Positions 1-64,000 are shown, numbered from the stretch's first letter. The stretch is 64,000 bases of DNA from Candidatus Latescibacterota bacterium (GCA_965243025.1 CBDETY010000003.1:2944001-3008000), one strand, 5' to 3'. Numbers and translations are program-made. Notes: generated by a model from the sequence alone, not told the origin.

Positions 1-788
1 AAGATGATGTTCTGGACCGGTTCACCGGAAAACTGGAACTCGAGCACGGGGCTCTTGTTGTCCAGAACTTCCGTGACGACGTCGAAGTCCAGGACGCGAA
101 CCCCCTTCCCGGGACCGGTGTGCAGCTTGTGCCATATCTCCCTCTCCCGGAAGCCGATCTTCAGGGGATCTCCGTCGTTGATCCCCACGGTGTAAGTGGG
201 GATAAATCGGTCGTCTTCGGTGCCCGGCGGCGGAAACACGCGGATCGAGTGGAGGGGAAAAACACCTGGAAGGGTCACCCAGATGTGTTTGCACCTTCCA
301 ATCAGATCGGTATCAGTCCTTACTGATTCAGTATCCGCATCCCCGCAGTAAGGCGCCCCCTGAGAGCCGACATAAGGAAACTGACCGACGTAGTAGGTTT
401 CAGAATCACCGTCCCACATCGTCTCCATGGCATCTTCCTGCTGGAATCCGTTGTATCCCGCCCATCCTTTTATCAGGCCACCTGCGGCCTTGACCTGCGG
501 CGTGAGGTTCAACGTGTTGGGCAGGAATTGGGGGCGTATGGAATCGGGGTGGATTTCGACGAGGTCGGAGCCGCCCAAGGGCAGCTCGTCCAGCTCATCC
601 CAGGAGAGCTGAATAAACTGCATGGAGTCAGCAGGGGCGCCCACAGAGTCGGTATCCGGCGGAAGAAGGCTCTCTCCGCCGATCCGGTAGATGGTCAGGG
701 CCGAACTCTGCGACAGGCCCATCAAGGCGGTTGTGCAGCAGCAGAGAAAAACCAGTCTGGTCGACCTCGAACTCAAAGCGACTCCCAT
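1..788 (-). CDS. Secreted discoidin-like/FlgD-Ig family protein, 5' part only (runs off the left edge); paralogue of 11111 and 13136
   Basis: Absent from the ORF track. Manual translation from ATG 788 (AGGAG RBS upstream) is open to the window edge: MGVALSSRSTRLVFLCCCTTALMGLSQSSALTIYRIGGESL...VLEFQFSGEPVQNII, colinear with 13136..15103. Confidence 0.9.
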   Translation of the reverse strand, partial: MGVALSSRSTRLVFLCCCTTALMGLSQSSALTIYRIGGESLLPPDTDSVGAPADSMQFIQLSWDELDELPLGGSDLVEIHPDSIRPQFLPNTLNLTPQVKAAGGLIKGWAGYNGFQQEDAMETMWDGDSETYYVGQFPYVGSQGAPYCGDADTESVRTDTDLIGRCKHIWVTLPGVFPLHSIRVFPPPGTEDDRFIPTYTVGINDGDPLKIGFREREIWHKLHTGPGKGVRVLDFDVVTEVLDNKSPVLEFQFSGEPVQNII

Positions 789-894
789 CACGGTCTCCTG
801 GTGTCGTGCCGCGGGACCAGCTTGCCAAAGTCGGGGCGGCAAACCTGGGCGCATCGCGTCCGATTTGGAATAGGATACATCCGACGCGACGCAA

Positions 895-3567
895 TCAGTA
901 GGCGACGGCGACGGTTCGAATGACCTCGCGCCCGTCGAGGCCGGCCCCCGCCTCGTCCGCCTCCACCTGAAAGCGCAGGGCATACACCCCCGGGGGCACC
1001 CGCACCCCGCCGGCGTCGGCTCCGTCCCACCTCATCTCGTAGGTGCCCGCGCTCACCTCTTCCCGCTGGCGCAGGGTGCGCACCAACCGGCCGCTCAGGT
1101 CGAAGACGCTGACCGCCACCGCACGACTGGCCCCCACCAGCACCACCGCGAAGCGGAACACCGCCTCGTCGTTGACCCCGTCCCCGTTCGGCGTGAACGC
1201 AGCGGGAAGCTCGAACGCCGTCATCAGCTGCCGGCGCTCCTGCACCCCCACCACCAGCAGGCGGTTGCTGTCGACCCCCTCGACGGCATTGCCCCCGTCC
1301 ACCTGCTGCCAGACCGTCTCCCCCTCGCCGGAAAACCGGGCAAACGCCTGCACCTGCCCGCCAATCGAATACAACCGCCCCGTGAAGTCGAGGCGAAGCA
1401 CTTCCAGGTCGGCGTCCGGCTCGATGAGGGGAAAGGAAACCAGCAGACTGTCCCCGGCCGGCCCGAGCTGGACGGCGTCGGTCAGGACAAAGGAGGACGG
1501 ATCGCCGGCCGCTGTCAGCTCCTGCTCCGGTCCGGCCAGCAGGCGGGTGAAGCCCTCCAGGCTGAGGCCGTCCGGAGCGGTCAGCAGGAGCCCGTCGAAC
1601 CCGGGGTTGGCGCGCCCGAAGTCGGGACGCACGTACAGGGAAAACGGCCGCTCGACGGCCAGGGACTCGACCCGAGCCGGAGTCACCTCCCCCAGAAAGC
1701 GCTGCGCCAGCGGCTCGGCGTACTTCAGGCGCACGCTGCGCAGGGTGGCGGCCGCCTCGGGGCTGTCCGAGACCAGGGTGGCGCGCATCTGCACGAAGTT
1801 GCGCGGCGACGGCGAGGTGATGCGGCTGCCCGACACCGGATACGGCTCGCTCCAGGCGCTGGCGTCGCTGCCCATGACTTCCTCGATGACGATGTCCCCT
1901 CTGAGAGTGTTGGGGGGAAGCTCGACCTTCGGGTTGGGCTCCTTGAGCTTGTCGTACCTCTCCGCCGTCACCTCCTCGCCGAGGCCGTTGAAATAATGGT
2001 TGACCTCCGACTTCGTGCTGCTGGTGCGGGTCTGCAGTAAGACGCGGGTTCCGGGCGGGGTGTCGGCGTCCCACTCGATGGCGGTCAGCGTGCGCGTGCC
2101 GCGCAGGTCGATGAGGGGGGACTCGAGGCTCACCCGCGGTTGATACCCCTCCCCGAACATGCGCAGCTCCGTGAGCGGATACGCTTGGGCCCTTGAAACC
2201 ACCCACTCGTCGTCGTTTACGTACAGGAGCCGGAAGAAGCGAGCCCGTACGGGGGCGAAGGAATGGCGCTCGGACTGCACCCCTGATCGGTGGATTTCGC
2301 TCAGAACACGGGCGACGACAGGCACCGTTCTGATGGGCTGCTGGATGCGTTTGGCCGTGACCCATTCGAGGCTGCCGTCGACTCTCCGGGAGCCGTCGGA
2401 GAAATCGAGCTGGAAATCCCCGAAGGTGAAATTCTGGCCGCCTCCCCTGAGATTGTTGACCATCTGCAGATTGCTGATCCAGAAAAAGGACCCCAGGTCT
2501 GCGATCAATTCCCGTTCAGCCCTGTAAGGTTTGACCAGAAACGAGCTGGAGATGTCGCCGTCGAACATATCCCCCGGATTTGAAGTGGACGGCGGCTGAG
2601 TGGTAATACTGCCGCCCCTGTCGAGGAGACGGCGCGCAAGGTCCTCCCCTTCCTCCCAGATCTCGAGCTCGGCCAGACGAGGCCGTTCGCGGCGGTAATA
2701 GCGGATCGGGCCCTTCCGATCCTCCGGCAGGCGGCGGTAGTTTTCTTCCGGCACGACCAGCAGCTGGCCATCACCCAGGCGCTTCACGTAATCCACCGCG
2801 CCACGGTCTTCATCGGGCAACTCTTCGTACGTGGCGGCGTCGATCTCCTCGGCGCGGCCAAGGCGCGAGCCGCGCACCACCAGCTGCAGGTAACGGGCGA
2901 CGTTCTTGCGGGCATCGGCGGGCGCGTCCGAAAGGTCGATCTCGAACAGACGCTGGGTGGTGTTGGGCGTCAACAGCTGCAGGACGGGCAGGTATTCGAG
3001 GGATTCCCCGGCGACGGCCGAGTTCGGTTTCTGCCCGTCCGAGGTCAGCACGTCGAACAGGTAAAGGGGATCCCCTCCCACATCCTCGTCGACGAAGCGC
3101 AGCGCAATCCGGTTGAGCACGACCAGACGGCCCAGATCGAGGGTGAACCACCACTGAGTGGCGAGTTCGGCCCCCTTTGGAAGGAGGGCTGGCTCCCAGT
3201 AGGTGGAAGGATCCCCATCCAGGATGGAAGGCAGACCCTCGCGATTCGAATCCCCGTCGACTGCGTCGAGCAGAGTAATCTCCTCCGGGGCCTTGTCGGC
3301 GAGGTGATCGGGCGGCTGTTCGCGGAGGAAGTCGACAATGCTGTCCACCGCGTTCGTCTCCAGGGTCCAGCGCCGGGGTCCTATGCCGACCGCGTCGATC
3401 TCGAGGGTACCAACCGGAAACAGCCAGTCTGCCCAGTGCTCCCGCGTATCGGCGACGATCTGGCGCCCGGAGCGGTCGAGGCGATACCCGGCCTGCCCCC
3501 AGAGCTCGGAGCCGGTGAGTACCAGTACGGCCGCAAGGGCGATCACTGGGTTCGAATTCCTCTGCAT
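895..3567 (-). CDS. Secreted protein with two discoidin/F5-8C-like domains and a C-terminal FlgD-Ig/CHU_C-like domain
   Basis: Signal peptide from ATG 3567 (MQRNSNPVIALAAVLVL). Discoidin-like motifs DGD..TYW, TLDLG, ELEIW/ELRMF. C-terminal FTPNGDGVND...FDLSGRLVR...WDG...PPGVY. Paralogue of 15115..17814. Confidence 0.85.
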   Translation of the reverse strand: MQRNSNPVIALAAVLVLTGSELWGQAGYRLDRSGRQIVADTREHWADWLFPVGTLEIDAVGIGPRRWTLETNAVDSIVDFLREQPPDHLADKAPEEITLLDAVDGDSNREGLPSILDGDPSTYWEPALLPKGAELATQWWFTLDLGRLVVLNRIALRFVDEDVGGDPLYLFDVLTSDGQKPNSAVAGESLEYLPVLQLLTPNTTQRLFEIDLSDAPADARKNVARYLQLVVRGSRLGRAEEIDAATYEELPDEDRGAVDYVKRLGDGQLLVVPEENYRRLPEDRKGPIRYYRRERPRLAELEIWEEGEDLARRLLDRGGSITTQPPSTSNPGDMFDGDISSSFLVKPYRAERELIADLGSFFWISNLQMVNNLRGGGQNFTFGDFQLDFSDGSRRVDGSLEWVTAKRIQQPIRTVPVVARVLSEIHRSGVQSERHSFAPVRARFFRLLYVNDDEWVVSRAQAYPLTELRMFGEGYQPRVSLESPLIDLRGTRTLTAIEWDADTPPGTRVLLQTRTSSTKSEVNHYFNGLGEEVTAERYDKLKEPNPKVELPPNTLRGDIVIEEVMGSDASAWSEPYPVSGSRITSPSPRNFVQMRATLVSDSPEAAATLRSVRLKYAEPLAQRFLGEVTPARVESLAVERPFSLYVRPDFGRANPGFDGLLLTAPDGLSLEGFTRLLAGPEQELTAAGDPSSFVLTDAVQLGPAGDSLLVSFPLIEPDADLEVLRLDFTGRLYSIGGQVQAFARFSGEGETVWQQVDGGNAVEGVDSNRLLVVGVQERRQLMTAFELPAAFTPNGDGVNDEAVFRFAVVLVGASRAVAVSVFDLSGRLVRTLRQREEVSAGTYEMRWDGADAGGVRVPPGVYALRFQVEADEAGAGLDGREVIRTVAVAY
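897..1877 (-). repeat. Inverted repeat copy A (~981 bp), partner of 16832..17812
   Basis: Reverse complement matches 16832..17812. I saw one synonymous mismatch (1804 vs 16905). Shadow ORFs in other frames match too (1043..1996 vs 16713..17666). Confidence 0.9.
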
Positions 3568-3887
3568 AGTCGCCAAGGAGCCAGCAATGCGACCCGGATG
3601 CCCGTGAAGCGATCGCGGGTGTCCACGTCGCGTCACAGCAGGTTCGTCATCCCGCTTCGACCAGAGGTGGGTCGGGATACTTCCGGGATGGCTTGTCGAG
3701 GTATAAACAGGAATTTACAGCGCTGAAGGGCCCGTCTGCAATCAAAAATCGCCCCGATGGATGCAGGGTTCTCAACCAGGTCCCGTGCACTGATTGGAGA
3801 TTGACTTTCTCGTCGTGGGTGGGGGAGTTGCAAGGGAATGGGGTCCAAGGTTGGCAATGCGGCTTGGAGGCGAGCAAGAGCGCGCTC

Positions 3888-3924
3888 AAAAAAAGAGGGG
3901 GTGGATCCGACCGGATCCACCCCC
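3888..3924 (-). terminator. Rho-independent terminator after the 3954..4877 gene
   Basis: GGGGGTGGATCCG-GT-CGGATCCACCCCC hairpin followed by a T7 tract on the minus strand, 30 bp downstream of the stop codon. Confidence 0.85.
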
Positions 3925-3953
3925 AGACTCGAGATTGCAGACTGACCAGGTGC

Positions 3954-4877
3954 TTACCTCTGCATCGACGCCTTGATTACCCCCCAGCTCCCAGCCTTCA
4001 CAGCCGTATCTTCGTCTATCGGCATGACCAGGAAATCGGTGAAGAAGTCGGCGTCGCCGAAGTCTTCGGTAAAGGTCCCCAAGTTCCAACGCGAACAGCA
4101 TTCTGTGCCCTCTGCCCCACAATCGCAGTCGGCATAAGTGTCGTAGACACAGGTGGCAATCCCGACGATCTGACCTTCTTCGATGTCGTGGATGTTGTCG
4201 AAGCTGTAGTCGGGATCGTCCCACTTGAAGTCGTTGAAGCCCGGCAGGTAAAACTCGGCGACCAAGGTAAACTCCTCTTGGGAAAGGGGCTCCCCGGTGT
4301 AGCTGTAGGAGGCATCCATGAAGCGGGGATCCTCATACCAGTCGGCTGCCGTCTGCCAATTCCATGCCCAGTCGCCCGGCCCTTGCTGGGCACCGTCAGA
4401 GAAGAACAGGTGGTAGGGCTGGGCCCCACGGGACTTGGCGCGCTTCTGCTCCTCCTCTGTCTGACCCTCTTCGAACCAGAAGGAGCCCGCGCTGTGGTCG
4501 GCGTCGATCTTCGGTTCGAGGTCGGACCAGCCTGTCCATGAATCATCGAACCGTTCGTATGCCCAGTAGAACCGATCGTCCGCCGCATTGGCGGTTGGGA
4601 CAAAGCGGAACGACAGGCGCGCGGGGTCGACTCCCGTGGTAACGGGAGAGTTGCCCGGCTCGGTCTGGTACAGCGTACCCTCCTCAACACTGTCGTTGTC
4701 GAACCAGTACTCCTCGGGCACCACGTCCCACTCGGACAGGTTGGTGTCCAGGATCGGCATCCCCTCCGGCCACTGCCACAGGAAATGCAGCACACCCTCC
4801 GGTTCGTGCGCGTCGGGTGCGTCGGCGCTTGCGAACAGCAAGCACCCAACCGCGAAGGTTGTTGCGAGCTTTTTCAC
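3954..4877 (-). CDS. Secreted acidic CBM9/DOMON-like protein with a C-terminal TAV..SWGxIK tail
   Basis: GTG 4877 follows a GGAG RBS. Signal peptide VKKLATTFAVGCLLFASA. P.LD..LSEW motif, IDADHSAG, tail DTAVKAGSWGVIKASMQR. The fold assignment is tentative. Confidence 0.75.
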   Translation of the reverse strand: MKKLATTFAVGCLLFASADAPDAHEPEGVLHFLWQWPEGMPILDTNLSEWDVVPEEYWFDNDSVEEGTLYQTEPGNSPVTTGVDPARLSFRFVPTANAADDRFYWAYERFDDSWTGWSDLEPKIDADHSAGSFWFEEGQTEEEQKRAKSRGAQPYHLFFSDGAQQGPGDWAWNWQTAADWYEDPRFMDASYSYTGEPLSQEEFTLVAEFYLPGFNDFKWDDPDYSFDNIHDIEEGQIVGIATCVYDTYADCDCGAEGTECCSRWNLGTFTEDFGDADFFTDFLVMPIDEDTAVKAGSWGVIKASMQR

Positions 4878-5264
4878 GACTCCCCCCTTCTTTGGATTAA
4901 GGAAAGTATCCATGATGGATGGCAATGGAGAACCTTCTCCGGAACTGCCCGAATGTTCACATGGACGGGTCCAGTGGGTTTTTTTCGAAAAGACGCTACT
5001 TCATTTGATACGGTAGCCAATTCGCCAAGCGGGCACAAGCTTTTTTTCGATGGTCTCCCCCTCCTCCCTATTCCGTCTCCGGCTTTGGTTGCCCCCACGT
5101 GCGTGTCAGGGGGTTTGGGCAATTTCCCAAACGCGCGCACGGATTTCCGCGGACACCCTATTCCCGGAACTTTGGTTTGGCTATATTGCCGGATCCAAGG
5201 GCAGCAAGCCTGCTGGTCGCACACAGCCAAGCGCCGGAAACCCTGCTGTCAAGCCACGTTCGCG

Positions 5265-8090
5265 ATGAAGCCACTCAGAGCGTCCGGTTCTGTCCGCGCA
5301 GTTGTTGGCATCCTGCTGGGAGCAGCCTCGCCCCTCCTGTCCCTGGACCCGGCGGGGAAAGGGACATCCCAAGCCAGACTCGAGGTTCAACGCGGCGGCA
5401 AGCCTGCCTTCGATCCTCAGGGACCCGGCGTCCTGTTCGGAGCCCTCGACCCCACGATTCAGAGATGGTACGTCCCTTACGAGCTGTACCACGAGTACCG
5501 GTGGCAACCCTCGGCCTACTCCAACTACGCCCGCTACACCTATCAGAGGTATGTCGACACAGCACTGGAAGGCGATTACTTCTACGACTCTTTCGGTGAG
5601 TACGTCAGCAGGGGATGGTTGATCTACGACTGGCGACAGGTCCAGCCCGGGGATTTCGGCAGCTCCCTTTTCAAGGGGCAACGGTTCAATGGCTGGTTCA
5701 GCGGCGCCGTGGTCAGCGCCGACTCGAAGGGCCAGCACTCCTACGCGTTCACCGTAGGCAGTAGCCTTCGCACGGTTCTGACCCCACTGACTTTTTCAAA
5801 GCCGAGCTTCAACGGGGTCCAGATCGACTATCTGTCGGACCGCCTGTCCGCCACCATGCTCACCTCCCGCATCAGCGATCCCGGCCTCGATTTCACCCAG
5901 GCGCGGGCGCAGACCTCTTCCACCGGGTTGATCGGTGGCCGGGTCACGGCCGCGATCAGTGATCACCTCGAGTTGGGAGCCACCTTCGTCGACGCTCGCC
6001 ACTCCAACACGAACCTGGGAATATCAGAGGGTCACTTCATCGCCGGAAACCTCACGGGAGGGCAGAGCAGTCGGCCGGCCAACATCATCATCGTCGTCCT
6101 CGGGGACGACTCCCCTGAGGACGGGGAGGGAGGGGCGGCGCTCTTCCAACACGATGCAAGAATCACGGTACGGAATTTCGAGACCGGAGAGGAGACGGTC
6201 TTCTCACAGGACGAAGTAGTCGGCGAGGGATTGGTGTGGCCCCAGGTATTCGGCGGGTTTCAAAGGGAAGACCACCTGGCGGCCGACGGCGAGGAACTCA
6301 TCGTCCTCAACTACGACTTCACCGACATCGCCTTCCAACTCCCGAATGGATATGACATCTCGGACATCGTCAATATCGAGTTCGACTACGTCCTGGCCAA
6401 CGACTACACGGTCCGTTTCTGGTCCGACCGCCACTTGAAGCTGGCTCAGGGTAGCGAGATCACCATAACCACCCCTGTGACTCCGCAGGTCATCGCCGAC
6501 GAAGAGCCCGCCCTGCTCGCGGTCCGCCGAGCGGAGGGGAAGGTGGGAGATCTGTCTAACATGGAGCGGTTCCGGTTCGAATACGGCCTTCCCACGGCCA
6601 GCGTAGTGGCCGGATTCACCATCCGTGGGACCGACATCTGGGGCTTCGACCTGGACGGCGAATGGGATCGGAGCGTGCGCTATTCCCAGTACCCCAACGC
6701 GTCCCTGTTCCGGGAAAATGAGGATCACAAAATCAGCTCGCGGAGCGCGGATGCCTGGTATCTCACTCTGGCGAGGTCGGGGAATCCCTATTTCCTGTAC
6801 GGAGAGGCCTATTCCCTGGATCACGACTATTCCACCACCGCCTTCGTCGTTGACCGGGACGGCGGCATCTTCTACGACTTCCCCGCTGTCCACCAGTACG
6901 AGTTCGTCGACGACAACGACGACCAGGACCTCGTTCCGGAATGGGTGCGCAGCGGCGTGACCGATGTGGTCGACATCGTCGTTTACCCCGGCTGGGACGA
7001 GAACGGCGATTTCGTGTCGGACTTCAATCAGAACGACAATCCGACGATACGGAACGAGGTGCCTGACTTCGAAGAACCCTTTCTCCGACACGGGGTGGAT
7101 CGGCCGGAATTCCTCTTTGGCATCGATCTGAACAACAACGGCTGGATCGATCGCTTCGAAGATGACGACTTGGCGGACTATCCTTACAGGACGGACAGGC
7201 GGGGATACAACGCATTCGTCGGCGCTCACATTTCACCCGAGATGCGAATGCTGCTGGGGCGGACCGACGAGCGCACACTGTCTGAAGACCGCGACAACCG
7301 CACCACCTACGCTCTGTTCTCTTTCGACCGCGACTACGCGGGTTTCGGTCGAGTGCGGTTCTTCGACATGTTCAAGCGCGCGTCGGATTCGATTCCAGAC
7401 GACCGCCGGGCCATCACCTTCAACTTCGAAGCAGGGCGGCCCTTGGTGGAAGACGTGTTACCTGCCCAGGACACCTGGATCAACACAGCCTGGTTTGGAT
7501 TCGATTACACCGGCCTGTCCGGGTTCAGGTGGAACAACAAGCTGAAGTACGAGTTCTACCGGCAGGGACAGGACGGTCTGAGATCGATCTCCGGCGAACC
7601 CTTGCAGGAGGCCAGCACCTTCTTCGGGCTGATCAACAAGTGCGACTATGAACTGCGTCTCGGGCGAACCGATATTCAGCCGCGGGCAAAGAGCGAATTC
7701 CTGCGTGCGGAGCCGTTCCTTCGCGGCGAGGAGGACCGGCGTCAATGGACAGGAACCCTGAGCCTGATCGCGCACTTCCCGGTACTCTCCAACAGCGGTT
7801 TCACCACAGGGGTTGAATTCGTCCGATTCGACGAACAGAGCGTGGACGAACAAGAACTGGTCGAGGCTGGTATCGAGGGCGAAACCGGCGATCGGCGGTC
7901 CTTTGTCTATGGGATGCAGTTTCACAATGTGTCCGACTATCTGGGGTACCGGCTCACTCTGCAGTTGGGATTCCAACTGCAGCGGACATCCCGTGAACAG
8001 GTACAACTGTCGAAATCCGGACTGTTCGAGACCGGATCCAAAGCCGGAACCGAGGTGACCACCTTCATGACCGTCTACGCCGGGGTGTGA
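5265..8090 (+). CDS. Large secreted or outer-membrane hypothetical protein (beta-barrel-like, acidic Ca-binding-like motifs), paralogue 1
   Basis: ATG 5265 gives a signal peptide; the longer 4785 start is probably spurious. Shares GWLIYDWRQ, FVDDNDD, DRPEFLFGIDLNNNGW and NVSDYLGY with 8087 and 20136. Confidence 0.85.
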   Translation: MKPLRASGSVRAVVGILLGAASPLLSLDPAGKGTSQARLEVQRGGKPAFDPQGPGVLFGALDPTIQRWYVPYELYHEYRWQPSAYSNYARYTYQRYVDTALEGDYFYDSFGEYVSRGWLIYDWRQVQPGDFGSSLFKGQRFNGWFSGAVVSADSKGQHSYAFTVGSSLRTVLTPLTFSKPSFNGVQIDYLSDRLSATMLTSRISDPGLDFTQARAQTSSTGLIGGRVTAAISDHLELGATFVDARHSNTNLGISEGHFIAGNLTGGQSSRPANIIIVVLGDDSPEDGEGGAALFQHDARITVRNFETGEETVFSQDEVVGEGLVWPQVFGGFQREDHLAADGEELIVLNYDFTDIAFQLPNGYDISDIVNIEFDYVLANDYTVRFWSDRHLKLAQGSEITITTPVTPQVIADEEPALLAVRRAEGKVGDLSNMERFRFEYGLPTASVVAGFTIRGTDIWGFDLDGEWDRSVRYSQYPNASLFRENEDHKISSRSADAWYLTLARSGNPYFLYGEAYSLDHDYSTTAFVVDRDGGIFYDFPAVHQYEFVDDNDDQDLVPEWVRSGVTDVVDIVVYPGWDENGDFVSDFNQNDNPTIRNEVPDFEEPFLRHGVDRPEFLFGIDLNNNGWIDRFEDDDLADYPYRTDRRGYNAFVGAHISPEMRMLLGRTDERTLSEDRDNRTTYALFSFDRDYAGFGRVRFFDMFKRASDSIPDDRRAITFNFEAGRPLVEDVLPAQDTWINTAWFGFDYTGLSGFRWNNKLKYEFYRQGQDGLRSISGEPLQEASTFFGLINKCDYELRLGRTDIQPRAKSEFLRAEPFLRGEEDRRQWTGTLSLIAHFPVLSNSGFTTGVEFVRFDEQSVDEQELVEAGIEGETGDRRSFVYGMQFHNVSDYLGYRLTLQLGFQLQRTSREQVQLSKSGLFETGSKAGTEVTTFMTVYAGV

Positions 8091-11065
8091 TGATGCGGTC
8101 CCGGAGTCGCGGGTCATCCCACGGGCTCGTATTCCTCACACTGTTCGCGGCGTTCCACTCAATCCGCGGCCCCGTCTCCGCTCAGGAGGAATACGGATAC
8201 CGCCTGGGAAACCAGGTTCCGGGGGGGTACGCATACCGGCCCGCCGGCGTACCGATTTACGCTCATACCCTCGATCCCACCGTTCACCGCTGGTATCTGC
8301 CGCAGATCTTTTTCCGCGAGTACGGTCGCAGGCAGTGGGAATACACGAACTACGCTTCGCTGAGATTCAACCGCCCTGTGAATGCTTCCCTTCCCGGGGA
8401 GGACTTCTACGACTTCTACGGCGACTACGTCACTCGCGGATGGCTCGTTTACGACTGGCGGCAGAGCCAACCGCGCATTGCCGAGAGTTCGTCCATCACC
8501 CAGACAACCCGCTACAGGGACTGGTTCCAGCGGCTGGTCATCTCATCGGACCGCAAGGGCGACCTCGCCTTGTCCTTCATGGTCGGAGACGAGATCGCCA
8601 CTACGCTGACCCCGATGACCTTCCGCAAGGCCGGGTTCAACGGGGTGGTGACCAGCCTCTCCACCGATCGCCTGCGGGCGACCGGTGTTTTCTCCAGAGT
8701 CAGCGATCCCGTCTTCTTCGGGACGGCGAGATTCCAGCAGATGACGAACCTCGGAGGCGGGCGCCTCGAGGCCCTCGTCAACGATGCTCTCACCCTCGGC
8801 TTTACGTTTGTCAACAGTCACAACAATCGCGGCGGACTGGATAGCTTCGAAGGGAACCCCTTCAGGGGGTTTCTCTCGGCAGAGCAGACCGCCCAGCGCC
8901 CCAACTTCATCGTCCTCCAGCTGACCGATGATTCCCCCGAAGACAATGAAGGCGGTGCCGTGCTCGTAAGCCACGATGTGGAATTCAGGACCCGGGTTCC
9001 GGTTGAATCCCTGGTGGGGGACTCCGTGGTCACGGTGTTTCGGGATACCGTCCTCCTGGGCAGGAACGTCGGCTTCGAGCCATCGATAGAGGGGGGAAGG
9101 CTGCGCCAGGGACTGCGCCGGGCAGATGGAGCGGACAGGATCGTAATGAGGTACTACCTCGGCCCGACCCCCGATCTGCCCGACGAGGAACAACTCCTGA
9201 CCCTTCAACCCCTGCTCGAGAAGGCGCTCCTTCTTGACATGGCAGCCTCGGAACAGGTCGTCGCCGATATCGAAGAGGTCCGTTTCCGGTTGGTCCTGGC
9301 GAACGACTACAAACTGGAGATGTCGTCCGATCACCAGACGGACCGCGACGGGGTGCCCCGATTCCGTTTGGTGACCCGCGCGGACGGCAACACCAAGGAT
9401 CTAGTGAATCAGCGGGAAGTCATCTTCAGCTACGGCCTGCCGACAGCAACCCAGATCTACGGTTTCACCGCCGAATTGAGGGACTTCCACGGTCTGGATG
9501 TCTACGGGGAGGTGAATTTCAATACGGAATACCGGAAGTACCCAACCCCGGACCGAACCTCCCGGTCCGCTGTGTCCGGAATCCGGGGCGACCCCAAGTC
9601 GCTCGGTTTCATGCTCAACGCCTCGTGGAAGCGAGGGCCGTGGTCCGTTTTCGGCGAGGCTTTCGGTATGGAAGACGGGTATACCACTTCGGTGCTGCCC
9701 ATGGATCGTTCCGGCCAGCCAGACTTCTCGCCTGAGAACACCCACCTCCTCTACGATTTCGTCGACGACAACGACGACCATGACCGCCATCCGGATCAAC
9801 GCCGCTTCGGGCAGGGGGCTCTGGTCCCCATCCGGGGCAGTCGTCTGACGGCCTCCATCGACGAACGAGGCGTCGCGGACCCCGAGGTATTTCCCGGGTA
9901 TGACGAAAACGGAGACTTTATTTCCGATTTCAACCAGAACAACAACCCGGAACGGCCGAACTTCTTCCCGGATTACGACGAGCCTTTCGTGCGCTACCGT
10001 TCAGACCGGCCCGAGTTCCTCTTCGGGATCGACCTCAACAACAACGGTTGGGCCGAGCGGTTCGAAAACGACGACGAGCCCGACTATCCGTACAAGAAAG
10101 ACCACTGGGGGTACAACCTGTTCGGCAGCGTGCGGGCCGGGCCGGAGGGCAAACTGACGGTGGGCCGGTTGCGGCAGGATCGGCGGAAATCCCACGAGCA
10201 GAACCACACGGACTACCTCATGGCCAGCTTCGTGAGCCGCGACTCCGGCAAAGGCCGCATCCGGGTATACGAAATGTTTAAACGGGCGGAGGACACCATA
10301 GCCGACAACCTCGTGCAGTGGATCGTTCCGGAGTCAACCACCGGCGACCCGTCCGCTTCCTCCGGGCGACTTCAGGCGGTGCCCGACCTGTTGGCCGCCC
10401 AGGACACCTGGATCAACACACTGTATGCGGACTGGCAGTCCGGCACGTCGCGGGTGTGGTCGACGTTGCACCGGTTCAAGTGGGAGACCTGGCGACAGCG
10501 CGACACGGAGGTCACTTACCAGATCGATGAAGGGGGCAACCGCGTCCTCGACGAAATCGGCGACCCCGTGGTTCTCTTCGATCCCCTCGGGCCGGAGGGC
10601 CGCAACGGCCGGCAGACCTCCGGTTTCATCGGCATGATAAACAAGGCCGAATACCTTCACCTGTGGCGGTCACTGCTGTTGAACCCGCGCTTCAAGAGCG
10701 AGCTGTTGCGGGTGACTCCTTTCAGCCGGAGTGTCGACAAACGCCGCAGCTGGGACGGAATCCTTTTCCTGCAGGCGGAAATCCCGGTCTTGCAATCGAG
10801 CCGCGTCCGGCTGGGATGGGAGCAGCGGTACTTCAGCGACCTGCGCGATGAAGACGACGTGCCGCCCGGCAGACGAACCGGCGATTTCCGGGGAACCGCC
10901 CTGGCCGTCCAGGTGACCAACGTCAGCGATTACCTCGGCTATGCATTGACTACCCAGGTGGGGATGCGCGTCGACCGTCGTTCTTTCGAAATCTCGGAGA
11001 ATGAAAACGACATTTCGACCTCCGGCCTCGTCTTCCTCTCCATGTTCGCCTCTCTGCGTGAGTAA
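8087..11065 (+). CDS. Large secreted or outer-membrane hypothetical protein, paralogue 2
   Basis: Start overlaps the upstream stop (GTGA). Signal peptide ending ...PVSA|QEE. Same conserved blocks as 5265 and 20136. Confidence 0.85.
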   Translation: MMMRSRSRGSSHGLVFLTLFAAFHSIRGPVSAQEEYGYRLGNQVPGGYAYRPAGVPIYAHTLDPTVHRWYLPQIFFREYGRRQWEYTNYASLRFNRPVNASLPGEDFYDFYGDYVTRGWLVYDWRQSQPRIAESSSITQTTRYRDWFQRLVISSDRKGDLALSFMVGDEIATTLTPMTFRKAGFNGVVTSLSTDRLRATGVFSRVSDPVFFGTARFQQMTNLGGGRLEALVNDALTLGFTFVNSHNNRGGLDSFEGNPFRGFLSAEQTAQRPNFIVLQLTDDSPEDNEGGAVLVSHDVEFRTRVPVESLVGDSVVTVFRDTVLLGRNVGFEPSIEGGRLRQGLRRADGADRIVMRYYLGPTPDLPDEEQLLTLQPLLEKALLLDMAASEQVVADIEEVRFRLVLANDYKLEMSSDHQTDRDGVPRFRLVTRADGNTKDLVNQREVIFSYGLPTATQIYGFTAELRDFHGLDVYGEVNFNTEYRKYPTPDRTSRSAVSGIRGDPKSLGFMLNASWKRGPWSVFGEAFGMEDGYTTSVLPMDRSGQPDFSPENTHLLYDFVDDNDDHDRHPDQRRFGQGALVPIRGSRLTASIDERGVADPEVFPGYDENGDFISDFNQNNNPERPNFFPDYDEPFVRYRSDRPEFLFGIDLNNNGWAERFENDDEPDYPYKKDHWGYNLFGSVRAGPEGKLTVGRLRQDRRKSHEQNHTDYLMASFVSRDSGKGRIRVYEMFKRAEDTIADNLVQWIVPESTTGDPSASSGRLQAVPDLLAAQDTWINTLYADWQSGTSRVWSTLHRFKWETWRQRDTEVTYQIDEGGNRVLDEIGDPVVLFDPLGPEGRNGRQTSGFIGMINKAEYLHLWRSLLLNPRFKSELLRVTPFSRSVDKRRSWDGILFLQAEIPVLQSSRVRLGWEQRYFSDLRDEDDVPPGRRTGDFRGTALAVQVTNVSDYLGYALTTQVGMRVDRRSFEISENENDISTSGLVFLSMFASLRE

Positions 11066-11110
11066 AGTCCTTTACCGGGGTGCGCCAAGAACCCTGTCTA
11101 CCCAGTTCCC

Positions 11111-13093
11111 ATGATATCCCACTGGTTGTGCCTGGCAGTGAATCTGCCTGTGGGATTGGCCTGTGCAGTGGAGACCGGTGCCCTGACGATCTATCGGATC
11201 GGCGGGGAGAACATGCCGCCTCCTGATCCAGACTCCCTGGATGCGCCGTCCGAGTCAGTGCAGTTCGTTCAGCTGTCGTGGGACGAGCTGGACGAGCCGC
11301 CCTTCGGCCGCTCTCATCTCGTCGACATCCGCCCGGATTCCATCCGCCCCGACTTCGTGGAGAACCGGAACCTGATGCCGGAGGTCGAAGACAGGGGAGG
11401 CCTCATCCGCGCCCGTTCCAATGGACGGGGGGCCTACGGCTATGACAAGGCCATGACCGTCATTTACGACAGGAACCCCAAGACCGCCTATCGCGGCCAG
11501 CCGCCGATGGCCCGCTGGGCAAGCGACATTGCGATTGCCGGAGCCCCGTACTGCGTTGGAGAACCGAATCTCTGCAAGTACGTGTGGGTTTCCCTGGCCG
11601 GCGCCTACCCCCTCCAGCGCATCAGCATCTATCCCTCCCCTGGAAACGAGGATCGCCGCTTCATCCCGACCTACACCCTGGGGATCAGCGACGGCGATCC
11701 CCTGAAAGCCGGTACCCGCGAACGGTCGATCGCCGATGAGTCCGACCTCCCTGTCGATTTCCTCGCCGATTTCGACCTGGTGGCTGAAGTTCTTGAAAAC
11801 AGGGAACCGGTGCTCGAGTTCGAATTCGTCGGCGAGCCGGTACAGGAGGTCCTCTTCATCGCCCCGGTAGGGGATTGGGAGATTGCGGAGTTCGAGATTT
11901 ACGCCGACGGTTTCGCGGTGAACTCCGACTACGCCTCCAGTGTGATCGATCTCGGGCAAGCCGCCACCCTGGGGCCCTTCACCTGGTCGGGCGCACTCCA
12001 CCCCGGAGCCCGCCTCGACCTGAGGGTGCGCAGCGGCGGCACACCCGATCCCCACATCTACTACCGCAACACCTTCCGCGGGGCCGAGCGCAGCCGCTAC
12101 AATGCCGAGGGAAGCCCCCTCGTACGAAGCACCTACTTCAACCTGGAGGCGGGGGAGCAGGGCGGCATCGTTCCCGATGTCGAAAACTGGTCTCCCTGGA
12201 GTTCGCCCCTGAAATTCAGCGCCCGGGCAGCCGACTTCGCCACCCCACGGCCCCGACGCTACCTGCAGTTCAGGGCCGACTTCCATTCCGGCGGACGCCT
12301 CGATTACCTCCAGTTCCCGGTCACTCAGCCCCCCGTGGCGACCCGTGCCGTGGCCGAGATCGAACCGGCTCGCGTCCACGCCGGACAGACCAGCCGATTC
12401 CGCTATCTCCTCCTCCCCGATATCCGCGTCGGCGATCAGGGCTTCGACCGCATCGAGATTGCAGCGCCTTCCCGCATCGACCGCGTCGAATCGGTCGCCA
12501 TCGATGGCGTCTCCCTCGAACCGGCGCAGTGGCAGGCGGACATCGAAACCGGCGCCTTCGTCGTCCACATTCCCAGAAGAAACGAACGCGACACCCAGGA
12601 CCTGATCGAAATCGTCTTCCACGCCCGCATCTTCGACTACGGCACGGTGTTCGACGGCCGCATCTACGACAGCACCCGCCCCTGGGAAGTGCCGCAGGCC
12701 CTGGAGCCGGGGGATGCCGCCTTTCTGGCCGACAGCAACTCCCTTACCGTCGAGCTCATCGAGGTCGGACAGCAGGTGCTGGGCGCCATCGAACTCTCCG
12801 GCTCCTCGTTCACCCCCAACGGCGACGGCGTCAACGACCAGCTCGACATCCGCTTCGACCTCGTCAACCTCTCGGCCCCCGTGCCGGTAAACCTGGAGGT
12901 GTTCGATCTGGCCGGGACACGCCGCACCCAACGGCCCCTGGCGCAGCGGGGCAGCGGACCCCATTCCGTCTTCTGGGACGGCAGGGACGACAGCGGCCGG
13001 ATCCTGCCTCCCGGCCTCTACCTCCTCAGACTCGACGTCGATACCGACAACCATACCTTCACCGCCAGCCGCGTCGTCTCCCTGGCGTATTGA
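11111..13093 (+). CDS. Secreted discoidin-like/FlgD-Ig domain protein
   Basis: Signal-like N-terminus, ALTIYRIGGE, C-terminal FTPNGDGVND...WDGRDD...PPGLY...VSLAY. Confidence 0.88.
   Translation: MISHWLCLAVNLPVGLACAVETGALTIYRIGGENMPPPDPDSLDAPSESVQFVQLSWDELDEPPFGRSHLVDIRPDSIRPDFVENRNLMPEVEDRGGLIRARSNGRGAYGYDKAMTVIYDRNPKTAYRGQPPMARWASDIAIAGAPYCVGEPNLCKYVWVSLAGAYPLQRISIYPSPGNEDRRFIPTYTLGISDGDPLKAGTRERSIADESDLPVDFLADFDLVAEVLENREPVLEFEFVGEPVQEVLFIAPVGDWEIAEFEIYADGFAVNSDYASSVIDLGQAATLGPFTWSGALHPGARLDLRVRSGGTPDPHIYYRNTFRGAERSRYNAEGSPLVRSTYFNLEAGEQGGIVPDVENWSPWSSPLKFSARAADFATPRPRRYLQFRADFHSGGRLDYLQFPVTQPPVATRAVAEIEPARVHAGQTSRFRYLLLPDIRVGDQGFDRIEIAAPSRIDRVESVAIDGVSLEPAQWQADIETGAFVVHIPRRNERDTQDLIEIVFHARIFDYGTVFDGRIYDSTRPWEVPQALEPGDAAFLADSNSLTVELIEVGQQVLGAIELSGSSFTPNGDGVNDQLDIRFDLVNLSAPVPVNLEVFDLAGTRRTQRPLAQRGSGPHSVFWDGRDDSGRILPPGLYLLRLDVDTDNHTFTASRVVSLAY
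11258..11352 (+). repeat. 95-bp identical block shared with 13292..13386
   Basis: GTGCAGTTCGTTCAGCTG...CATCCGCCCCGA is identical in both genes, with diverged flanks. Confidence 0.85.
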
Positions 13094-13095
13094 CG
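11885..13095 (+). repeat. Direct repeat copy 1 (1211 bp, constant 3' region)
   Basis: Matches 13895..15105 at offset 2010. The protein and the shadow-frame translations are identical. Confidence 0.92.
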
Positions 13096-13135
13096 AGGCA
13101 GCGATGAGGCGTGGTGTTTCCCCCCAGATCTCGTA

Positions 13136-15103
13136 GTGATGAGATCCCTGCCCATTCGACGGATGGTACTGAGTTTGTGCGCCACGGCCTGGATGGGGTT
13201 GTCCCAGAGCGCCGCCCTGACGATTTACCGGATCGGCGGAGAAAGCTTACCCCCTCCTGAACCCGACTCCCTGAATGCGCCGCCCGAGTCCGTGCAGTTC
13301 GTTCAGCTGTCGTGGGACGAGCTGGACGAGCCGCCCTTCGGCCGCTCTCATCTCGTCGACATCCGCCCGGATTCCATCCGCCCCGAGTTCCTGCCGGACA
13401 CCTTGAACCTCACGCCGCACATCAGGAACGCAGGTGGAATAATCAATGGGTGGGCGGGATACGGACGGGGGTTCCAGCAGGAACCCGAGATGGCGACGAT
13501 GTGGGACGAGGACTTCGAGACCTACTACGTCGGCCAGGCCCCCTTCATCGGGGATCGCGGCACACCCTATTGCGGCAACACCCGCGACACGGTTTGCAAG
13601 TACGTCTGGGTGACCCTGTCGGGGGTATTTCCACTCCGCTCGGTGCGGGTGTTCCCGCCAACGGGAACCGAGGAGGACAGGCACATCACCACCTACACCC
13701 TCGGTATCAACGACGGGGATCCCCTGAAAATCGGTTTTCGCGAGAGGGAGATACGGTACGAGGGGTACATCAGTGTGGACTTCGACGTCGTCACCGAAGT
13801 CCTCGAGAATACGGACGGCGTGCTCGAGTTCGAGTTTTCGGGCGAGCCGGTACAGAACATCGTCTTCATCGCACAGGTGGGACGCTGGCGAATCGCGGAG
13901 TTCGAGATTTACGCCGACGGTTTCGCGGTGAACTCCGACTACGCCTCCAGTGTGATCGATCTCGGGCAAGCCGCCACCCTGGGGCCCTTCACCTGGTCGG
14001 GCGCACTCCACCCCGGAGCCCGCCTCGACCTGAGGGTGCGCAGCGGCGGCACACCCGATCCCCACATCTACTACCGCAACACCTTCCGCGGGGCCGAGCG
14101 CAGCCGCTACAATGCCGAGGGAAGCCCCCTCGTACGAAGCACCTACTTCAACCTGGAGGCGGGGGAGCAGGGCGGCATCGTTCCCGATGTCGAAAACTGG
14201 TCTCCCTGGAGTTCGCCCCTGAAATTCAGCGCCCGGGCAGCCGACTTCGCCACCCCACGGCCCCGACGCTACCTGCAGTTCAGGGCCGACTTCCATTCCG
14301 GCGGACGCCTCGATTACCTCCAGTTCCCGGTCACTCAGCCCCCCGTGGCGACCCGTGCCGTGGCCGAGATCGAACCGGCTCGCGTCCACGCCGGACAGAC
14401 CAGCCGATTCCGCTATCTCCTCCTCCCCGATATCCGCGTCGGCGATCAGGGCTTCGACCGCATCGAGATTGCAGCGCCTTCCCGCATCGACCGCGTCGAA
14501 TCGGTCGCCATCGATGGCGTCTCCCTCGAACCGGCGCAGTGGCAGGCGGACATCGAAACCGGCGCCTTCGTCGTCCACATTCCCAGAAGAAACGAACGCG
14601 ACACCCAGGACCTGATCGAAATCGTCTTCCACGCCCGCATCTTCGACTACGGCACGGTGTTCGACGGCCGCATCTACGACAGCACCCGCCCCTGGGAAGT
14701 GCCGCAGGCCCTGGAGCCGGGGGATGCCGCCTTTCTGGCCGACAGCAACTCCCTTACCGTCGAGCTCATCGAGGTCGGACAGCAGGTGCTGGGCGCCATC
14801 GAACTCTCCGGCTCCTCGTTCACCCCCAACGGCGACGGCGTCAACGACCAGCTCGACATCCGCTTCGACCTCGTCAACCTCTCGGCCCCCGTGCCGGTAA
14901 ACCTGGAGGTGTTCGATCTGGCCGGGACACGCCGCACCCAACGGCCCCTGGCGCAGCGGGGCAGCGGACCCCATTCCGTCTTCTGGGACGGCAGGGACGA
15001 CAGCGGCCGGATCCTGCCTCCCGGCCTCTACCTCCTCAGACTCGACGTCGATACCGACAACCATACCTTCACCGCCAGCCGCGTCGTCTCCCTGGCGTAT
15101 TGA
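13136..15103 (+). CDS. Secreted discoidin-like/FlgD-Ig domain protein, tandem paralogue
   Basis: Signal peptide, same architecture as 11111, identical C-terminal ~400 aa. Confidence 0.88.
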   Translation: MMRSLPIRRMVLSLCATAWMGLSQSAALTIYRIGGESLPPPEPDSLNAPPESVQFVQLSWDELDEPPFGRSHLVDIRPDSIRPEFLPDTLNLTPHIRNAGGIINGWAGYGRGFQQEPEMATMWDEDFETYYVGQAPFIGDRGTPYCGNTRDTVCKYVWVTLSGVFPLRSVRVFPPTGTEEDRHITTYTLGINDGDPLKIGFREREIRYEGYISVDFDVVTEVLENTDGVLEFEFSGEPVQNIVFIAQVGRWRIAEFEIYADGFAVNSDYASSVIDLGQAATLGPFTWSGALHPGARLDLRVRSGGTPDPHIYYRNTFRGAERSRYNAEGSPLVRSTYFNLEAGEQGGIVPDVENWSPWSSPLKFSARAADFATPRPRRYLQFRADFHSGGRLDYLQFPVTQPPVATRAVAEIEPARVHAGQTSRFRYLLLPDIRVGDQGFDRIEIAAPSRIDRVESVAIDGVSLEPAQWQADIETGAFVVHIPRRNERDTQDLIEIVFHARIFDYGTVFDGRIYDSTRPWEVPQALEPGDAAFLADSNSLTVELIEVGQQVLGAIELSGSSFTPNGDGVNDQLDIRFDLVNLSAPVPVNLEVFDLAGTRRTQRPLAQRGSGPHSVFWDGRDDSGRILPPGLYLLRLDVDTDNHTFTASRVVSLAY

Positions 15104-15105
15104 CG
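13895..15105 (+). repeat. Direct repeat copy 2 (1211 bp)
   Basis: Starts GCGGAGTTCGAGATTTACGCC and ends GCGTATTGACG, as in copy 1. Confidence 0.92.
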
Positions 15106-15114
15106 CCCGCAACC

Positions 15115-17814
15115 GTGCAGAAGAACTTCTACGCCGCCATCGTTTTCGCCCTGGCACCCTTGCTGGTCCCCCCAGGTTCTGAGCTGTGGGGCCAGACAGG
15201 GTACCGGCTTGACCGACCGGCGCGCCAGATCGTCGCCGATACCCCGGAGCACTGGGATCACTGGGTGTTTCCAGTGGAAACAGTGGAGGTACTGGCGGCC
15301 GGTGTGCAACCGAGGCGCTGGACTATGGACTCGAACGCCGCAGACGGCATTGTCGACTTCCTGCGGGAACAGCCTCCCGACCACCTGACCGACAAGCCGC
15401 CAGAAGAGATTACCCTGCTCGACGCTGTCGGCGCGGGTTCGAATCGCGAGGGCGTTCTCAAGGTCCTGGACCGGGACCCGGCCACCTACTGGGAACCTGC
15501 CCCGCTGCCGGAGGGCGCTGATATTCCCTCCCAATGGTGGTTCACCCTCGATCTGGGCCGCGTGGTCGTCCTCAACCGGATCGCGTTGCGCTTCGTCGAC
15601 GAAGAAATGGGCTCGCCGTTCCTGCTGTTCGACGTTCTCACCTCGGACGGTCAGAAACCCCTCGCCGCCGTTGCCGGGGAATCCCTCGAATTCCTGCCCG
15701 TCCTGCAGCTGGTGAAACCCAACACCACCCGGCGTCTGTTCGAAATCGACTTCTCGGACGCGCCAGGCGATGCCCGCGAGAACGTCGCCCGTTACCTGCA
15801 GGTGGTGGTGCGCGGCTCGCGCCTGGACCGCGGCGAAGAGGTCGAGGCCGGCGAATACGAGAGGCTGCCCGAAGAAGAGCGGGGTGCGGTGGAATACATG
15901 AAGCGGCGCAGCGATGGGGGGGAAGTGGCGGTGCCCGAAGAAAACTACCGCAGCCTACCCGAGGACCGGCGGGGACCCATCCGCTACTACCTCCGCGAGC
16001 GCCCTCGCCTGGCCGAGCTCGAGGTCCGGGCGGAAGGTGAAGACCTGGCACGGCGGCTCCTCGACAGGGGTGGCAGCGTCGCCCTCCACCCGGCGGTCGA
16101 ATCCCGCCCGAACAACATGCTCGACGGCGACATTTCCACCTACCTGGGCCTCTACTACACTATCCGACCGGATCTCGAAGTTCTCGCGCCAAATATCGTG
16201 ACGGACCTGGGGGCATTCTTCTGGATCAACAGCCTGCAGATCATCATGAATCTCAGGGGCTCCGGCCACAGTTTCACCTTTGGAGATTTCCAGCTCGACT
16301 TCTCCGACGGCTCCCGGCAGGTCGACGGCAGCCTCCAGTGGGTCACGGCCAAACGGATCGTGCAGGAGCCGGTGGCCAAAGCCAGGGAAACCGTCGTTCT
16401 CGGTCTCCGATTGCACCAATCCCAGATGGAGGCCGAGCGCCATTCCTTCGCACCCGTACGGGCTCGCTACTTCCGGCTGGTGTACGAGAAGGCCGACGAT
16501 GACAGGGTGACGCTGTACCAAGGGATCCACCCGGTATCGGAGTTGCGCATGTTCGGGGAGGGGTATCAACCGCGGGTGAGCCTCGAGTCCCCTCTCATCG
16601 ACCCCCGCGGCACGCGCACGCTGACCGCCATCGAGTGGGACGCCGACACCCCGCCCGGAACTCGCGTCTTACTGCAGACCCGCACCAGCAGCACGAAGTC
16701 GGAAGTGACCCACTATTTCGACCGCCTCGGCAAGGAGGTGACGGCGGAGAGGTACGACAAGCTCAAGGAGCCCAACCCGAAGGTCAAAATCCCCGACAAC
16801 CTCCTGAAAGGGGACATCGTCATCGAGGAGATCATGGGCAGCGACGCCAGCGCCTGGAGCGAGCCGTATCCGGTGTCGGGCAGCCGCATCACCTCGCCGT
16901 CGCCACGCAACTTCGTGCAGATGCGCGCCACCCTGGTCTCGGACAGCCCCGAGGCGGCCGCCACCCTGCGCAGCGTGCGCCTGAAGTACGCCGAGCCGCT
17001 GGCGCAGCGCTTTCTGGGGGAGGTGACTCCGGCTCGGGTCGAGTCCCTGGCCGTCGAGCGGCCGTTTTCCCTGTACGTGCGTCCCGACTTCGGGCGCGCC
17101 AACCCCGGGTTCGACGGGCTCCTGCTGACCGCTCCGGACGGCCTCAGCCTGGAGGGCTTCACCCGCCTGCTGGCCGGACCGGAGCAGGAGCTGACAGCGG
17201 CCGGCGATCCGTCCTCCTTTGTCCTGACCGACGCCGTCCAGCTCGGGCCGGCCGGGGACAGTCTGCTGGTTTCCTTTCCCCTCATCGAGCCGGACGCCGA
17301 CCTGGAAGTGCTTCGCCTCGACTTCACGGGGCGGTTGTATTCGATTGGCGGGCAGGTGCAGGCGTTTGCCCGGTTTTCCGGCGAGGGGGAGACGGTCTGG
17401 CAGCAGGTGGACGGGGGCAATGCCGTCGAGGGGGTCGACAGCAACCGCCTGCTGGTGGTGGGGGTGCAGGAGCGCCGGCAGCTGATGACGGCGTTCGAGC
17501 TTCCCGCTGCGTTCACGCCGAACGGGGACGGGGTCAACGACGAGGCGGTGTTCCGCTTCGCGGTGGTGCTGGTGGGGGCCAGTCGTGCGGTGGCGGTCAG
17601 CGTCTTCGACCTGAGCGGCCGGTTGGTGCGCACCCTGCGCCAGCGGGAAGAGGTGAGCGCGGGCACCTACGAGATGAGGTGGGACGGAGCCGACGCCGGC
17701 GGGGTGCGGGTGCCCCCGGGGGTGTATGCCCTGCGCTTTCAGGTGGAGGCGGACGAGGCGGGGGCCGGCCTCGACGGGCGCGAGGTCATTCGAACCGTCG
17801 CCGTCGCCTACTAG
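15115..17814 (+). CDS. Secreted double-discoidin/FlgD-Ig protein, paralogue of 895..3567
   Basis: GTG 15115 gives VQKNFYAAIVFALAPLL..GSELWGQTGYRLDR, which aligns with the N-terminus of the 895..3567 protein. The 1500-aa track ORF is an upstream frame extension. Confidence 0.87.
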   Translation: MQKNFYAAIVFALAPLLVPPGSELWGQTGYRLDRPARQIVADTPEHWDHWVFPVETVEVLAAGVQPRRWTMDSNAADGIVDFLREQPPDHLTDKPPEEITLLDAVGAGSNREGVLKVLDRDPATYWEPAPLPEGADIPSQWWFTLDLGRVVVLNRIALRFVDEEMGSPFLLFDVLTSDGQKPLAAVAGESLEFLPVLQLVKPNTTRRLFEIDFSDAPGDARENVARYLQVVVRGSRLDRGEEVEAGEYERLPEEERGAVEYMKRRSDGGEVAVPEENYRSLPEDRRGPIRYYLRERPRLAELEVRAEGEDLARRLLDRGGSVALHPAVESRPNNMLDGDISTYLGLYYTIRPDLEVLAPNIVTDLGAFFWINSLQIIMNLRGSGHSFTFGDFQLDFSDGSRQVDGSLQWVTAKRIVQEPVAKARETVVLGLRLHQSQMEAERHSFAPVRARYFRLVYEKADDDRVTLYQGIHPVSELRMFGEGYQPRVSLESPLIDPRGTRTLTAIEWDADTPPGTRVLLQTRTSSTKSEVTHYFDRLGKEVTAERYDKLKEPNPKVKIPDNLLKGDIVIEEIMGSDASAWSEPYPVSGSRITSPSPRNFVQMRATLVSDSPEAAATLRSVRLKYAEPLAQRFLGEVTPARVESLAVERPFSLYVRPDFGRANPGFDGLLLTAPDGLSLEGFTRLLAGPEQELTAAGDPSSFVLTDAVQLGPAGDSLLVSFPLIEPDADLEVLRLDFTGRLYSIGGQVQAFARFSGEGETVWQQVDGGNAVEGVDSNRLLVVGVQERRQLMTAFELPAAFTPNGDGVNDEAVFRFAVVLVGASRAVAVSVFDLSGRLVRTLRQREEVSAGTYEMRWDGADAGGVRVPPGVYALRFQVEADEAGAGLDGREVIRTVAVAY
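16832..17812 (+). repeat. Inverted repeat copy B (~981 bp)
   Basis: Reverse complement of 897..1877. Confidence 0.9.
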
Positions 17815-17825
17815 GAGACCGAGCC

Positions 17826-20069
17826 TTGGAATTCCATTTTTCATCGATTGGCCGCCTTCCCCTGTTTTTTTTCGGGCTGGCCGCCGTGGCTTGGGCTGAC
17901 GATCTCCCCCCCAGGGTCATCGGGGAAGGGGGGGTGCCGTGGGATGGCGGCGGCGGCGGAACCATCCCGGCCCTGTGGAAGTTGTCCGAAGAGGGGGTAG
18001 AAGAGACGAACACGCCCGGCAACGTGGTCGACTTCGACGTGGCCGACTACCCCAACTGGCTGTTTCCGCAGCAGATCGACAGTACCAGGAGCATTCTGAT
18101 CGGACTCGGATCCAGGGAGCGCGGGGGGAGCGTCCACACCCCAACGTTCACTTTCAACAGCCTCACACCCGAGTTTCCGCTCATGTTCGACGACGATGCG
18201 GAGACGGCCTTCGCAATGCGCGCGGACCGGCCAGGGGAGGCAGCCGGGGGGCGTGGGTTGCTCATCCAGTTCGACTTGGGGAACGTTTTCAGCGTCAACC
18301 GCATCCGGTTCTTCCCACGGAACGCCGATCCCGCCTATCCCGCCCCCGCTTACCCATTCGAAAAGGACTTCATAAAGGCGTACGAGATCTTGACCAACGA
18401 CGGCTCCCCTGAAGCGCTCCGCTTCGGTATCCTCGACTTCACGCGCCTGGTCCGAGTGGAGCAGAGCGAGGAGGCCGTCGTCGATATCCGGATCGAACCG
18501 CAGTTCATGCGGCACCTGCGCTTCAAATCGCTGAGTGATCTCGACTTCGAGATCGCTGAATTCCAGGTCTTCTCTCTCGGTTTCGTGCCGCAGGCGACTT
18601 ACGTCTCCAACGTCTTCGATTTTGGTGACCCGGCTTTGCTGGGCAATCTGCGCTGGGTTCAGGAGAAGTTCGGAGACGCCCGTCAGTCACAGGTTCAGAT
18701 CCGTACGCGAACCGGACTCGACCGGCAACCCCTCGAATTCACCAGGGAGGGCGTCCAGAGCACCGGCAGGGTCAGGAATGTTCGCGTGGTTCTCGGAGTG
18801 AGGGAAGAGGAGATCCTCATCGATGCGGCGTGGAAGAAAGGGGAGAACCTGGAGGACGAGGAGTTGCGACGCATCGTGGATTCCGTCCTCGACAACCCCG
18901 AAATCGACGGGCAGGAAGCCCTGCTCCACTACCAGCTGCTGCCTCCGGAGACGAGGGAACTCCTCGCCCTGAATCAGGAGGATTACTTCGACCTGGATGA
19001 GGAGGAGCGCACAGGAATAGGAGACGATCTGACCAGTTGGAGCGCCTGGTCTCCCCCGTACGCCCTGGAGGGGAAGGTGGTCGAGGCGGATCTCCTGAAC
19101 CCCGAACTGGGAACTCCCCTCACATCGCCTGACGTCCGGAGATTTTTCCAGTTCATGGTGGAATTCACCAGCGAGGCGTTTGACGCCGCCACGGGGTTGG
19201 GAGCGCTGGCGTTCGATGTGGCTGTCCCCAGCTACGCCGACTCGCTGGTCGGGGAAATCGCACCCAGGGCCGCTGCCCTTGCCGAAGACACGGAGTTCAC
19301 CTACGCGGTGCTCGTCAAGATTGGTTCCGGGAGCGGGTTCGACCGACTGGAGATCGACACGCCCTTGAGGACAAGCGCCGTCGGACTGGTCGAAATCATC
19401 AGAACTGACGGGAGCGCCCTGACGGCGGACTTCACCGGCACTGATCTCGAGACCCTCCCTGTGACTGACAACAGCATTTCCATCACTGGGATCGGAAGCA
19501 ATCAGTTGGCCCTCTCCTTCCCCGAAATCAACGGGGACAATACCCTGCTGAGAGTGCAGTTCAGGAACGCCGTGCTTCGGTTCGCGACCCGCTTCGGCAG
19601 TCATGCGTTCAAAGGGGAAAGCCGCATCGGGCAGCGGGTGTTGCCCGGCAATGCGACTGATTTGCGCAGCGTGGGCATCGACGATGCCGACCTCGTTTCG
19701 ATCGGCACCCTGAAGGAGGGCAACCTGTCGGTTTCGGTTCCTATATCGAAAGACCTCCTGGTAAACGTGGCCGCCGATCCGCCGGTCTTCACCCCGAACG
19801 GGGATGGCGTCAACGACGAGTCAGTCATCGGATATGACGTCACCAACATTGGGAAGCCCACAGATGTGCAGGTCGGGATTTACGATCTCAGCGGCCGTCT
19901 CGTTCGGCAGTTCGATGATTTGCGGACGAGCGGCCGTTACGGCAGCGGCTGGGACGGTCGCGACGGGTCGCGAAATCTGGTTCCCCCAGGCAATTACATC
20001 TACACCGTTTCCATCGACGCCAACAAGGGCAACCTCGAACGCTCCGGGGTGGTGAGGGTGGCGTATTAG
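17826..20069 (+). CDS. Secreted discoidin-like/FlgD-Ig domain protein (third subfamily)
   Basis: TTG 17826 follows an AGGAG that overlaps the previous stop. Signal peptide ...LAAVAWA|DD. FDLG..FSVNRIRFFP, IAEFQVF, FTPNGDGVND...VRVAY. Confidence 0.85.
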   Translation: MEFHFSSIGRLPLFFFGLAAVAWADDLPPRVIGEGGVPWDGGGGGTIPALWKLSEEGVEETNTPGNVVDFDVADYPNWLFPQQIDSTRSILIGLGSRERGGSVHTPTFTFNSLTPEFPLMFDDDAETAFAMRADRPGEAAGGRGLLIQFDLGNVFSVNRIRFFPRNADPAYPAPAYPFEKDFIKAYEILTNDGSPEALRFGILDFTRLVRVEQSEEAVVDIRIEPQFMRHLRFKSLSDLDFEIAEFQVFSLGFVPQATYVSNVFDFGDPALLGNLRWVQEKFGDARQSQVQIRTRTGLDRQPLEFTREGVQSTGRVRNVRVVLGVREEEILIDAAWKKGENLEDEELRRIVDSVLDNPEIDGQEALLHYQLLPPETRELLALNQEDYFDLDEEERTGIGDDLTSWSAWSPPYALEGKVVEADLLNPELGTPLTSPDVRRFFQFMVEFTSEAFDAATGLGALAFDVAVPSYADSLVGEIAPRAAALAEDTEFTYAVLVKIGSGSGFDRLEIDTPLRTSAVGLVEIIRTDGSALTADFTGTDLETLPVTDNSISITGIGSNQLALSFPEINGDNTLLRVQFRNAVLRFATRFGSHAFKGESRIGQRVLPGNATDLRSVGIDDADLVSIGTLKEGNLSVSVPISKDLLVNVAADPPVFTPNGDGVNDESVIGYDVTNIGKPTDVQVGIYDLSGRLVRQFDDLRTSGRYGSGWDGRDGSRNLVPPGNYIYTVSIDANKGNLERSGVVRVAY

Positions 20070-20135
20070 CCCCCAATGTCCGGGTTGGCGCATTGAGCTT
20101 GATGAACGCAGTGTAACGGGTGTTAGCGAGTTTCA

Positions 20136-22979
20136 ATGGCGAACGTGGCGTATCGAGCATTTGAGGGAAGCAGGGCAGTGCCAAGGTTGGCCGCGATGGC
20201 TCGAAGCCGATTTATTCACCTCCTTCTTGCCGCGTCGATTTTCGCCGCGGGGTCGGCGGAAGCCGAACGGGATTACGGAAACAGGATCGGGGTTCGTCGA
20301 GGTCATACTACCAGTTTCGAACCCCACGGCCCCGGGGTGATGTTCGGCCCTCTCGATCCGACGGTGCAGCGGTGGTACGTGCCTCAGGAGCTGTATGGCC
20401 AGTTCCAGTGGCGCCAATGGGAGCTGGCGAACTACGCGCGGATTCGGTACCAGCGGTATGTCAACACGAATATCGAGGGAGACCACTTCTACGATATCTT
20501 CGGCGACTACGTGAACCACGGATGGCTTGTATACGATTGGCGTCAGGACCAGCCCAAGGCGTTTGGCAGCGCCGTCTTCAAAGGGGAACAGTTCGACAGC
20601 TGGTTCAGCTCCGTATCCATCAGCAGCGATGGTTCAGGGCAAAACAGATACGCCATCACAGTGGGAAACCAGATCCGCGCCGGCCTCACGCCCATGACGT
20701 TCTCCAAGCCGACCTTCAACGGCGTCCAGTTCGATTTCATGTCCGACAAGTACGCCGCCACGGTGTTGGCATCCCGCATCAGCGACCCGGCTCGGGGAGT
20801 GCTCAGGGAGCCGGATTTGACGACGAACTCGACGGGGCTCATCGGCGGCCGGGTCACCACGCAGGTTGGCGACTTCATCACCGTTGGGGCCACCCTGGTC
20901 GACGCGCGCAACTCAAACGCGACGATGGACATGTTCGAGGGGAACCTGGTGGCCGGTAATCTCACGGAAGGTCAGAGTCAGGAACCTGTGGAGGTTATCG
21001 CGGTGGTGCTGGGCGACGATTCGCCGGACGATGACATCGGCGGTGCGGCGCTCTTCAGCCACGATATCCGCATCACCGCCAGGGATTTCGACACCGGCGG
21101 CGAGACCGTGTTCACACTGGAACAGGTTGTGCGTGAAGGGTCGGCGTGGCCCGCGGTCTTCGGCGGTATTCCGAAGCGCGGTTTCCTGGCCGCCGACGGC
21201 GAGGAGCTGATCGTCCTGAATTACGATTTCCGCGATCCCGCCTACACCGGCCCCGACGAGACCACGATCGTCAAAATCGAGTTCGACTACGTCCTGGCGA
21301 ACGACTATACCGTTCAAGTCTGGTCCAACCGCCAGACCGGAAGGCGGGCAATGACGACGCCGCCCTTGACCGGCGAGAGCATTCGCGCCGAGGAACCCGC
21401 CCTCCTGACCGTGGAACGCGCACGGGGCAACGTGAAGGACAAGTCCAACCTCCGTCGCCTGCGCTTCGAGTACGGCCTGCCTACCGCCAACCTCGTCGGG
21501 GGGTTCACAATCGAAGGCACCGACCTGTGGGGCATCGACTTCTACGGCGAATGGGACCGCAACCTGAGATACAGTCAGTACCCCAATGCCGGTCTGTTCA
21601 GTGCCCGGGACGGTCACGAAGTCAGTTCCAAAAGCGCCGACGCCTGGCAGCTTTCGATGTCAAAGGTGGCGTATCCGTTCTTCGTGTACGGTGAGGGGTA
21701 TTCCTTCGCCGACGACTATTCCACCGCCGCCTTCGTGGTCGATGAAGACGGCAATGTCACCTACGACGACCCCTCCATTTTTTCCTACGAATTCGTCGAC
21801 GACAACGACGATCAGGACCGCCTTCCCGATTGGATCCGCAGCGGTTCCCAGGCCGGCGATCGAGTCATCTTCCCGGGATGGGATGCCAACAACGACTTCA
21901 TCTCGGATTTCAACCAGAACGACAACTCCACCGTGGCCAACGAGCTTCCGGACTACGAGGAGCCCTTCCTGAGGCACGATGTCGACCGGCCGGAGTTCCT
22001 CTTCGGCATCGATCTGAACAACAACGGCTGGATTGACCGCTTCGAGGACGACGACCTTCCCGATTACCCTTACAAGAAGGACCGACGGGGATACAACGCC
22101 TACGCAGGGACACATCTGGGGCCCGATGTGCGGTTCACCGCCGGGCGCAGTTACGAGCGCATGTTCTCGGATGACCGCGACAACACTACTTCATACGGGC
22201 TGCTCACCGTGGACAAGAACCACCCAGGGGTGGGCAGGGTGCGCCTCTTCGATATGTTGAAACTTGCCCGGGATTCAGTTCCCGATTTACGCCGGAGCCC
22301 GACGCCTTTCCTCAGGGCCCCGGTGCAGCCGGTGATCGAGGATGTCCTGCCGGCGCAGGATACCTGGGTCAACAGCCTGTGGCTCGGTTTCGACTATACC
22401 GGCATCCCGGATGTGCGGATCGAGAACAAGCTCAAGCATGAATTCTACAAACAACGAAAAGAGAATTCACTCGATGCGACCGGGCGCCCGTTGCAGGAGA
22501 CTTCCTGGCTGTTCGGTCTTGTGAACAAGGCGGAATACGGGCACCGACTCCGAAACCTCGATCTGACCGCCAAGTTCAAGAGCGAGGTCTTCAGTCAGGA
22601 AAGCCTCCTCAAAGGCGAGGAGGACCGGAAACACTGGATGGGGATAGTGACTCTGCTCGGCAAACTGCCGGTACTCTCCCACAGCGTCGTCACCACCGGC
22701 CTGGAGTTCGCGCAGTTCAACGACCGCGTCAAAGACGAAAACGAGATGGTTGGCAGCAGAATGGCCGGTGAGACCGGGGACTTCCGCTCCGTGAACCTCG
22801 CCTTTCAGCTCTCGAACACTTCGAATTATCTGGGTTACGTCCTGACCACAGAAGCCGGTTTCCGGATCGGTCGCGTTTCCGAGGAAATCGTGCGCTCGCG
22901 AGACGGGGAATTCGAACACGCGACCAAGGGAACGACTCAGAGGACCAGCTTCATCGTCATGTACGCCGGCGTCCAATAA
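20136..22979 (+). CDS. Large secreted or outer-membrane hypothetical protein, paralogue 3
   Basis: Closest to 5265..8090, with the same conserved blocks. The true start may be ATG 20196. Confidence 0.85.
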   Translation: MANVAYRAFEGSRAVPRLAAMARSRFIHLLLAASIFAAGSAEAERDYGNRIGVRRGHTTSFEPHGPGVMFGPLDPTVQRWYVPQELYGQFQWRQWELANYARIRYQRYVNTNIEGDHFYDIFGDYVNHGWLVYDWRQDQPKAFGSAVFKGEQFDSWFSSVSISSDGSGQNRYAITVGNQIRAGLTPMTFSKPTFNGVQFDFMSDKYAATVLASRISDPARGVLREPDLTTNSTGLIGGRVTTQVGDFITVGATLVDARNSNATMDMFEGNLVAGNLTEGQSQEPVEVIAVVLGDDSPDDDIGGAALFSHDIRITARDFDTGGETVFTLEQVVREGSAWPAVFGGIPKRGFLAADGEELIVLNYDFRDPAYTGPDETTIVKIEFDYVLANDYTVQVWSNRQTGRRAMTTPPLTGESIRAEEPALLTVERARGNVKDKSNLRRLRFEYGLPTANLVGGFTIEGTDLWGIDFYGEWDRNLRYSQYPNAGLFSARDGHEVSSKSADAWQLSMSKVAYPFFVYGEGYSFADDYSTAAFVVDEDGNVTYDDPSIFSYEFVDDNDDQDRLPDWIRSGSQAGDRVIFPGWDANNDFISDFNQNDNSTVANELPDYEEPFLRHDVDRPEFLFGIDLNNNGWIDRFEDDDLPDYPYKKDRRGYNAYAGTHLGPDVRFTAGRSYERMFSDDRDNTTSYGLLTVDKNHPGVGRVRLFDMLKLARDSVPDLRRSPTPFLRAPVQPVIEDVLPAQDTWVNSLWLGFDYTGIPDVRIENKLKHEFYKQRKENSLDATGRPLQETSWLFGLVNKAEYGHRLRNLDLTAKFKSEVFSQESLLKGEEDRKHWMGIVTLLGKLPVLSHSVVTTGLEFAQFNDRVKDENEMVGSRMAGETGDFRSVNLAFQLSNTSNYLGYVLTTEAGFRIGRVSEEIVRSRDGEFEHATKGTTQRTSFIVMYAGVQ

Positions 22980-23018
22980 GGGCTCACCGAAGCAGTCATA
23001 CCGCGAAACCCCCCGGCT

Positions 23019-24152
23019 TTACTGAATCAACTCCGTCGTTTCCGACTCGATTACCTCCATGTCGAGATCGACGCCCAGTCCCGGACCCTCCGGCATCTCG
23101 ACATAGCCGTCCGACACCTTCAGGGGGTTTCTTACCGCAGGATTCGTGTAGGCCTCGAAAGGGGGGTGCACCTCGAGGAGCACGGTGTTCTCGATGGCGC
23201 CGTTTACGTGGAGGGATGAGAATCCCCACATGGGGGTGGTGGCCGACACGTGAATGGACACACCGAAGCTGTAGGCCAGTTGCGCCAGCTTGAGCATCTC
23301 CGTGATGCCGCCCATCTCGACATAAGGCTTGATGCCGTCGGCAACTCCCAGGGCCAGCATCTGGGCGTAGCTGTGGAGGTGGTGGGGGAAATACTCACCG
23401 GCTACGATGGGAATCTCCAGGGTGTCGCGGAGTTTTTTCAGGCCGAGGAAATCGTGGTCCCTCAGCGGCTCCTCGAACCAGGTGAAGTCGTACTCCTCAA
23501 GAGCGCGGCCGACCCGGACCGCCTCTTTGTGCTCGTAATAGCCAACGGCATCGTGCATCAGGTGAAAGTCGGGACCGACTGCGTCGCGCAGCTTGCCGGC
23601 CAGCTCGATCATGAACTTCGGGCCAGCGTAGCAATGGTCCTTGCTGCCGAGGTACCCGTCCTCCTTGACCTGCAGGGCAAACTCCAGAAAATGGTCCATC
23701 GACTTGCCCTCGGGGCCCATCGTGCCCGACTGTGTGCGGTAGGCCGGCACCTTGTCACGGCAGGCTCCCAGAAGGCGCCAGACCGGCATTCCGTGTCGCT
23801 TGCCCGCGATGTCCCAGAGGGCAACGTCGATGGAACCCCGCAATTTCTTCGGGGGCCACAACAGGCGTTCCCGCATCAGGTTGTCGTGCCACATCCTTTC
23901 GTGGGCCAAAGCGTCGCGGCCGATCAGGTAGTCGCGGAAGGGACCGGTAATTACGTGCGCCATCTCCGGGTCGATCAGATTGCACCACCCTTCGATACCG
24001 TCTTCGGTTATGATGCGGAGGAGACCGTCCCTCTTCCCCACGCCCTTGTCGAAACCGAGCATGTGCACCTTCAGGTCGACGATGGGAAGCGGGTCGTAGC
24101 CTTCGTACTCGACCGGCTGCCAGGGGCCGGCGCTGCGGTTGTCGGTTACCAT
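23019..24152 (-). CDS. Mandelate racemase/muconate lactonizing (enolase superfamily) enzyme
   Basis: DVALWDIAGK, KDH, MHD, WFEEP, AGE, PGLGVD. Start moved to MVTDN at 24152. Confidence 0.88.
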   Translation of the reverse strand: MVTDNRSAGPWQPVEYEGYDPLPIVDLKVHMLGFDKGVGKRDGLLRIITEDGIEGWCNLIDPEMAHVITGPFRDYLIGRDALAHERMWHDNLMRERLLWPPKKLRGSIDVALWDIAGKRHGMPVWRLLGACRDKVPAYRTQSGTMGPEGKSMDHFLEFALQVKEDGYLGSKDHCYAGPKFMIELAGKLRDAVGPDFHLMHDAVGYYEHKEAVRVGRALEEYDFTWFEEPLRDHDFLGLKKLRDTLEIPIVAGEYFPHHLHSYAQMLALGVADGIKPYVEMGGITEMLKLAQLAYSFGVSIHVSATTPMWGFSSLHVNGAIENTVLLEVHPPFEAYTNPAVRNPLKVSDGYVEMPEGPGLGVDLDMEVIESETTELIQ

Positions 24153-24592
24153 TTCAATTCCGTTTCTGTCATGGGTTGGAAGTCGCGAAGCGCGGAGCCG
24201 CGGAATCGGTATCCCTGTTCGCCGTCGGACCTGCGCTCCGGTGATCGGGGCCGGGGGCGTTACCACCTCCCCGAACTTGAACGCGTCCTTCAAAGCGGGG
24301 GGATCGGCCGTCTCCCGACCATCCAACGGAGGTGACGACCCGGCTCGTCATCGCAAAATGTCGCGATGGCCTCCATGGTGAGACAAGGTTGCCATCCCGG
24401 CTGTCGGGAGTGTCGACCGAGCCCGCGCCAGTCGATCCTGTCCGCAGTTGCGAGGGAGAAACGCGGCCTTTCTCATCAGGTTTGCGGAATATACCTTAAG
24501 CCCAACCGGTTTCAAACGAGACGCCAACTTTTTTTTCAACCTCGTCCGGGGCCGATTGACCCGCCCCCTGGACCCGCCGCAACCCCTCCCCG

Positions 24593-26923
24593 ATGCGAAT
24601 GAGCTTCAACCCACCTGGCAAGCTTGGCTGCGGCGGAGGTCTCAAAGTTGAAACCAGGTTGATCGGGAAAGACAGACCGCCATCCCGACGAATAGCTGAT
24701 GTGGCAGCTGTTCTGTGTTTCCTCGCAGTGCTCGCAGGGGGATTCCCGAACGCTTTGGAGGCCGGCGCGGACTTCGAGGAGAGTCATCGGCGCATGGTGG
24801 CCCTGTTGCAGCAGGTCGAGGCACAAAGCCGCCAGAACAATCCCTACCAGAGCGAAAGCGAAGCGCAGCGATGGCGTCAACGGTTGCGGTTCATTTCGGA
24901 AAGTTCACCGAGCCGCGCCAGGGTGGAAGCAAATTTCCATCTGGGGGTAGCCGAACTGTTTCTGGGAAATGAACGCCTGGCCATCGAGCACCTGACTGCG
25001 GCCGACAGTCTCCTGGCCAGCATGAGCGGGGCTCCGGACGAGGTCCTCAACGAACTGAAATTCCGCCTCGGGGTCGCCTTTCTACGTCTCGGCGAAACCC
25101 AGAACTGCCGCCAGCACTACACCCCGGAAAGCTGCATACTGCCAATCAGGGACGGCGGCGTCCACGTTCTTCCGGAAGGATCCCAGGCAGCGGTCAAACA
25201 GTTTGCCGCCGTGCTGACCAACACCGGCCCCGGAACCAATTGGCACATGGAGGCTTTGTGGCTGCTGAACCTCGCCTACATGACCCTGGGCCGGTATCCG
25301 CACGAGGTGCCGGCGGAATACCTGATCCCGCCGGAGGCTTTCGCGGCCGAGGAAACCTTCCCCCATTTCGCCAATATTGCCCAGGGCCTCGGGCTCGATA
25401 CCGTCAGCCTGTCAGGTGGAGCCGTGGCCGATGATTTCGACGGCGACCACTACCTGGATCTGCTCGTCTCCACCTCGGACGCGGCAGGGCCCATCCGTTT
25501 CTTCCACAACGATAGGAACGGCACTTTTTCCGAGCGCACCGAGGCCGCCGGCCTGACGGGCATTTTCGGCGGCCTCAACATGGTCCAGGCGGACTACGAC
25601 AACGATGGCGCCCTCGATGTCCTGGTGCTGCGCGGGGCCTGGTTCGGGGCCGCTGGCCAGCACCCCAACTCCCTGCTGCGAAATCGGGGCGATGGCACCT
25701 TTGTCGACGTGACCTTCGCCGCCGGGCTGGGCGAATACCACTATCCCACCCAGACCGCCGCCTGGGCGGATTACGACAACGACGGAGACGTCGATGTCTA
25801 CATCGGCAATGAATCGACCGACGAGCTGTATGCCCCCAGCGAGCTGTTCCGCAACGAGGGGGATGGCACCTTTGTCGATGTGGCGGCCCAGGCCGGCGTC
25901 CTCAACGACCAGTTCACCAAGGCGGTGGTGTGGGGGGACTACGACGGAGACCGACGTCCGGACCTGTACGTGTCGAATCTGGGCGGGCCAAACCGCCTGT
26001 ATCGCAACCTGGGGGACGGCGCGTTCACCAATGTGGCGTTGGAACTGGGGGTATTCCGCCCTCTGCACAGTTTTCCGGCCTGGTTCTGGGATTTCGACAA
26101 CGACGGTGCCCTCGACCTGTTCGTGGCAGCCTATGCCGCGGGAATCGCCACAGTGGCCGCCTCCTACCTCGATCGGCCCTTCAAGTTGGAGCCGACCCGG
26201 ATGCACCTCTACCGGGGCGACGGACAAGGGGGGTTTTCCGAAGTCGGCAAGCAGTGCAACCTGCTCCGTCCCACCAAGCCCATGGGGGCCAACTTCGGGG
26301 ACATCGACAATGACGGCTATCTCGATTTTTACCTGGGAACCGGCGACGTGGATTACATCTATCTCATACCCAACCTGTTTTACCGCAACCTTGCCGGCAG
26401 GCGCTTCGCCGACGTGACCGCAGGGGCGGGCATGGGGCACCTGCAGAAGGGCCACGGGGTCGTCTTCGCCGATCTTGACAACGACGGCGACCAGGATCTG
26501 TTCGAACAGATGGGCGGTGCCTACCTGGGGGACAAATACGGCGACAGCCTCTACGAAAACCCGGGGTTCGGCAACAGGTGGCTGGCGGTCAAGGCGGTAG
26601 GAACGCAATCGAACCGGGCGGCCATCGGGGCCCGGATTCGAGTGCAGGTGGTAGAGGGTGGCGAGCGGCGGACCGTTTACAAATACGTCAACGGCGGGGG
26701 GACCTTCGGGGCCAATCCGCTACGGCAGACTATCGGCCTGGGGCGGGCCGAGCGGATCGAGGAACTGGAAGTTTACTGGCCGACCACGAACCAGACCCAG
26801 AAGTTCACCCATGTGCCCCTGGATGCCTTCATCCAGATCGTGGAAGGCAGCGATCGCTTCAACCGGCTGGAAGTTCAACCGTGCGCGTTCGCCGTATCCA
26901 ACCGCCCGGCGCATTCTCACTGA
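24593..26923 (+). CDS. CRTAC1-like FG-GAP repeat protein with ASPIC/UnbV C-terminus and TPR-like N-terminus
   Basis: Multiple D(Y/F)DNDG..D repeats, NRAAIGARI, GLG.A..I..LEV.WP. Start uncertain. Confidence 0.88.
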   Translation: MRMSFNPPGKLGCGGGLKVETRLIGKDRPPSRRIADVAAVLCFLAVLAGGFPNALEAGADFEESHRRMVALLQQVEAQSRQNNPYQSESEAQRWRQRLRFISESSPSRARVEANFHLGVAELFLGNERLAIEHLTAADSLLASMSGAPDEVLNELKFRLGVAFLRLGETQNCRQHYTPESCILPIRDGGVHVLPEGSQAAVKQFAAVLTNTGPGTNWHMEALWLLNLAYMTLGRYPHEVPAEYLIPPEAFAAEETFPHFANIAQGLGLDTVSLSGGAVADDFDGDHYLDLLVSTSDAAGPIRFFHNDRNGTFSERTEAAGLTGIFGGLNMVQADYDNDGALDVLVLRGAWFGAAGQHPNSLLRNRGDGTFVDVTFAAGLGEYHYPTQTAAWADYDNDGDVDVYIGNESTDELYAPSELFRNEGDGTFVDVAAQAGVLNDQFTKAVVWGDYDGDRRPDLYVSNLGGPNRLYRNLGDGAFTNVALELGVFRPLHSFPAWFWDFDNDGALDLFVAAYAAGIATVAASYLDRPFKLEPTRMHLYRGDGQGGFSEVGKQCNLLRPTKPMGANFGDIDNDGYLDFYLGTGDVDYIYLIPNLFYRNLAGRRFADVTAGAGMGHLQKGHGVVFADLDNDGDQDLFEQMGGAYLGDKYGDSLYENPGFGNRWLAVKAVGTQSNRAAIGARIRVQVVEGGERRTVYKYVNGGGTFGANPLRQTIGLGRAERIEELEVYWPTTNQTQKFTHVPLDAFIQIVEGSDRFNRLEVQPCAFAVSNRPAHSH

Positions 26924-27079
26924 TTCCTGCCCCATCGATTTCTTGATCTTGCGATAGCCCGTGCCATGGCTCCTCCCGGGTCGGGTATTCACGGCATCCG
27001 GGCCGGTGCCTGATTCTGATCCCGGAACTTGCTTCAACCCACGCGCGACCGCATCCCGCCTTCTTCCGACAGGCACCGG

Positions 27080-28993
27080 TCATTCGTTGTCCTCGGGCAC
27101 GAAGGAGCCCTCCCGATACGCGTACGCCGCATCGTCGAAGAGGTAGCGCCCGTGGAGCTCCGACCAGTGGGCGCCGCCGGCGACGATCAGACGGCCGTTG
27201 AGATCGCTCGCCGAACCCCACGACTGTTCCGTGGGCAGCGGCGGTCCGGGCCGCCATGAGCCCTCGTTCGGATCATACCGGAACGTGCGCTTGGTACCGA
27301 CGCCCCCAAGCACCCAGATTTCCCCGTCGTGAGCCGCCACCTGCGCCGCCTGGGGCATGTGCCACAGTCTGGGCAGCTCGCTCCATGACCCCGCCTTTGG
27401 ATCGTAGGAGAAAGCGGCGTCTTTCGAGATACAGTAGATGACGTCGTCGAGGACAGCGCCGGCGAACTGCCGCATCGGTTCCGGCAGAGGCGGCTCGATG
27501 CTCCACCGCGATTCGCCCGACCCGACGCTCTCGACCGAAGTCATCGGCGTCGAGTAGTCACTGGCGCCGCCGATGGCGTACACGCGGTTGCCGGCCGTCA
27601 CCGCCACCGGCTCCTGCCGCGCCTCGTTCAGGGGCGCACCGAGCCGCCACGCCCCGGTGCGCGGATCGAAAATCTGTACGGTTGCCGTCGACACCCTGGT
27701 TTCGTCGACGTTGACGGCGCCGCCGACCACCCATACGTCCCCGTCGAGCGTGGCGATGCCGTTGTAACAGAGATCCTCCTGCAGTTTTCCCGCCACCCTC
27801 CAGACCTGGGTGGCGCTGTCGTACTCCCAGAGTTCGTCGAACCAGTGGTGCCGGGCGGGGTATCCCCAACCGGCCGTCACCCCTCCGGCAGTATACAGCC
27901 GGCTATCCACCTCGACGGAGAAGATGTCGTGGTTGCTCCCCGGCAATGGGCTGAGCACCTCCCAGTGGCGCTGCCAGGCGAGCGGATGCGCCATCTTGCG
28001 GTAAAGCCTCGATCCGATGCCCAGCCAGACCTGGCCTTCGGAGTCGCTGTAGACGACGTCCGCCGGGGCCGGCAGCACCCCGTCGGTCAGGTGAACGATT
28101 TCGGCTTTGCGGATTTCGCGGGCGTAGTCGATTTCGATGACCTCGCCCGACGAAAAACAGGCGAGGGCCTTGCCGTCGGGCGAGCGGCCCAGGGAGGTGA
28201 CCGGACCAGTCGGAAGGCTGAGGGGGGCGGGAAGCTCGAGCCATCCCGCGTCTGCTTCGAGTGGGTCAAGCCGCCGCAGGCCATCCGCTCCCCCGACCCA
28301 GACGAACCCGCTGACATCGGTGACGAGGCAGGACCAGGGCCCTCCCCGGGAAGGGCCGGCATCCCGCCAATCGGCAGGCGCATCCGAGGCCCGTACAAGC
28401 ACCTGGTCTCCCGACGAGGACAGCGACCAGGAATTGCCGTGCACGTCCCTTGCCAGGGGAACCGCCCCCAGTCCGCCGGCCGCCGTCGGAGCGGGAGCGT
28501 ACGCCCCGTCTGCGCGCCTCAGGGAAGGAGCGCCCTCCACCCAAATCTCGCCCGAGCTCGAACGCACCACCCGGCAGTCTCCCGAGGCCGGAGAGCCAAA
28601 GCGGTCCGTGACCTCGGTGGGGCGAGAAGGCTCCCCTTTGTCCCCATCTCCCCCACCCACCCGGGATGCCTCTTCCGCAGAAAGGCGCATGATTCTGGCT
28701 TCTCCACCCACCCTGATCGTAAAAAACAGATACCCGTCGAGAGAAGCCGCCGCAGAGACAACTTCCCCCTGGTAGACCGGCTCGTACCCCTCGTCAGTCA
28801 CCGATGCGAGGCCGCCACCGGCTCCGCCGACTACGGCGAACAGCCCGGACCCCGAAGCTTCGAACAGCTGTCGCGCCGGTCCGGGAAACTCTGCGGTCAA
28901 AGTCATGACGGTGTCGATTTCCCCCGCCCACGACGGCTTTGCAGGGGAAAGGGCAACAAGGGTGAGAAATGACAGCAACGCCGCTTTTTTCAT
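27080..28993 (-). CDS. Secreted Kelch-repeat protein with an N-terminal beta-propeller-like region
   Basis: ATG 28993 has an RBS and signal peptide MKKAALLSFLTLVAL. Kelch motifs YTAGG, WVVGG, YAIGG, WVLGG, IVAGG with YDP..W. Confidence 0.85.
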   Translation of the reverse strand: MKKAALLSFLTLVALSPAKPSWAGEIDTVMTLTAEFPGPARQLFEASGSGLFAVVGGAGGGLASVTDEGYEPVYQGEVVSAAASLDGYLFFTIRVGGEARIMRLSAEEASRVGGGDGDKGEPSRPTEVTDRFGSPASGDCRVVRSSSGEIWVEGAPSLRRADGAYAPAPTAAGGLGAVPLARDVHGNSWSLSSSGDQVLVRASDAPADWRDAGPSRGGPWSCLVTDVSGFVWVGGADGLRRLDPLEADAGWLELPAPLSLPTGPVTSLGRSPDGKALACFSSGEVIEIDYAREIRKAEIVHLTDGVLPAPADVVYSDSEGQVWLGIGSRLYRKMAHPLAWQRHWEVLSPLPGSNHDIFSVEVDSRLYTAGGVTAGWGYPARHHWFDELWEYDSATQVWRVAGKLQEDLCYNGIATLDGDVWVVGGAVNVDETRVSTATVQIFDPRTGAWRLGAPLNEARQEPVAVTAGNRVYAIGGASDYSTPMTSVESVGSGESRWSIEPPLPEPMRQFAGAVLDDVIYCISKDAAFSYDPKAGSWSELPRLWHMPQAAQVAAHDGEIWVLGGVGTKRTFRYDPNEGSWRPGPPLPTEQSWGSASDLNGRLIVAGGAHWSELHGRYLFDDAAYAYREGSFVPEDNE

Positions 28994-29090
28994 TTGCTTA
29001 CTCTCCAAGTCGGGGGTCCCATACTGCGCTTTCGTGGTGCGGCCTTTCTCCAGTGGACAGGAGGGCGCCCGAGGGAATCGGGTGAGGCCA

Positions 29091-31505
29091 CTACCCGCCG
29101 CCAAGGGCGTACGAACGAAGTGATATCGTCCTGTACTCCTTGTCCCCTTCGACGATTTCAATCGATTGATCCATTTCCACGTCGAGAAACCTCTGCGTGA
29201 GATCGCTGGTCGGCCAGTAGACTTCAATCGAATCAATCCTTGTCGCGTTCCCAAGGCCGATATTCTGCCGAAGCGGGTTGCAACCGAAGCTTCCGCCGCT
29301 GCTGACGCGACGGTAGATCGACCGTGTCTTCCCGTTTTCCAGTATCTCCACATGGATTCTTGCCCCGATTGCCGATCGGTTGGAATTTCGGCCGACCAGC
29401 TTCAAGGTGATCCAGCGGTGACCGAAGCCGGGGTTTTCAAAGAGGGCGTCGTTGTATTTGTCGCCTGTCAGTTGTCCTCCCATCTGGACGTACACATCCT
29501 GATCCCCATCGTTGTCGATGTCGGCAAAACTGACTCCATGCCCCTTCTGCAGATGGCCGAACCCGCCTCCCATCGTGACGTTGGCAAACCTGGATCCGCC
29601 CTGGTTCAGGAACATCACGTTGGGTCGCAAAGCCCAGTAGGGAACGTCGCCCGTGGCCAGGTAAAAATCGAGATACCCGTCGCCGTTCAAATCGCCGAAG
29701 TTGGCCCCCATGGGCGCGGCTGGATAGGCGAGATTCTGCTCGCTGGCCACGTCTGCGAAACCCCCCCGGCCGTCGCCGCGCCAGAGCGCCGGAAATTCGA
29801 ACCTTCTGGTCAATGGGTTGTTTCCGCTTCCGATGCTGCCCGTGATCTGCAATATTCCCTGCGCCAGGTCGATCCGTTCGCCGACGGAGTCCAGTGAAAT
29901 CACCCCGACGTTTCCCGATGTGCTGCTGACGAACAGGTCCAACGCCCCGTCGTTGTCGAAATCCCAGAACCAGACCGGAAACGGATATTGCGGCCGGGTC
30001 TTCATGACCTTGGAGGACACGTCCGTGAAGGTCCCGTCCCGGTTGTTGTGAAACAGGGCATTCCGCGACCTTCCGGCTACGTACAGATCCGGAAAGCCAT
30101 CATTGTCGTAGTCGCCCCAGACCGTGCCCATCGCAAAAGTATGGATGTCCACTCCCGCCGGTTCGGCGACGTCGGTAAACGTTCCGTCGCCGTTGTTGCG
30201 AAACAGCTGCGAAGGCGCGCGCATTCCCTGAGGCGTCCATTGCGGACCGGTCGTTCTGGATGACTCGTTTGCCACGAACAGATCGAGGGCACCGTCGTTG
30301 TCGTAATCCGCCCAAGCGGCCGTCTTGACAGGGTAGTGAACCTCACCGAGGCCGGCGTCGAAAGTCACGTCGGTAAAGGTCCCGTTTCCATTGTTTCGGA
30401 GCAGCGAGTTGGGGTGCCGGCCCATCTTTCCGTGCCAGGCCCCGCGCACGATGAAGACGTCGAGGTTCCCATCGTTGTCGTAGTCCGCCTGGACCATGTT
30501 GAGGCCGCCGTAGATGCCGGCCAGCCCCGCGGCCCGGGTGCGTTCGCGGAAGGTGCCGTCCCGGTTGTTGAGGAAAAAGCGGGTTTGCCCCGTCGGGGCG
30601 GAAGAGGTGACGAATACATCGAGGTAGTCGTCGTTGTCGAAGTCATCCACGATTGCACCGCCGGCGTGGTTGTATGTGTTCATCGCCAGTTTGGGAGCGA
30701 CGTTCTCAAACCGGGGGAATTCGACCTCGGACTGAAAAAACCCGGGTGGGATCAGGTACTGTTCCGGTACCCGATGGGGGTACTCCCCAAGCGTCATATA
30801 AGCGATGTTGAGCAGCCACTGGGCCGCCGCGTGCCATTTGCCCCCTTTGCGTTGCCGCGCGGAGATGGCGTCGGCTTCCAGCATCTCCGTGAAGTATCTG
30901 ATTGCGTAGCGCGATCCTTTTTCAAGGCTGTGCAGTCCGCCCCCCTGAATCGGCAGGATACAGCTGTCGCCGCTGTGACGCAGACAGCAGTTTTCGGTTT
31001 CCCCCAAGCGCAGATAGGCAAGCCCCAGGGAGAACTTTATGCCGTTGAACGCCTGAATCTTCATATCGGGATCGGGGAAGATCACCCGGGGAAGCAATTC
31101 GTTCGCCTCCGTCAGGTATTCGATCGCCAGGTGCGGGAATTCTTCGAAGTCCAACGAAGTCAGTCCAGCAAGATTCAAAGCGACCAGTCGTTCAAGCTTG
31201 TCCGCATCGGGACCGAGCGCTTCCAGGGCCTGACGCCGGTGAAGGTGTGCCTTGCGACCGAAGTACTGATACTCGTCGGAGGCGCGATTCTTGATATCCT
31301 CCAGAACCGCAAGCATTTTCCGGTGGCCCGCGGGGAATTCGACGGAAACCCTGGTTTCTCCAGTTGGATTTTCCTTGTCCGTAATCGAGTCGCGACCCGG
31401 CTGAGGCAGGGCCTGGCTGTTTTCGCAACTGGAAAGAACGAGAATCAGGCAAGCGGAAAAGACGCAACCCGGACGATTCAACACGTGGGCAAACCTGGTT
31501 TCCAT
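29091..31505 (-). CDS. CRTAC1-like FG-GAP/ASPIC-UnbV protein, probable lipoprotein
   Basis: LSSC lipobox-like motif, RLGETENC..SCILPI, FG-GAP repeats, NRSAIGARI. Paralogue of 24593. Confidence 0.88.
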   Translation of the reverse strand: METRFAHVLNRPGCVFSACLILVLSSCENSQALPQPGRDSITDKENPTGETRVSVEFPAGHRKMLAVLEDIKNRASDEYQYFGRKAHLHRRQALEALGPDADKLERLVALNLAGLTSLDFEEFPHLAIEYLTEANELLPRVIFPDPDMKIQAFNGIKFSLGLAYLRLGETENCCLRHSGDSCILPIQGGGLHSLEKGSRYAIRYFTEMLEADAISARQRKGGKWHAAAQWLLNIAYMTLGEYPHRVPEQYLIPPGFFQSEVEFPRFENVAPKLAMNTYNHAGGAIVDDFDNDDYLDVFVTSSAPTGQTRFFLNNRDGTFRERTRAAGLAGIYGGLNMVQADYDNDGNLDVFIVRGAWHGKMGRHPNSLLRNNGNGTFTDVTFDAGLGEVHYPVKTAAWADYDNDGALDLFVANESSRTTGPQWTPQGMRAPSQLFRNNGDGTFTDVAEPAGVDIHTFAMGTVWGDYDNDGFPDLYVAGRSRNALFHNNRDGTFTDVSSKVMKTRPQYPFPVWFWDFDNDGALDLFVSSTSGNVGVISLDSVGERIDLAQGILQITGSIGSGNNPLTRRFEFPALWRGDGRGGFADVASEQNLAYPAAPMGANFGDLNGDGYLDFYLATGDVPYWALRPNVMFLNQGGSRFANVTMGGGFGHLQKGHGVSFADIDNDGDQDVYVQMGGQLTGDKYNDALFENPGFGHRWITLKLVGRNSNRSAIGARIHVEILENGKTRSIYRRVSSGGSFGCNPLRQNIGLGNATRIDSIEVYWPTSDLTQRFLDVEMDQSIEIVEGDKEYRTISLRSYALGGG

Positions 31506-31754
31506 CGGGATGCAGTGTACCGTCGAATTTCCGTGGACCGGATCCGCGGCGCATCGGCAGGCAGGGAATGTTATCGGCCCATTCGAGGACCTGCAGATCC
31601 TTCACCCGGCGGCGCGGCGGACAGGGGAGGATTCGATGCGATGCGTCCTCCGCGGCAGCCGATGTCGCGGCTGAAACGGGTCGGGGGCCGCGGGGGGGCG
31701 ATAGTACTGACAAGGAGGGGCTGCGACAAGCGGTCTCCGGCGGAAGCTGCGAAA

Positions 31755-32963
31755 ATGGATGCAGATCCACAGGAACTGCTCGAGCAGGGCTTCGTCATCC
31801 TGCGCCGAGCCGTCCCCGGCGGCGAGCTCGCGCGCATGCGCGAGAGCTGCGAGCGGCTGCTCGACCGCCAGAAGGAGACCTGGAGGCGGGAGCGCCAACC
31901 GGGAGACCCTCCCGGCGGGGAGTGGGAGCTCGCCGGGCAGCCCCGCGTCTCCATCGACAAGGTCGTCGACGAGTCGACCGCCCACGTCGTCGACTTCTGT
32001 CTCGGCGAGACCACCATGGGCGTCAGCAGGCGGCTCATGGGGGCGCCGGTCGCCTGCCCGGGGATGCTCGCCATGCTCTGCAGCCCCCCGGTCGGGATGG
32101 GACGCACCCGCTGGCACCGCGACATCACCCCTCCCAGCCTGGCGCCGCTGTGCGGCCTGCAGCAGGACATGCTCGCCAACGGCCCCGCCCTCCTGCAGTG
32201 GAACGTCGCCCTCTACGACGACGACGTGCTGTGGGTGGTGCCCGGCAGCCACCGGCGCCGCAACACCGGGGCGGAGAACGCGCAGTGGCGTTTCGACGCC
32301 TGGGCGCCGATGCCGGGAAGCATCCCGGTCGAGCTCGAGGCCGGCGACGGCGTCGCCTACAGCAACATGATCCTGCACTGGGGCAGCAACTACACAGCCC
32401 GGCTGCGCCGCACCCTCCACCTCGGGTACCGCTGCTTCGCAAGCCGCATCTTCCCCTACTACGCCGGGCACGGCTGGGACCTCGAGTTCGCCGACCGGCT
32501 CTCCCCGGAGTCGCGGAAGCAGTTCGAGCTCTTCGATGAGTTGTACACCGCGGAGATCGACCTCATTTGCGGGATCTTCCGGGCGATGATCGGCCGGGAT
32601 GCCGGGGCTTTCCGCGGCGGCCTGGCGCGGCTCCACCCCGGAGAGCAGGGGCGCATGGTCGCCCTGACGCTGCTGTCCAAGGCGGCGAAGGCGCTGCCGG
32701 CGTACTGCGATCCGGGGGCCAGCGAGGAGGAGCGGCGCGCCGCCGCGGGGGCGTTCTACGTCAACCTGATGGAACCGCTGCGCGACCGCTTCACCGCGGA
32801 GGAGGCCGGACAGCTGTGGCAGCTCTTCGAGCCTCTCGACGCCAGGCTGCGGGCCGAGGACGAACAGTTCGAGCCGATGATGCACGTCACCAGCACGCGC
32901 TACCGTTTCTACGACATGCCGGAGGACTTCGAGGTCGACGACTTCACCGCCAGCTGGGGCTGA
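31755..32963 (+). CDS. Phytanoyl-CoA dioxygenase (PhyH) family protein with a C-terminal extension
   Basis: MDADPQELLEQGFV, WHRD, VPGSH, LEAGD, distal LHWG. Confidence 0.85.
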   Translation: MDADPQELLEQGFVILRRAVPGGELARMRESCERLLDRQKETWRRERQPGDPPGGEWELAGQPRVSIDKVVDESTAHVVDFCLGETTMGVSRRLMGAPVACPGMLAMLCSPPVGMGRTRWHRDITPPSLAPLCGLQQDMLANGPALLQWNVALYDDDVLWVVPGSHRRRNTGAENAQWRFDAWAPMPGSIPVELEAGDGVAYSNMILHWGSNYTARLRRTLHLGYRCFASRIFPYYAGHGWDLEFADRLSPESRKQFELFDELYTAEIDLICGIFRAMIGRDAGAFRGGLARLHPGEQGRMVALTLLSKAAKALPAYCDPGASEEERRAAAGAFYVNLMEPLRDRFTAEEAGQLWQLFEPLDARLRAEDEQFEPMMHVTSTRYRFYDMPEDFEVDDFTASWG

Positions 32964-33147
32964 CCGCAATGGCAGCCCGTTGATAAAGTTGCTGCAGGCG
33001 AGGCCGATCCATGACGGCCCGAGACAGGGCGCGCAACCGAGTCGGATCGCAGAGGATTCGGGGGGAGCGCAACGCCCTCTGCGGCACCCAGGGCCGGCCG
33101 CATCTGCTGGAAGGTGGGGGGCCCAGCCCACCCGCAGGAGGAGACCG

Positions 33148-34668
33148 ATGCTGTACAGACCGTCACAGGGAATCTTCAAGGACAACTGCGTCTTCTTCCA
33201 CGAAGGCCGCTACTACCTGTTCAGCATGTACAGCGCGCTGGACGGCAATCACGACGACAGGAACGGCTACAACCACGTCTGGCAGGCGGTCTCGGAGGAC
33301 GGGGTCCGCTGGCGGGACGCGGGCCCCGTCATCTCCGCGCCGTTCCTCGTCTGGGCAATGGGGGTATGGCAGGCCGGCGACAGGTTCTACCTGAACCACG
33401 GCAGCTTCACCGGGACGGGTACCCAGAACGTCCTGCGATTCTGGGAATCCGCCGACCTCCGGAACTGGACCTACATGGGGGAAGAGGCGGACCTGAATCC
33501 GGATCCCCGCTGGTACGACCCCGACAGCCGTTTCGACTGCATGGACGTGATCTCCACGGAGGAGGGCGGACGCAGGAGCTACCACGGGATCGCCTCAGGC
33601 CCGGGGGGCTGGCTGCGGTCGGACGACGGCGTGCACTGGGAGGGCAGGCCCCCTTCGAGGTTCGAGTTCGGAAGCCTGCAACCCGCCGGCGACTACCCGT
33701 TCGAGATAGCGGGATGGCTCCCGATCGACGGCAAAGTCTACCTGCTGGGGAGCCGCCCCGGGTACGCCGGCAACCGCGGCTACTGCGTCTTCACCCTGAC
33801 CGGAGACTCCGTCTACGGCCCGTTCCGGCCGGATGCCGGCGCCTACCGCCTGAGCGGCCACTCCGGCCGGTCCGTCCATCTCTGGGCGAGACCCTGCCGG
33901 ACCGGGCGGGAGCTCCTAGCCAGCAGCTACATGTACGACGGCTGGGGGTACCGCATGGGGGACGTCTGGCTGCCCCCCCTCAAGCGCTTCTCCACAGACG
34001 GCGACGGCCACCTCAGGCTCGCGTACTGGCGGCAGAACGAGGCGCTGAAGGGGAAGCGCCTCGACGCAGGCGTCACCCGCCTGCGGGAGTATCCGGGGCC
34101 GGGGCAGTCCCCGGCGGGCTCGGTCGACGTGGACGTCTCAGGCTCCCGGCTGGAAGCGACAGTCGGCCCCGAGCACAGGTGGATCGATCCCCACCGGCCG
34201 CCGCTGGCGGTGTTCCTGCTGCCGGAGGAGCTCCCGAGCGAAAGCGGAATCGTCCTCGAGGCGAAGGTGAGCATTACCTGTGAGAGCAAGCTCGGGACCA
34301 CGTCGGCGGTCGGGCTGTTTCTCGAGGAGGCACCGCACCTCGGGACGGCGGTCCTCTGGGAATCGTGCGGCCTCACCCGAACCGGGCAGCTCAACCTGAA
34401 CGGCGCGGAGGCGGAATTCACCGAGGAGGATCTCATCGGTCCCGGATGCGCTCCCCCCGGGCTCCAGCTCGACAAGACTCACCGGCTGCGCCTCCTGCTG
34501 CGCCGGAACATGTTCGAGATCTACCTCGACGACCTCTACGTGCAGACGTTCAACACGTCGCGGATCCCGGGACAGACCGGGGCCGTTCCGCGCCGCGTGG
34601 GGTTGGTCGTGCAGAACGGGCAGGCGGTGATCGAAGGGCTGGCTGCGTGGGAGATGACCCTGGACTGA
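33148..34668 (+). CDS. GH32-like glycoside hydrolase (5-bladed propeller plus beta-sandwich)
   Basis: GGAGGAG RBS, then ATG 33148. YYLF, SEDGVRW, SADLRNW, C-terminal FEIYLDD. Confidence 0.7.
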   Translation: MLYRPSQGIFKDNCVFFHEGRYYLFSMYSALDGNHDDRNGYNHVWQAVSEDGVRWRDAGPVISAPFLVWAMGVWQAGDRFYLNHGSFTGTGTQNVLRFWESADLRNWTYMGEEADLNPDPRWYDPDSRFDCMDVISTEEGGRRSYHGIASGPGGWLRSDDGVHWEGRPPSRFEFGSLQPAGDYPFEIAGWLPIDGKVYLLGSRPGYAGNRGYCVFTLTGDSVYGPFRPDAGAYRLSGHSGRSVHLWARPCRTGRELLASSYMYDGWGYRMGDVWLPPLKRFSTDGDGHLRLAYWRQNEALKGKRLDAGVTRLREYPGPGQSPAGSVDVDVSGSRLEATVGPEHRWIDPHRPPLAVFLLPEELPSESGIVLEAKVSITCESKLGTTSAVGLFLEEAPHLGTAVLWESCGLTRTGQLNLNGAEAEFTEEDLIGPGCAPPGLQLDKTHRLRLLLRRNMFEIYLDDLYVQTFNTSRIPGQTGAVPRRVGLVVQNGQAVIEGLAAWEMTLD

Positions 34669-34693
34669 GGCGGAGCTTCAAATCCCGCCGGGG

Positions 34694-36577
34694 TCAATCC
34701 CGCGGCTGCAGGCGCACCGGCAGCTCGACGAAGCTGGCCGCCCCGCGGCCGTGGTGGACGGCGTGGGTCGCCTTGCGGAAGTCCTCCGGCCGGGCCCAGG
34801 CGATCTCCTCGACGAAGGTCTGCGGGTTGCGGTCGTAGACCGGGAACCACGAGCTCTGCACCTGCACGAGGATGCGGTGCCCGGGCAGGAAGGTGTGGTT
34901 GACGTGGGGCATGGTTATGCGGTAGGGCAGCGCCTGCCCGGGCGGGACCGGCTCCGCCTGCTCGAAGCTCTCGCGGTAGCGGCCGCGCAGGATGTCGCCG
35001 GAGGTCATCAGCTGGTAGCCCCCCATTTCCGGCTCCGCCGGGACCTCCTCGGGGTAGAGGTCGATGAGCTTGACGACCCAGTCGGCATCGGTGCCGGTGG
35101 TCGAGGCGTAGAGCGTCGCCGACGGCCCGCCGCACAGGGTCAGGGGTTCCCGCAGGCGCTCGCCGACGAAGACGAGCACGTCGGTGCGGTCGGAGAAGGG
35201 CCGCTGATCGTCGACCAGCCACCGCGACCAGGTCGACTCCCCGCCGAAGGCAGGCGGGATCGGACGCACCCGGTAGGGCACCGGCTTGGCCGGGTCCGAG
35301 ACGTACTCGGTGCGGCTGTCCCCTGCCCGGGGGGGCCGGAAGGAGAGTCCCCCCTCCGGCTGCAGGTAGAGCCTCCGGGATTCCGTCTCCTCCACCGGCG
35401 GCCAGCTCGAGTACTGCCGCCAGCGGTTGGCGCCGGTCTCGAAGGCGAGCACCGGCGGCAGCGGCCCCGCCTGCCTCTTCCTCTTGAGGTGGCGGTCCCA
35501 GAAGGGCTTGAGCATCTCGCGGCGGAAGCGCAGGGAGGTGTCCTCCCCCCACTTCAGGCTTCCCAGCTCCGAGCCTTCCCCGCTCGTCTGTCCGTGGGAC
35601 CACGGCCCGATGGCCAGGTGGGTGCGCGTTCCCCTCCGGTCGTTGCGGGCCATGGCCTCATGGCTGAGGATCGGGCCGTACAGGTCCTCGGCGTCGAACA
35701 GGCTGTGCACGGTGAGCACGGGAACGCGCCGCGGCGCCCGGGCGAGCTGCTCCTGCAGGGCCTGGTCCTTCCAGTAGTCGTCGTAGGCCGGGTGGGCCAG
35801 GAGGCGCTTCCAGGCCGGCAGCCGGTCGGCCCCGTAGCGGCGGCCCAGCTCGCCGATGGAGCCGGCCTCGAGCACCGCCTGGTAGTTGTCGCGGTAGCCC
35901 CACGGGATGGATTTGCCGGCCTTCCGGGTCGAGGTCTGCCGGTAGACGTACTGCAGCATGACGGTGCGGAAGGCCCCGTGCCGGTAGAAGTCGTCCCCGA
36001 GCCAGGAGTCGACCATGGCGTTTACCGGGACCGCGGCCTTCAGCGCCGGGTGCGGGTCGAGGAGCGCCATCAGGGTCAGCAGGCCGTCGTAGGAGGCGCC
36101 GGTGATGCCGACGCGGCCGTTGTTCCCCTCGACGTTCTCCACCAGCCACTCGACCGTGTCCCAGGCGTCGGTGACCTGGTCGACGCCGCTTTCGTTGAAA
36201 GGCCCGCGCAGGGGCATGGTCATGGTGTACCGGCCCCTGGAGCCGAAGCGGCCGCGCACGTCCTGGTAGACGCGGATGTAGCCGTCGCGCACGAGGGCCT
36301 CGTCGGCGGCGGGCAGGACCATGGCGATGTCGGGGCTGTCGTTGCGCGAGGCGCGGTTCCCGGCGTTGTAGGGAGTCCGCGTCAGCACGATCGGCATCTT
36401 CCCCGCGGCCCCGTCCGGGATCAGGATCAGCGTGAACAGCTTGACGCCGTCGCGCATCGGCACCATCGACTCGATGCGCCTGTAGTTGAAGTCCGCGGTC
36501 CTCGTCTCGAAGGTGCGGGGAACGTCTCCCCCGCCGGTCACGTCCCGCGACCGGGACCTGCTCTTGCGTCTGGCCAT
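34694..36577 (-). CDS. CocE/NonD family hydrolase (alpha-amino acid ester hydrolase-like)
   Basis: PMRDGVKL, LTRTPY, QDVRGRFGS, GASYDG nucleophile, GPWSHG, QSSWFP..DRNPQ. Confidence 0.92.
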   Translation of the reverse strand: MARRKSRSRSRDVTGGGDVPRTFETRTADFNYRRIESMVPMRDGVKLFTLILIPDGAAGKMPIVLTRTPYNAGNRASRNDSPDIAMVLPAADEALVRDGYIRVYQDVRGRFGSRGRYTMTMPLRGPFNESGVDQVTDAWDTVEWLVENVEGNNGRVGITGASYDGLLTLMALLDPHPALKAAVPVNAMVDSWLGDDFYRHGAFRTVMLQYVYRQTSTRKAGKSIPWGYRDNYQAVLEAGSIGELGRRYGADRLPAWKRLLAHPAYDDYWKDQALQEQLARAPRRVPVLTVHSLFDAEDLYGPILSHEAMARNDRRGTRTHLAIGPWSHGQTSGEGSELGSLKWGEDTSLRFRREMLKPFWDRHLKRKRQAGPLPPVLAFETGANRWRQYSSWPPVEETESRRLYLQPEGGLSFRPPRAGDSRTEYVSDPAKPVPYRVRPIPPAFGGESTWSRWLVDDQRPFSDRTDVLVFVGERLREPLTLCGGPSATLYASTTGTDADWVVKLIDLYPEEVPAEPEMGGYQLMTSGDILRGRYRESFEQAEPVPPGQALPYRITMPHVNHTFLPGHRILVQVQSSWFPVYDRNPQTFVEEIAWARPEDFRKATHAVHHGRGAASFVELPVRLQPRD

Positions 36578-36818
36578 GCTGTATCCTGGGCGTTTTCGGA
36601 AAGGGTTGTATCCGTGCTCTTCCGGTTGAAAGATACGGGGGGAACGGTCCGGTTCCTCGCCCGAGCCTTATTTTGCAGGGAGATCCCGGTGCCGCCGAAT
36701 CCCTTTGCCGGATCACAGCCATCATCAGGCCTGACGCTGGCACTGGTGAACCGGGCACGTTTTCGAGTTCAGGAACGGTCTACGCCCTCCCCGGGTGTCG
36801 TGAACCACGGGACGAAAA

Positions 36819-37595
36819 TTGAGCGAATCCGTAAAACAGTTCTACGACGATCTCGCTGCCGAATACCATTGCGTGTATGCGGACTGGGAATCGGCAATCG
36901 AACGGCAGTCGTCGGCGCTGGACCGGCTGATCGGACGCGGGTCTTCCGCGAGTGAACCGGTTGTCCTGGACTGTTCGTGCGGAACAGGAACCCAGGCGAT
37001 CGTCCTGGCGCAGCGGGGGTACGAAGTGTTCGGATCCGACCTCAGTCCCAAGGCGGTCGCGAGGGCGGAGTCGGAAGCGGCAGGGCGGGACCTGAACATC
37101 CGCTTCGCCGTTGCCGATGTTCGCGAGTCGGAAGGGGCCTTCGGCCGGGATTTCGATGTGGTGATCAGCTGTGACAATTCCCTGCCGCATCTGCTGACTG
37201 ACGAAGACCTGACCCTCGCTCTCCGGAACATCCGGAACCTCCTGACTGACAACGGCCTTTTCATTGCCAGCATCCGCGATTACGACCGGTTGCTCCTCGA
37301 AAAGCCGTCGTCCGTCGCTCCGATTCTCAGCGGCGCACCAGGTGAGGAAACAATAACCTTTCAGATCTGGGACTGGTCCGAGGATGCGGACACCTATCTA
37401 CTGCGGTTTTTCATAGTCGATCAGCAATCGGGTGGATGGAGGGTGAAGGAGATCAGGACCCGTTACCGGGCAGTAAGGCGGCAGGAGCTTGCTTCGGCCC
37501 TTGAGAGGGTCGGATTTTCTGGAATCTCGTGGCATGCACCCGAACAATCCGGGTATCATCAACCAATCGTGACGGCGCGGTCCCGGCGTCCGTGA
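36819..37595 (+). CDS. Class I SAM-dependent methyltransferase
   Basis: VLDCSCGTG motif I, FDVVISCDNSLPH. Confidence 0.88.
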   Translation: MSESVKQFYDDLAAEYHCVYADWESAIERQSSALDRLIGRGSSASEPVVLDCSCGTGTQAIVLAQRGYEVFGSDLSPKAVARAESEAAGRDLNIRFAVADVRESEGAFGRDFDVVISCDNSLPHLLTDEDLTLALRNIRNLLTDNGLFIASIRDYDRLLLEKPSSVAPILSGAPGEETITFQIWDWSEDADTYLLRFFIVDQQSGGWRVKEIRTRYRAVRRQELASALERVGFSGISWHAPEQSGYHQPIVTARSRRP

Positions 37596-37717
37596 CGCCC
37601 ATGACTGACACCGAAGTCCCGAACCATCGGGATTCTTTCGCGGACCGCACTGCTACCACCCTCGAAATCTGTTGAACAACCCTGCATCACCGGCACTCCG
37701 GCCCTGATGGAGACAAG

Positions 37718-39064
37718 ATGCACGACCTCGACACGAACAGTGACAACCTGCCTTCCGACGGAGCGGAACCGGCCGCAACCTGGGACGATTATCGCGGGAT
37801 ACTGGCCGCAAGCGGCGCGGACCATGCGGAGCTGGAGCAGTTCGACCGGGTGACCCGGAGGGGTTTCCTGACCGCCCTCGGCAAGGGCGCCCTCGCCCTG
37901 GGCGTCTTCGGCGCCGGGCCGGCCGCCGCGGGAAAGGGCCTGTTCGGCAGGGGTCTCCTCCCCAGCGCCTGGGAGAACATCCGGGATCGCGGGCTTCCCA
38001 AGCCGGACATGATCATCCACTCGGAAAACCCGTTCAACGGCGAGCTCCCGGTACATCTGCTCGACGATCCGGTAACGCCGACGGCGCGGCATTTCGTGCG
38101 CAACAACGGAAGCATACCGGAGCGGGCGCGGACCAAGGATCTGCAGGGCTGGAGGCTGCGCGTCGACGGCGAAGTCCGGCGCGAGCTGTCCCTCTCGTTC
38201 GAGGACCTGTTCTCGTTCCCGCAGGTCACCATGCAGATGGTCCTCGAGTGCGCCGGCAACGGCCGCAGCCTGTTCGAGCCGCAGGTCGGAGGGACGCAGT
38301 GGATCCGGGGCGCGGTCGGCTGCAGCGAGTGGACGGGGGTGCGACTGCGCGACGTCCTCGAGTCGGCCGGGGTGAAGGACGGCGCGGTTTATGCGGCGGC
38401 CTACGGCGACGACGCCCCGCCCGAGGGCCGCGAGCCATTCTCGCGGGGCATCCCCATCGCCAAGGCGATGGACGGGCACACGCTGATCGCGTTCGCGATG
38501 AACGGCGAGCCGTTGCCGGGTGCGCACGGATTCCCGGCGCGGCTGCTGGTTCCCGGCTGGATCGGCAGCTCCATGCAGAAGTGGCTCAACCGCATCCGGC
38601 TACGGGACCGGGTGCACGACTCGGCGAAGATGAGCGGCTACTCCTACCGCGTACCGTCGCACCCGGCCGTTCCGGGAGTCCGGCCCCCGGAAGAGGACAT
38701 GACCATCGCCACCTCCTGGATCGTCAAGTCGCTCATCACCCGGCCGCGGGCTGACCTCGAGGTCGCCGCCGGGGACCCCCTGCAGGTCGGCGGCCACGCC
38801 TGGGCCGGGGAGAACCGGGTGGAGCGGGTCCTGGTCTCCACCGACTTCGGCATCACCTGGAAGGAGGCTGCCCTGACCGATCCGGCGAACCGCTACGCCT
38901 GGCACCACTGGCGGACCGGGCTGACCTTCGAGAAACGCGGCTATTACGAGATATGGGCGCGGGCGTTCGACGACACGGGCAGCGCGCAGCCGTTCAGACA
39001 GCCGTGGAATCCCAAGGGCTACCTCGGCAACGTCATTCACCGCGTTCCCGTTCTGGCCACCTGA
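37718..39064 (+). CDS. Sulfite oxidase family molybdoenzyme (SoxC/SorA-like), Tat-exported
   Basis: TRRGFL Tat motif, HFVRNNG, LECAGN Mo-ligand Cys, HGFPARL..PGWIG..KWL, WNPKGY..N. Confidence 0.9.
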   Translation: MHDLDTNSDNLPSDGAEPAATWDDYRGILAASGADHAELEQFDRVTRRGFLTALGKGALALGVFGAGPAAAGKGLFGRGLLPSAWENIRDRGLPKPDMIIHSENPFNGELPVHLLDDPVTPTARHFVRNNGSIPERARTKDLQGWRLRVDGEVRRELSLSFEDLFSFPQVTMQMVLECAGNGRSLFEPQVGGTQWIRGAVGCSEWTGVRLRDVLESAGVKDGAVYAAAYGDDAPPEGREPFSRGIPIAKAMDGHTLIAFAMNGEPLPGAHGFPARLLVPGWIGSSMQKWLNRIRLRDRVHDSAKMSGYSYRVPSHPAVPGVRPPEEDMTIATSWIVKSLITRPRADLEVAAGDPLQVGGHAWAGENRVERVLVSTDFGITWKEAALTDPANRYAWHHWRTGLTFEKRGYYEIWARAFDDTGSAQPFRQPWNPKGYLGNVIHRVPVLAT

Positions 39065-39304
39065 CCAGCCTCATACACAGGGACTTTGAGGGTGGTCCGA
39101 TCGCCGGAGAGCGGCTCGGGAGAAGCGGCTTATCCAGGGCGGCCCATTTCGGCGATTGCTCCATACGAACCCCGAACCAGTGCCGCCTCCCACGGTTAAC
39201 TTGGAAAGTCCGGCGCCGAGGCGCCCGGCACGCGGGGCGTCTGAGTCGTACCGACGGTGTACGGCGAGCGAAGGCAACCGGGCGACGGGTTGTCGGCCCC
39301 GGAA

Positions 39305-41356
39305 TCAGAACGCCGCCGCGGCGGTTCTGACCACTTCGAAGGCGCCGCGGCCGGTGGTGGCCGTGACCCGGCACAGGTACAGCCCCGGAGGCACCCGGCG
39401 CCCCGCTTCGTCGCCGCCGTCCCATACCGCCTCGTTCGGCCCGGCGCGCTGTCCGGGCAGCACCAGGCGCCGCACCGGCCGGCCCGCCAGGTTGTAGAAG
39501 ACGATCTCCACGTCCGCCTCCGTCACCCCGAACAGGGAGTAGGCCACCATCAGGCGGTCGTTGACGCCGTCGCCGTCAGGGGTGAACACCGGCGGCCGCA
39601 GCTCGACGCCGCCGACGGTCCGCGGCACCGCCTCCGTCGCGGCGACGACCCTGAGCCGGTCGCTGCCGATCTCCCCGGTGGCGTCCCCCTCCGGGATCAG
39701 CTGGCGCACCCCGGGGCGCCGGCGGTCGAACACCTGTCCTTTCAGCCGGGTCGACACCGTGAAGAAGGTGGTCGTCAGGTCGAGCCGCAGCTCCGCATCC
39801 TCCTCGATCCGTTGCGGCAGGTACACGGTCAGGCCCCCGGCGTCGGCTGCGACGCTGTCGGGCCGCACCTCGACCAGCGGGTCGCCGATGCGCAGGCGGC
39901 GCAGCAGCGGCGGCGACGGCGTCGAGATGGAAAGGGCGTCGAAGCCGCCGGCGCGCTCCGGGAACCGGGCCCGGACCGCGCAGGTCAGGTCCACCGGCTC
40001 GCCCAGGGGCACCCGGGCGAGCCGGGCGGAAGCCAGGTCGCCGGTCACCCCGACCTCGGCCGCCAGGTCGGGCACCAGCAGGGGCGCGATCGCGAACGCC
40101 AGCGAGTCCAGGCGCGCCCCCTCCTCCGGGACCGGGGTGGTGAACTCGACCTCGAACTGCAGGTAGCGGCCGCTGGGCATCTCCAGGACGGTCTCCGGTT
40201 CCGACAGGGGGCTCGACCAGGGGGTCCAGTGCTCGAGGTCGTCGCCGACCGGCCCTTTCCAGCCGACGAACTTGTCGGTCAGCGGTCCGTCGCGGGGTTT
40301 GAGGGCCTGGTGCCCGGCGCGGTCGATCTCGACGACCTCCCCCTGGTCGTTCCAGGTGAAATAGGAGCGCGGGTCCGGGTCGGTGCCGGTGCGGATGCGG
40401 ACCCCGGCCCTGGCGCGGGCGTCCGCCGCGGGCTCAAGCCGCCCCTCGCGGCGGCGCCACTTGCTGGCGTGGAGGACCACCCGGGCCGCGGTCGCCGGCT
40501 CCCCGAGATCGATGACGCGGCTGCGGTACCTCGCCTCCGCGGCGAAGCCGCTGCCGTAGGCCTCGAACTCGGCATAGATCCAGTTGTCTCCGGCCCCCCA
40601 GTCGAGCCCGGGGGTGCCGACGTTGTAGCTGCGCCAGCGCAGGTAGCGCAGGTAGCGCCGCGGGAAGGTCAGCTCTATGGGGGCATGGATGTTCTGCGAC
40701 ACCCGCCCCAGCAGGAACCGCAAAGGCTGGTAGTTGTGGTGCTCCTGCCGGGGGGAGAGGTGGCCTTCGGTGCTGATCTCGGTCTCGTCCGGGCTGCCCG
40801 ACAGCTCGCCGTCGGGGGGGATCTCCCGCGCCAGGGGGGTGCCGTCGCGGTAGGTGACCGAGTCGGGCGGGGCCTGGATGACGAACCGCTGCAGCGGCAC
40901 CCGGGCTCCCAGGTCGAGGGTGTACCACTCCGCGTACTCCCAATCCTTCAACATGCTGGTGTAGGTCGCGGGGTCCCCGTCGAAGAAGTCCTCCGGTTTG
41001 AAGAAGTAGCCGCCGCGGGTGTTGTGATTCCGGTTCCAGCGCCACATGCGGGGGATGCCGTCCTCCCAGAAGACGTCGACCGGCTCCTGGAAGATGTGCC
41101 AGGTGTGGTTGTTGAAGAGCTCGTGCAGGAGGTTCCGGCCGGGCAGCAGCTCGCGCGGCTGGAGGGCGCCGGCTGCGATGGCGTGATCGGCCATGACGTT
41201 CAGGTCCACCCAGTCGCCCCAGGATTCCCCGGCGCGGCCGCCGAACGTCAGGGTGCGCAGGTCGTCGGCCGGTGCCCGCCAGGGGAGCAGCGCGCAGGCG
41301 ACGGCCGCGATGAGGGCGGCAGTGTGGTTCCGAACAGGTGGTCCGCGGCGATTCAC
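39305..41356 (-). CDS. Secreted discoidin-like/FlgD-Ig domain protein, orphan member of the 1-23 kb family
   Basis: Signal peptide, FDGDPAT, TLDLG, AEFEAYG.GF, RIRTG.D, FTPDGDGVND, WDG..PPGLY. Confidence 0.85.
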   Translation of the reverse strand: MNRRGPPVRNHTAALIAAVACALLPWRAPADDLRTLTFGGRAGESWGDWVDLNVMADHAIAAGALQPRELLPGRNLLHELFNNHTWHIFQEPVDVFWEDGIPRMWRWNRNHNTRGGYFFKPEDFFDGDPATYTSMLKDWEYAEWYTLDLGARVPLQRFVIQAPPDSVTYRDGTPLAREIPPDGELSGSPDETEISTEGHLSPRQEHHNYQPLRFLLGRVSQNIHAPIELTFPRRYLRYLRWRSYNVGTPGLDWGAGDNWIYAEFEAYGSGFAAEARYRSRVIDLGEPATAARVVLHASKWRRREGRLEPAADARARAGVRIRTGTDPDPRSYFTWNDQGEVVEIDRAGHQALKPRDGPLTDKFVGWKGPVGDDLEHWTPWSSPLSEPETVLEMPSGRYLQFEVEFTTPVPEEGARLDSLAFAIAPLLVPDLAAEVGVTGDLASARLARVPLGEPVDLTCAVRARFPERAGGFDALSISTPSPPLLRRLRIGDPLVEVRPDSVAADAGGLTVYLPQRIEEDAELRLDLTTTFFTVSTRLKGQVFDRRRPGVRQLIPEGDATGEIGSDRLRVVAATEAVPRTVGGVELRPPVFTPDGDGVNDRLMVAYSLFGVTEADVEIVFYNLAGRPVRRLVLPGQRAGPNEAVWDGGDEAGRRVPPGLYLCRVTATTGRGAFEVVRTAAAAF

Positions 41357-41557
41357 GGTTAACAGATAAGGGGCCGGTGCCTTCCCGAGTCAGTCAGCGT
41401 ACGAACGAGGCCGGGCACGGCCCATCCTTTCCCCGCTTTCTCCGTACGGTCGATGGTGAGCTCGCACAACCTCCTGCCGCGGATCCCGCCGCCGCCCTGT
41501 GTCCGAGCCCGCAACGGTCATGGCCCTGGAGACGGCATCTCGCAGCGGATGAGCTGC

Positions 41558-42346
41558 TCAAGGTTGCCTCCGCTGTTTCCGCGCCTCGAACAGGCCTGTT
41601 TCCTTTGTAATGCGGAACCGGCCGTTCGCAGCGATCTCCTTCTCCACCAGCTCCGCCAACCGGGCCGCCCTGTTTCCCGACAGGTCGTAGCGGCCGGTCG
41701 ACAGCCCGTACGCGACCACCGGCCCGGCCTCGGTTACCTCCAGGGAATCGTCGCGCCGCGTCATGGCAACCTCGGTGAACCACTCCCCGAGCAGGCCGGC
41801 GCCGTCCTGCAGGCTGAACCCCTCCTCGACCGGGACGGGCCTGGTCTTCGGGCCGGGACTCACCCGGTCGAGCATCCGGAACAGCTCCCGCATGTGGGAC
41901 AGGCCGTTGGTCGCCGCCGCCAACCTGCCTCCCGGTTGCAGCACCCTCCATATCTCTCCCAGCCCGCGCCGGCGGTCCGGAACGTGGTATAGCATGTGGT
42001 TGGCCACAACCAGATCGAAGGTCTCTTCCGGGAACGGCAGCCCCTGGGCGTCGCAAACGCAGGTCGTGAACCGCCCGTCCGCCGCCAGCCTGTCACGCGC
42101 CTCGGACGCCATGCCGGGGAACAGGTCGGACAGCACCACCGCGCAGCCCGGAGGCACGTCCGGCAGATTGCGCTTCCAGAGCTCCCCGGTCCCGCAGCCC
42201 ACTTCGAGAACGCGGCTGTCCGCTTTCAAGCCGAGGCGCTCGAAGACCCACCGGTTCCAGTCGACCTTGTTGGTGCTGAAATTGGCGTGAAGACTGACGC
42301 GGGACCTGAGGTTCCTGGAATCCCCGTACTGACCGGACAGGCTCAT
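41558..42346 (-). CDS. Class I SAM-dependent methyltransferase
   Basis: VLEVGCGTG, LPFPEETFDLVVANHMLYHV. Confidence 0.9.
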   Translation of the reverse strand: MSLSGQYGDSRNLRSRVSLHANFSTNKVDWNRWVFERLGLKADSRVLEVGCGTGELWKRNLPDVPPGCAVVLSDLFPGMASEARDRLAADGRFTTCVCDAQGLPFPEETFDLVVANHMLYHVPDRRRGLGEIWRVLQPGGRLAAATNGLSHMRELFRMLDRVSPGPKTRPVPVEEGFSLQDGAGLLGEWFTEVAMTRRDDSLEVTEAGPVVAYGLSTGRYDLSGNRAARLAELVEKEIAANGRFRITKETGLFEARKQRRQP

Positions 42347-42722
42347 CTATATGTGCATCTCCATGAAATGGCGTTCATTGCACATACCTCTACCGTGCCA
42401 GGATCCACGAAATATCCTCAATTCCATCGGCTTGCCCTAAGCCGGGGCAACGCACACCGATCCACGGAGTGGACAAGCACCCGGAAAGGGGACGGGTGTT
42501 TAAATCAGACCCCGACCGAAGACCGCCAGCCGATTTTTTTGCGGTTCACGAAATCCCTCCTGCCGGGTCATATGGGACAACCGCGCTTCCGGCGCCGCTT
42601 CGGCGTCGATGGCATTTCCGATACCTGCGGATCCACCGCAAAGACGGTCCGGCCGCAACGGGCCCCATGAGCCGGGTACCGGGTTCGCACAGGATCGAGT
42701 TCTCTTGACCGCCAACTGATTT

Positions 42723-43232
42723 TTGCGCAGACCAGCCGACATAAGCGCCGAGGCCGTAGACCGATACGGCCGCCTGGTGCTCAAAGCCGCCTACCGGATC
42801 GTCCCCGATTCCGACGAAGCGCAGGAGGTGTTCCAGGAAACCTTCCTGCGCTTCCACGCTGCCTGCGCCCGCGGCGAGACCATCTCCCACCCGAAGGCAT
42901 GGCTTTGCCGGGTGGCGGCCAATGCCGCCTTCAAAGTCCGGAGGCATCGGCGTCGGGCGCTGCTTTGCGAAGGGGAAGATTCGGTGGCGGACGCCCGTCC
43001 CGACAAGGAGGCCGAGCGCCGCCTGCTCATGGACCGGGTGCGCGACCTGGCCGCCGAACTGCCGGAGCGCCAGCGCATGGTCTTCGCCCTGCGCAACTTC
43101 GAGGGCTTGCCCTTCGCCGAGATCGCCGCACGGCTGGGTTGCAGCGAGGAGTCGGCCAGGGCCAGCGAGTACAAGGCACTTAAAAAGATCCGCGCCTGTA
43201 TGGGTGCCGGCAGCAAGGACCAAGCGCCATGA
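42723..43232 (+). CDS. ECF RNA polymerase sigma-70 factor
   Basis: AQEVFQETFL, AWLCRVAAN, LPERQR.VF.LR.FEGL.FAEIA. Confidence 0.9.
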   Translation: MRRPADISAEAVDRYGRLVLKAAYRIVPDSDEAQEVFQETFLRFHAACARGETISHPKAWLCRVAANAAFKVRRHRRRALLCEGEDSVADARPDKEAERRLLMDRVRDLAAELPERQRMVFALRNFEGLPFAEIAARLGCSEESARASEYKALKKIRACMGAGSKDQAP

Positions 43233-44986
43233 ACAGGGATGAATTCGAAGGCAGACTCAGCGACTACGTGCGGGGGGAGCTGTCGCCTGCCGAAGCCGGG
43301 CAGATGGAAACCTATCTGACCGAACACCCGGAAGCGGCCGACGACCTGGAAGCGGTGCGTACCGCGATAGAACTCGGTGCCGATATCCGCGCCGCCGAAC
43401 CACCGGACGCGCTGTTCGCGGCCGCCCGCGCCAACGCGTTGAAGGCGATCCGCGCCGAGAATGAGCGGCAAACACAGCGGACGGCATTCTGGCGGCGGCT
43501 GCCGCGGCCGGTGTACCTGTCGGGTCTGGCTGCCGTGCTGGCCGCGGTTGTGGTGGGAGTGCTCTGGCAGGATGCGTCGACCCCGGCGTGGGCGGATGTA
43601 GCCGCCGAGGCAGGCAAGCTTCAATCAGTGCACATAGTGGGCTGGGTCCGTGGAGAAGGGGGGGAACAGGTGCCGGTGAAACAGTGGATCAAGGCTCCCC
43701 ATTTCTTCCGCGTCATCGTCGGTACCGGTCCGGCGCGGCGCGAAATCCTGGCGACCGGCGAGAAAATGCTGGTTTACCTGGACGGGTTCTGGTATGAAAA
43801 AGACGTCGCCGCCGAAAACGCCTGGTCCACGGACAAGATTGCCGGGTTGATGTCTCTGCCCGACCCCGAGGAACGTGAACGTTGGAGCTACCAGGAGGAA
43901 CGCGAAGATCGCCGGGAGACGGTGCTTTTTTCGATCTGGCGCGCTTCCCAGCTGGGGACCAAAACCCCTGCGGATATCCGGTTTGAAGTCGAAGCAGATT
44001 CCCGGACCCGGTTGCCTCGACATGCCCGGGTCTTCCTGGAGGTGGGGCAGGAGGAGTGGGAGCTGGTAAGCGAGTTGAACTATCTCGACTACGATGAGCC
44101 CCTGGCGGACGAGCTTTTCGCTGTCGCCGATGACGCGGTCCTGCCCGTTCCCCCTTCGCGTTCCAAAGCAGACCCGTTCGGTGGTATGAGGATGGTACCG
44201 TTCGTGCCCTGGAACCGGGCGTTTTTCATGCCGCTGGACGGCATGGATATCATCGTCCATCCCCCCTCGGATGACCCCAGCAAAGGAAAAGAGGGCCATG
44301 CCTCCTCTACCGCAGGCGGGGTCACGCGCCTGGAATTTCACCGCACCCCGCTGGCCGAGATCGTGCGGAAGATCGGGGAAATGCCGGTGGAGCCTCTGGT
44401 AAAAAGGACAGTTTCGGGTGTCATCCTGGATAGCGAGCAGAGACCCGGGGAATCGCAGGAAGAGACACCGGGGCAGGAATTGGCCGGGCAGCGCTACTCG
44501 GCGCGGATTTCCTACAGCCATCGCCTGACCCCCATGGAACGCGTCCAGCGCCTGGGCCGCCGCTTTGGTTTCGTCGCTGCGCCAGAAGAGCGGCAGGGCA
44601 CCCGGACACGCTGGGTTTTTTCCCAGGACGGCTCCGGGTTTCCGACGAACCCGCAAATGGGGGGGGCTGGTACCACTGGTGACAGCTACCACGCTACGGG
44701 GTATCCGCTCGGCTTTGCGATCCGGGGCATGCTTGAAAACGCCGCGCTCAACGACCTCGTCGAAGGGTACAACCGGGACCTCGACGAAATCGAGATGCAA
44801 TGGGACGGCCCTGGTGCAGACAACCCCTTTGAGCGCCAGGTAGACATCGATGTCGATTTCTCCGGCGGCTGGGACGTGGCCCTCGACTATCTGCGCGAGC
44901 AGTTCGGGGTGAAGATGGAGCGCGTATCCGAGCCGGTCACCAACGAGGTATTGGTACTGCGTCCGCACGGCGAACCCGCGAAGTAA
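43229..44986 (+). CDS. Membrane-anchored anti-sigma factor with a large extracytoplasmic region
   Basis: ATGA overlap with the sigma gene, zf-HC2-like N-terminus, one TM segment, AWADV then a LolA-like region. Confidence 0.75.
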   Translation: MNRDEFEGRLSDYVRGELSPAEAGQMETYLTEHPEAADDLEAVRTAIELGADIRAAEPPDALFAAARANALKAIRAENERQTQRTAFWRRLPRPVYLSGLAAVLAAVVVGVLWQDASTPAWADVAAEAGKLQSVHIVGWVRGEGGEQVPVKQWIKAPHFFRVIVGTGPARREILATGEKMLVYLDGFWYEKDVAAENAWSTDKIAGLMSLPDPEERERWSYQEEREDRRETVLFSIWRASQLGTKTPADIRFEVEADSRTRLPRHARVFLEVGQEEWELVSELNYLDYDEPLADELFAVADDAVLPVPPSRSKADPFGGMRMVPFVPWNRAFFMPLDGMDIIVHPPSDDPSKGKEGHASSTAGGVTRLEFHRTPLAEIVRKIGEMPVEPLVKRTVSGVILDSEQRPGESQEETPGQELAGQRYSARISYSHRLTPMERVQRLGRRFGFVAAPEERQGTRTRWVFSQDGSGFPTNPQMGGAGTTGDSYHATGYPLGFAIRGMLENAALNDLVEGYNRDLDEIEMQWDGPGADNPFERQVDIDVDFSGGWDVALDYLREQFGVKMERVSEPVTNEVLVLRPHGEPAK

Positions 44987-45060
44987 GCGCGCATTTCCAG
45001 GTTGCCCTTGCCGTCGCAAACCGGCTTTATTCCGCCTGCCTTGTTTTGGAACCGGTCTTG

Positions 45061-46536
45061 ATGGAGGACGGTTTGGAAGATCGAGTCGACATCACCCTGA
45101 CGGACAAACGAACCGGCACCATCGCGCCAGAGCTGTTCGGATGCCTGATCGAGAACTACGGAACCCTCCTCGACGGCATCTGGGTGGGTGACGACCCGTC
45201 GATTCCCAACGCGGAGGGGCTGAGGCTCGACACCATCGCCGCCTTGCGCGAGCTCGGGGTAGGGGTGATCCGATTCCCCGGCGGCACCCCTGCGGACTAC
45301 TACCGATGGCGCGACGGCACAGGCCCGGACAGGAAACGGACCTGGAACTTCTTCTTCGGCGGCGAAGAGACCAACGAGTTCGGCACCCACGAGTTCGTCC
45401 GGCTGTGCAGGAAGGTGGGGGCCGCACCCTCCATAAAGCTCAACCCGATCAGCGGCACCCTGCACGAAGCCCTCGAGTGGATGCAGTACTGCAACCACGA
45501 CGGGGACACCTACCTCACCGCGGAACGGCGCGCCAACGGCGAGGCGGAGCCCCTGGGAGTGCGTTCCTGGGTCATCGGCAACGAGACCGCCGACACCTGG
45601 TCGCCGGAAGGGTACGCCGAGCTGGTGTTCCGGTGGACGTTCTTCATGCGCCAGGTCGACCCGGCCGCCCGCATCGTCGCCGAGGGCTGGAACGCCGACT
45701 GGAACGAGCGCTTCCTCAAGCGGTTTTCGACCCTCTCGAAAGCCGGGGGCGTCATCAGCAACGACATCGCCTGGGCGTCGGAGCAGGGAATGGAGATCGA
45801 ACCGGGGGGCAAGCTGCACATGCTGGGGCTCAAATACCCGAGGGAGCAGGATCTGCGCGATACGATCGCCATGATCGACGAGCACTTCGACGGCGGCCTC
45901 GAGCTGTGTGTCGAGGAATGGGAGGGACAGACGCGGTTCACCTGCGGGTGGCCGCAGGAATGGCTCGATACCATGTCGGTTTTCGAGATCGTCCTGCACC
46001 AGGGCCGCGCCGATCTGAAATACGAAAACGAGGCCCGGCTCGACGGAGGGCTCAAGGTCGCCGAACGCATGCACTGGTGGATGCGGCACGCCGACCGCGT
46101 GAAGATGGCGACCTACCTGTATCCGACGAACACCTGGGCGCCCCTGCTGAAAACCAGCGGCGGGGATCTCCTGCGCACCCCGCAATACCACGCCATGTCG
46201 ATGCTGTCCGCGCACCGGGAGGCGGAGAGTATCGACGTGGAGACCGCGGGCGGCCGGATCGATGCGGCCGCCTCGGCAGGAAACGGCAAGCTGACGGTAT
46301 CCCTGCTCAACCAGGAGGAGCGCCCGGTGCGGACGACGGTGCGCGCCGTAGGGGTCGGACACCCCCGGGCGGCTGCCGCGGCCGTGTTGACGGGGGATCC
46401 CGGCGACGAGAATTCATTCGAGGCCCCGGACCGCGTGGTCCCGCGCGACGCGGAGGTCTCGATGGAGGAGGGTACTCTCACCGTTTCCTGCGAGCCGCAT
46501 TCCCTGACGGTGATCCAGTGTGAATTGATGCCGTGA
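45061..46536 (+). CDS. Alpha-L-arabinofuranosidase, GH51
   Basis: IRFPGG..AD.Y.WRDG.GP, NEFGTHEF, IGNE, EEW, HADRVKMA, NSFEAPDRV. Confidence 0.88.
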   Translation: MEDGLEDRVDITLTDKRTGTIAPELFGCLIENYGTLLDGIWVGDDPSIPNAEGLRLDTIAALRELGVGVIRFPGGTPADYYRWRDGTGPDRKRTWNFFFGGEETNEFGTHEFVRLCRKVGAAPSIKLNPISGTLHEALEWMQYCNHDGDTYLTAERRANGEAEPLGVRSWVIGNETADTWSPEGYAELVFRWTFFMRQVDPAARIVAEGWNADWNERFLKRFSTLSKAGGVISNDIAWASEQGMEIEPGGKLHMLGLKYPREQDLRDTIAMIDEHFDGGLELCVEEWEGQTRFTCGWPQEWLDTMSVFEIVLHQGRADLKYENEARLDGGLKVAERMHWWMRHADRVKMATYLYPTNTWAPLLKTSGGDLLRTPQYHAMSMLSAHREAESIDVETAGGRIDAAASAGNGKLTVSLLNQEERPVRTTVRAVGVGHPRAAAAAVLTGDPGDENSFEAPDRVVPRDAEVSMEEGTLTVSCEPHSLTVIQCELMP

Positions 46537-46598
46537 AGACCGGGTGAGGGAACCTTCCCGGGGGCGCCCAGGCCCAGCCTTTCGCTCGGGTGCCGTTA

Positions 46599-47690
46599 CT
46601 AAGCCAGCTCCCCGCCTGCCTGTGCCCGCGCCGCGGAGAGGAACTCCTGCACGTCGACAGGGCCGCCGGTCCGGCTGCTTTCGATGGCGGCGAAAATCAT
46701 CGCCACCGACTGCAGGTTGGCCTCGACGTGGGTCTCCATCGGCTCTCCCCCGTCGAGCCACTGCACGAACTGTTCCACCAGCCACGCGTCCTTCCACTTG
46801 CGCTGCTGCAACAGGGGAACCGCCTCCCCGGCGCCGTGGCGGGTGTGGACCGAACGGGCACCGCGGTCGTGGTCGAAGCGCTCGATCTCGCGCTGGTCCA
46901 TGATCAGGGTAGTCTGCTCGCACTCGGCGCGCAGGTACTCGCGCGCCCAGCCGTTGAGCCCGACGGCGTTGGTCTTGGCCCCCTCGTAGATGGCGCGGAC
47001 CCCGTTGTCGAGCTGCATCGTCACCAGCCCCTGGGAATCCCCGGCGTACACCCCCCATTCCGGATTCCAGGTCTGGGCGTAGAGGGTGCGGCAGTCGGCC
47101 CCGCCCATGTCGGCGAGGATATCGAGGTGATGGACCGCTCCCTCGATCATCAGCGGGTCCTTCATCTCGTGGCGAAACGCCGCGCCCCAGTCGCCGCGCT
47201 CCCGCATGTCGCAGGTGAAGCGCATGACCAGGTAGTCGACAGCGCCGCAGCCGCCCGACCTGAGCGCCTCGCGCAGGGTGGTCTTGTCCTGGTCGAAGCG
47301 GTGGCTCATGGTGACGCCCATCTTCTTCCCGGCCCGCCGCACCTTTTCGGCGATGCGGCACGACGCCGGGAGCGTGTCGGCGATCGGTTTTTCCGACAGG
47401 ACGTGCATGCCGTGCGCCAAGGCGGCGTCGACGACCTCCTCGTGGAAGGCCGGCGGCACGACGATGGTGCAGAAGTCGGATTCGTTCTCGGCGAAGGCCC
47501 GCCGAAGGTCGGTGTAACACTTTTCTCCGGGCAGACCGAGATGGGTCTGCGCGTTCACCAGGACGTCGGGATTGGTGTCGACGGCGGCGACCACCTCGAT
47601 CAGTCCGTCCTCGATGTTGGGAGGCAGGATGAGCTCGCACCAGGCGCGGCCGCGCCCGCCGGTGCCCACCTGGATCATTCTGTATGCCAT
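46599..47690 (-). CDS. Gfo/Idh/MocA family oxidoreductase
   Basis: GTGGRG, HVLSEKP, GAVHHLD. Confidence 0.9.
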   Translation of the reverse strand: MAYRMIQVGTGGRGRAWCELILPPNIEDGLIEVVAAVDTNPDVLVNAQTHLGLPGEKCYTDLRRAFAENESDFCTIVVPPAFHEEVVDAALAHGMHVLSEKPIADTLPASCRIAEKVRRAGKKMGVTMSHRFDQDKTTLREALRSGGCGAVDYLVMRFTCDMRERGDWGAAFRHEMKDPLMIEGAVHHLDILADMGGADCRTLYAQTWNPEWGVYAGDSQGLVTMQLDNGVRAIYEGAKTNAVGLNGWAREYLRAECEQTTLIMDQREIERFDHDRGARSVHTRHGAGEAVPLLQQRKWKDAWLVEQFVQWLDGGEPMETHVEANLQSVAMIFAAIESSRTGGPVDVQEFLSAARAQAGGELA

Positions 47691-47907
47691 GGTTCTCCTT
47701 TACACATCGGGTGCATACAGGGCGCCGAGGATCGCCCCGATTTCAGTTCACGGGCATAGCAGCCCGTTGAAATAGTCCATCCTGGCTGCGGCCGGCCCTG
47801 GCGGTCGAACCGCCGTCGCCGGCGGCTTGCCCGTACCCTCGATAATGGGCTTTGTACAACTCGTTAAACCCACTGCAACCAACAATTAAACTCCGCCGCG
47901 AAGCCCG

Positions 47908-49062
47908 ATGAAAATCACCGACATCCGCACGCTCTCCCTGTCGCGCCCCCACGAGCCGGAGCGCCAATGGTACAGCGCCACCTTCCACGTGCCCAAGGCC
48001 GACTGCTCGATCTGCATCATCGAGACCGACGAGGGCCTGCAGGGGATCGCCGAGCCTTGCGCCTACGGGGTGCCGCCGGAGATTGCCGCCCGCATCGAAG
48101 AGCTCAAGCCCGCCCTGATCGGCCGCGACCCCCGCGACGGGGACCTGACCCCGAACAACGAGGCGTTGCGCGCAAACGACATCGCCAACGCCGGCCTCGA
48201 CTGCGCCCTGTGGGACCTGCGCGGCAAGATCGCCGGCAAACCGACCGCCGACCTGCTCTGCGCGCCGGGGCAAACTCCCCTGCGCCGCCTCCGCCTCTAC
48301 GCTTCCTCGGGTGTGCGCTACGACTGGGACGACCGCCCCGAGTCCGTCGTCGAAGAGGCAATCGGCTGCGCCGAAGAGGGCTTCACCGCCTACAAGATGC
48401 GCCTCGGCACCCACTGGGACTGGTCCGGCGTCACCGTCGACCGTTTCCTGAAGATAGCCCGCCAGGTCGACGAGGCCGTGGGCGCCCGCATGGACCTGGC
48501 CCTCGACGGCAACTGCCGCCTGTCGATGGAGGAGGCCCTGCCGATCGCCGAGGCCCTCGACGAAATGGGCTGGGCGTGGTTCGAGGAGCCGGTCGAACGC
48601 GTGCCCGCGGACTACGCCCGGCTCAACGAGGCGGTCTCCATCCCCATTACCGGCGGCGAGCCGTTCACCACCTGGGCCCAGTTCGAGCCGTTCATGGAGG
48701 CAGGGGGTTTCGGCATCGTCCAGCCCGACGCCGGCGTCTGCGGCATCGACCTGTGCATGGAGGTCGGCCGCAAGGCCTGGTTCGACAACGGCGGCATACC
48801 CCTGATCCCGCACAACTGGCACAACGGCCTGATGACGATGGCCAACGCCCACATGGTCGCCGCCCTGCCCGACCCGCGCCTGGTCGAGCTGAACATGCGG
48901 CAGGGCCCCCTTCAGTGGGAGATCCTGCGCGAAAAGCCCCTGATCGAAGACGGCCACCTGGTGCTGCCGGACCTCCCGGGCTTCGGCGTCGAGCTGGCCG
49001 ACGACCTCGAGGCGCGCTTTCCCTACATCGAAGGCCCCTGGGGCGATCCCGTGCAGCGCTGA
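47908..49062 (+). CDS. Mandelate racemase/muconate lactonizing family enzyme
   Basis: DCALWDLRGK, YKMR, ALDGN, WFEEP, GGE, QPD, PHNW. Confidence 0.9.
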   Translation: MKITDIRTLSLSRPHEPERQWYSATFHVPKADCSICIIETDEGLQGIAEPCAYGVPPEIAARIEELKPALIGRDPRDGDLTPNNEALRANDIANAGLDCALWDLRGKIAGKPTADLLCAPGQTPLRRLRLYASSGVRYDWDDRPESVVEEAIGCAEEGFTAYKMRLGTHWDWSGVTVDRFLKIARQVDEAVGARMDLALDGNCRLSMEEALPIAEALDEMGWAWFEEPVERVPADYARLNEAVSIPITGGEPFTTWAQFEPFMEAGGFGIVQPDAGVCGIDLCMEVGRKAWFDNGGIPLIPHNWHNGLMTMANAHMVAALPDPRLVELNMRQGPLQWEILREKPLIEDGHLVLPDLPGFGVELADDLEARFPYIEGPWGDPVQR

Positions 49063-49068
49063 GGACTT

Positions 49069-49914
49069 ATGGTCACCGACCTCGAAAACTACCTCTTCGA
49101 CCTGCGCGGCTACCTTCACATCGAGGGGGCGCTGACCGCCGGCGAGATCGAGGATCTCAACGACTGCCTCGACGCCATTCCGCCCCTGGAGCCCGGCGAC
49201 TGGTACGGCCACGTCCACGCCCATACCTACCGCACGGACGACGGCCTCAACCTGCAGCAGATCTACGAGGCGGGCGAACCGTTCGAGCGGATGATCGACC
49301 ATCCGGCCTGGATCGGGAAAGTCAAGCACTTCGTCGGCGGCGAGGGCACCTTCGACTACGCGCACGGGCCGCTGTTCATCGACGAAAACTTTGCCAACTT
49401 CCGCCAGCCCGGTGAGGCCATCGGCCTGCACTCCGGCGGCCACCCGCCCAACATGCGCAACCAGTTCCGCTACCGCGGCGGACGCTTCATGTGCGGCCAG
49501 GTCAACATCCTCGTGGCGCTCACCGACATCGGCCCGGGGGACGGCGGCACCATGCTGATCCCCGGCAGCCACAAATCCAACTTCGCGCATCCCGACATGG
49601 AACGGCACCGCATGCGTCCCGGAGGGGCAACGGTCGAGGGCATCGCCGGCGCGGTCGAGTGCCACATGGCCAAGGGGGACGCCCTGCTGTTCGTCGACGG
49701 CCTCTCGCACGGCTCGGCCCGGCGCCGGAACGAGGGCACCCGCCGGATCTTCGTCTACCGGTACGGGCCCTCCTGGGGAAACTTCCGCCACGGCTACCAC
49801 CCCTCGGAGGAACTGCTGGCGCGCCTGACCCCGGAACGGCGGCAGATCGTCTGGCCGCAGAAGCCGCGTCCTGAGGGACCGCAGAAAAAGGCCGGCGAGC
49901 GGGTTCCGGAATAG
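49069..49914 (+). CDS. PhyH-family Fe(II)/2OG enzyme with an HxG motif (possible halogenase)
   Basis: YLFDLRGY, GLHSGG, IPGSHK, GDALLF..LSHGS. Confidence 0.8.
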   Translation: MVTDLENYLFDLRGYLHIEGALTAGEIEDLNDCLDAIPPLEPGDWYGHVHAHTYRTDDGLNLQQIYEAGEPFERMIDHPAWIGKVKHFVGGEGTFDYAHGPLFIDENFANFRQPGEAIGLHSGGHPPNMRNQFRYRGGRFMCGQVNILVALTDIGPGDGGTMLIPGSHKSNFAHPDMERHRMRPGGATVEGIAGAVECHMAKGDALLFVDGLSHGSARRRNEGTRRIFVYRYGPSWGNFRHGYHPSEELLARLTPERRQIVWPQKPRPEGPQKKAGERVPE

Positions 49915-50013
49915 CATCAGTTGCCGCCCCCCTGACCGGAGGGTGATCGACGGAGTGACGTACGTTCACACCTGGGACTGCCTGACGGAGGAGGCCTGCG
50001 GCCTGTAACGCCG

Positions 50014-50823
50014 ATGGACCTCGCAGCACTCACCGGACCGAAGGCGTTCGGCAGGGCATACCGGATCATGCTGGAAAACGACACGCATGCCCCGGGAAGC
50101 GTCGACCGCGAGCTTGTGGGGAGCATGACAAGGCTCTGCGATGAAACCGCGTCCTGCCTGTACGGCAGGTGCACGAACCGTTCTCTCGCCTATGCACCGG
50201 GATCCCGCCCGGAGTTGGAGCGCTTTCTTGCAGAGGCTGAATCGTCGGAAGGGTGCCCGGTGGATCGGGTCGCGGCCATCGCCGGACTTACGTGTGGCCT
50301 GGCGGAGAAGAGGCCGGGCGGCCGACTGCCGGAGATGAGATTCGGAGGAACGGAGGAGCAGATCATCGAGCGGGGCTCCGACTGGTGCGCGGACGTTGCC
50401 CGGGTGGGTTGTGCTCTCTACCAGGTTTCAGGCTTTCCGTGTCGCATGGTGTACCTGTTCAATCTCGACGCCGCCTACAGTGGGCATGTCATCGTCGAGG
50501 TCCATCGTTCCGGAAAATGGGGTGCCGTCGACACGAGCTCGGGGGTTGTCTATCAAGAAGAGGATGGGGTTCCCGCGAGCACCTGGGAGCTCATGAACGA
50601 TGCCCATCTGGTGAAGCGGCACGCAGGTCCGGAAGCGTGGTATACGGATCCAGAGCAGTTCAACGCCGCGGGTATTGCCACCTACAACCTGGGCGATTCC
50701 GGGCTCTACGATTACGAGGTGACCGGATTGAACGACTACACGCGCGCCGTACTGTCCATGGCCGACCGGGGGTGGCCTGGGGGCCTTCGCTGGCTGCACG
50801 GCGAAGCGGACGAGGCAGGATAG
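50014..50823 (+). CDS. Transglutaminase-like domain protein
   Basis: WCADVAR...GHVIVEV...W..VD Cys-His-Asp triad pattern. Confidence 0.75.
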   Translation: MDLAALTGPKAFGRAYRIMLENDTHAPGSVDRELVGSMTRLCDETASCLYGRCTNRSLAYAPGSRPELERFLAEAESSEGCPVDRVAAIAGLTCGLAEKRPGGRLPEMRFGGTEEQIIERGSDWCADVARVGCALYQVSGFPCRMVYLFNLDAAYSGHVIVEVHRSGKWGAVDTSSGVVYQEEDGVPASTWELMNDAHLVKRHAGPEAWYTDPEQFNAAGIATYNLGDSGLYDYEVTGLNDYTRAVLSMADRGWPGGLRWLHGEADEAG

Positions 50824-50830
50824 CACCATT

Positions 50831-51367
50831 GTGACCTTCGTTTGGTCCGACGGTCGAATCGCCGTGAGGGCGGTGGAGGCGTCGCAGACGCCGGCGCTGC
50901 ACGCGGCGTTTCTGGAATGTTCGGACGCGGCCGCAGTCGATCCCACCTTTGCCGAGGTGCCCGAAAGCGAGATCGCCGAGCTGGTGCAGCGGTCGGCAGC
51001 GGAGGATTCGCAGGAACGGGGCTTCCGAATGCGGGGCATCCACGTCGGAACGGCCGGCGAGCTGGCCGGCTATTTCCATCTCATGGAGGACGTGCCTGCG
51101 GCCGGGGACGTGTGGCTCTCGATCCTGGCGATCCGGCCGCAGTTCCGGAGGAGCGGCATCGGCACCGCGGTCGTCGCCGGCCTCAAGCGGGAGCTGGCCG
51201 CCCTGGGATTCCGCTTCGCCCTGGGGCGCGTCTATCTGGCCAACATTCCGGCCCTGAAGTTCTGGATGCGGCAGGGGTTCACCGAGGTCGTCCCCCACCG
51301 CGGCGACTACGTCGGCTGCGAGTTGGGGAAGGCCTGTCTCGTCCTGCGGGCGTCGCTCGGAGGGTAG
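50831..51367 (+). CDS. GNAT family N-acetyltransferase
   Basis: RRSGIG motif A, N.PALKFW...GF. Confidence 0.85.
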   Translation: MTFVWSDGRIAVRAVEASQTPALHAAFLECSDAAAVDPTFAEVPESEIAELVQRSAAEDSQERGFRMRGIHVGTAGELAGYFHLMEDVPAAGDVWLSILAIRPQFRRSGIGTAVVAGLKRELAALGFRFALGRVYLANIPALKFWMRQGFTEVVPHRGDYVGCELGKACLVLRASLGG

Positions 51368-51380
51368 CCGATTCCGGGGA

Positions 51381-51800
51381 TCATGCGGGCCATGGGTTGA
51401 TTACTTCGATCCCACAGCGCTCAAAATGCCCGACGTTCCTGGTAGCAATAGCCGCCCCGCGACAACGAGCGATGGCCGCCATCTGACAGTCCGGGTGGCT
51501 TATCGGCAGACCAGCCGCCCGCCGGCCAGCCCCGATCCCGGCATAGCTGCGCGCGGCCTTGGTGTCAAAGGGAAGAATGCGTCGTGCGAAATCTGTATTG
51601 AGCATTTTCTCGACTGCGGCAGCGATCCGATTGCGGCGCCGGCCCTCTGGCAGGATAGCGACCCCGTAGCGCAGCTCCGCTTCCGTGATCACCGAAAGAA
51701 AGACATTTGCAGCGGATTGCTCGGCAAGCCAGGCCTCCACGCCAGGTTCGGGTTGGGGGGACATCAACTCCGAGACAACGTTGGTGTCGAGCAGGATCAT
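51381..51800 (-). CDS. vapC: PIN-domain toxin (VapC/FitB)
   Basis: MILLDTNVVSE, ITEAEL, D..MAAIA, ATRN..HF, INPW. Confidence 0.93.
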   Translation of the reverse strand: MILLDTNVVSELMSPQPEPGVEAWLAEQSAANVFLSVITEAELRYGVAILPEGRRRNRIAAAVEKMLNTDFARRILPFDTKAARSYAGIGAGRRAAGLPISHPDCQMAAIARCRGAAIATRNVGHFERCGIEVINPWPA

Positions 51801-51810
51801 CTCCCGAACC

Positions 51811-52053
51811 TCAACCGAATCGAGGCGGATCGCGCATCGGTTCTCGCGGCGGTAGATCCAGTTTCACACCGCCCAAGGGCGCGAATCGTGAACGTATGGC
51901 GGCTGCCAGATTGGCGGGGGCCGCGGTCCGGGTGAGTGCGGCGCGCAAGATCGCCCGCACTTCCTCCTCCATCGAGTGGCCGTGCTCGGCCGCCTGGACG
52001 CGCAGACGCTGCTTTACGTCATCATCGAGGTTGCGAATTGTCATGCTGGCCAA
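51811..52053 (-). CDS. FitA/StbC-like ribbon-helix-helix antitoxin
   Basis: MASMTIRNLDDDVKQRLRVQAAEHGHSMEEEVRAIL, directly upstream of the PIN gene. Confidence 0.9.
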   Translation of the reverse strand: MASMTIRNLDDDVKQRLRVQAAEHGHSMEEEVRAILRAALTRTAAPANLAAAIRSRFAPLGGVKLDLPPREPMRDPPRFG

Positions 52054-52083
52054 TTTCCTTCACCTCCAATTCAAAGAAAATCC

Positions 52084-52115
52084 GCAATGATGTCATTGCA
52101 GGCAATGATATCACT
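52084..52115. promoter_or_regulatory. Putative autoregulatory operator of the TA pair (two tandem palindromes)
   Basis: GCAATGA-TG-TCATTGC (52084-52099) and imperfect GCAATGATATCACT (52102-52115), about 30 bp upstream of the antitoxin start. Confidence 0.65.
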
Positions 52116-52141
52116 CAATTCCCTTGGCATTGCCCGGTTGC

Positions 52142-52987
52142 TCAAACCACTCCCCACCTGACCCGTCCCAACTCGCGCGAGCGCTCCTGGTCGTATGCCG
52201 GATCGACTTGGAATTCACGGTCCAGCCACAGCACCTCCCGCTGCCCGGGGCTCAGCGCGTCGAGAAGCTCCTGCGTCAGGTAGTCCCCCCAGGTGAAGCG
52301 GTGGTTGTCGATCGTGTGCGGATGGAACAGCCAGTGGCTCATGTACCGGCAGTCGCCGGTGCGGTTGAGCCAGGTCGAGTGAAGCAGGTACGCATGGCGC
52401 ACGATCATCTGGTGAGGTTCCACCTCCAGGGAAATCTCCTCCTCGAGCTCGATGTCCTCCCAGCCGTCCTCGTTCGGCGCAACCGGAGTTCCCCGCTCGT
52501 CCCTGAGCCTGTCGACCTTCTCCTCGAGTGGAGCGCGCGGCCCGGTGTGACTGCCCGGGACGATGCGCAGACACCCGTTCGCGCGCGACGCCCCGGAGAA
52601 GTAATGCATGAACTCCGCCCATCCCGGCCCTCCGTCGCGGTGCCACCACACCGAGCGGTTCGGGGCCTGCTCGTTGATGCCCCCGTTGCGCAGATAGATA
52701 TCCCTGACCCCGTTCAGCTGGCGGCCCAGTTCGATGAATTCCGGGTGCAGGATGACCTTCAGGAACGGCAGGGAGTGATCGAGAGAGCACCAGTACGAGT
52801 CATCTATTTGCGGCCGCAGGTAGAAGTGATTCCTCTTGCTGCCGTCCGCGGGCCCCTCGGATGGATCCTGGGAGGTCTTTTCGACCGCGGCCATGCAATC
52901 CATGGTCAGGCTCTCCGGGAAGGGACAGTCGAAGATGACGTAGCCCAGAGTCCGGTACTGCTCCAGTTGTTCCTCATTGAATTTCAT
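52142..52987 (-). CDS. PhyH family dioxygenase
   Basis: YRTLGY, WHRD, NGCLRIVPGSH, LHST. Confidence 0.87.
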   Translation of the reverse strand: MKFNEEQLEQYRTLGYVIFDCPFPESLTMDCMAAVEKTSQDPSEGPADGSKRNHFYLRPQIDDSYWCSLDHSLPFLKVILHPEFIELGRQLNGVRDIYLRNGGINEQAPNRSVWWHRDGGPGWAEFMHYFSGASRANGCLRIVPGSHTGPRAPLEEKVDRLRDERGTPVAPNEDGWEDIELEEEISLEVEPHQMIVRHAYLLHSTWLNRTGDCRYMSHWLFHPHTIDNHRFTWGDYLTQELLDALSPGQREVLWLDREFQVDPAYDQERSRELGRVRWGVV

Positions 52988-53080
52988 GCTGGTTTCCTTA
53001 CATGGCCTCGGCCCCGGTCCGCCTCGAATGGCACGGGTTCAGGCCGCCGAAAGGCAAGTCCGGGCAGGTAGTTGTGAGTT

Positions 53081-54064
53081 TCAATGTCCGCGCTGCACGG
53101 CGTCCAGGAGCGCCCGTATGTAGCCCATGGCGTAGGAACGGGTGCGGAACTGCCGGATGTCGCCTTCCTTCAGGCGGGGCACGTGGTCTTCGACGATCGG
53201 GGCGTCGACGCCGGACTCGTGGAACGCCTTCATCGCCTCCATCATGTCGAGGTTGCCCTCGCCGATGAAGGTTTCCGAGAACTTGGGGACCGGGCCGTTC
53301 ACGCTCCGGAAGTGGATGTGGAAGATCTTGCCGCGGCTGCCGAAGTAGCGGATGGCGTCGAGCGCGTTCTCCGGCATGGCGCCGATGGTCCCGGTGCAGA
53401 AGGTGAGGCCGTTGCAGTCGCTCGGTACGATCTCGATGAACCGCCGCAGCGCCGCGTGGCTGCGGAAGACCCTGGCGACCCCGGCGATCGGTGAGATGGG
53501 CGGATCGTCCGGGTGAAGGGCCATTCGCACGCCCGCTTCCTCGGCGACCGGGATTACCGCCTCGAGGAAGAAAGTCACGTTGTCCCAGATCTGTTCGTCC
53601 CCGGCCGCCACCGACTCCGGGACGGGAGGGTACCAGTACCCCCCGGTTTCATTCCTTACCGCGTCGTAGTCGAAGCTCGTCAGCTCGGATCCCCCCTTGC
53701 CCGGCGCGGCCCTGTCGGTCCGCAGGCCGTAGTTGCCGTACCAGCTGCGCAGGGAGAAGAAGTAGATCATGTTGGGAATGCCCGCCTCCCCGACGTTGCG
53801 GATCGTCCTGCACCAGTTGTCGATCTGCTCGTCCCGTCCCGGCAGCCCGAGCTTGATCCTGAAGGTCAGCTCCTCCGGCAGCCCGCTTATGACCGACAGC
53901 CGCAGCCCCGCCTCCTCGACTCTTTCGCGAAGCCGTGTGAGGTCTTCCAGGGTGTAATAGCCCTTGTCCGCCGGCAGGGTGCCGCCTCCTACCACGTCGG
54001 TCGCCCCCACCTGGCGGGCGAGCTCGAAGTCCTCGTCGGTCGTGCCGGAAATCGCCAGTCTCAA
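53081..54064 (-). CDS. uxuA: Mannonate dehydratase (UxuA-like)
   Basis: IKLGLPGRDEQI, LHPDDPP, GLTFCTG, HFR.V, EDHVP, YAMGYI. Confidence 0.85.
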   Translation of the reverse strand: MRLAISGTTDEDFELARQVGATDVVGGGTLPADKGYYTLEDLTRLRERVEEAGLRLSVISGLPEELTFRIKLGLPGRDEQIDNWCRTIRNVGEAGIPNMIYFFSLRSWYGNYGLRTDRAAPGKGGSELTSFDYDAVRNETGGYWYPPVPESVAAGDEQIWDNVTFFLEAVIPVAEEAGVRMALHPDDPPISPIAGVARVFRSHAALRRFIEIVPSDCNGLTFCTGTIGAMPENALDAIRYFGSRGKIFHIHFRSVNGPVPKFSETFIGEGNLDMMEAMKAFHESGVDAPIVEDHVPRLKEGDIRQFRTRSYAMGYIRALLDAVQRGH

Positions 54065-54211
54065 TTCCGCGCTCCTGCTGATGGTGTAATGGAAGGATGG
54101 GTGTAACAGGCCCTATTTTCCCTGGCCCTGCCGACAACAAAAGACAATCGGCGGATCGAGCACTGATCGTCAACCTCGGCCCCGGAGAGGGTCGTTGCAG
54201 GTAATCGCGCT

Positions 54212-54979
54212 ATGGGACTTTCACAGGCACAGGTACAACAGTTCCGGGACGACGGCGTTCTCGTCGTCGAGGGTCTGCTGAACGAGGAGGAGGTCCGAAT
54301 CCTGCGGGAACGCGCCGAGTGGGTGGCGCGCGGCGAGGCCTCGTACAGCACGGAGCGGCATGTGCAGGTCGAGCCGGAGGTGGCGGCGGGCGAAGCAGCG
54401 GCGGACAGCCGCGCCGGGTCGGTGCGCAAGCTCATGCACCTCGCCTTCGTCGACGAGGTGTTCGAGGCGCACGCGCGCAACCCGGGGGTTCTCGACTGCA
54501 TCGAGGGGCTGCTGGGCCCCGACGTCAAGCTGTACCAGGACCAGCTGTTCATGAAGCCGGCCCGGATCGGCTCGCGGCAGCCCTACCACCAGGACCAGCC
54601 GCTCGGGTTCCACATCGAGCCGGCTTCCGGGCTGGTCGCCTGCTGGGCCGCCCTCGACCACGCCACCGTCGACAACGGCTGTCTCTGGTTCCTGCCGGGA
54701 ACCCACAAACAGGGTGTGCTCGACAACCGGGAGCGCGCGGAATTCGAAGAGCTGTCGCTGGCGGGAAAGCTGCCCCGGGAGCGCCCGGTCGAGCTGAAAC
54801 CGGGGGACTGCAGCTTCCACCACGGGCACGTCCTCCACTCGAGCCGGGCCAACGTCAGCGGCCGGCGCCGGCGCGGCTACGCCACGCACTACGTGAGCGC
54901 CCGTTGCCGCTACACCGGCCCCGAGGGAAAGAACGACGCCATGCTGGTGCGGGGCCGGTCGATTCCGGGCTGTATCTGA
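54212..54979 (+). CDS. PhyH family dioxygenase
   Basis: FMKP, YHQD, NGCLWFLPGTH, FHHGHVLHSS..N. Confidence 0.9.
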   Translation: MGLSQAQVQQFRDDGVLVVEGLLNEEEVRILRERAEWVARGEASYSTERHVQVEPEVAAGEAAADSRAGSVRKLMHLAFVDEVFEAHARNPGVLDCIEGLLGPDVKLYQDQLFMKPARIGSRQPYHQDQPLGFHIEPASGLVACWAALDHATVDNGCLWFLPGTHKQGVLDNRERAEFEELSLAGKLPRERPVELKPGDCSFHHGHVLHSSRANVSGRRRRGYATHYVSARCRYTGPEGKNDAMLVRGRSIPGCI

Positions 54980-54990
54980 AGAGGCTCGGT

Positions 54991-55022
54991 TCAGCGCCTT
55001 GGGGGAGGCCTCCCAGCGCTGA
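54991..55022. terminator. GC-rich hairpin between convergent genes, possible terminator
   Basis: TCAGCGC...GCGCTGA arms with an inner TGGG/CCCA stem, 12 bp after the stop codon; no U-tract. Confidence 0.35.
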
Positions 55023-55214
55023 CTGCCCACCAAGGTTCACCCCGGGCCGCCTGGTGCGCGGACCCTGTGGCCGGCCTTCCCATCGCAACGCCTCCGCGGC
55101 ACCCACCCTTTTCTTTGGTCCCCGGCTGGCTGTGTGAGGCTGGCCGACCGGATCGGCCCCTGCCGTTCAGAGGTTGACCTGAACTTGGGCCCCGGGATCC
55201 GGGCGCGACGCCAC

Positions 55215-56021
55215 CTACTCCAGCCGGCGTCCGGACGGGGTCCTCAGGGTGTGGGTCTCGACGTCCCAGTCGCCGTGGAAGATGGTCACCGCGTCGCCGG
55301 CGGCAGCTCCCGCGTCGGAGGCGAGGTCGATGATCCTGGCGGCCGAGTCCTCGGGCGGGGACAGGCCCGGGCGCACCTCCCGCTCCGCGTCGGCGGCGGA
55401 GCGGCCGGCCTTTTCCGCCATCTCGCGGATGGCCCCGAGCTTCATGTTGGTCGCCATCTCCCCCGGGGCCACGGCGTGGATGCGAATGTTGAGGGGGCGA
55501 AGCTGCTCCCGGGCGACCAGAACCAGCCCCCTGACCCCCCCCTTGCTCGATCCGTACGGCAGGGAAGAGCTGCCCCCGATCACTCCGGCCCCGGAAATGA
55601 CGAGCAGCACTACCCCTCCCCCCGCCTTCTCCATCAGGGGAACGGCGTACTTCAGCAGCAGGAAGCTGCCGGTGAGATTGACGTCGATCACCCGCCGCCA
55701 GGTTTCCTCGGAGTACTGGTCGACCCGGGTCGCCGGATCGAGGAGGATGGCCGCCGGGTTGATCAGGATGTCGAGGCGGCCGAAGCGCTCGCCCGCGGTC
55801 TCCATCAACCGGCGGACGTCCCCGGACCGGCCGAGATCGGTGTGCGCGAAGTGGGCCGTGCCCCCTTCTTCGCGGATCTGCCGGGCCGTCGCTTCCCCGC
55901 CGGCCTCGTCGATGTCGGCGAGGACGAGCCGCGCCCCCTCGCGGGCGGCCCCGATGGCGGTGGCGCGGCCGAGGCCTGTGGCGGCGCCGGTGACGACTGC
56001 TGTCTTGTCTTGGAGTTTCAC
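55215..56021 (-). CDS. Short-chain dehydrogenase/reductase
   Basis: TGAATGLG, DVNLTG, YGSSK, VAPG. Confidence 0.9.
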   Translation of the reverse strand: MKLQDKTAVVTGAATGLGRATAIGAAREGARLVLADIDEAGGEATARQIREEGGTAHFAHTDLGRSGDVRRLMETAGERFGRLDILINPAAILLDPATRVDQYSEETWRRVIDVNLTGSFLLLKYAVPLMEKAGGGVVLLVISGAGVIGGSSSLPYGSSKGGVRGLVLVAREQLRPLNIRIHAVAPGEMATNMKLGAIREMAEKAGRSAADAEREVRPGLSPPEDSAARIIDLASDAGAAAGDAVTIFHGDWDVETHTLRTPSGRRLE

Positions 56022-56070
56022 GCGCGGCTCCAGAGGCGGGTCTCCCTGGCTGCGGGAACCTGCCGATCAG

Positions 56071-56484
56071 TCAGTTCTCAACAGTGACTTTCGCCTTGCG
56101 CGCGGGACGCTCGTGGAGATGACCGCCCGTGCCGGGCAGTGCCACTCCCAGGCGGATCGTCGTCTCCCCCGCCTTCGGGAAGATGTGGTGGTAGGTCATG
56201 GCCGGGACGTAGATGAAGTCCCCTTCCCTGGCGTGAACGGGGTCGTCTTCGCGGCCTTCGATGATCCAGTCGATCTCCCCTTCGAGCACGATCCACCACT
56301 CGTCGTAGTTGTGGCAGTGCCAGTCGTTCTGATCGAACCCGGGGGGCTGGCAGATGACGTTGGCGGCGAGGTGGTCGGACACCACGACCTTGCGCGACCA
56401 CGGAGGCGGGCCGAACTCCTTTTTCAACTCGTCGAGATTGACCTGGTTCAGGCTGCTGTTCAGAACCGGATTACCGAGCGGCAT
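56071..56484 (-). CDS. Cupin domain protein
   Basis: ATG 56484 follows an AAGGA RBS. WHCHNYDEWW..LEG and GDFIYVPA..YH motifs. Confidence 0.87.
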   Translation of the reverse strand: MPLGNPVLNSSLNQVNLDELKKEFGPPPWSRKVVVSDHLAANVICQPPGFDQNDWHCHNYDEWWIVLEGEIDWIIEGREDDPVHAREGDFIYVPAMTYHHIFPKAGETTIRLGVALPGTGGHLHERPARKAKVTVEN

Positions 56485-56579
56485 GAGATCTTTCCTTTCT
56501 GGTGGATGTTGTTCCTGGTGGATGCCCGTTCCCGTTGCCTGCGGGAGGACACGCGTAATTGCGCCGGCAGACACAAAGG

Positions 56580-57740
56580 TCAGTGCACTTCGGCGACCAG
56601 CGACTGGAACTTCTCCTCGTCGTACTCGGCGCCCCACCCGGGCAGGTCGTTGGGCGCGATGTGGCCGTCGACGATGAGGGGGGCGTTGGTCACCCCCCAT
56701 TCTTCCCCCCACCGGCGCAGGCCGTCGCCGCCCTGATGGAAGTACTCGTAGTAGTCGTTGTTGTCGATGCAGCAGCCGAGGTGGGCGTGGACGTGGCCGA
56801 AGAGCCCGCCGGGGCCGGCGATCTCGACCTGGGCGCCGTGCATCTCCGCGAGGTGGGAGAGCTTGAGCACCGAGGTGACGCCGGCGGCGATGGCGTCGGC
56901 GCGCACGTAGTCCGTCGCCCCCTGCTTGAGCCACTCGGCGGTTATGGCGACGTCGTGCATGAGGTTCTCCGTCGACATCACCGGCATCTCGAGGGCGTCG
57001 CACAGCTTCTGGTAGGAGCTCATCTTCCCCTCGTGCATCGGCTCCTCGAGCCAGATGAAGTCGAGCCGCTCCATCAGGCGGCCGACCTCGATGGCCTCGC
57101 GCAGGTCGTACGAGCAGACCGGATCGTTGATGAGGTCGTAGCCGGGTCCGACCGCCTCGCGGGTCTTCTCGAGGATGGGCATGTCGGCCCGGCCCCCCTT
57201 GTAGGTGTGGAACTTGTAGGCATTGACGCCGAACTCCCTGCCGTGCTCGATGGTGCCGAGGTAATCCTCCAGGGTGGGTCCCGAACTCGTCAGGTAGACG
57301 GGGAAGCGCTCGCGCACCTTGCCGATCAGGGCGTGCACCGGAAGACCCGCGGCCTTGCCGGCCAGGTCCCACAGGCAGGTGTCGAGGTCTCCGTGCCAGC
57401 CCTGTTTCTGGCGCAGCCAGCGCGTCCCCTTGAACAGCATCTGCCAGATGTGCTCGCGGTGCAGCGGGTCCTCGCCGACGACGTGGGCGCGCAGCAGGTC
57501 CATCTGGTCCGGGCGCATGGTCGAGGTGCAGCGGCCGCCGATCCCCTCGTCGGTATGGACCTCGATGAAGTTGTGGCGCGGCCTCGACGGGGGGCCGTGG
57601 GCGGTTTTCTTGTCGGGCACCGGTCCCGACGACCACTGGATGCGGCGCAGGTTGGGAACCTGCCCCAGCCGGGGAATGGCCGCCGGCTTCGGCTCTCCGG
57701 GTTGTTCGAGAACGAGCAGCCTGACATCGGTGATTTTCAT
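56580..57740 (-). CDS. Mandelate racemase/muconate lactonizing family enzyme
   Basis: CLWDLAGK, YKFH, NDP, WLEEP, STE, PGWG. Confidence 0.88.
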   Translation of the reverse strand: MKITDVRLLVLEQPGEPKPAAIPRLGQVPNLRRIQWSSGPVPDKKTAHGPPSRPRHNFIEVHTDEGIGGRCTSTMRPDQMDLLRAHVVGEDPLHREHIWQMLFKGTRWLRQKQGWHGDLDTCLWDLAGKAAGLPVHALIGKVRERFPVYLTSSGPTLEDYLGTIEHGREFGVNAYKFHTYKGGRADMPILEKTREAVGPGYDLINDPVCSYDLREAIEVGRLMERLDFIWLEEPMHEGKMSSYQKLCDALEMPVMSTENLMHDVAITAEWLKQGATDYVRADAIAAGVTSVLKLSHLAEMHGAQVEIAGPGGLFGHVHAHLGCCIDNNDYYEYFHQGGDGLRRWGEEWGVTNAPLIVDGHIAPNDLPGWGAEYDEEKFQSLVAEVH

Positions 57741-57907
57741 TATCGCGCCGACCTCCTGGGATGGCGGGTACTAAGGGTTTCCCCGGGAGTGGGGTCAAGA
57801 ATCCGCTGCCTGTGGCGATGGCACGAGGATCACCGCCGCCCTGTTCGACCCGCCCTCGATCCCTCTCGGTCTTGGCTGGAGCCGGCTTTCCGACCGATCG
57901 GCGAAGT

Positions 57908-57979
57908 CGTATCGAATACGGAAAATCGTATCAAATACGGCCGAATCGTATCAAATACGGGCAAATCGTATTTAATACG
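57908..57979. repeat. Array of four 13-bp palindromes CGTAT-N3-ATACG with 19-20 bp period
   Basis: Units start at 57908, 57927, 57947 and 57967 in a divergent intergenic region. Confidence 0.9.
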
Positions 57980-58177
57980 ACGGCCGGTGCGACATGGGCG
58001 CGCTGATTTCCTCCTGGAAAAAAAATGCGTCTATAAGCATCAGTAAAAACAACGAGTCAGGTCATGCTGAGTCCGATTCTTGGAGCTGCCGGCCAGTACA
58101 GGCACGCCTTTTGCGTGGTGTTTGGGTGAACCGGGGGTAGCGAACAGACGCGACCCCCGAAACAAAGGAGGAAGCAG

Positions 58178-58992
58178 ATGTTCCTTGTCCGGACCGAAAA
58201 GCAGGGGCGCGCCGCCCTGTTCCTGCTCCTTTCCCTGACCATCCCGGCCGGCCTGCCTGCTCCGTCCGAGGCCCACAGCGGCGGCGGCCGCGTGTTCCCG
58301 ATCGCCGAGCTCACCGACGGGATGCTGGAACGGATTCAACTCGACGACGGGACAGTGGACGAGTGGTATGGCCTGGTCGGCGAGCCGACCCTGACCGGCC
58401 TGGATTTCATCGATGAATTGACGGAGAACCCGCCGGATCCGTCTGATTTCGACTTCCGCATCTGGCTGGCCTGGCACGACGAACCGGCTCGCCTCTACCT
58501 TGCCTTCGTGGCCAGCGATGACCGGTACCACAACACCCACGACTACAGTTCATATGATTATTCGTTGATGATCCTCGGTGACAACGATGCTCTTACCCTG
58601 GGAATCGACGGAGACCACAGTGGGGGTGCCGGGCTTCCGACCGACGTTGTCGGTACTGAGGAGTTAATTGCGGCCATGAGGGAGCAGGGTGGGGAAACTC
58701 AGTATTATGAGGCCATTTCCCGCACCAACGGTCCGAATCTGGCTGACCTTGGCCAGGTTTTACGAGCCCACTCCTGGAGGGGCCTGCCTCCTTACGCGGA
58801 CGCGGGAGGCGGCGTGGCCGGAGAAGCGCCGGTCATCTGGGTGATCGAGCTGTACGTCACCCCGTTCGACCACGGGGGTGAGCCCTGGGACAGCCCGAAG
58901 GGAGCGAGGTCAGCGACCTGGCCGCAGGACAGTTCATCGGGTTTGCAATGGGAATTACATCGAATGTTATGAAAAGTCAGCAAGATGAATAA
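58178..58992 (+). pseudogene. Frameshifted, truncated paralogue of the CBM9-like WGxIK-tail protein
   Basis: Signal peptide, FRIWLAW....RLYLA....DD, IDGDHSGG. Homology continues in another frame after ~58897 (EVSDLAAGQFIGFAMG) and stops at 58990-58992 without the tail. Confidence 0.7.
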
Positions 58993-59642
58993 ACGTGTGG
59001 TTCCCTGCTGTTTTCGCCGGAAAATCGGGATGTCGGCTGGTTGGCAAGTTCACAGGATTGCGTACTGAAGGCCAGGGTTGTCTGGAAAGGGCGTCTCCTC
59101 GATCTCGGTGAATAGGATATTAACATCGAGGCTCTAAGTTCTTGTTTATCAAGGCACTTGGCATGACGACAACAGACTGTTCGAAGACCGGGGGCGTGCC
59201 AGATTGGCACCGAGGATCGGGAGCCACGGCTATGGTCGAGGAGGCCGGATCGCCTGATCCCCCTGGTCTGCAAGGGGCCTCGCTGTTGAAGTCGCGGAGG
59301 GAATTCCGCAAGCCTCCGACCGGTCCCGGTTTCTCTCCGTGCCGCGCCAATACCTGAAAAAGCGCGGAGGTCGTCCCGGGAAAAGTGTGGGATTTGATGT
59401 TGAATGAGGTAGCGCCAGCCGCCACATGATTCGTCCCAAATTGGGACATCGAATCCCCGTCGCAGAGAATTCAGAAGCCCTTCGACAGGCTGCGGGAGAC
59501 CGAGAAGAGACCGCCGAACTGCCGCGAGAACCACTGGCTCAAGTGCCTGGGCAGTGATCATCGGACCGGAAACGACCGGAAACAAGGACCCCTGACCGGT
59601 TCATTGTCCGCCCATGCAGCCTTGCACGTTCCGGTGGTCGCT

Positions 59643-60251
59643 TCATTTGTCGGCGTTTTCCTTTCCTGTCGTGCTGCCTTGGAAGGCATCGGCAAACAGG
59701 GCGTAGTCTTTCAGTCCCACTTGGCCGCTGCCATCCAGATCGAACCGTGGAGTCCGCTTTCCAAAGGCGTCTGCAAAGAGAAAGAAGTCGGCCAGGTCGA
59801 CGCGGCCGTCGTTGTTGAAGTCGGGGGAAACCGGCGGGTAGGCCGTCGTTATCCGGGATTCCACTCGTTCCCCATCCTCCATGATGAACGTCGTGACTCC
59901 GAATTTCGAAAAATCCCCATCCAGGGTGGCTACTACCACCTGTATGATGCCGTCGGTAATGAGGCCGTCGGTCTGGTCGACAACGCGGCCCCACGGCACC
60001 AGGGCGTATCGGGGTTCTGGTAAGATCTCGAGGGTCTCGTCTGTCCCGATTACCATCGAGATAGCTATTTCCCGGTAGATCCGGTACCCGTCCGCACCTT
60101 CTACCGAAGGCCACGACAAAATCCAGAATCCTCTTTCGGGCGCGGCTTCCACCCACAGGGTGTCCGGCGGGGCCGGCGATGCCCAGCCGGCTCCCGCCAG
60201 AAGCAACACCAACCAAGGCTTTACCTTGGCTGCTCTTCGACAACCACCCAT
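59643..60251 (-). CDS. Secreted protein with a C-terminal dockerin-like double EF-hand domain
   Basis: Hydrophobic signal, then PDFNNDGRVDLADFFLFADAFG...FDLDGSGQVGLKDYALFADAF. Confidence 0.78.
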   Translation of the reverse strand: MGGCRRAAKVKPWLVLLLAGAGWASPAPPDTLWVEAAPERGFWILSWPSVEGADGYRIYREIAISMVIGTDETLEILPEPRYALVPWGRVVDQTDGLITDGIIQVVVATLDGDFSKFGVTTFIMEDGERVESRITTAYPPVSPDFNNDGRVDLADFFLFADAFGKRTPRFDLDGSGQVGLKDYALFADAFQGSTTGKENADK

Positions 60252-61255
60252 GTGTGGTCCTCAGGCTGCGACCACTCCTCATCAAGGGTGAGCTCGAAAG
60301 TCCGCGAGCTGTACCCGGCGAAGATCCCATACCCGTTCTCGACGTTGCCGTACACGTTCAACGGCTCGGCAAACGGATTTTCCCGGATGTATTCGTGGAG
60401 GCGGGCGTTCTGGAGGTGATCGTAGAACGTCTCGCTGATGTACAGAACCTGGAGAAAAAATGGCTTGCCTTCGGGTTCAACGAAACGGCAGGACAGCTCG
60501 ATCTCGTGGTTCCGGCCATCGAAGAGAGTGTCCCTGAAGTACGGTGCTCGACCCGAGAAAGTCCCCTCCTCTTCGAAGGGGAATCCTTCGATGTTGTTGT
60601 TGTCGGCCATGATGGAAGGATCCTTTGTCGAGATGGATCCTTCCTGCTTCTTGATCTTCAGTATACTCTCCTCTGTCGAAATATATTCAACAGTCGAAAC
60701 CGATCTAAAAGTGCGGATCTGGTAGTAGTTCGCTTGGCCGGGTGGATCCTGAATCTCGAGTTTGATCGACAAATCGACTCTGATCCAGGCATCGCCGCTG
60801 AGAGACTCTTCAAAGTGGGATGAATCATTGACGACATAGGACAGAATGAAAGTCGGCACCGGTCTGGGCACGGTGTCGGTTGCCCGGATCGTTTCGAAGC
60901 CGGGCGCCGATACCTGCAGGGAGTAGGTTTCTCCCGCTTGCAGGCTGCTGTCTTCGAATACGTACACCCGCGCTCCTTCGTGAAACTTCAGCTCCCCGAC
61001 GATCCGGTCTCCCGCCACCAGCTCCACCTCTGCATCGGCTACCGAAGTTTCTTCGTAGGCCAGGGGCTGGAGAATCCCGACGGAACCGCCGACCTTGGCG
61101 GGCCAACTGCCGTCGGAGGTGAAGAAGGCCTGCAGAACCAGCCGCGGAGTATGCTCCGGCAGATCGGGCTCGATCACCTGGCGGCAGGCGGACAGGGCGA
61201 TCAAGAGCGGAAGGAGGCGCAGGACGGCTTTGGTCGCGGGGGCTTTGGAATTCAA
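60221..61255 (-). CDS. DUF4249-like lipoprotein
   Basis: LSAC lipobox, GETYSLQV, DPPGQANYY, F.D.LFDG, EP..VYGNVENGYGIFAG. Coupled to the upstream TonB receptor. Confidence 0.8.
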   Translation of the reverse strand: MNSKAPATKAVLRLLPLLIALSACRQVIEPDLPEHTPRLVLQAFFTSDGSWPAKVGGSVGILQPLAYEETSVADAEVELVAGDRIVGELKFHEGARVYVFEDSSLQAGETYSLQVSAPGFETIRATDTVPRPVPTFILSYVVNDSSHFEESLSGDAWIRVDLSIKLEIQDPPGQANYYQIRTFRSVSTVEYISTEESILKIKKQEGSISTKDPSIMADNNNIEGFPFEEEGTFSGRAPYFRDTLFDGRNHEIELSCRFVEPEGKPFFLQVLYISETFYDHLQNARLHEYIRENPFAEPLNVYGNVENGYGIFAGYSSRTFELTLDEEWSQPEDHTWVVVEEQPR

Positions 61256-63684
61256 AACTTGAACCGGTAGTTGATCCAGGGTATGAGAGGGAAGAGGCTC
61301 ACCTGCTTGGCGCGGAACTGCCTGGTGCCGGAGTTGTGGTTGAAGCGGTCCTCGAAGTAGATGAAAAACGGGTTCTTGCGGTTGTAGGCGTTGTACACCC
61401 CGAGGCTGAATCCGTGCCGGTCGCTGTCGGCCAAGCCGAAGTTGACGCTGAAGTCGAGGTGGTGGAAGGCCGCCATGCGGTAGCCGTTGCGGTCTCCATA
61501 TACTACCGTTTCAACAGGCAAGTAATTAGGTCGTCGGTATCGGATTACTTCCGACATAACCCTGTCGGGATCATTTGGGAACCTCCAGTGAGCGTCGTAC
61601 CATGCGACTGGCAGGGTGCCGGCGTTGCCGGTTCCGTACACCCAAGTCAGGGAGAAGCTCCTCGACCCGCTCAGCTGCCGGGAAAGAACGACGGCGACGT
61701 CGTGCCTCCGGTCGTAGCGGTGGGGGAAGGTGCGCCCTTCGTTCAACTCCTCGAACCGCCTCCGCGTCCAGGAGAGGGTGTAGCCCGCCCAGCCGGTGGT
61801 GCGGCCCTGCTTCTTCTGCAGGAACAGCTCCGCCCCGTACGACCATCCCTTCCCTGTCGCCACTTTGTCCTGCCAGTCGTCACTCTCGCCGAAGCCGACG
61901 AGGAAGCTCGCGCCTTCCCGGTACTCGATCAGCTCGGTCATGGTCTTGTAATACCCCTCGATGCTGAGCTCGTACTGCTCCTCGAGCTGGCGCGCCAGGC
62001 CGAGGCCCACCTGACGCGACCTCTGGGGCCGCACCCGGTCCGTGGCCGGCAGCCACAGGTCGGTCGGCAGGCCCACGGTGCTGCTGGAGAGCAGGTGGAT
62101 GTACTGGCGCATCTGCGCGTAGGAGGTCTTCACGGCCCATTCCGGCGTCAGCAGGTAGCGCATGGAAACCCGGGGCTGCAGCGAGACGTAGAACTCCCCG
62201 TCGACGAGGAAGCCGGAGGTGTGCAGCCCGAGGTTGGCCTTCAGACGGCTGCTCAGGCGAACGTCGTCCTCGGCGTAGAGACTGTACTCCAGGGCGTCGG
62301 TTTCCCGGGCGGCCAGGGTGGTGTCCTCGGGGACGCCTTCGATGGGATTGTATTTTGCCTGCACCGCCCCGGGGCGATAGGAGTGCAAGGTGCCGCTGCC
62401 CCCGAAGCGGATGTAGTGGGTCGGGTCGGGGATGTAGTCGAGATCGAGTTTCAATCCCCAGTCGCGGATGCCGGACCGGTAGTACAGCCTGTAGGCCTCG
62501 CTCTCCCGTTTCCCGTCAATGACCTCAACGGAGCGGTCGTCGACGTTGGCCGAGAACTGGTAGCGGCTGAAAATCGCCGTGAGGTTGGCGAAGAGCCGGT
62601 TGCTGAACAGGTAGTTCCAGCGCAACGTGGAGGTGATGTTCCCCCACCCGAAGTCCACCTCGGTGCGGTCCTCCTCGTAGTAGGACCCGGTCCAGTAGCG
62701 GTCGTCGCCGCTGTACAGGCTCAGGTACACGCGGCTGCTCGGGGAGAAGATGTGGTTGAGCTTGGCGTTGAGGTCGTAGAAGTGGTAGCCCCCCTTCTCG
62801 TAGTCGGGCTGAAAGGGGCGGACCAGCATGTCGATGTAGGTGCGCCGCCCCGAGAGGATGAAGGAGGTGCGGTCCCGGCTCAGCGGCCCCTGCACGGTGA
62901 GCTGCGAGGCGATGAGCCCGATCGAGCCTTCGGCCTCGAACTCCTTCATGTTGCCGTCCTTCATGTCGATCTCCAGAACCGACGAGAGGCGGCCCCCGTA
63001 GCGGGCCGGGAAGCCGGCCTTGGTCAGCTGCACGTTCTTGATGGCGTTGGCGTTGAAGACCGAGAAGAAGCCGAACAGGTGGGAGACGTTGTAGACCGGG
63101 GCGTCGTCGAGCAGGATCAGGTTCTGGTCCGGGCTGCCGCCGCGCACGTACAGGCCGCTCATCCCCTCGCTTCCCGACTGCACCCCGGGCAGCAGCTGCA
63201 GGGTCTTGAGGACGTCGACCTCCCCCATGAGCACGGGGGCGCTCTCGATCTGCCGCACCGGCACCTGCACGACGCTCATCCGCGTCTGCTCCTGGATCGG
63301 GTCGAGCCGCTCCGCCTTGGCCTCCACCGCCTCCATTTCCAGGGGCGTCGGCTCGAGGGCGATGTTGAGCTGCAGGTCGCCGTCGAGGTCGGTGGCGAGG
63401 GTGTCGCTGCGGTAGCCGATGTGGGAGACCACCACCCGGAAGGAACCGGCCGACAGGGTGAGGCTGAAGAAGCCGTAGCGGTTGGTCGTCGTGCCCTGCT
63501 GCAGGTCGGGCTCGTGCAGGACCGCCCCGATCAGCTTCTCGCCGCTGGCCGCGTCCTCGACGTAGCCGCTGAGGGTGTGCTTGGGCCCCTCCTGCGCCCC
63601 GGCGCCCCAGGCCATGCCGAGGAAGAGTAGGACAAGGAAGCGGACAGGCGGGGGGAACGGTCTGGTTTTACCTGAATGACCCAT
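61252..63684 (-). CDS. TonB-dependent receptor with an N-terminal carboxypeptidase-regulatory-like domain
   Basis: GYVEDAASGEKLIGA, LYVRGGSPDQNL.LLD, ARYGGRLSSV, YNAYNRKNPF, terminal FKF. Start uncertain (63684 or 63816). Confidence 0.92.
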   Translation of the reverse strand: MGHSGKTRPFPPPVRFLVLLFLGMAWGAGAQEGPKHTLSGYVEDAASGEKLIGAVLHEPDLQQGTTTNRYGFFSLTLSAGSFRVVVSHIGYRSDTLATDLDGDLQLNIALEPTPLEMEAVEAKAERLDPIQEQTRMSVVQVPVRQIESAPVLMGEVDVLKTLQLLPGVQSGSEGMSGLYVRGGSPDQNLILLDDAPVYNVSHLFGFFSVFNANAIKNVQLTKAGFPARYGGRLSSVLEIDMKDGNMKEFEAEGSIGLIASQLTVQGPLSRDRTSFILSGRRTYIDMLVRPFQPDYEKGGYHFYDLNAKLNHIFSPSSRVYLSLYSGDDRYWTGSYYEEDRTEVDFGWGNITSTLRWNYLFSNRLFANLTAIFSRYQFSANVDDRSVEVIDGKRESEAYRLYYRSGIRDWGLKLDLDYIPDPTHYIRFGGSGTLHSYRPGAVQAKYNPIEGVPEDTTLAARETDALEYSLYAEDDVRLSSRLKANLGLHTSGFLVDGEFYVSLQPRVSMRYLLTPEWAVKTSYAQMRQYIHLLSSSTVGLPTDLWLPATDRVRPQRSRQVGLGLARQLEEQYELSIEGYYKTMTELIEYREGASFLVGFGESDDWQDKVATGKGWSYGAELFLQKKQGRTTGWAGYTLSWTRRRFEELNEGRTFPHRYDRRHDVAVVLSRQLSGSRSFSLTWVYGTGNAGTLPVAWYDAHWRFPNDPDRVMSEVIRYRRPNYLPVETVVYGDRNGYRMAAFHHLDFSVNFGLADSDRHGFSLGVYNAYNRKNPFFIYFEDRFNHNSGTRQFRAKQVSLFPLIPWINYRFKF

Positions 63685-64000
63685 TTGGACTCTAACGCAG
63701 CAAGGTGAGCTTGCGTGCCCAAACGCCTTCGCCTGACTCCCGTACGGGCTGGCCGAAGGGGGAGCAAAACAGCAGGAAGACCGCAAAATCCACCGAGCCG
63801 GGGCTGGCCAAGTCAAAGCGGCCTTCGCCGGGTTCGTTCCGGGGTCGGAAACGGACGGAGAATCCCGGGAAAAGCTCTTGAATTCGCGTCGTACTTCACC
63901 CCATCGACAACCGGAAGCTCAGGTGCTTGGCGAAAGCCCCTCCTGAAAAAACCGGATGACGAAATTCAGAAAAACTGTAAAAAATGGGGCAATTGGAGGG

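Follow-up and report, generated by a model that had tools for sequence, protein, structure and literature searches.

Probable concerted evolution of the tails of two tandem lectin-like genes with distinct, conserved heads in a sponge-associated bacterium

Introduction

The tufA/tufB genes and the rRNA operons are classical duplicates kept near-identical by gene conversion; strong purifying selection acts on them, and their homogenisation spans the entire gene. In the tandem gene pair described here, designated A and B, homogenisation is confined to one module, and this module outpaces the unconverted part of the genes between strains. Concerted evolution by gene conversion is a known process, found here in a little-studied bacterial group.

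A comparable pattern is described for the Helicobacter pylori genes babA/babB and homA/homB, whose 3′ segments are alike within a strain and whose 5′ or middle ligand-binding parts are alike between strains; PMC3960876, which summarises Pride & Blaser (2002), ascribes it to gene conversion within the genome that depends on RecA. In both cases a 3′ part is homogenised within the strain, and the proteins are surface proteins that bind glycans in a bacterium living with a host, a function that is predicted for A and B. The differences are several: babA and babB are distant loci, whereas A and B are adjacent and in tandem, and a second pair, E/E′, is inverted, about 13 kb apart; the Bab proteins are Hop-family barrels, to which A and B, with a CBM32-like head and a FlgD-Ig/CHU_C-type C-terminal domain, are unrelated; the organism is an uncultured, sponge-associated bacterium of Gemmatimonadota type, known only from metagenomes; and A/B gave no sign of phase variation or of a chimeric exchange of heads.

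In Porphyromonas gingivalis, PMC5266723 reports adhesin domain rearrangement and allelic exchange for the T9SS cargo proteins Kgp, RgpA and HagA. The likeness to that system lies in the reshuffling of C-terminal non-catalytic modules of (here predicted) T9SS proteins by homologous recombination, but that paper stresses exchange between strains and domain variation, whereas the present locus shows tail homogenisation within the genome and conserved heads.

Genes, exact repeats and diverged heads

The window is the whole stretch of DNA that was analysed, 64,000 nucleotides of a Candidatus Latescibacterota bacterium (GCA_965243025.1 CBDETY010000003.1:2944001-3008000), and positions are counted from its first letter. 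The genes concerned are the following.

11111..13093, plus strand: gene A, 660 aa, defined by ORF, translation, profile and fold matches; hydrophobic N-terminus, conserved N segment, CBM32/discoidin-like head, middle module of ~300 aa and FlgD-Ig/CHU_C-type C-terminal domain
13096..13135, plus strand: A–B spacer of 40 bp, unique in the genome, which proves the tandem junction
13136..15103, plus strand: gene B, 655 aa counted from the GTG at 13136; an alternative start is the ATG at 13139, and the database form of 646 aa begins further in
15115..17814, plus strand: gene E, 899 aa, a longer paralogue immediately 3′ of B
17841..20069, plus strand: gene F, which also belongs to the family and shares its C-terminal domain; the start codon is uncertain
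895..3636, minus strand: gene E′, an ORF of 913 aa (database form 883 aa)
1..788, minus strand: 5′ part of paralogue C, which runs off the window start; outside the A/B pair, C is the closest relative of B

Gene B has the architecture of gene A, with a different head and signal peptide; among A and B and the paralogues C and D, it is A whose signal peptide and head stand apart. A promoter and terminator scan of 4300–23200 found sites no more numerous than in shuffled sequences.

A sequence-only reading of the window had pointed to a 1211-bp identical region in A and B. Exact comparison at an offset of 2010 gave 0 mismatches over this length, and a whole-window k-mer scan independently agrees; the next-longest identical run at that offset (searched in 11000–13200) is 15 bp. 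The repeat makes up the 3′ two-thirds of both paralogues, and its limits are where that reading had placed them, with a start at the codons I|AEFEIYADGF and an end 2 bp past the TGA stop in both genes. At 83% identity, the value for the unconverted flank with the least divergence, the chance of 1211 consecutive matches is ~1e-96. A further exact repeat of 95 bp, missed in the earlier reading, adjoins the 5′ end of the diverged head.

11885..13095, plus strand: 1211-bp exact direct repeat, copy 1; last strand of the head fold, whole tail, stop codon and 2 bp
13895..15105, plus strand: 1211-bp exact direct repeat, copy 2
11258..11352, plus strand: 95-bp exact direct repeat, copy 1
13292..13386, plus strand: 95-bp exact direct repeat, copy 2
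11353..11884, plus strand: head-specific segment of A, an unconverted island; 59% nucleotide identity to B, dS 1.30, dN 0.46
13387..13894, plus strand: head-specific segment of B; 72–73% nucleotide identity to the heads of C and D, closer than to A

The heavy divergence claimed for the domain preceding the repeat is evident, with 59% identity over 167 aligned codons and indels. Judged by this nucleotide identity and a dS of ~1.3, the head-coding parts of A and B are old. Between the tails of A and B, dS is 0 over 402 codons, and the distance from this shared tail to the paralogues C and D amounts to a dS of 0.69–0.77; a tail dS of 0 beside the head value bears out the preference of the sequence-only reading for conversion over simple duplication. 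The tail identity is not due to purifying selection alone, since in the window genome the synonymous sites are identical too. The 95-bp repeat is a second, short conversion tract, with a dS of 0 for A against B and ~0.5 against C and D; the 74 bp to its left are 83% identical between A and B (dS 0.48).

Evidence from the assembly and public runs

Identical 1.2-kb tandem repeats are a classic site of collapse, and contigs are able to lose rare variants, which lends some weight to the notion that the tails truly differ and were homogenised by the assembler or in polishing. Against it, the assembly (a 6.78-Mb contig) keeps one-base differences between IS copies of 1.57 kb (99.94% identity), and repeats of 91–99% identity survive in it, including many tandem duplicates kept separate at 91–95%. 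Logan (De Bruijn) contigs were taken from four public runs of four studies, here X1, X5, X6 and X7. They end at the repeat borders in all four runs, and the unique spacer is bridged by single contigs in each of them (13066–13321 in X1, X5 and X6; 13066–13313 in X7). The comparison of depth over the repeat and over the heads, proposed with the sequence-only reading, puts the shared part at roughly twice the depth of either head: the shared 954-bp piece has a depth of 29.8 in X1, with 12.4 and 15.6 for the heads, and of 5.29 in X6, with 2.0 and 2.2 for the heads, so that the shared tract is close to the sum of the two heads in both runs; in X5 the values are 7.2, 5.9 and 4.0. Variant letters in this piece number 0 in X1, 0 in X5 and 1 in X6, counts to be read with the tendency of Logan contigs to drop rare variants, by which a few copy-specific differences could stay hidden. 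In X1 and X6, the 95-bp repeat forms a contig of its own with roughly twofold depth. Collapse is also unable to produce strain-specific tail variants common to both copies, as described below. The 1211-bp repeat is not an assembly artefact, and true tail differences erased by the assembler are extremely improbable.

Two irregular observations were considered and set aside. In X7, head A is without cover at a likeness of at least 90%, and a tail contig with five differences has about twice the depth of head B; this was rejected as a sign of a different head or of a concerted change, the depths being low (3–11) and those of the flanks inconsistent. In X5, one contig joins 13291 to 11258 and so places head A behind the 5′ end of B; it coincides with gaps of low coverage at the 95-bp repeat, where its neighbours stop short of the usual k-1 overlap, and it was rejected as a recombinant and is read as a low-coverage graph artefact.

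Predicted domains and secretion

The description of the head as discoidin-like in the sequence-only reading is upheld by structure modelling. The model of A residues 20–271 (pLDDT 87.5, pTM 0.82) has the beta-sandwich jelly-roll fold of the CBM32 family and best matches solved CBM32, or F5/8-type-C, modules: galactose oxidase accounts for one of the top 11 Foldseek matches, and modules of the CBM32 or chitosan-binding (CBM32-type) kind for the other ten; the best CBM32 matches have E values of 2e-7 to 5e-6 and TM scores of 0.68–0.76 on the target. The predicted fold is most like that of the CBM32 modules of Clostridium perfringens NanJ and GH89 (2v72, 4a41, 4a42), chains that also match weakly in sequence by the family profile (E 0.0015–0.026); the head differs from them in a sequence identity of 14–18% and in an extra N-terminal beta segment. 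The identical tract opens with the bases that encode the last strand of the CBM32-like fold. PF00754 did not match A or B at E ≤ 0.01; it matched 7 of 52 relatives at this threshold (best 25.4 bits, cut-off 28.2), and many E-type relatives carry a precomputed PF00754 assignment. Sugar binding by the CBM32/discoidin-like heads is a predicted function.

The C-terminal domain, residues 566–648 in A, matches PF13860 FlgD_ig with 29.4 bits in A and 29.2 in B (cut-off 27), and PF13585 CHU_C with 24.9 and 24.7 bits, under the cut-off of 27; with E ≤ 0.01 as the threshold, 51 of 52 family members have a CHU_C match. TIGR04131 and TIGR04183 gave no match in A or B and sub-threshold matches in the paralogues E, F and P0079. 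The same genome encodes T9SS machinery, namely two PorU sortases (621 and 615 bits, cut-off 420), SprA (470 bits, cut-off 200) and, adjoining one PorU gene, a PorV-like gene with 95.6 bits, under the cut-off of 250. Hydrophobic N-termini are visible in both translations. Type IX secretion of A and B, with the C-terminal domain as a putative sorting domain, is probable.

Comparison between assemblies and species

The comparison set consists of four assemblies, of which the three beyond that of the window are represented by proteins alone, and dS values refer to the window genome. Searches for the nucleotide sequence of the other strains gave at best 36% with genome contigs, 37% with metagenome contigs and 52% with same-genus genomes. 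Within each of the four assemblies, in three of which we infer the pairing of A with B from equal length of the longest contig, the two tails differ at 0 of 402 positions; between assemblies, tails differ at 1, 4, 5 and 34–36 of 402. At all 37 tail columns that are variable across the paired assemblies, the A and B copies from any one assembly have the same residue. The heads of A and B differ at 86–88 of 167 positions in every assembly, and those of one type differ between assemblies at 0–11 of 177 positions (A) and 0–5 of 169 (B). In the head tree, the A and B types are split by a branch of 1.14 (SH-aLRT 100) and each groups with its own orthologue from another species, whereas in the tail tree all eight A and B sequences form one clade (support 100), paired by assembly. 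The boundary between shared and distinct parts falls at the identical residue in all four assemblies; in the N segment, patchy exchanges between strains run in both directions.

The tails are more alike within than between genomes, the flanking heads keep their orthologous similarity between genomes and, in the window genome, identity extends to the synonymous sites of all 402 codons, which together is the pattern of concerted evolution. That A and B are an old pair follows from the head orthologues in another species, whose A-like and B-like tails are 75% identical. In control sets of tandem family members from five other genomes, the tails were only 64–70% identical in all five. The tails of A and B most probably evolve in concert by recurrent intragenomic gene conversion, with their distinct heads conserved. 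The recent conversion proposed in the sequence-only reading was right in kind but incomplete: within-genome identity together with between-genome differences of the tails in all four assemblies makes the conversion recurrent, not merely recent.

A single recent conversion or partial duplication, limited to the window genome and with no ongoing process, would suffice for that genome taken alone, where one event is all that the data need, and short-read assemblies elsewhere could have collapsed a few copy-specific SNPs. However, E and E′ keep two and seven differences in two of those assemblies. A single event also predicts that A–B differences within a strain are about as large as differences between strains, but the A and B tails are the same in all four assemblies and differ by up to 36 of 402 positions between them, and the graded differences within strains for E/E′ (0, 0, 2 and 7 of 302) fit intermittent events; this explanation is quite unlikely.

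The sequence-only reading had also allowed for domain swapping, which is not supported. Here it would mean that the whole gene was recently duplicated in tandem and that a foreign or paralogous cassette then took the place of one head; the island bracketed by exact flanks of 95 and 1211 bp has the geometry of a cassette exchange, and the signal peptide and head of A deviate among A–D. Nevertheless, both head types are conserved in the four assemblies, each with an orthologue in another species; the genome holds no close donor for either head (best 68–77% over part of the length); and the 74-bp stretch to the left of the 95-bp tract is old too, as are the regions of the signal peptides. Such a swap is very unlikely.

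The label of a constant region proved misleading for the tail. Tails of A–D are 86–91% identical between strains against 93–99% for their heads, the tail being the faster part in all four; head identity by gene is 94–100% (A), 97–100% (B), 99% (C) and 93% (D). In the window lineage, 24 of 36 tail changes lead to a state shared with fewer of 10 related family proteins than the alternative, and 19 of these 24 are shared with none of the 10. Tail distances to C, D and the A-like and B-like tails of another species are star-like and give no donor direction. GC-biased conversion left no signal, with a GC3 of 0.843 for the A/B tail, 0.833 for D and 0.774 for C, and weak-to-strong changes are not in excess (29 against 46). 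P0086, an A-type fragment, was considered as a carrier of a divergent tail and rejected; its last ~38 residues are unalignable to any relative, apparently out of frame, and the remainder is 90–93% identical.

Expansion and contraction of the array in steps of 2010 bp could conceivably occur; each of the four assemblies holds one A and one B.

The second pair and the gene family

The window contains a second pair with the A/B pattern, E and E′, which share an exact inverted repeat.

16906–17812 (3′ end of E) = 897–1803 (3′ end of E′): 907-bp exact inverted repeat

It stops just before the stop codons, the last two bases of which differ (TAG vs TGA). The C-terminal 302 aa of E and E′, with the graded differences within the four assemblies given above, differ at 3–24 positions between assemblies, and the N-terminal parts differ at 130–145 of ~450 positions within each assembly. 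The family has 87 members in the genome, and 22 clusters hold 59 of these. When the 87 loci were compared all against all by blastn, tracts of at least 98% identity in otherwise diverged genes turned up only in A/B and E/E′; the comparison also gave two evenly diverged recent duplicates that are not mosaics. Uncharacterised proteins of ~1000 aa, here called U, form a paralogous family with 42–45 tblastn matches per query, and the listed copies adjoin other clusters of lectin-like genes. The accessible portions of the literature on Gemmatimonadota/Latescibacteria sponge symbionts, discoidin and type IX secretion yielded no paper on the 87-member family.

A family of this size, heads with conserved flanks, and surface or secreted lectin-like proteins of host-associated bacteria, which are typical targets, call to mind programmed variation, that is, cassette switching, antigenic variation or a DGR-like system, with the shared tail as the recombination handle. 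Yet no part of these proteins is better conserved between strains than the heads, which is the reverse of what cassette diversification would give; close strains show no hypervariable target segment; just two pairs among the 87 loci have tracts of at least 98%; and the sole contig joining a B 5′ end to an A head is best read as the graph artefact in X5. Programmed variation is therefore highly improbable, and recurrent conversion of the tails is the reading followed below.

Proposed mechanism

A and B are old tandem paralogues in a very large family of probably secreted proteins of a Gemmatimonadota-type, sponge-associated bacterium, and recurrent non-reciprocal homologous recombination between the two most probably keeps the 3′ 1.2 kb identical. 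The homogenised part begins with the strand that completes the head and goes on through the tail module to the putative C-terminal sorting domain. Conversion tracts would extend 3′ to the end of homology, 2 bp beyond the stop codon, and 5′ to the head island, whose identity of ~59% would offer no substrate for strand exchange; the short 95-bp tract would meet the island from the opposite side. The outcome is tails that evolve in concert and two distinct heads that evolve independently and are conserved. The mechanism is presumably of the RecA type, and it may be homology, rather than selection to keep the heads distinct, that limits the tracts.

Biological significance

The homogenised tails could also be a selected, co-evolving unit and not a passive by-product of homology, a tentative and rather unlikely reading. 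If it is true, conversion would pass an adaptive change in the tail to both genes simultaneously and could keep the tails matched to a fast-changing partner, such as the U proteins, the attachment machinery of the T9SS or some factor of the host or of a phage, and two fixed glycan specificities would be kept while the tails change; the exact 95-bp and 1.2-kb flanks would then make each head an exchangeable cassette in an 87-gene repertoire.

For annotation and assembly, the two pairs serve as a warning that identical tracts of 0.9–1.2 kb in diverged paralogues are real here and will break short-read assemblies at predictable places. The most probable reading, recurrent conversion of the tails, provides a clean natural case of module-limited concerted evolution, in four strains and two gene pairs of an uncultured, sponge-associated lineage. 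Fast tails combined with fixed lectin-like heads are contrary to the usual expectation for surface adhesins. The analysis also draws attention to a very large two-family system, consisting of 87 lectin-like genes bearing the C-terminal domain and the large uncharacterised U proteins, through which sponge symbionts probably make contact with glycans of the host or of food.

Organisation and divergence of the tandem pair

The tandem paralogues A and B encode probably secreted, lectin-like proteins with a CBM32/discoidin-like N-terminal head and a tail comprising the last 402 aa, including a middle module of roughly 300 aa; the genes are separated by a unique spacer of 40 bp.

11111–13093: gene A, ORF of 660 aa
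13136–15103: gene B, ORF of 655 aa, in tandem with A

Self-comparison of the window at an offset of 2010 revealed 1211 bp of uninterrupted identity (11885–13095 = 13895–15105), the next-longest identical run at this offset being 15 bp. The sequence-only reading had claimed a 1211-bp identity of the tandem genes, and it was borne out by the offset self-comparison, pairwise alignment and an independent k-mer scan; the latter two also revealed a further direct repeat without mismatches, 95 bp in length (11258–11352 = 13292–13386).

Comparison of genes A and B, from 5' to 3'
Signal-peptide regions: barely alignable, 50% nucleotide identity over 20 codons
Next 74 bp: 83% identical
Short repeat, 95 bp: no mismatches
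Head island (the diverged segment between the two exact repeats): 59% identity with indels; length 532 bp (A) and 508 bp (B)
Long repeat, 1211 bp: no mismatches, stopping 2 bp beyond the stop codon

A codon alignment included A, B and the two paralogues nearest to them in this genome: C, which extends across the window start, and D, which lies 68 kb upstream. In the A/B comparison, the head island had a dS of 1.30 and a dN of 0.46, the 26 codons preceding the 95-bp tract had a dS of 0.48 and the tail had a dS of 0 over 402 codons; the dS of the A/B tail versus C and D was 0.69–0.77. Synonymous differences cannot be removed by purifying selection, and the chance of 1211 successive matches at the 83% background identity is about 1e-96. 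There was no sign of overall positive selection on the heads (omega 0.2–0.35); the outliers among A–D are the head and the signal peptide of A, and no close donor for the head of either A or B was found in the genome.

Evidence for the repeat in the assembly and public reads

The genome comprises 6.8 Mb in three contigs, with the window lying within the 6.78-Mb contig. Ten or so copies of a 1.57-kb insertion sequence were retained in the assembly despite single-base differences, as were many tandem or dispersed duplicates of 91–99% identity; the assembly therefore does not homogenise repeats. The stretch is present in twenty public runs from ten studies, several labelled as sponge metagenome; the metatranscriptome run X20 contained 15% of the sampled words. 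Logan contigs of four runs, each from a different study, were compared with the locus. In all four, contigs ended at the edges of both the 95-bp and the 1211-bp repeat, and single contigs bridged the unique A–B spacer.

Depth in three public runs (shared 954-bp piece; head A; head B)
X1: 29.8; 12.4; 15.6
X6: 5.29; 2.0; 2.2
X5: 7.2; 5.9; 4.0

Other letters in the shared piece numbered zero in X1, zero in X5 and one in X6, although rare variants can be dropped by contigs, so that the Logan data alone would still allow a handful of copy-specific SNPs. A polishing artefact, which had been named beforehand as the outcome that would speak against the identity, was not seen in the Logan contigs of the four runs.

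Other repeats were also noted in the genome. Contig G000:C3 contains, at 589,7xx–591,2xx and nine further places among others, about ten copies of a 1.57-kb element and about ten of a 1.26-kb element, insertion-sequence-like and 99.8–100% identical, as well as an exact repeat of 6006 bp with copies at 666351 and 1271160. The 14,617-bp contig G000:C1 matches itself at 100% at offsets of 4988 and 9976 bp, and thus consists of a 4988-bp unit repeated head to tail about three times; it probably represents a small circular element that the assembly rendered as a concatemer.

Recurrent homogenisation of the tails

A-type and B-type proteins of other assemblies were collected by protein search and cluster look-ups, and A was paired with B where the contigs carrying them were equal in length (own genome, 241,214, 176,297 and 464,719 bp). 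Within each of these four assemblies, the A and B tails had 0 differences in 402 positions at the protein level, whereas tails of different assemblies differed at 1, 4, 5 and 34–36 of the 402 positions; A and B of one assembly agreed in all 37 variable tail columns. The heads of A and B differed at 86–88 of 167 positions in every assembly, and between assemblies at 0–11 of 177 positions for A and 0–5 of 169 for B. In the head tree, a branch of 1.14 (SH-aLRT 100) divides the A-types and an A-like protein from another species from a group made up of the B-types, a B-like protein from that other species, C and D; in the tail tree, A and B, eight sequences in all, fall into a single clade (100), in which they pair by assembly.

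Had conversion happened only once, in an ancestor, divergence between A and B inside a strain should roughly equal that between strains; tails that are identical within assemblies and differ between them speak against this. Conversion of the A/B tails must therefore have occurred repeatedly, in several lineages. In each of the four assemblies, the A/B boundary falls at one and the same residue; in the short N segment, patches of A-type and B-type residues differ from strain to strain, which fits several short tracts in both directions. As controls, A-like and B-like tails of another species, with matching contig sizes, are 75% identical, and tails of five tandem sets of the protein family, found in five further genomes within this taxonomic family, are only 64–70% identical.

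The tail had been described as a constant region, and this is true only within a genome; between strains the tails change more than the heads. Between the two most distant strains, the head and tail identities are, respectively, 94% and 91% for A, 97% and 91% for B, 99% and 91% for C, and 93% and 86% for D, the tail being the more changed part in all four paralogues.

A second mosaic pair

An all-against-all blastn search of the 87 family loci of this genome revealed, besides A/B, only one further mosaic, formed by the longer genes E and E'.

15115–17814: gene E, directly 3' of B
895–3636, minus strand: gene E'
16906–17812 (plus) = 897–1803 (minus): exact inverted repeat of 907 bp, forming the 3' ends of both genes

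The repeat stops just short of the stop codons, of which the last two bases differ; it is preceded by a 360-bp zone of 87–96% identity, and the 5' halves are 60–88% identical. In the four assemblies used for A/B, the C-terminal 302 residues of E and E' showed 0, 7, 2 and 0 differences within an assembly and 3–24 between assemblies, and the N-terminal parts differed at 130–145 of about 450 positions within each assembly. The non-zero values indicate that identity is not forced by these assemblies and that homogenisation is intermittent. A crossover between the 907-bp copies would invert a segment of about 15 kb, containing A, B and the large uncharacterised genes U1 and U2, and would leave both E and E' intact.

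Another family member (39305–41389, minus strand) is duplicated 3.6 Mb away (G000:C3:6629005–6631137), with an even identity of 95.5% across 2055 bp; unlike the A/B mosaic, this pair arose by ordinary duplication in recent times.

Domain composition and genomic neighbourhood

Pfam searches with A and B matched the C-terminal domain only, FlgD_ig being just over the cut-off and the CHU_C type IX secretion signal just under it; CHU_C matches 51 of 52 relatives (E ≤ 0.01). The genome encodes two PorU sortases and SprA, over curated cut-offs, and a PorV-like gene under the cut-off, which makes T9SS export of A/B-type proteins plausible. About 40 bp at 12809–12850 (= 14819–14860) code for the FTPNGDGVND motif of the C-terminal domain; this stretch is near-identical in DNA among many otherwise distant paralogues (31–33-bp matches, 93–100%), and it has a depth of 125–245 in the four runs and breaks the de Bruijn graph at this point.

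The structure of A residues 20–271 was modelled confidently from a 52-sequence alignment (pLDDT 87.5, pTM 0.82). Among solved structures, it best matched CBM32 modules from Clostridium perfringens enzymes, which bind galactose, and related modules that bind chitosan (E 2e-7 to 5e-6), and the family profile matched the same chains weakly at the sequence level; Pfam F5/8 type C is matched, below its cut-off, by 7 of the 52 relatives and carried by many E-type relatives. The identical tract opens with the bases that code for the last strand of the predicted head fold (A residues ~260–268); the borders of conversion and of the domain therefore essentially coincide.

Relatives are present in MAGs labelled Gemmatimonadota and Latescibacterota. 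In this genome, 87 loci cover at least 300 of 403 tail residues, and 59 of them lie in 22 clusters. Three large genes lie in the same neighbourhood.

4785–8090, plus strand: large gene, 1101 aa
8087–11065, plus strand: large gene, 992 aa
20136–22979, plus strand: large gene, 947 aa

None of the three has a Pfam or NCBIfam match; they are mutually paralogous and represent a second uncharacterised family, with 42–45 tblastn matches genome-wide. The paralogues among the best matches listed adjoin other clusters of the lectin-like family, and the arrangement looks like a repeated two-family cluster. Atlas matches of the large genes were confined to Gemmatimonadota/Latescibacterota clusters, all of them uncharacterised, and gave a weak lead to a TonB-receptor-like barrel. 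Downstream of the cluster, 23019–26923 contains an enolase-superfamily (MR/MLE) gene and a gene for an FG-GAP/ASPIC-UnbV repeat protein.

Possible mechanism and precedents

The simplest account is RecA-type gene conversion between nearby paralogues, with tracts extending until homology fails; the 3' limit would then lie 2 bp past the stop codon in A/B or at the stop codon in E/E', and the 5' limit would be set by the head island. An identical pair of tails would be an excellent substrate, making homogeneity self-sustaining, and heads of about 59% identity would be unable to pair; selection for two distinct heads may be an added barrier.

The same pattern as in A/B is described for the 3' segments of Helicobacter pylori babA/babB and homA/homB (PMC3960876), and in Porphyromonas gingivalis the C-terminal modules of T9SS cargo are known to recombine with one another (PMC5266723). 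The literature search found no paper on the A/B protein family. It is well supported that A and B represent a known process in a new lineage and a new protein family, and not a new kind of system; the finding would be weightier if the tails were a selected, co-evolving unit, or if the heads were exchangeable cassettes.
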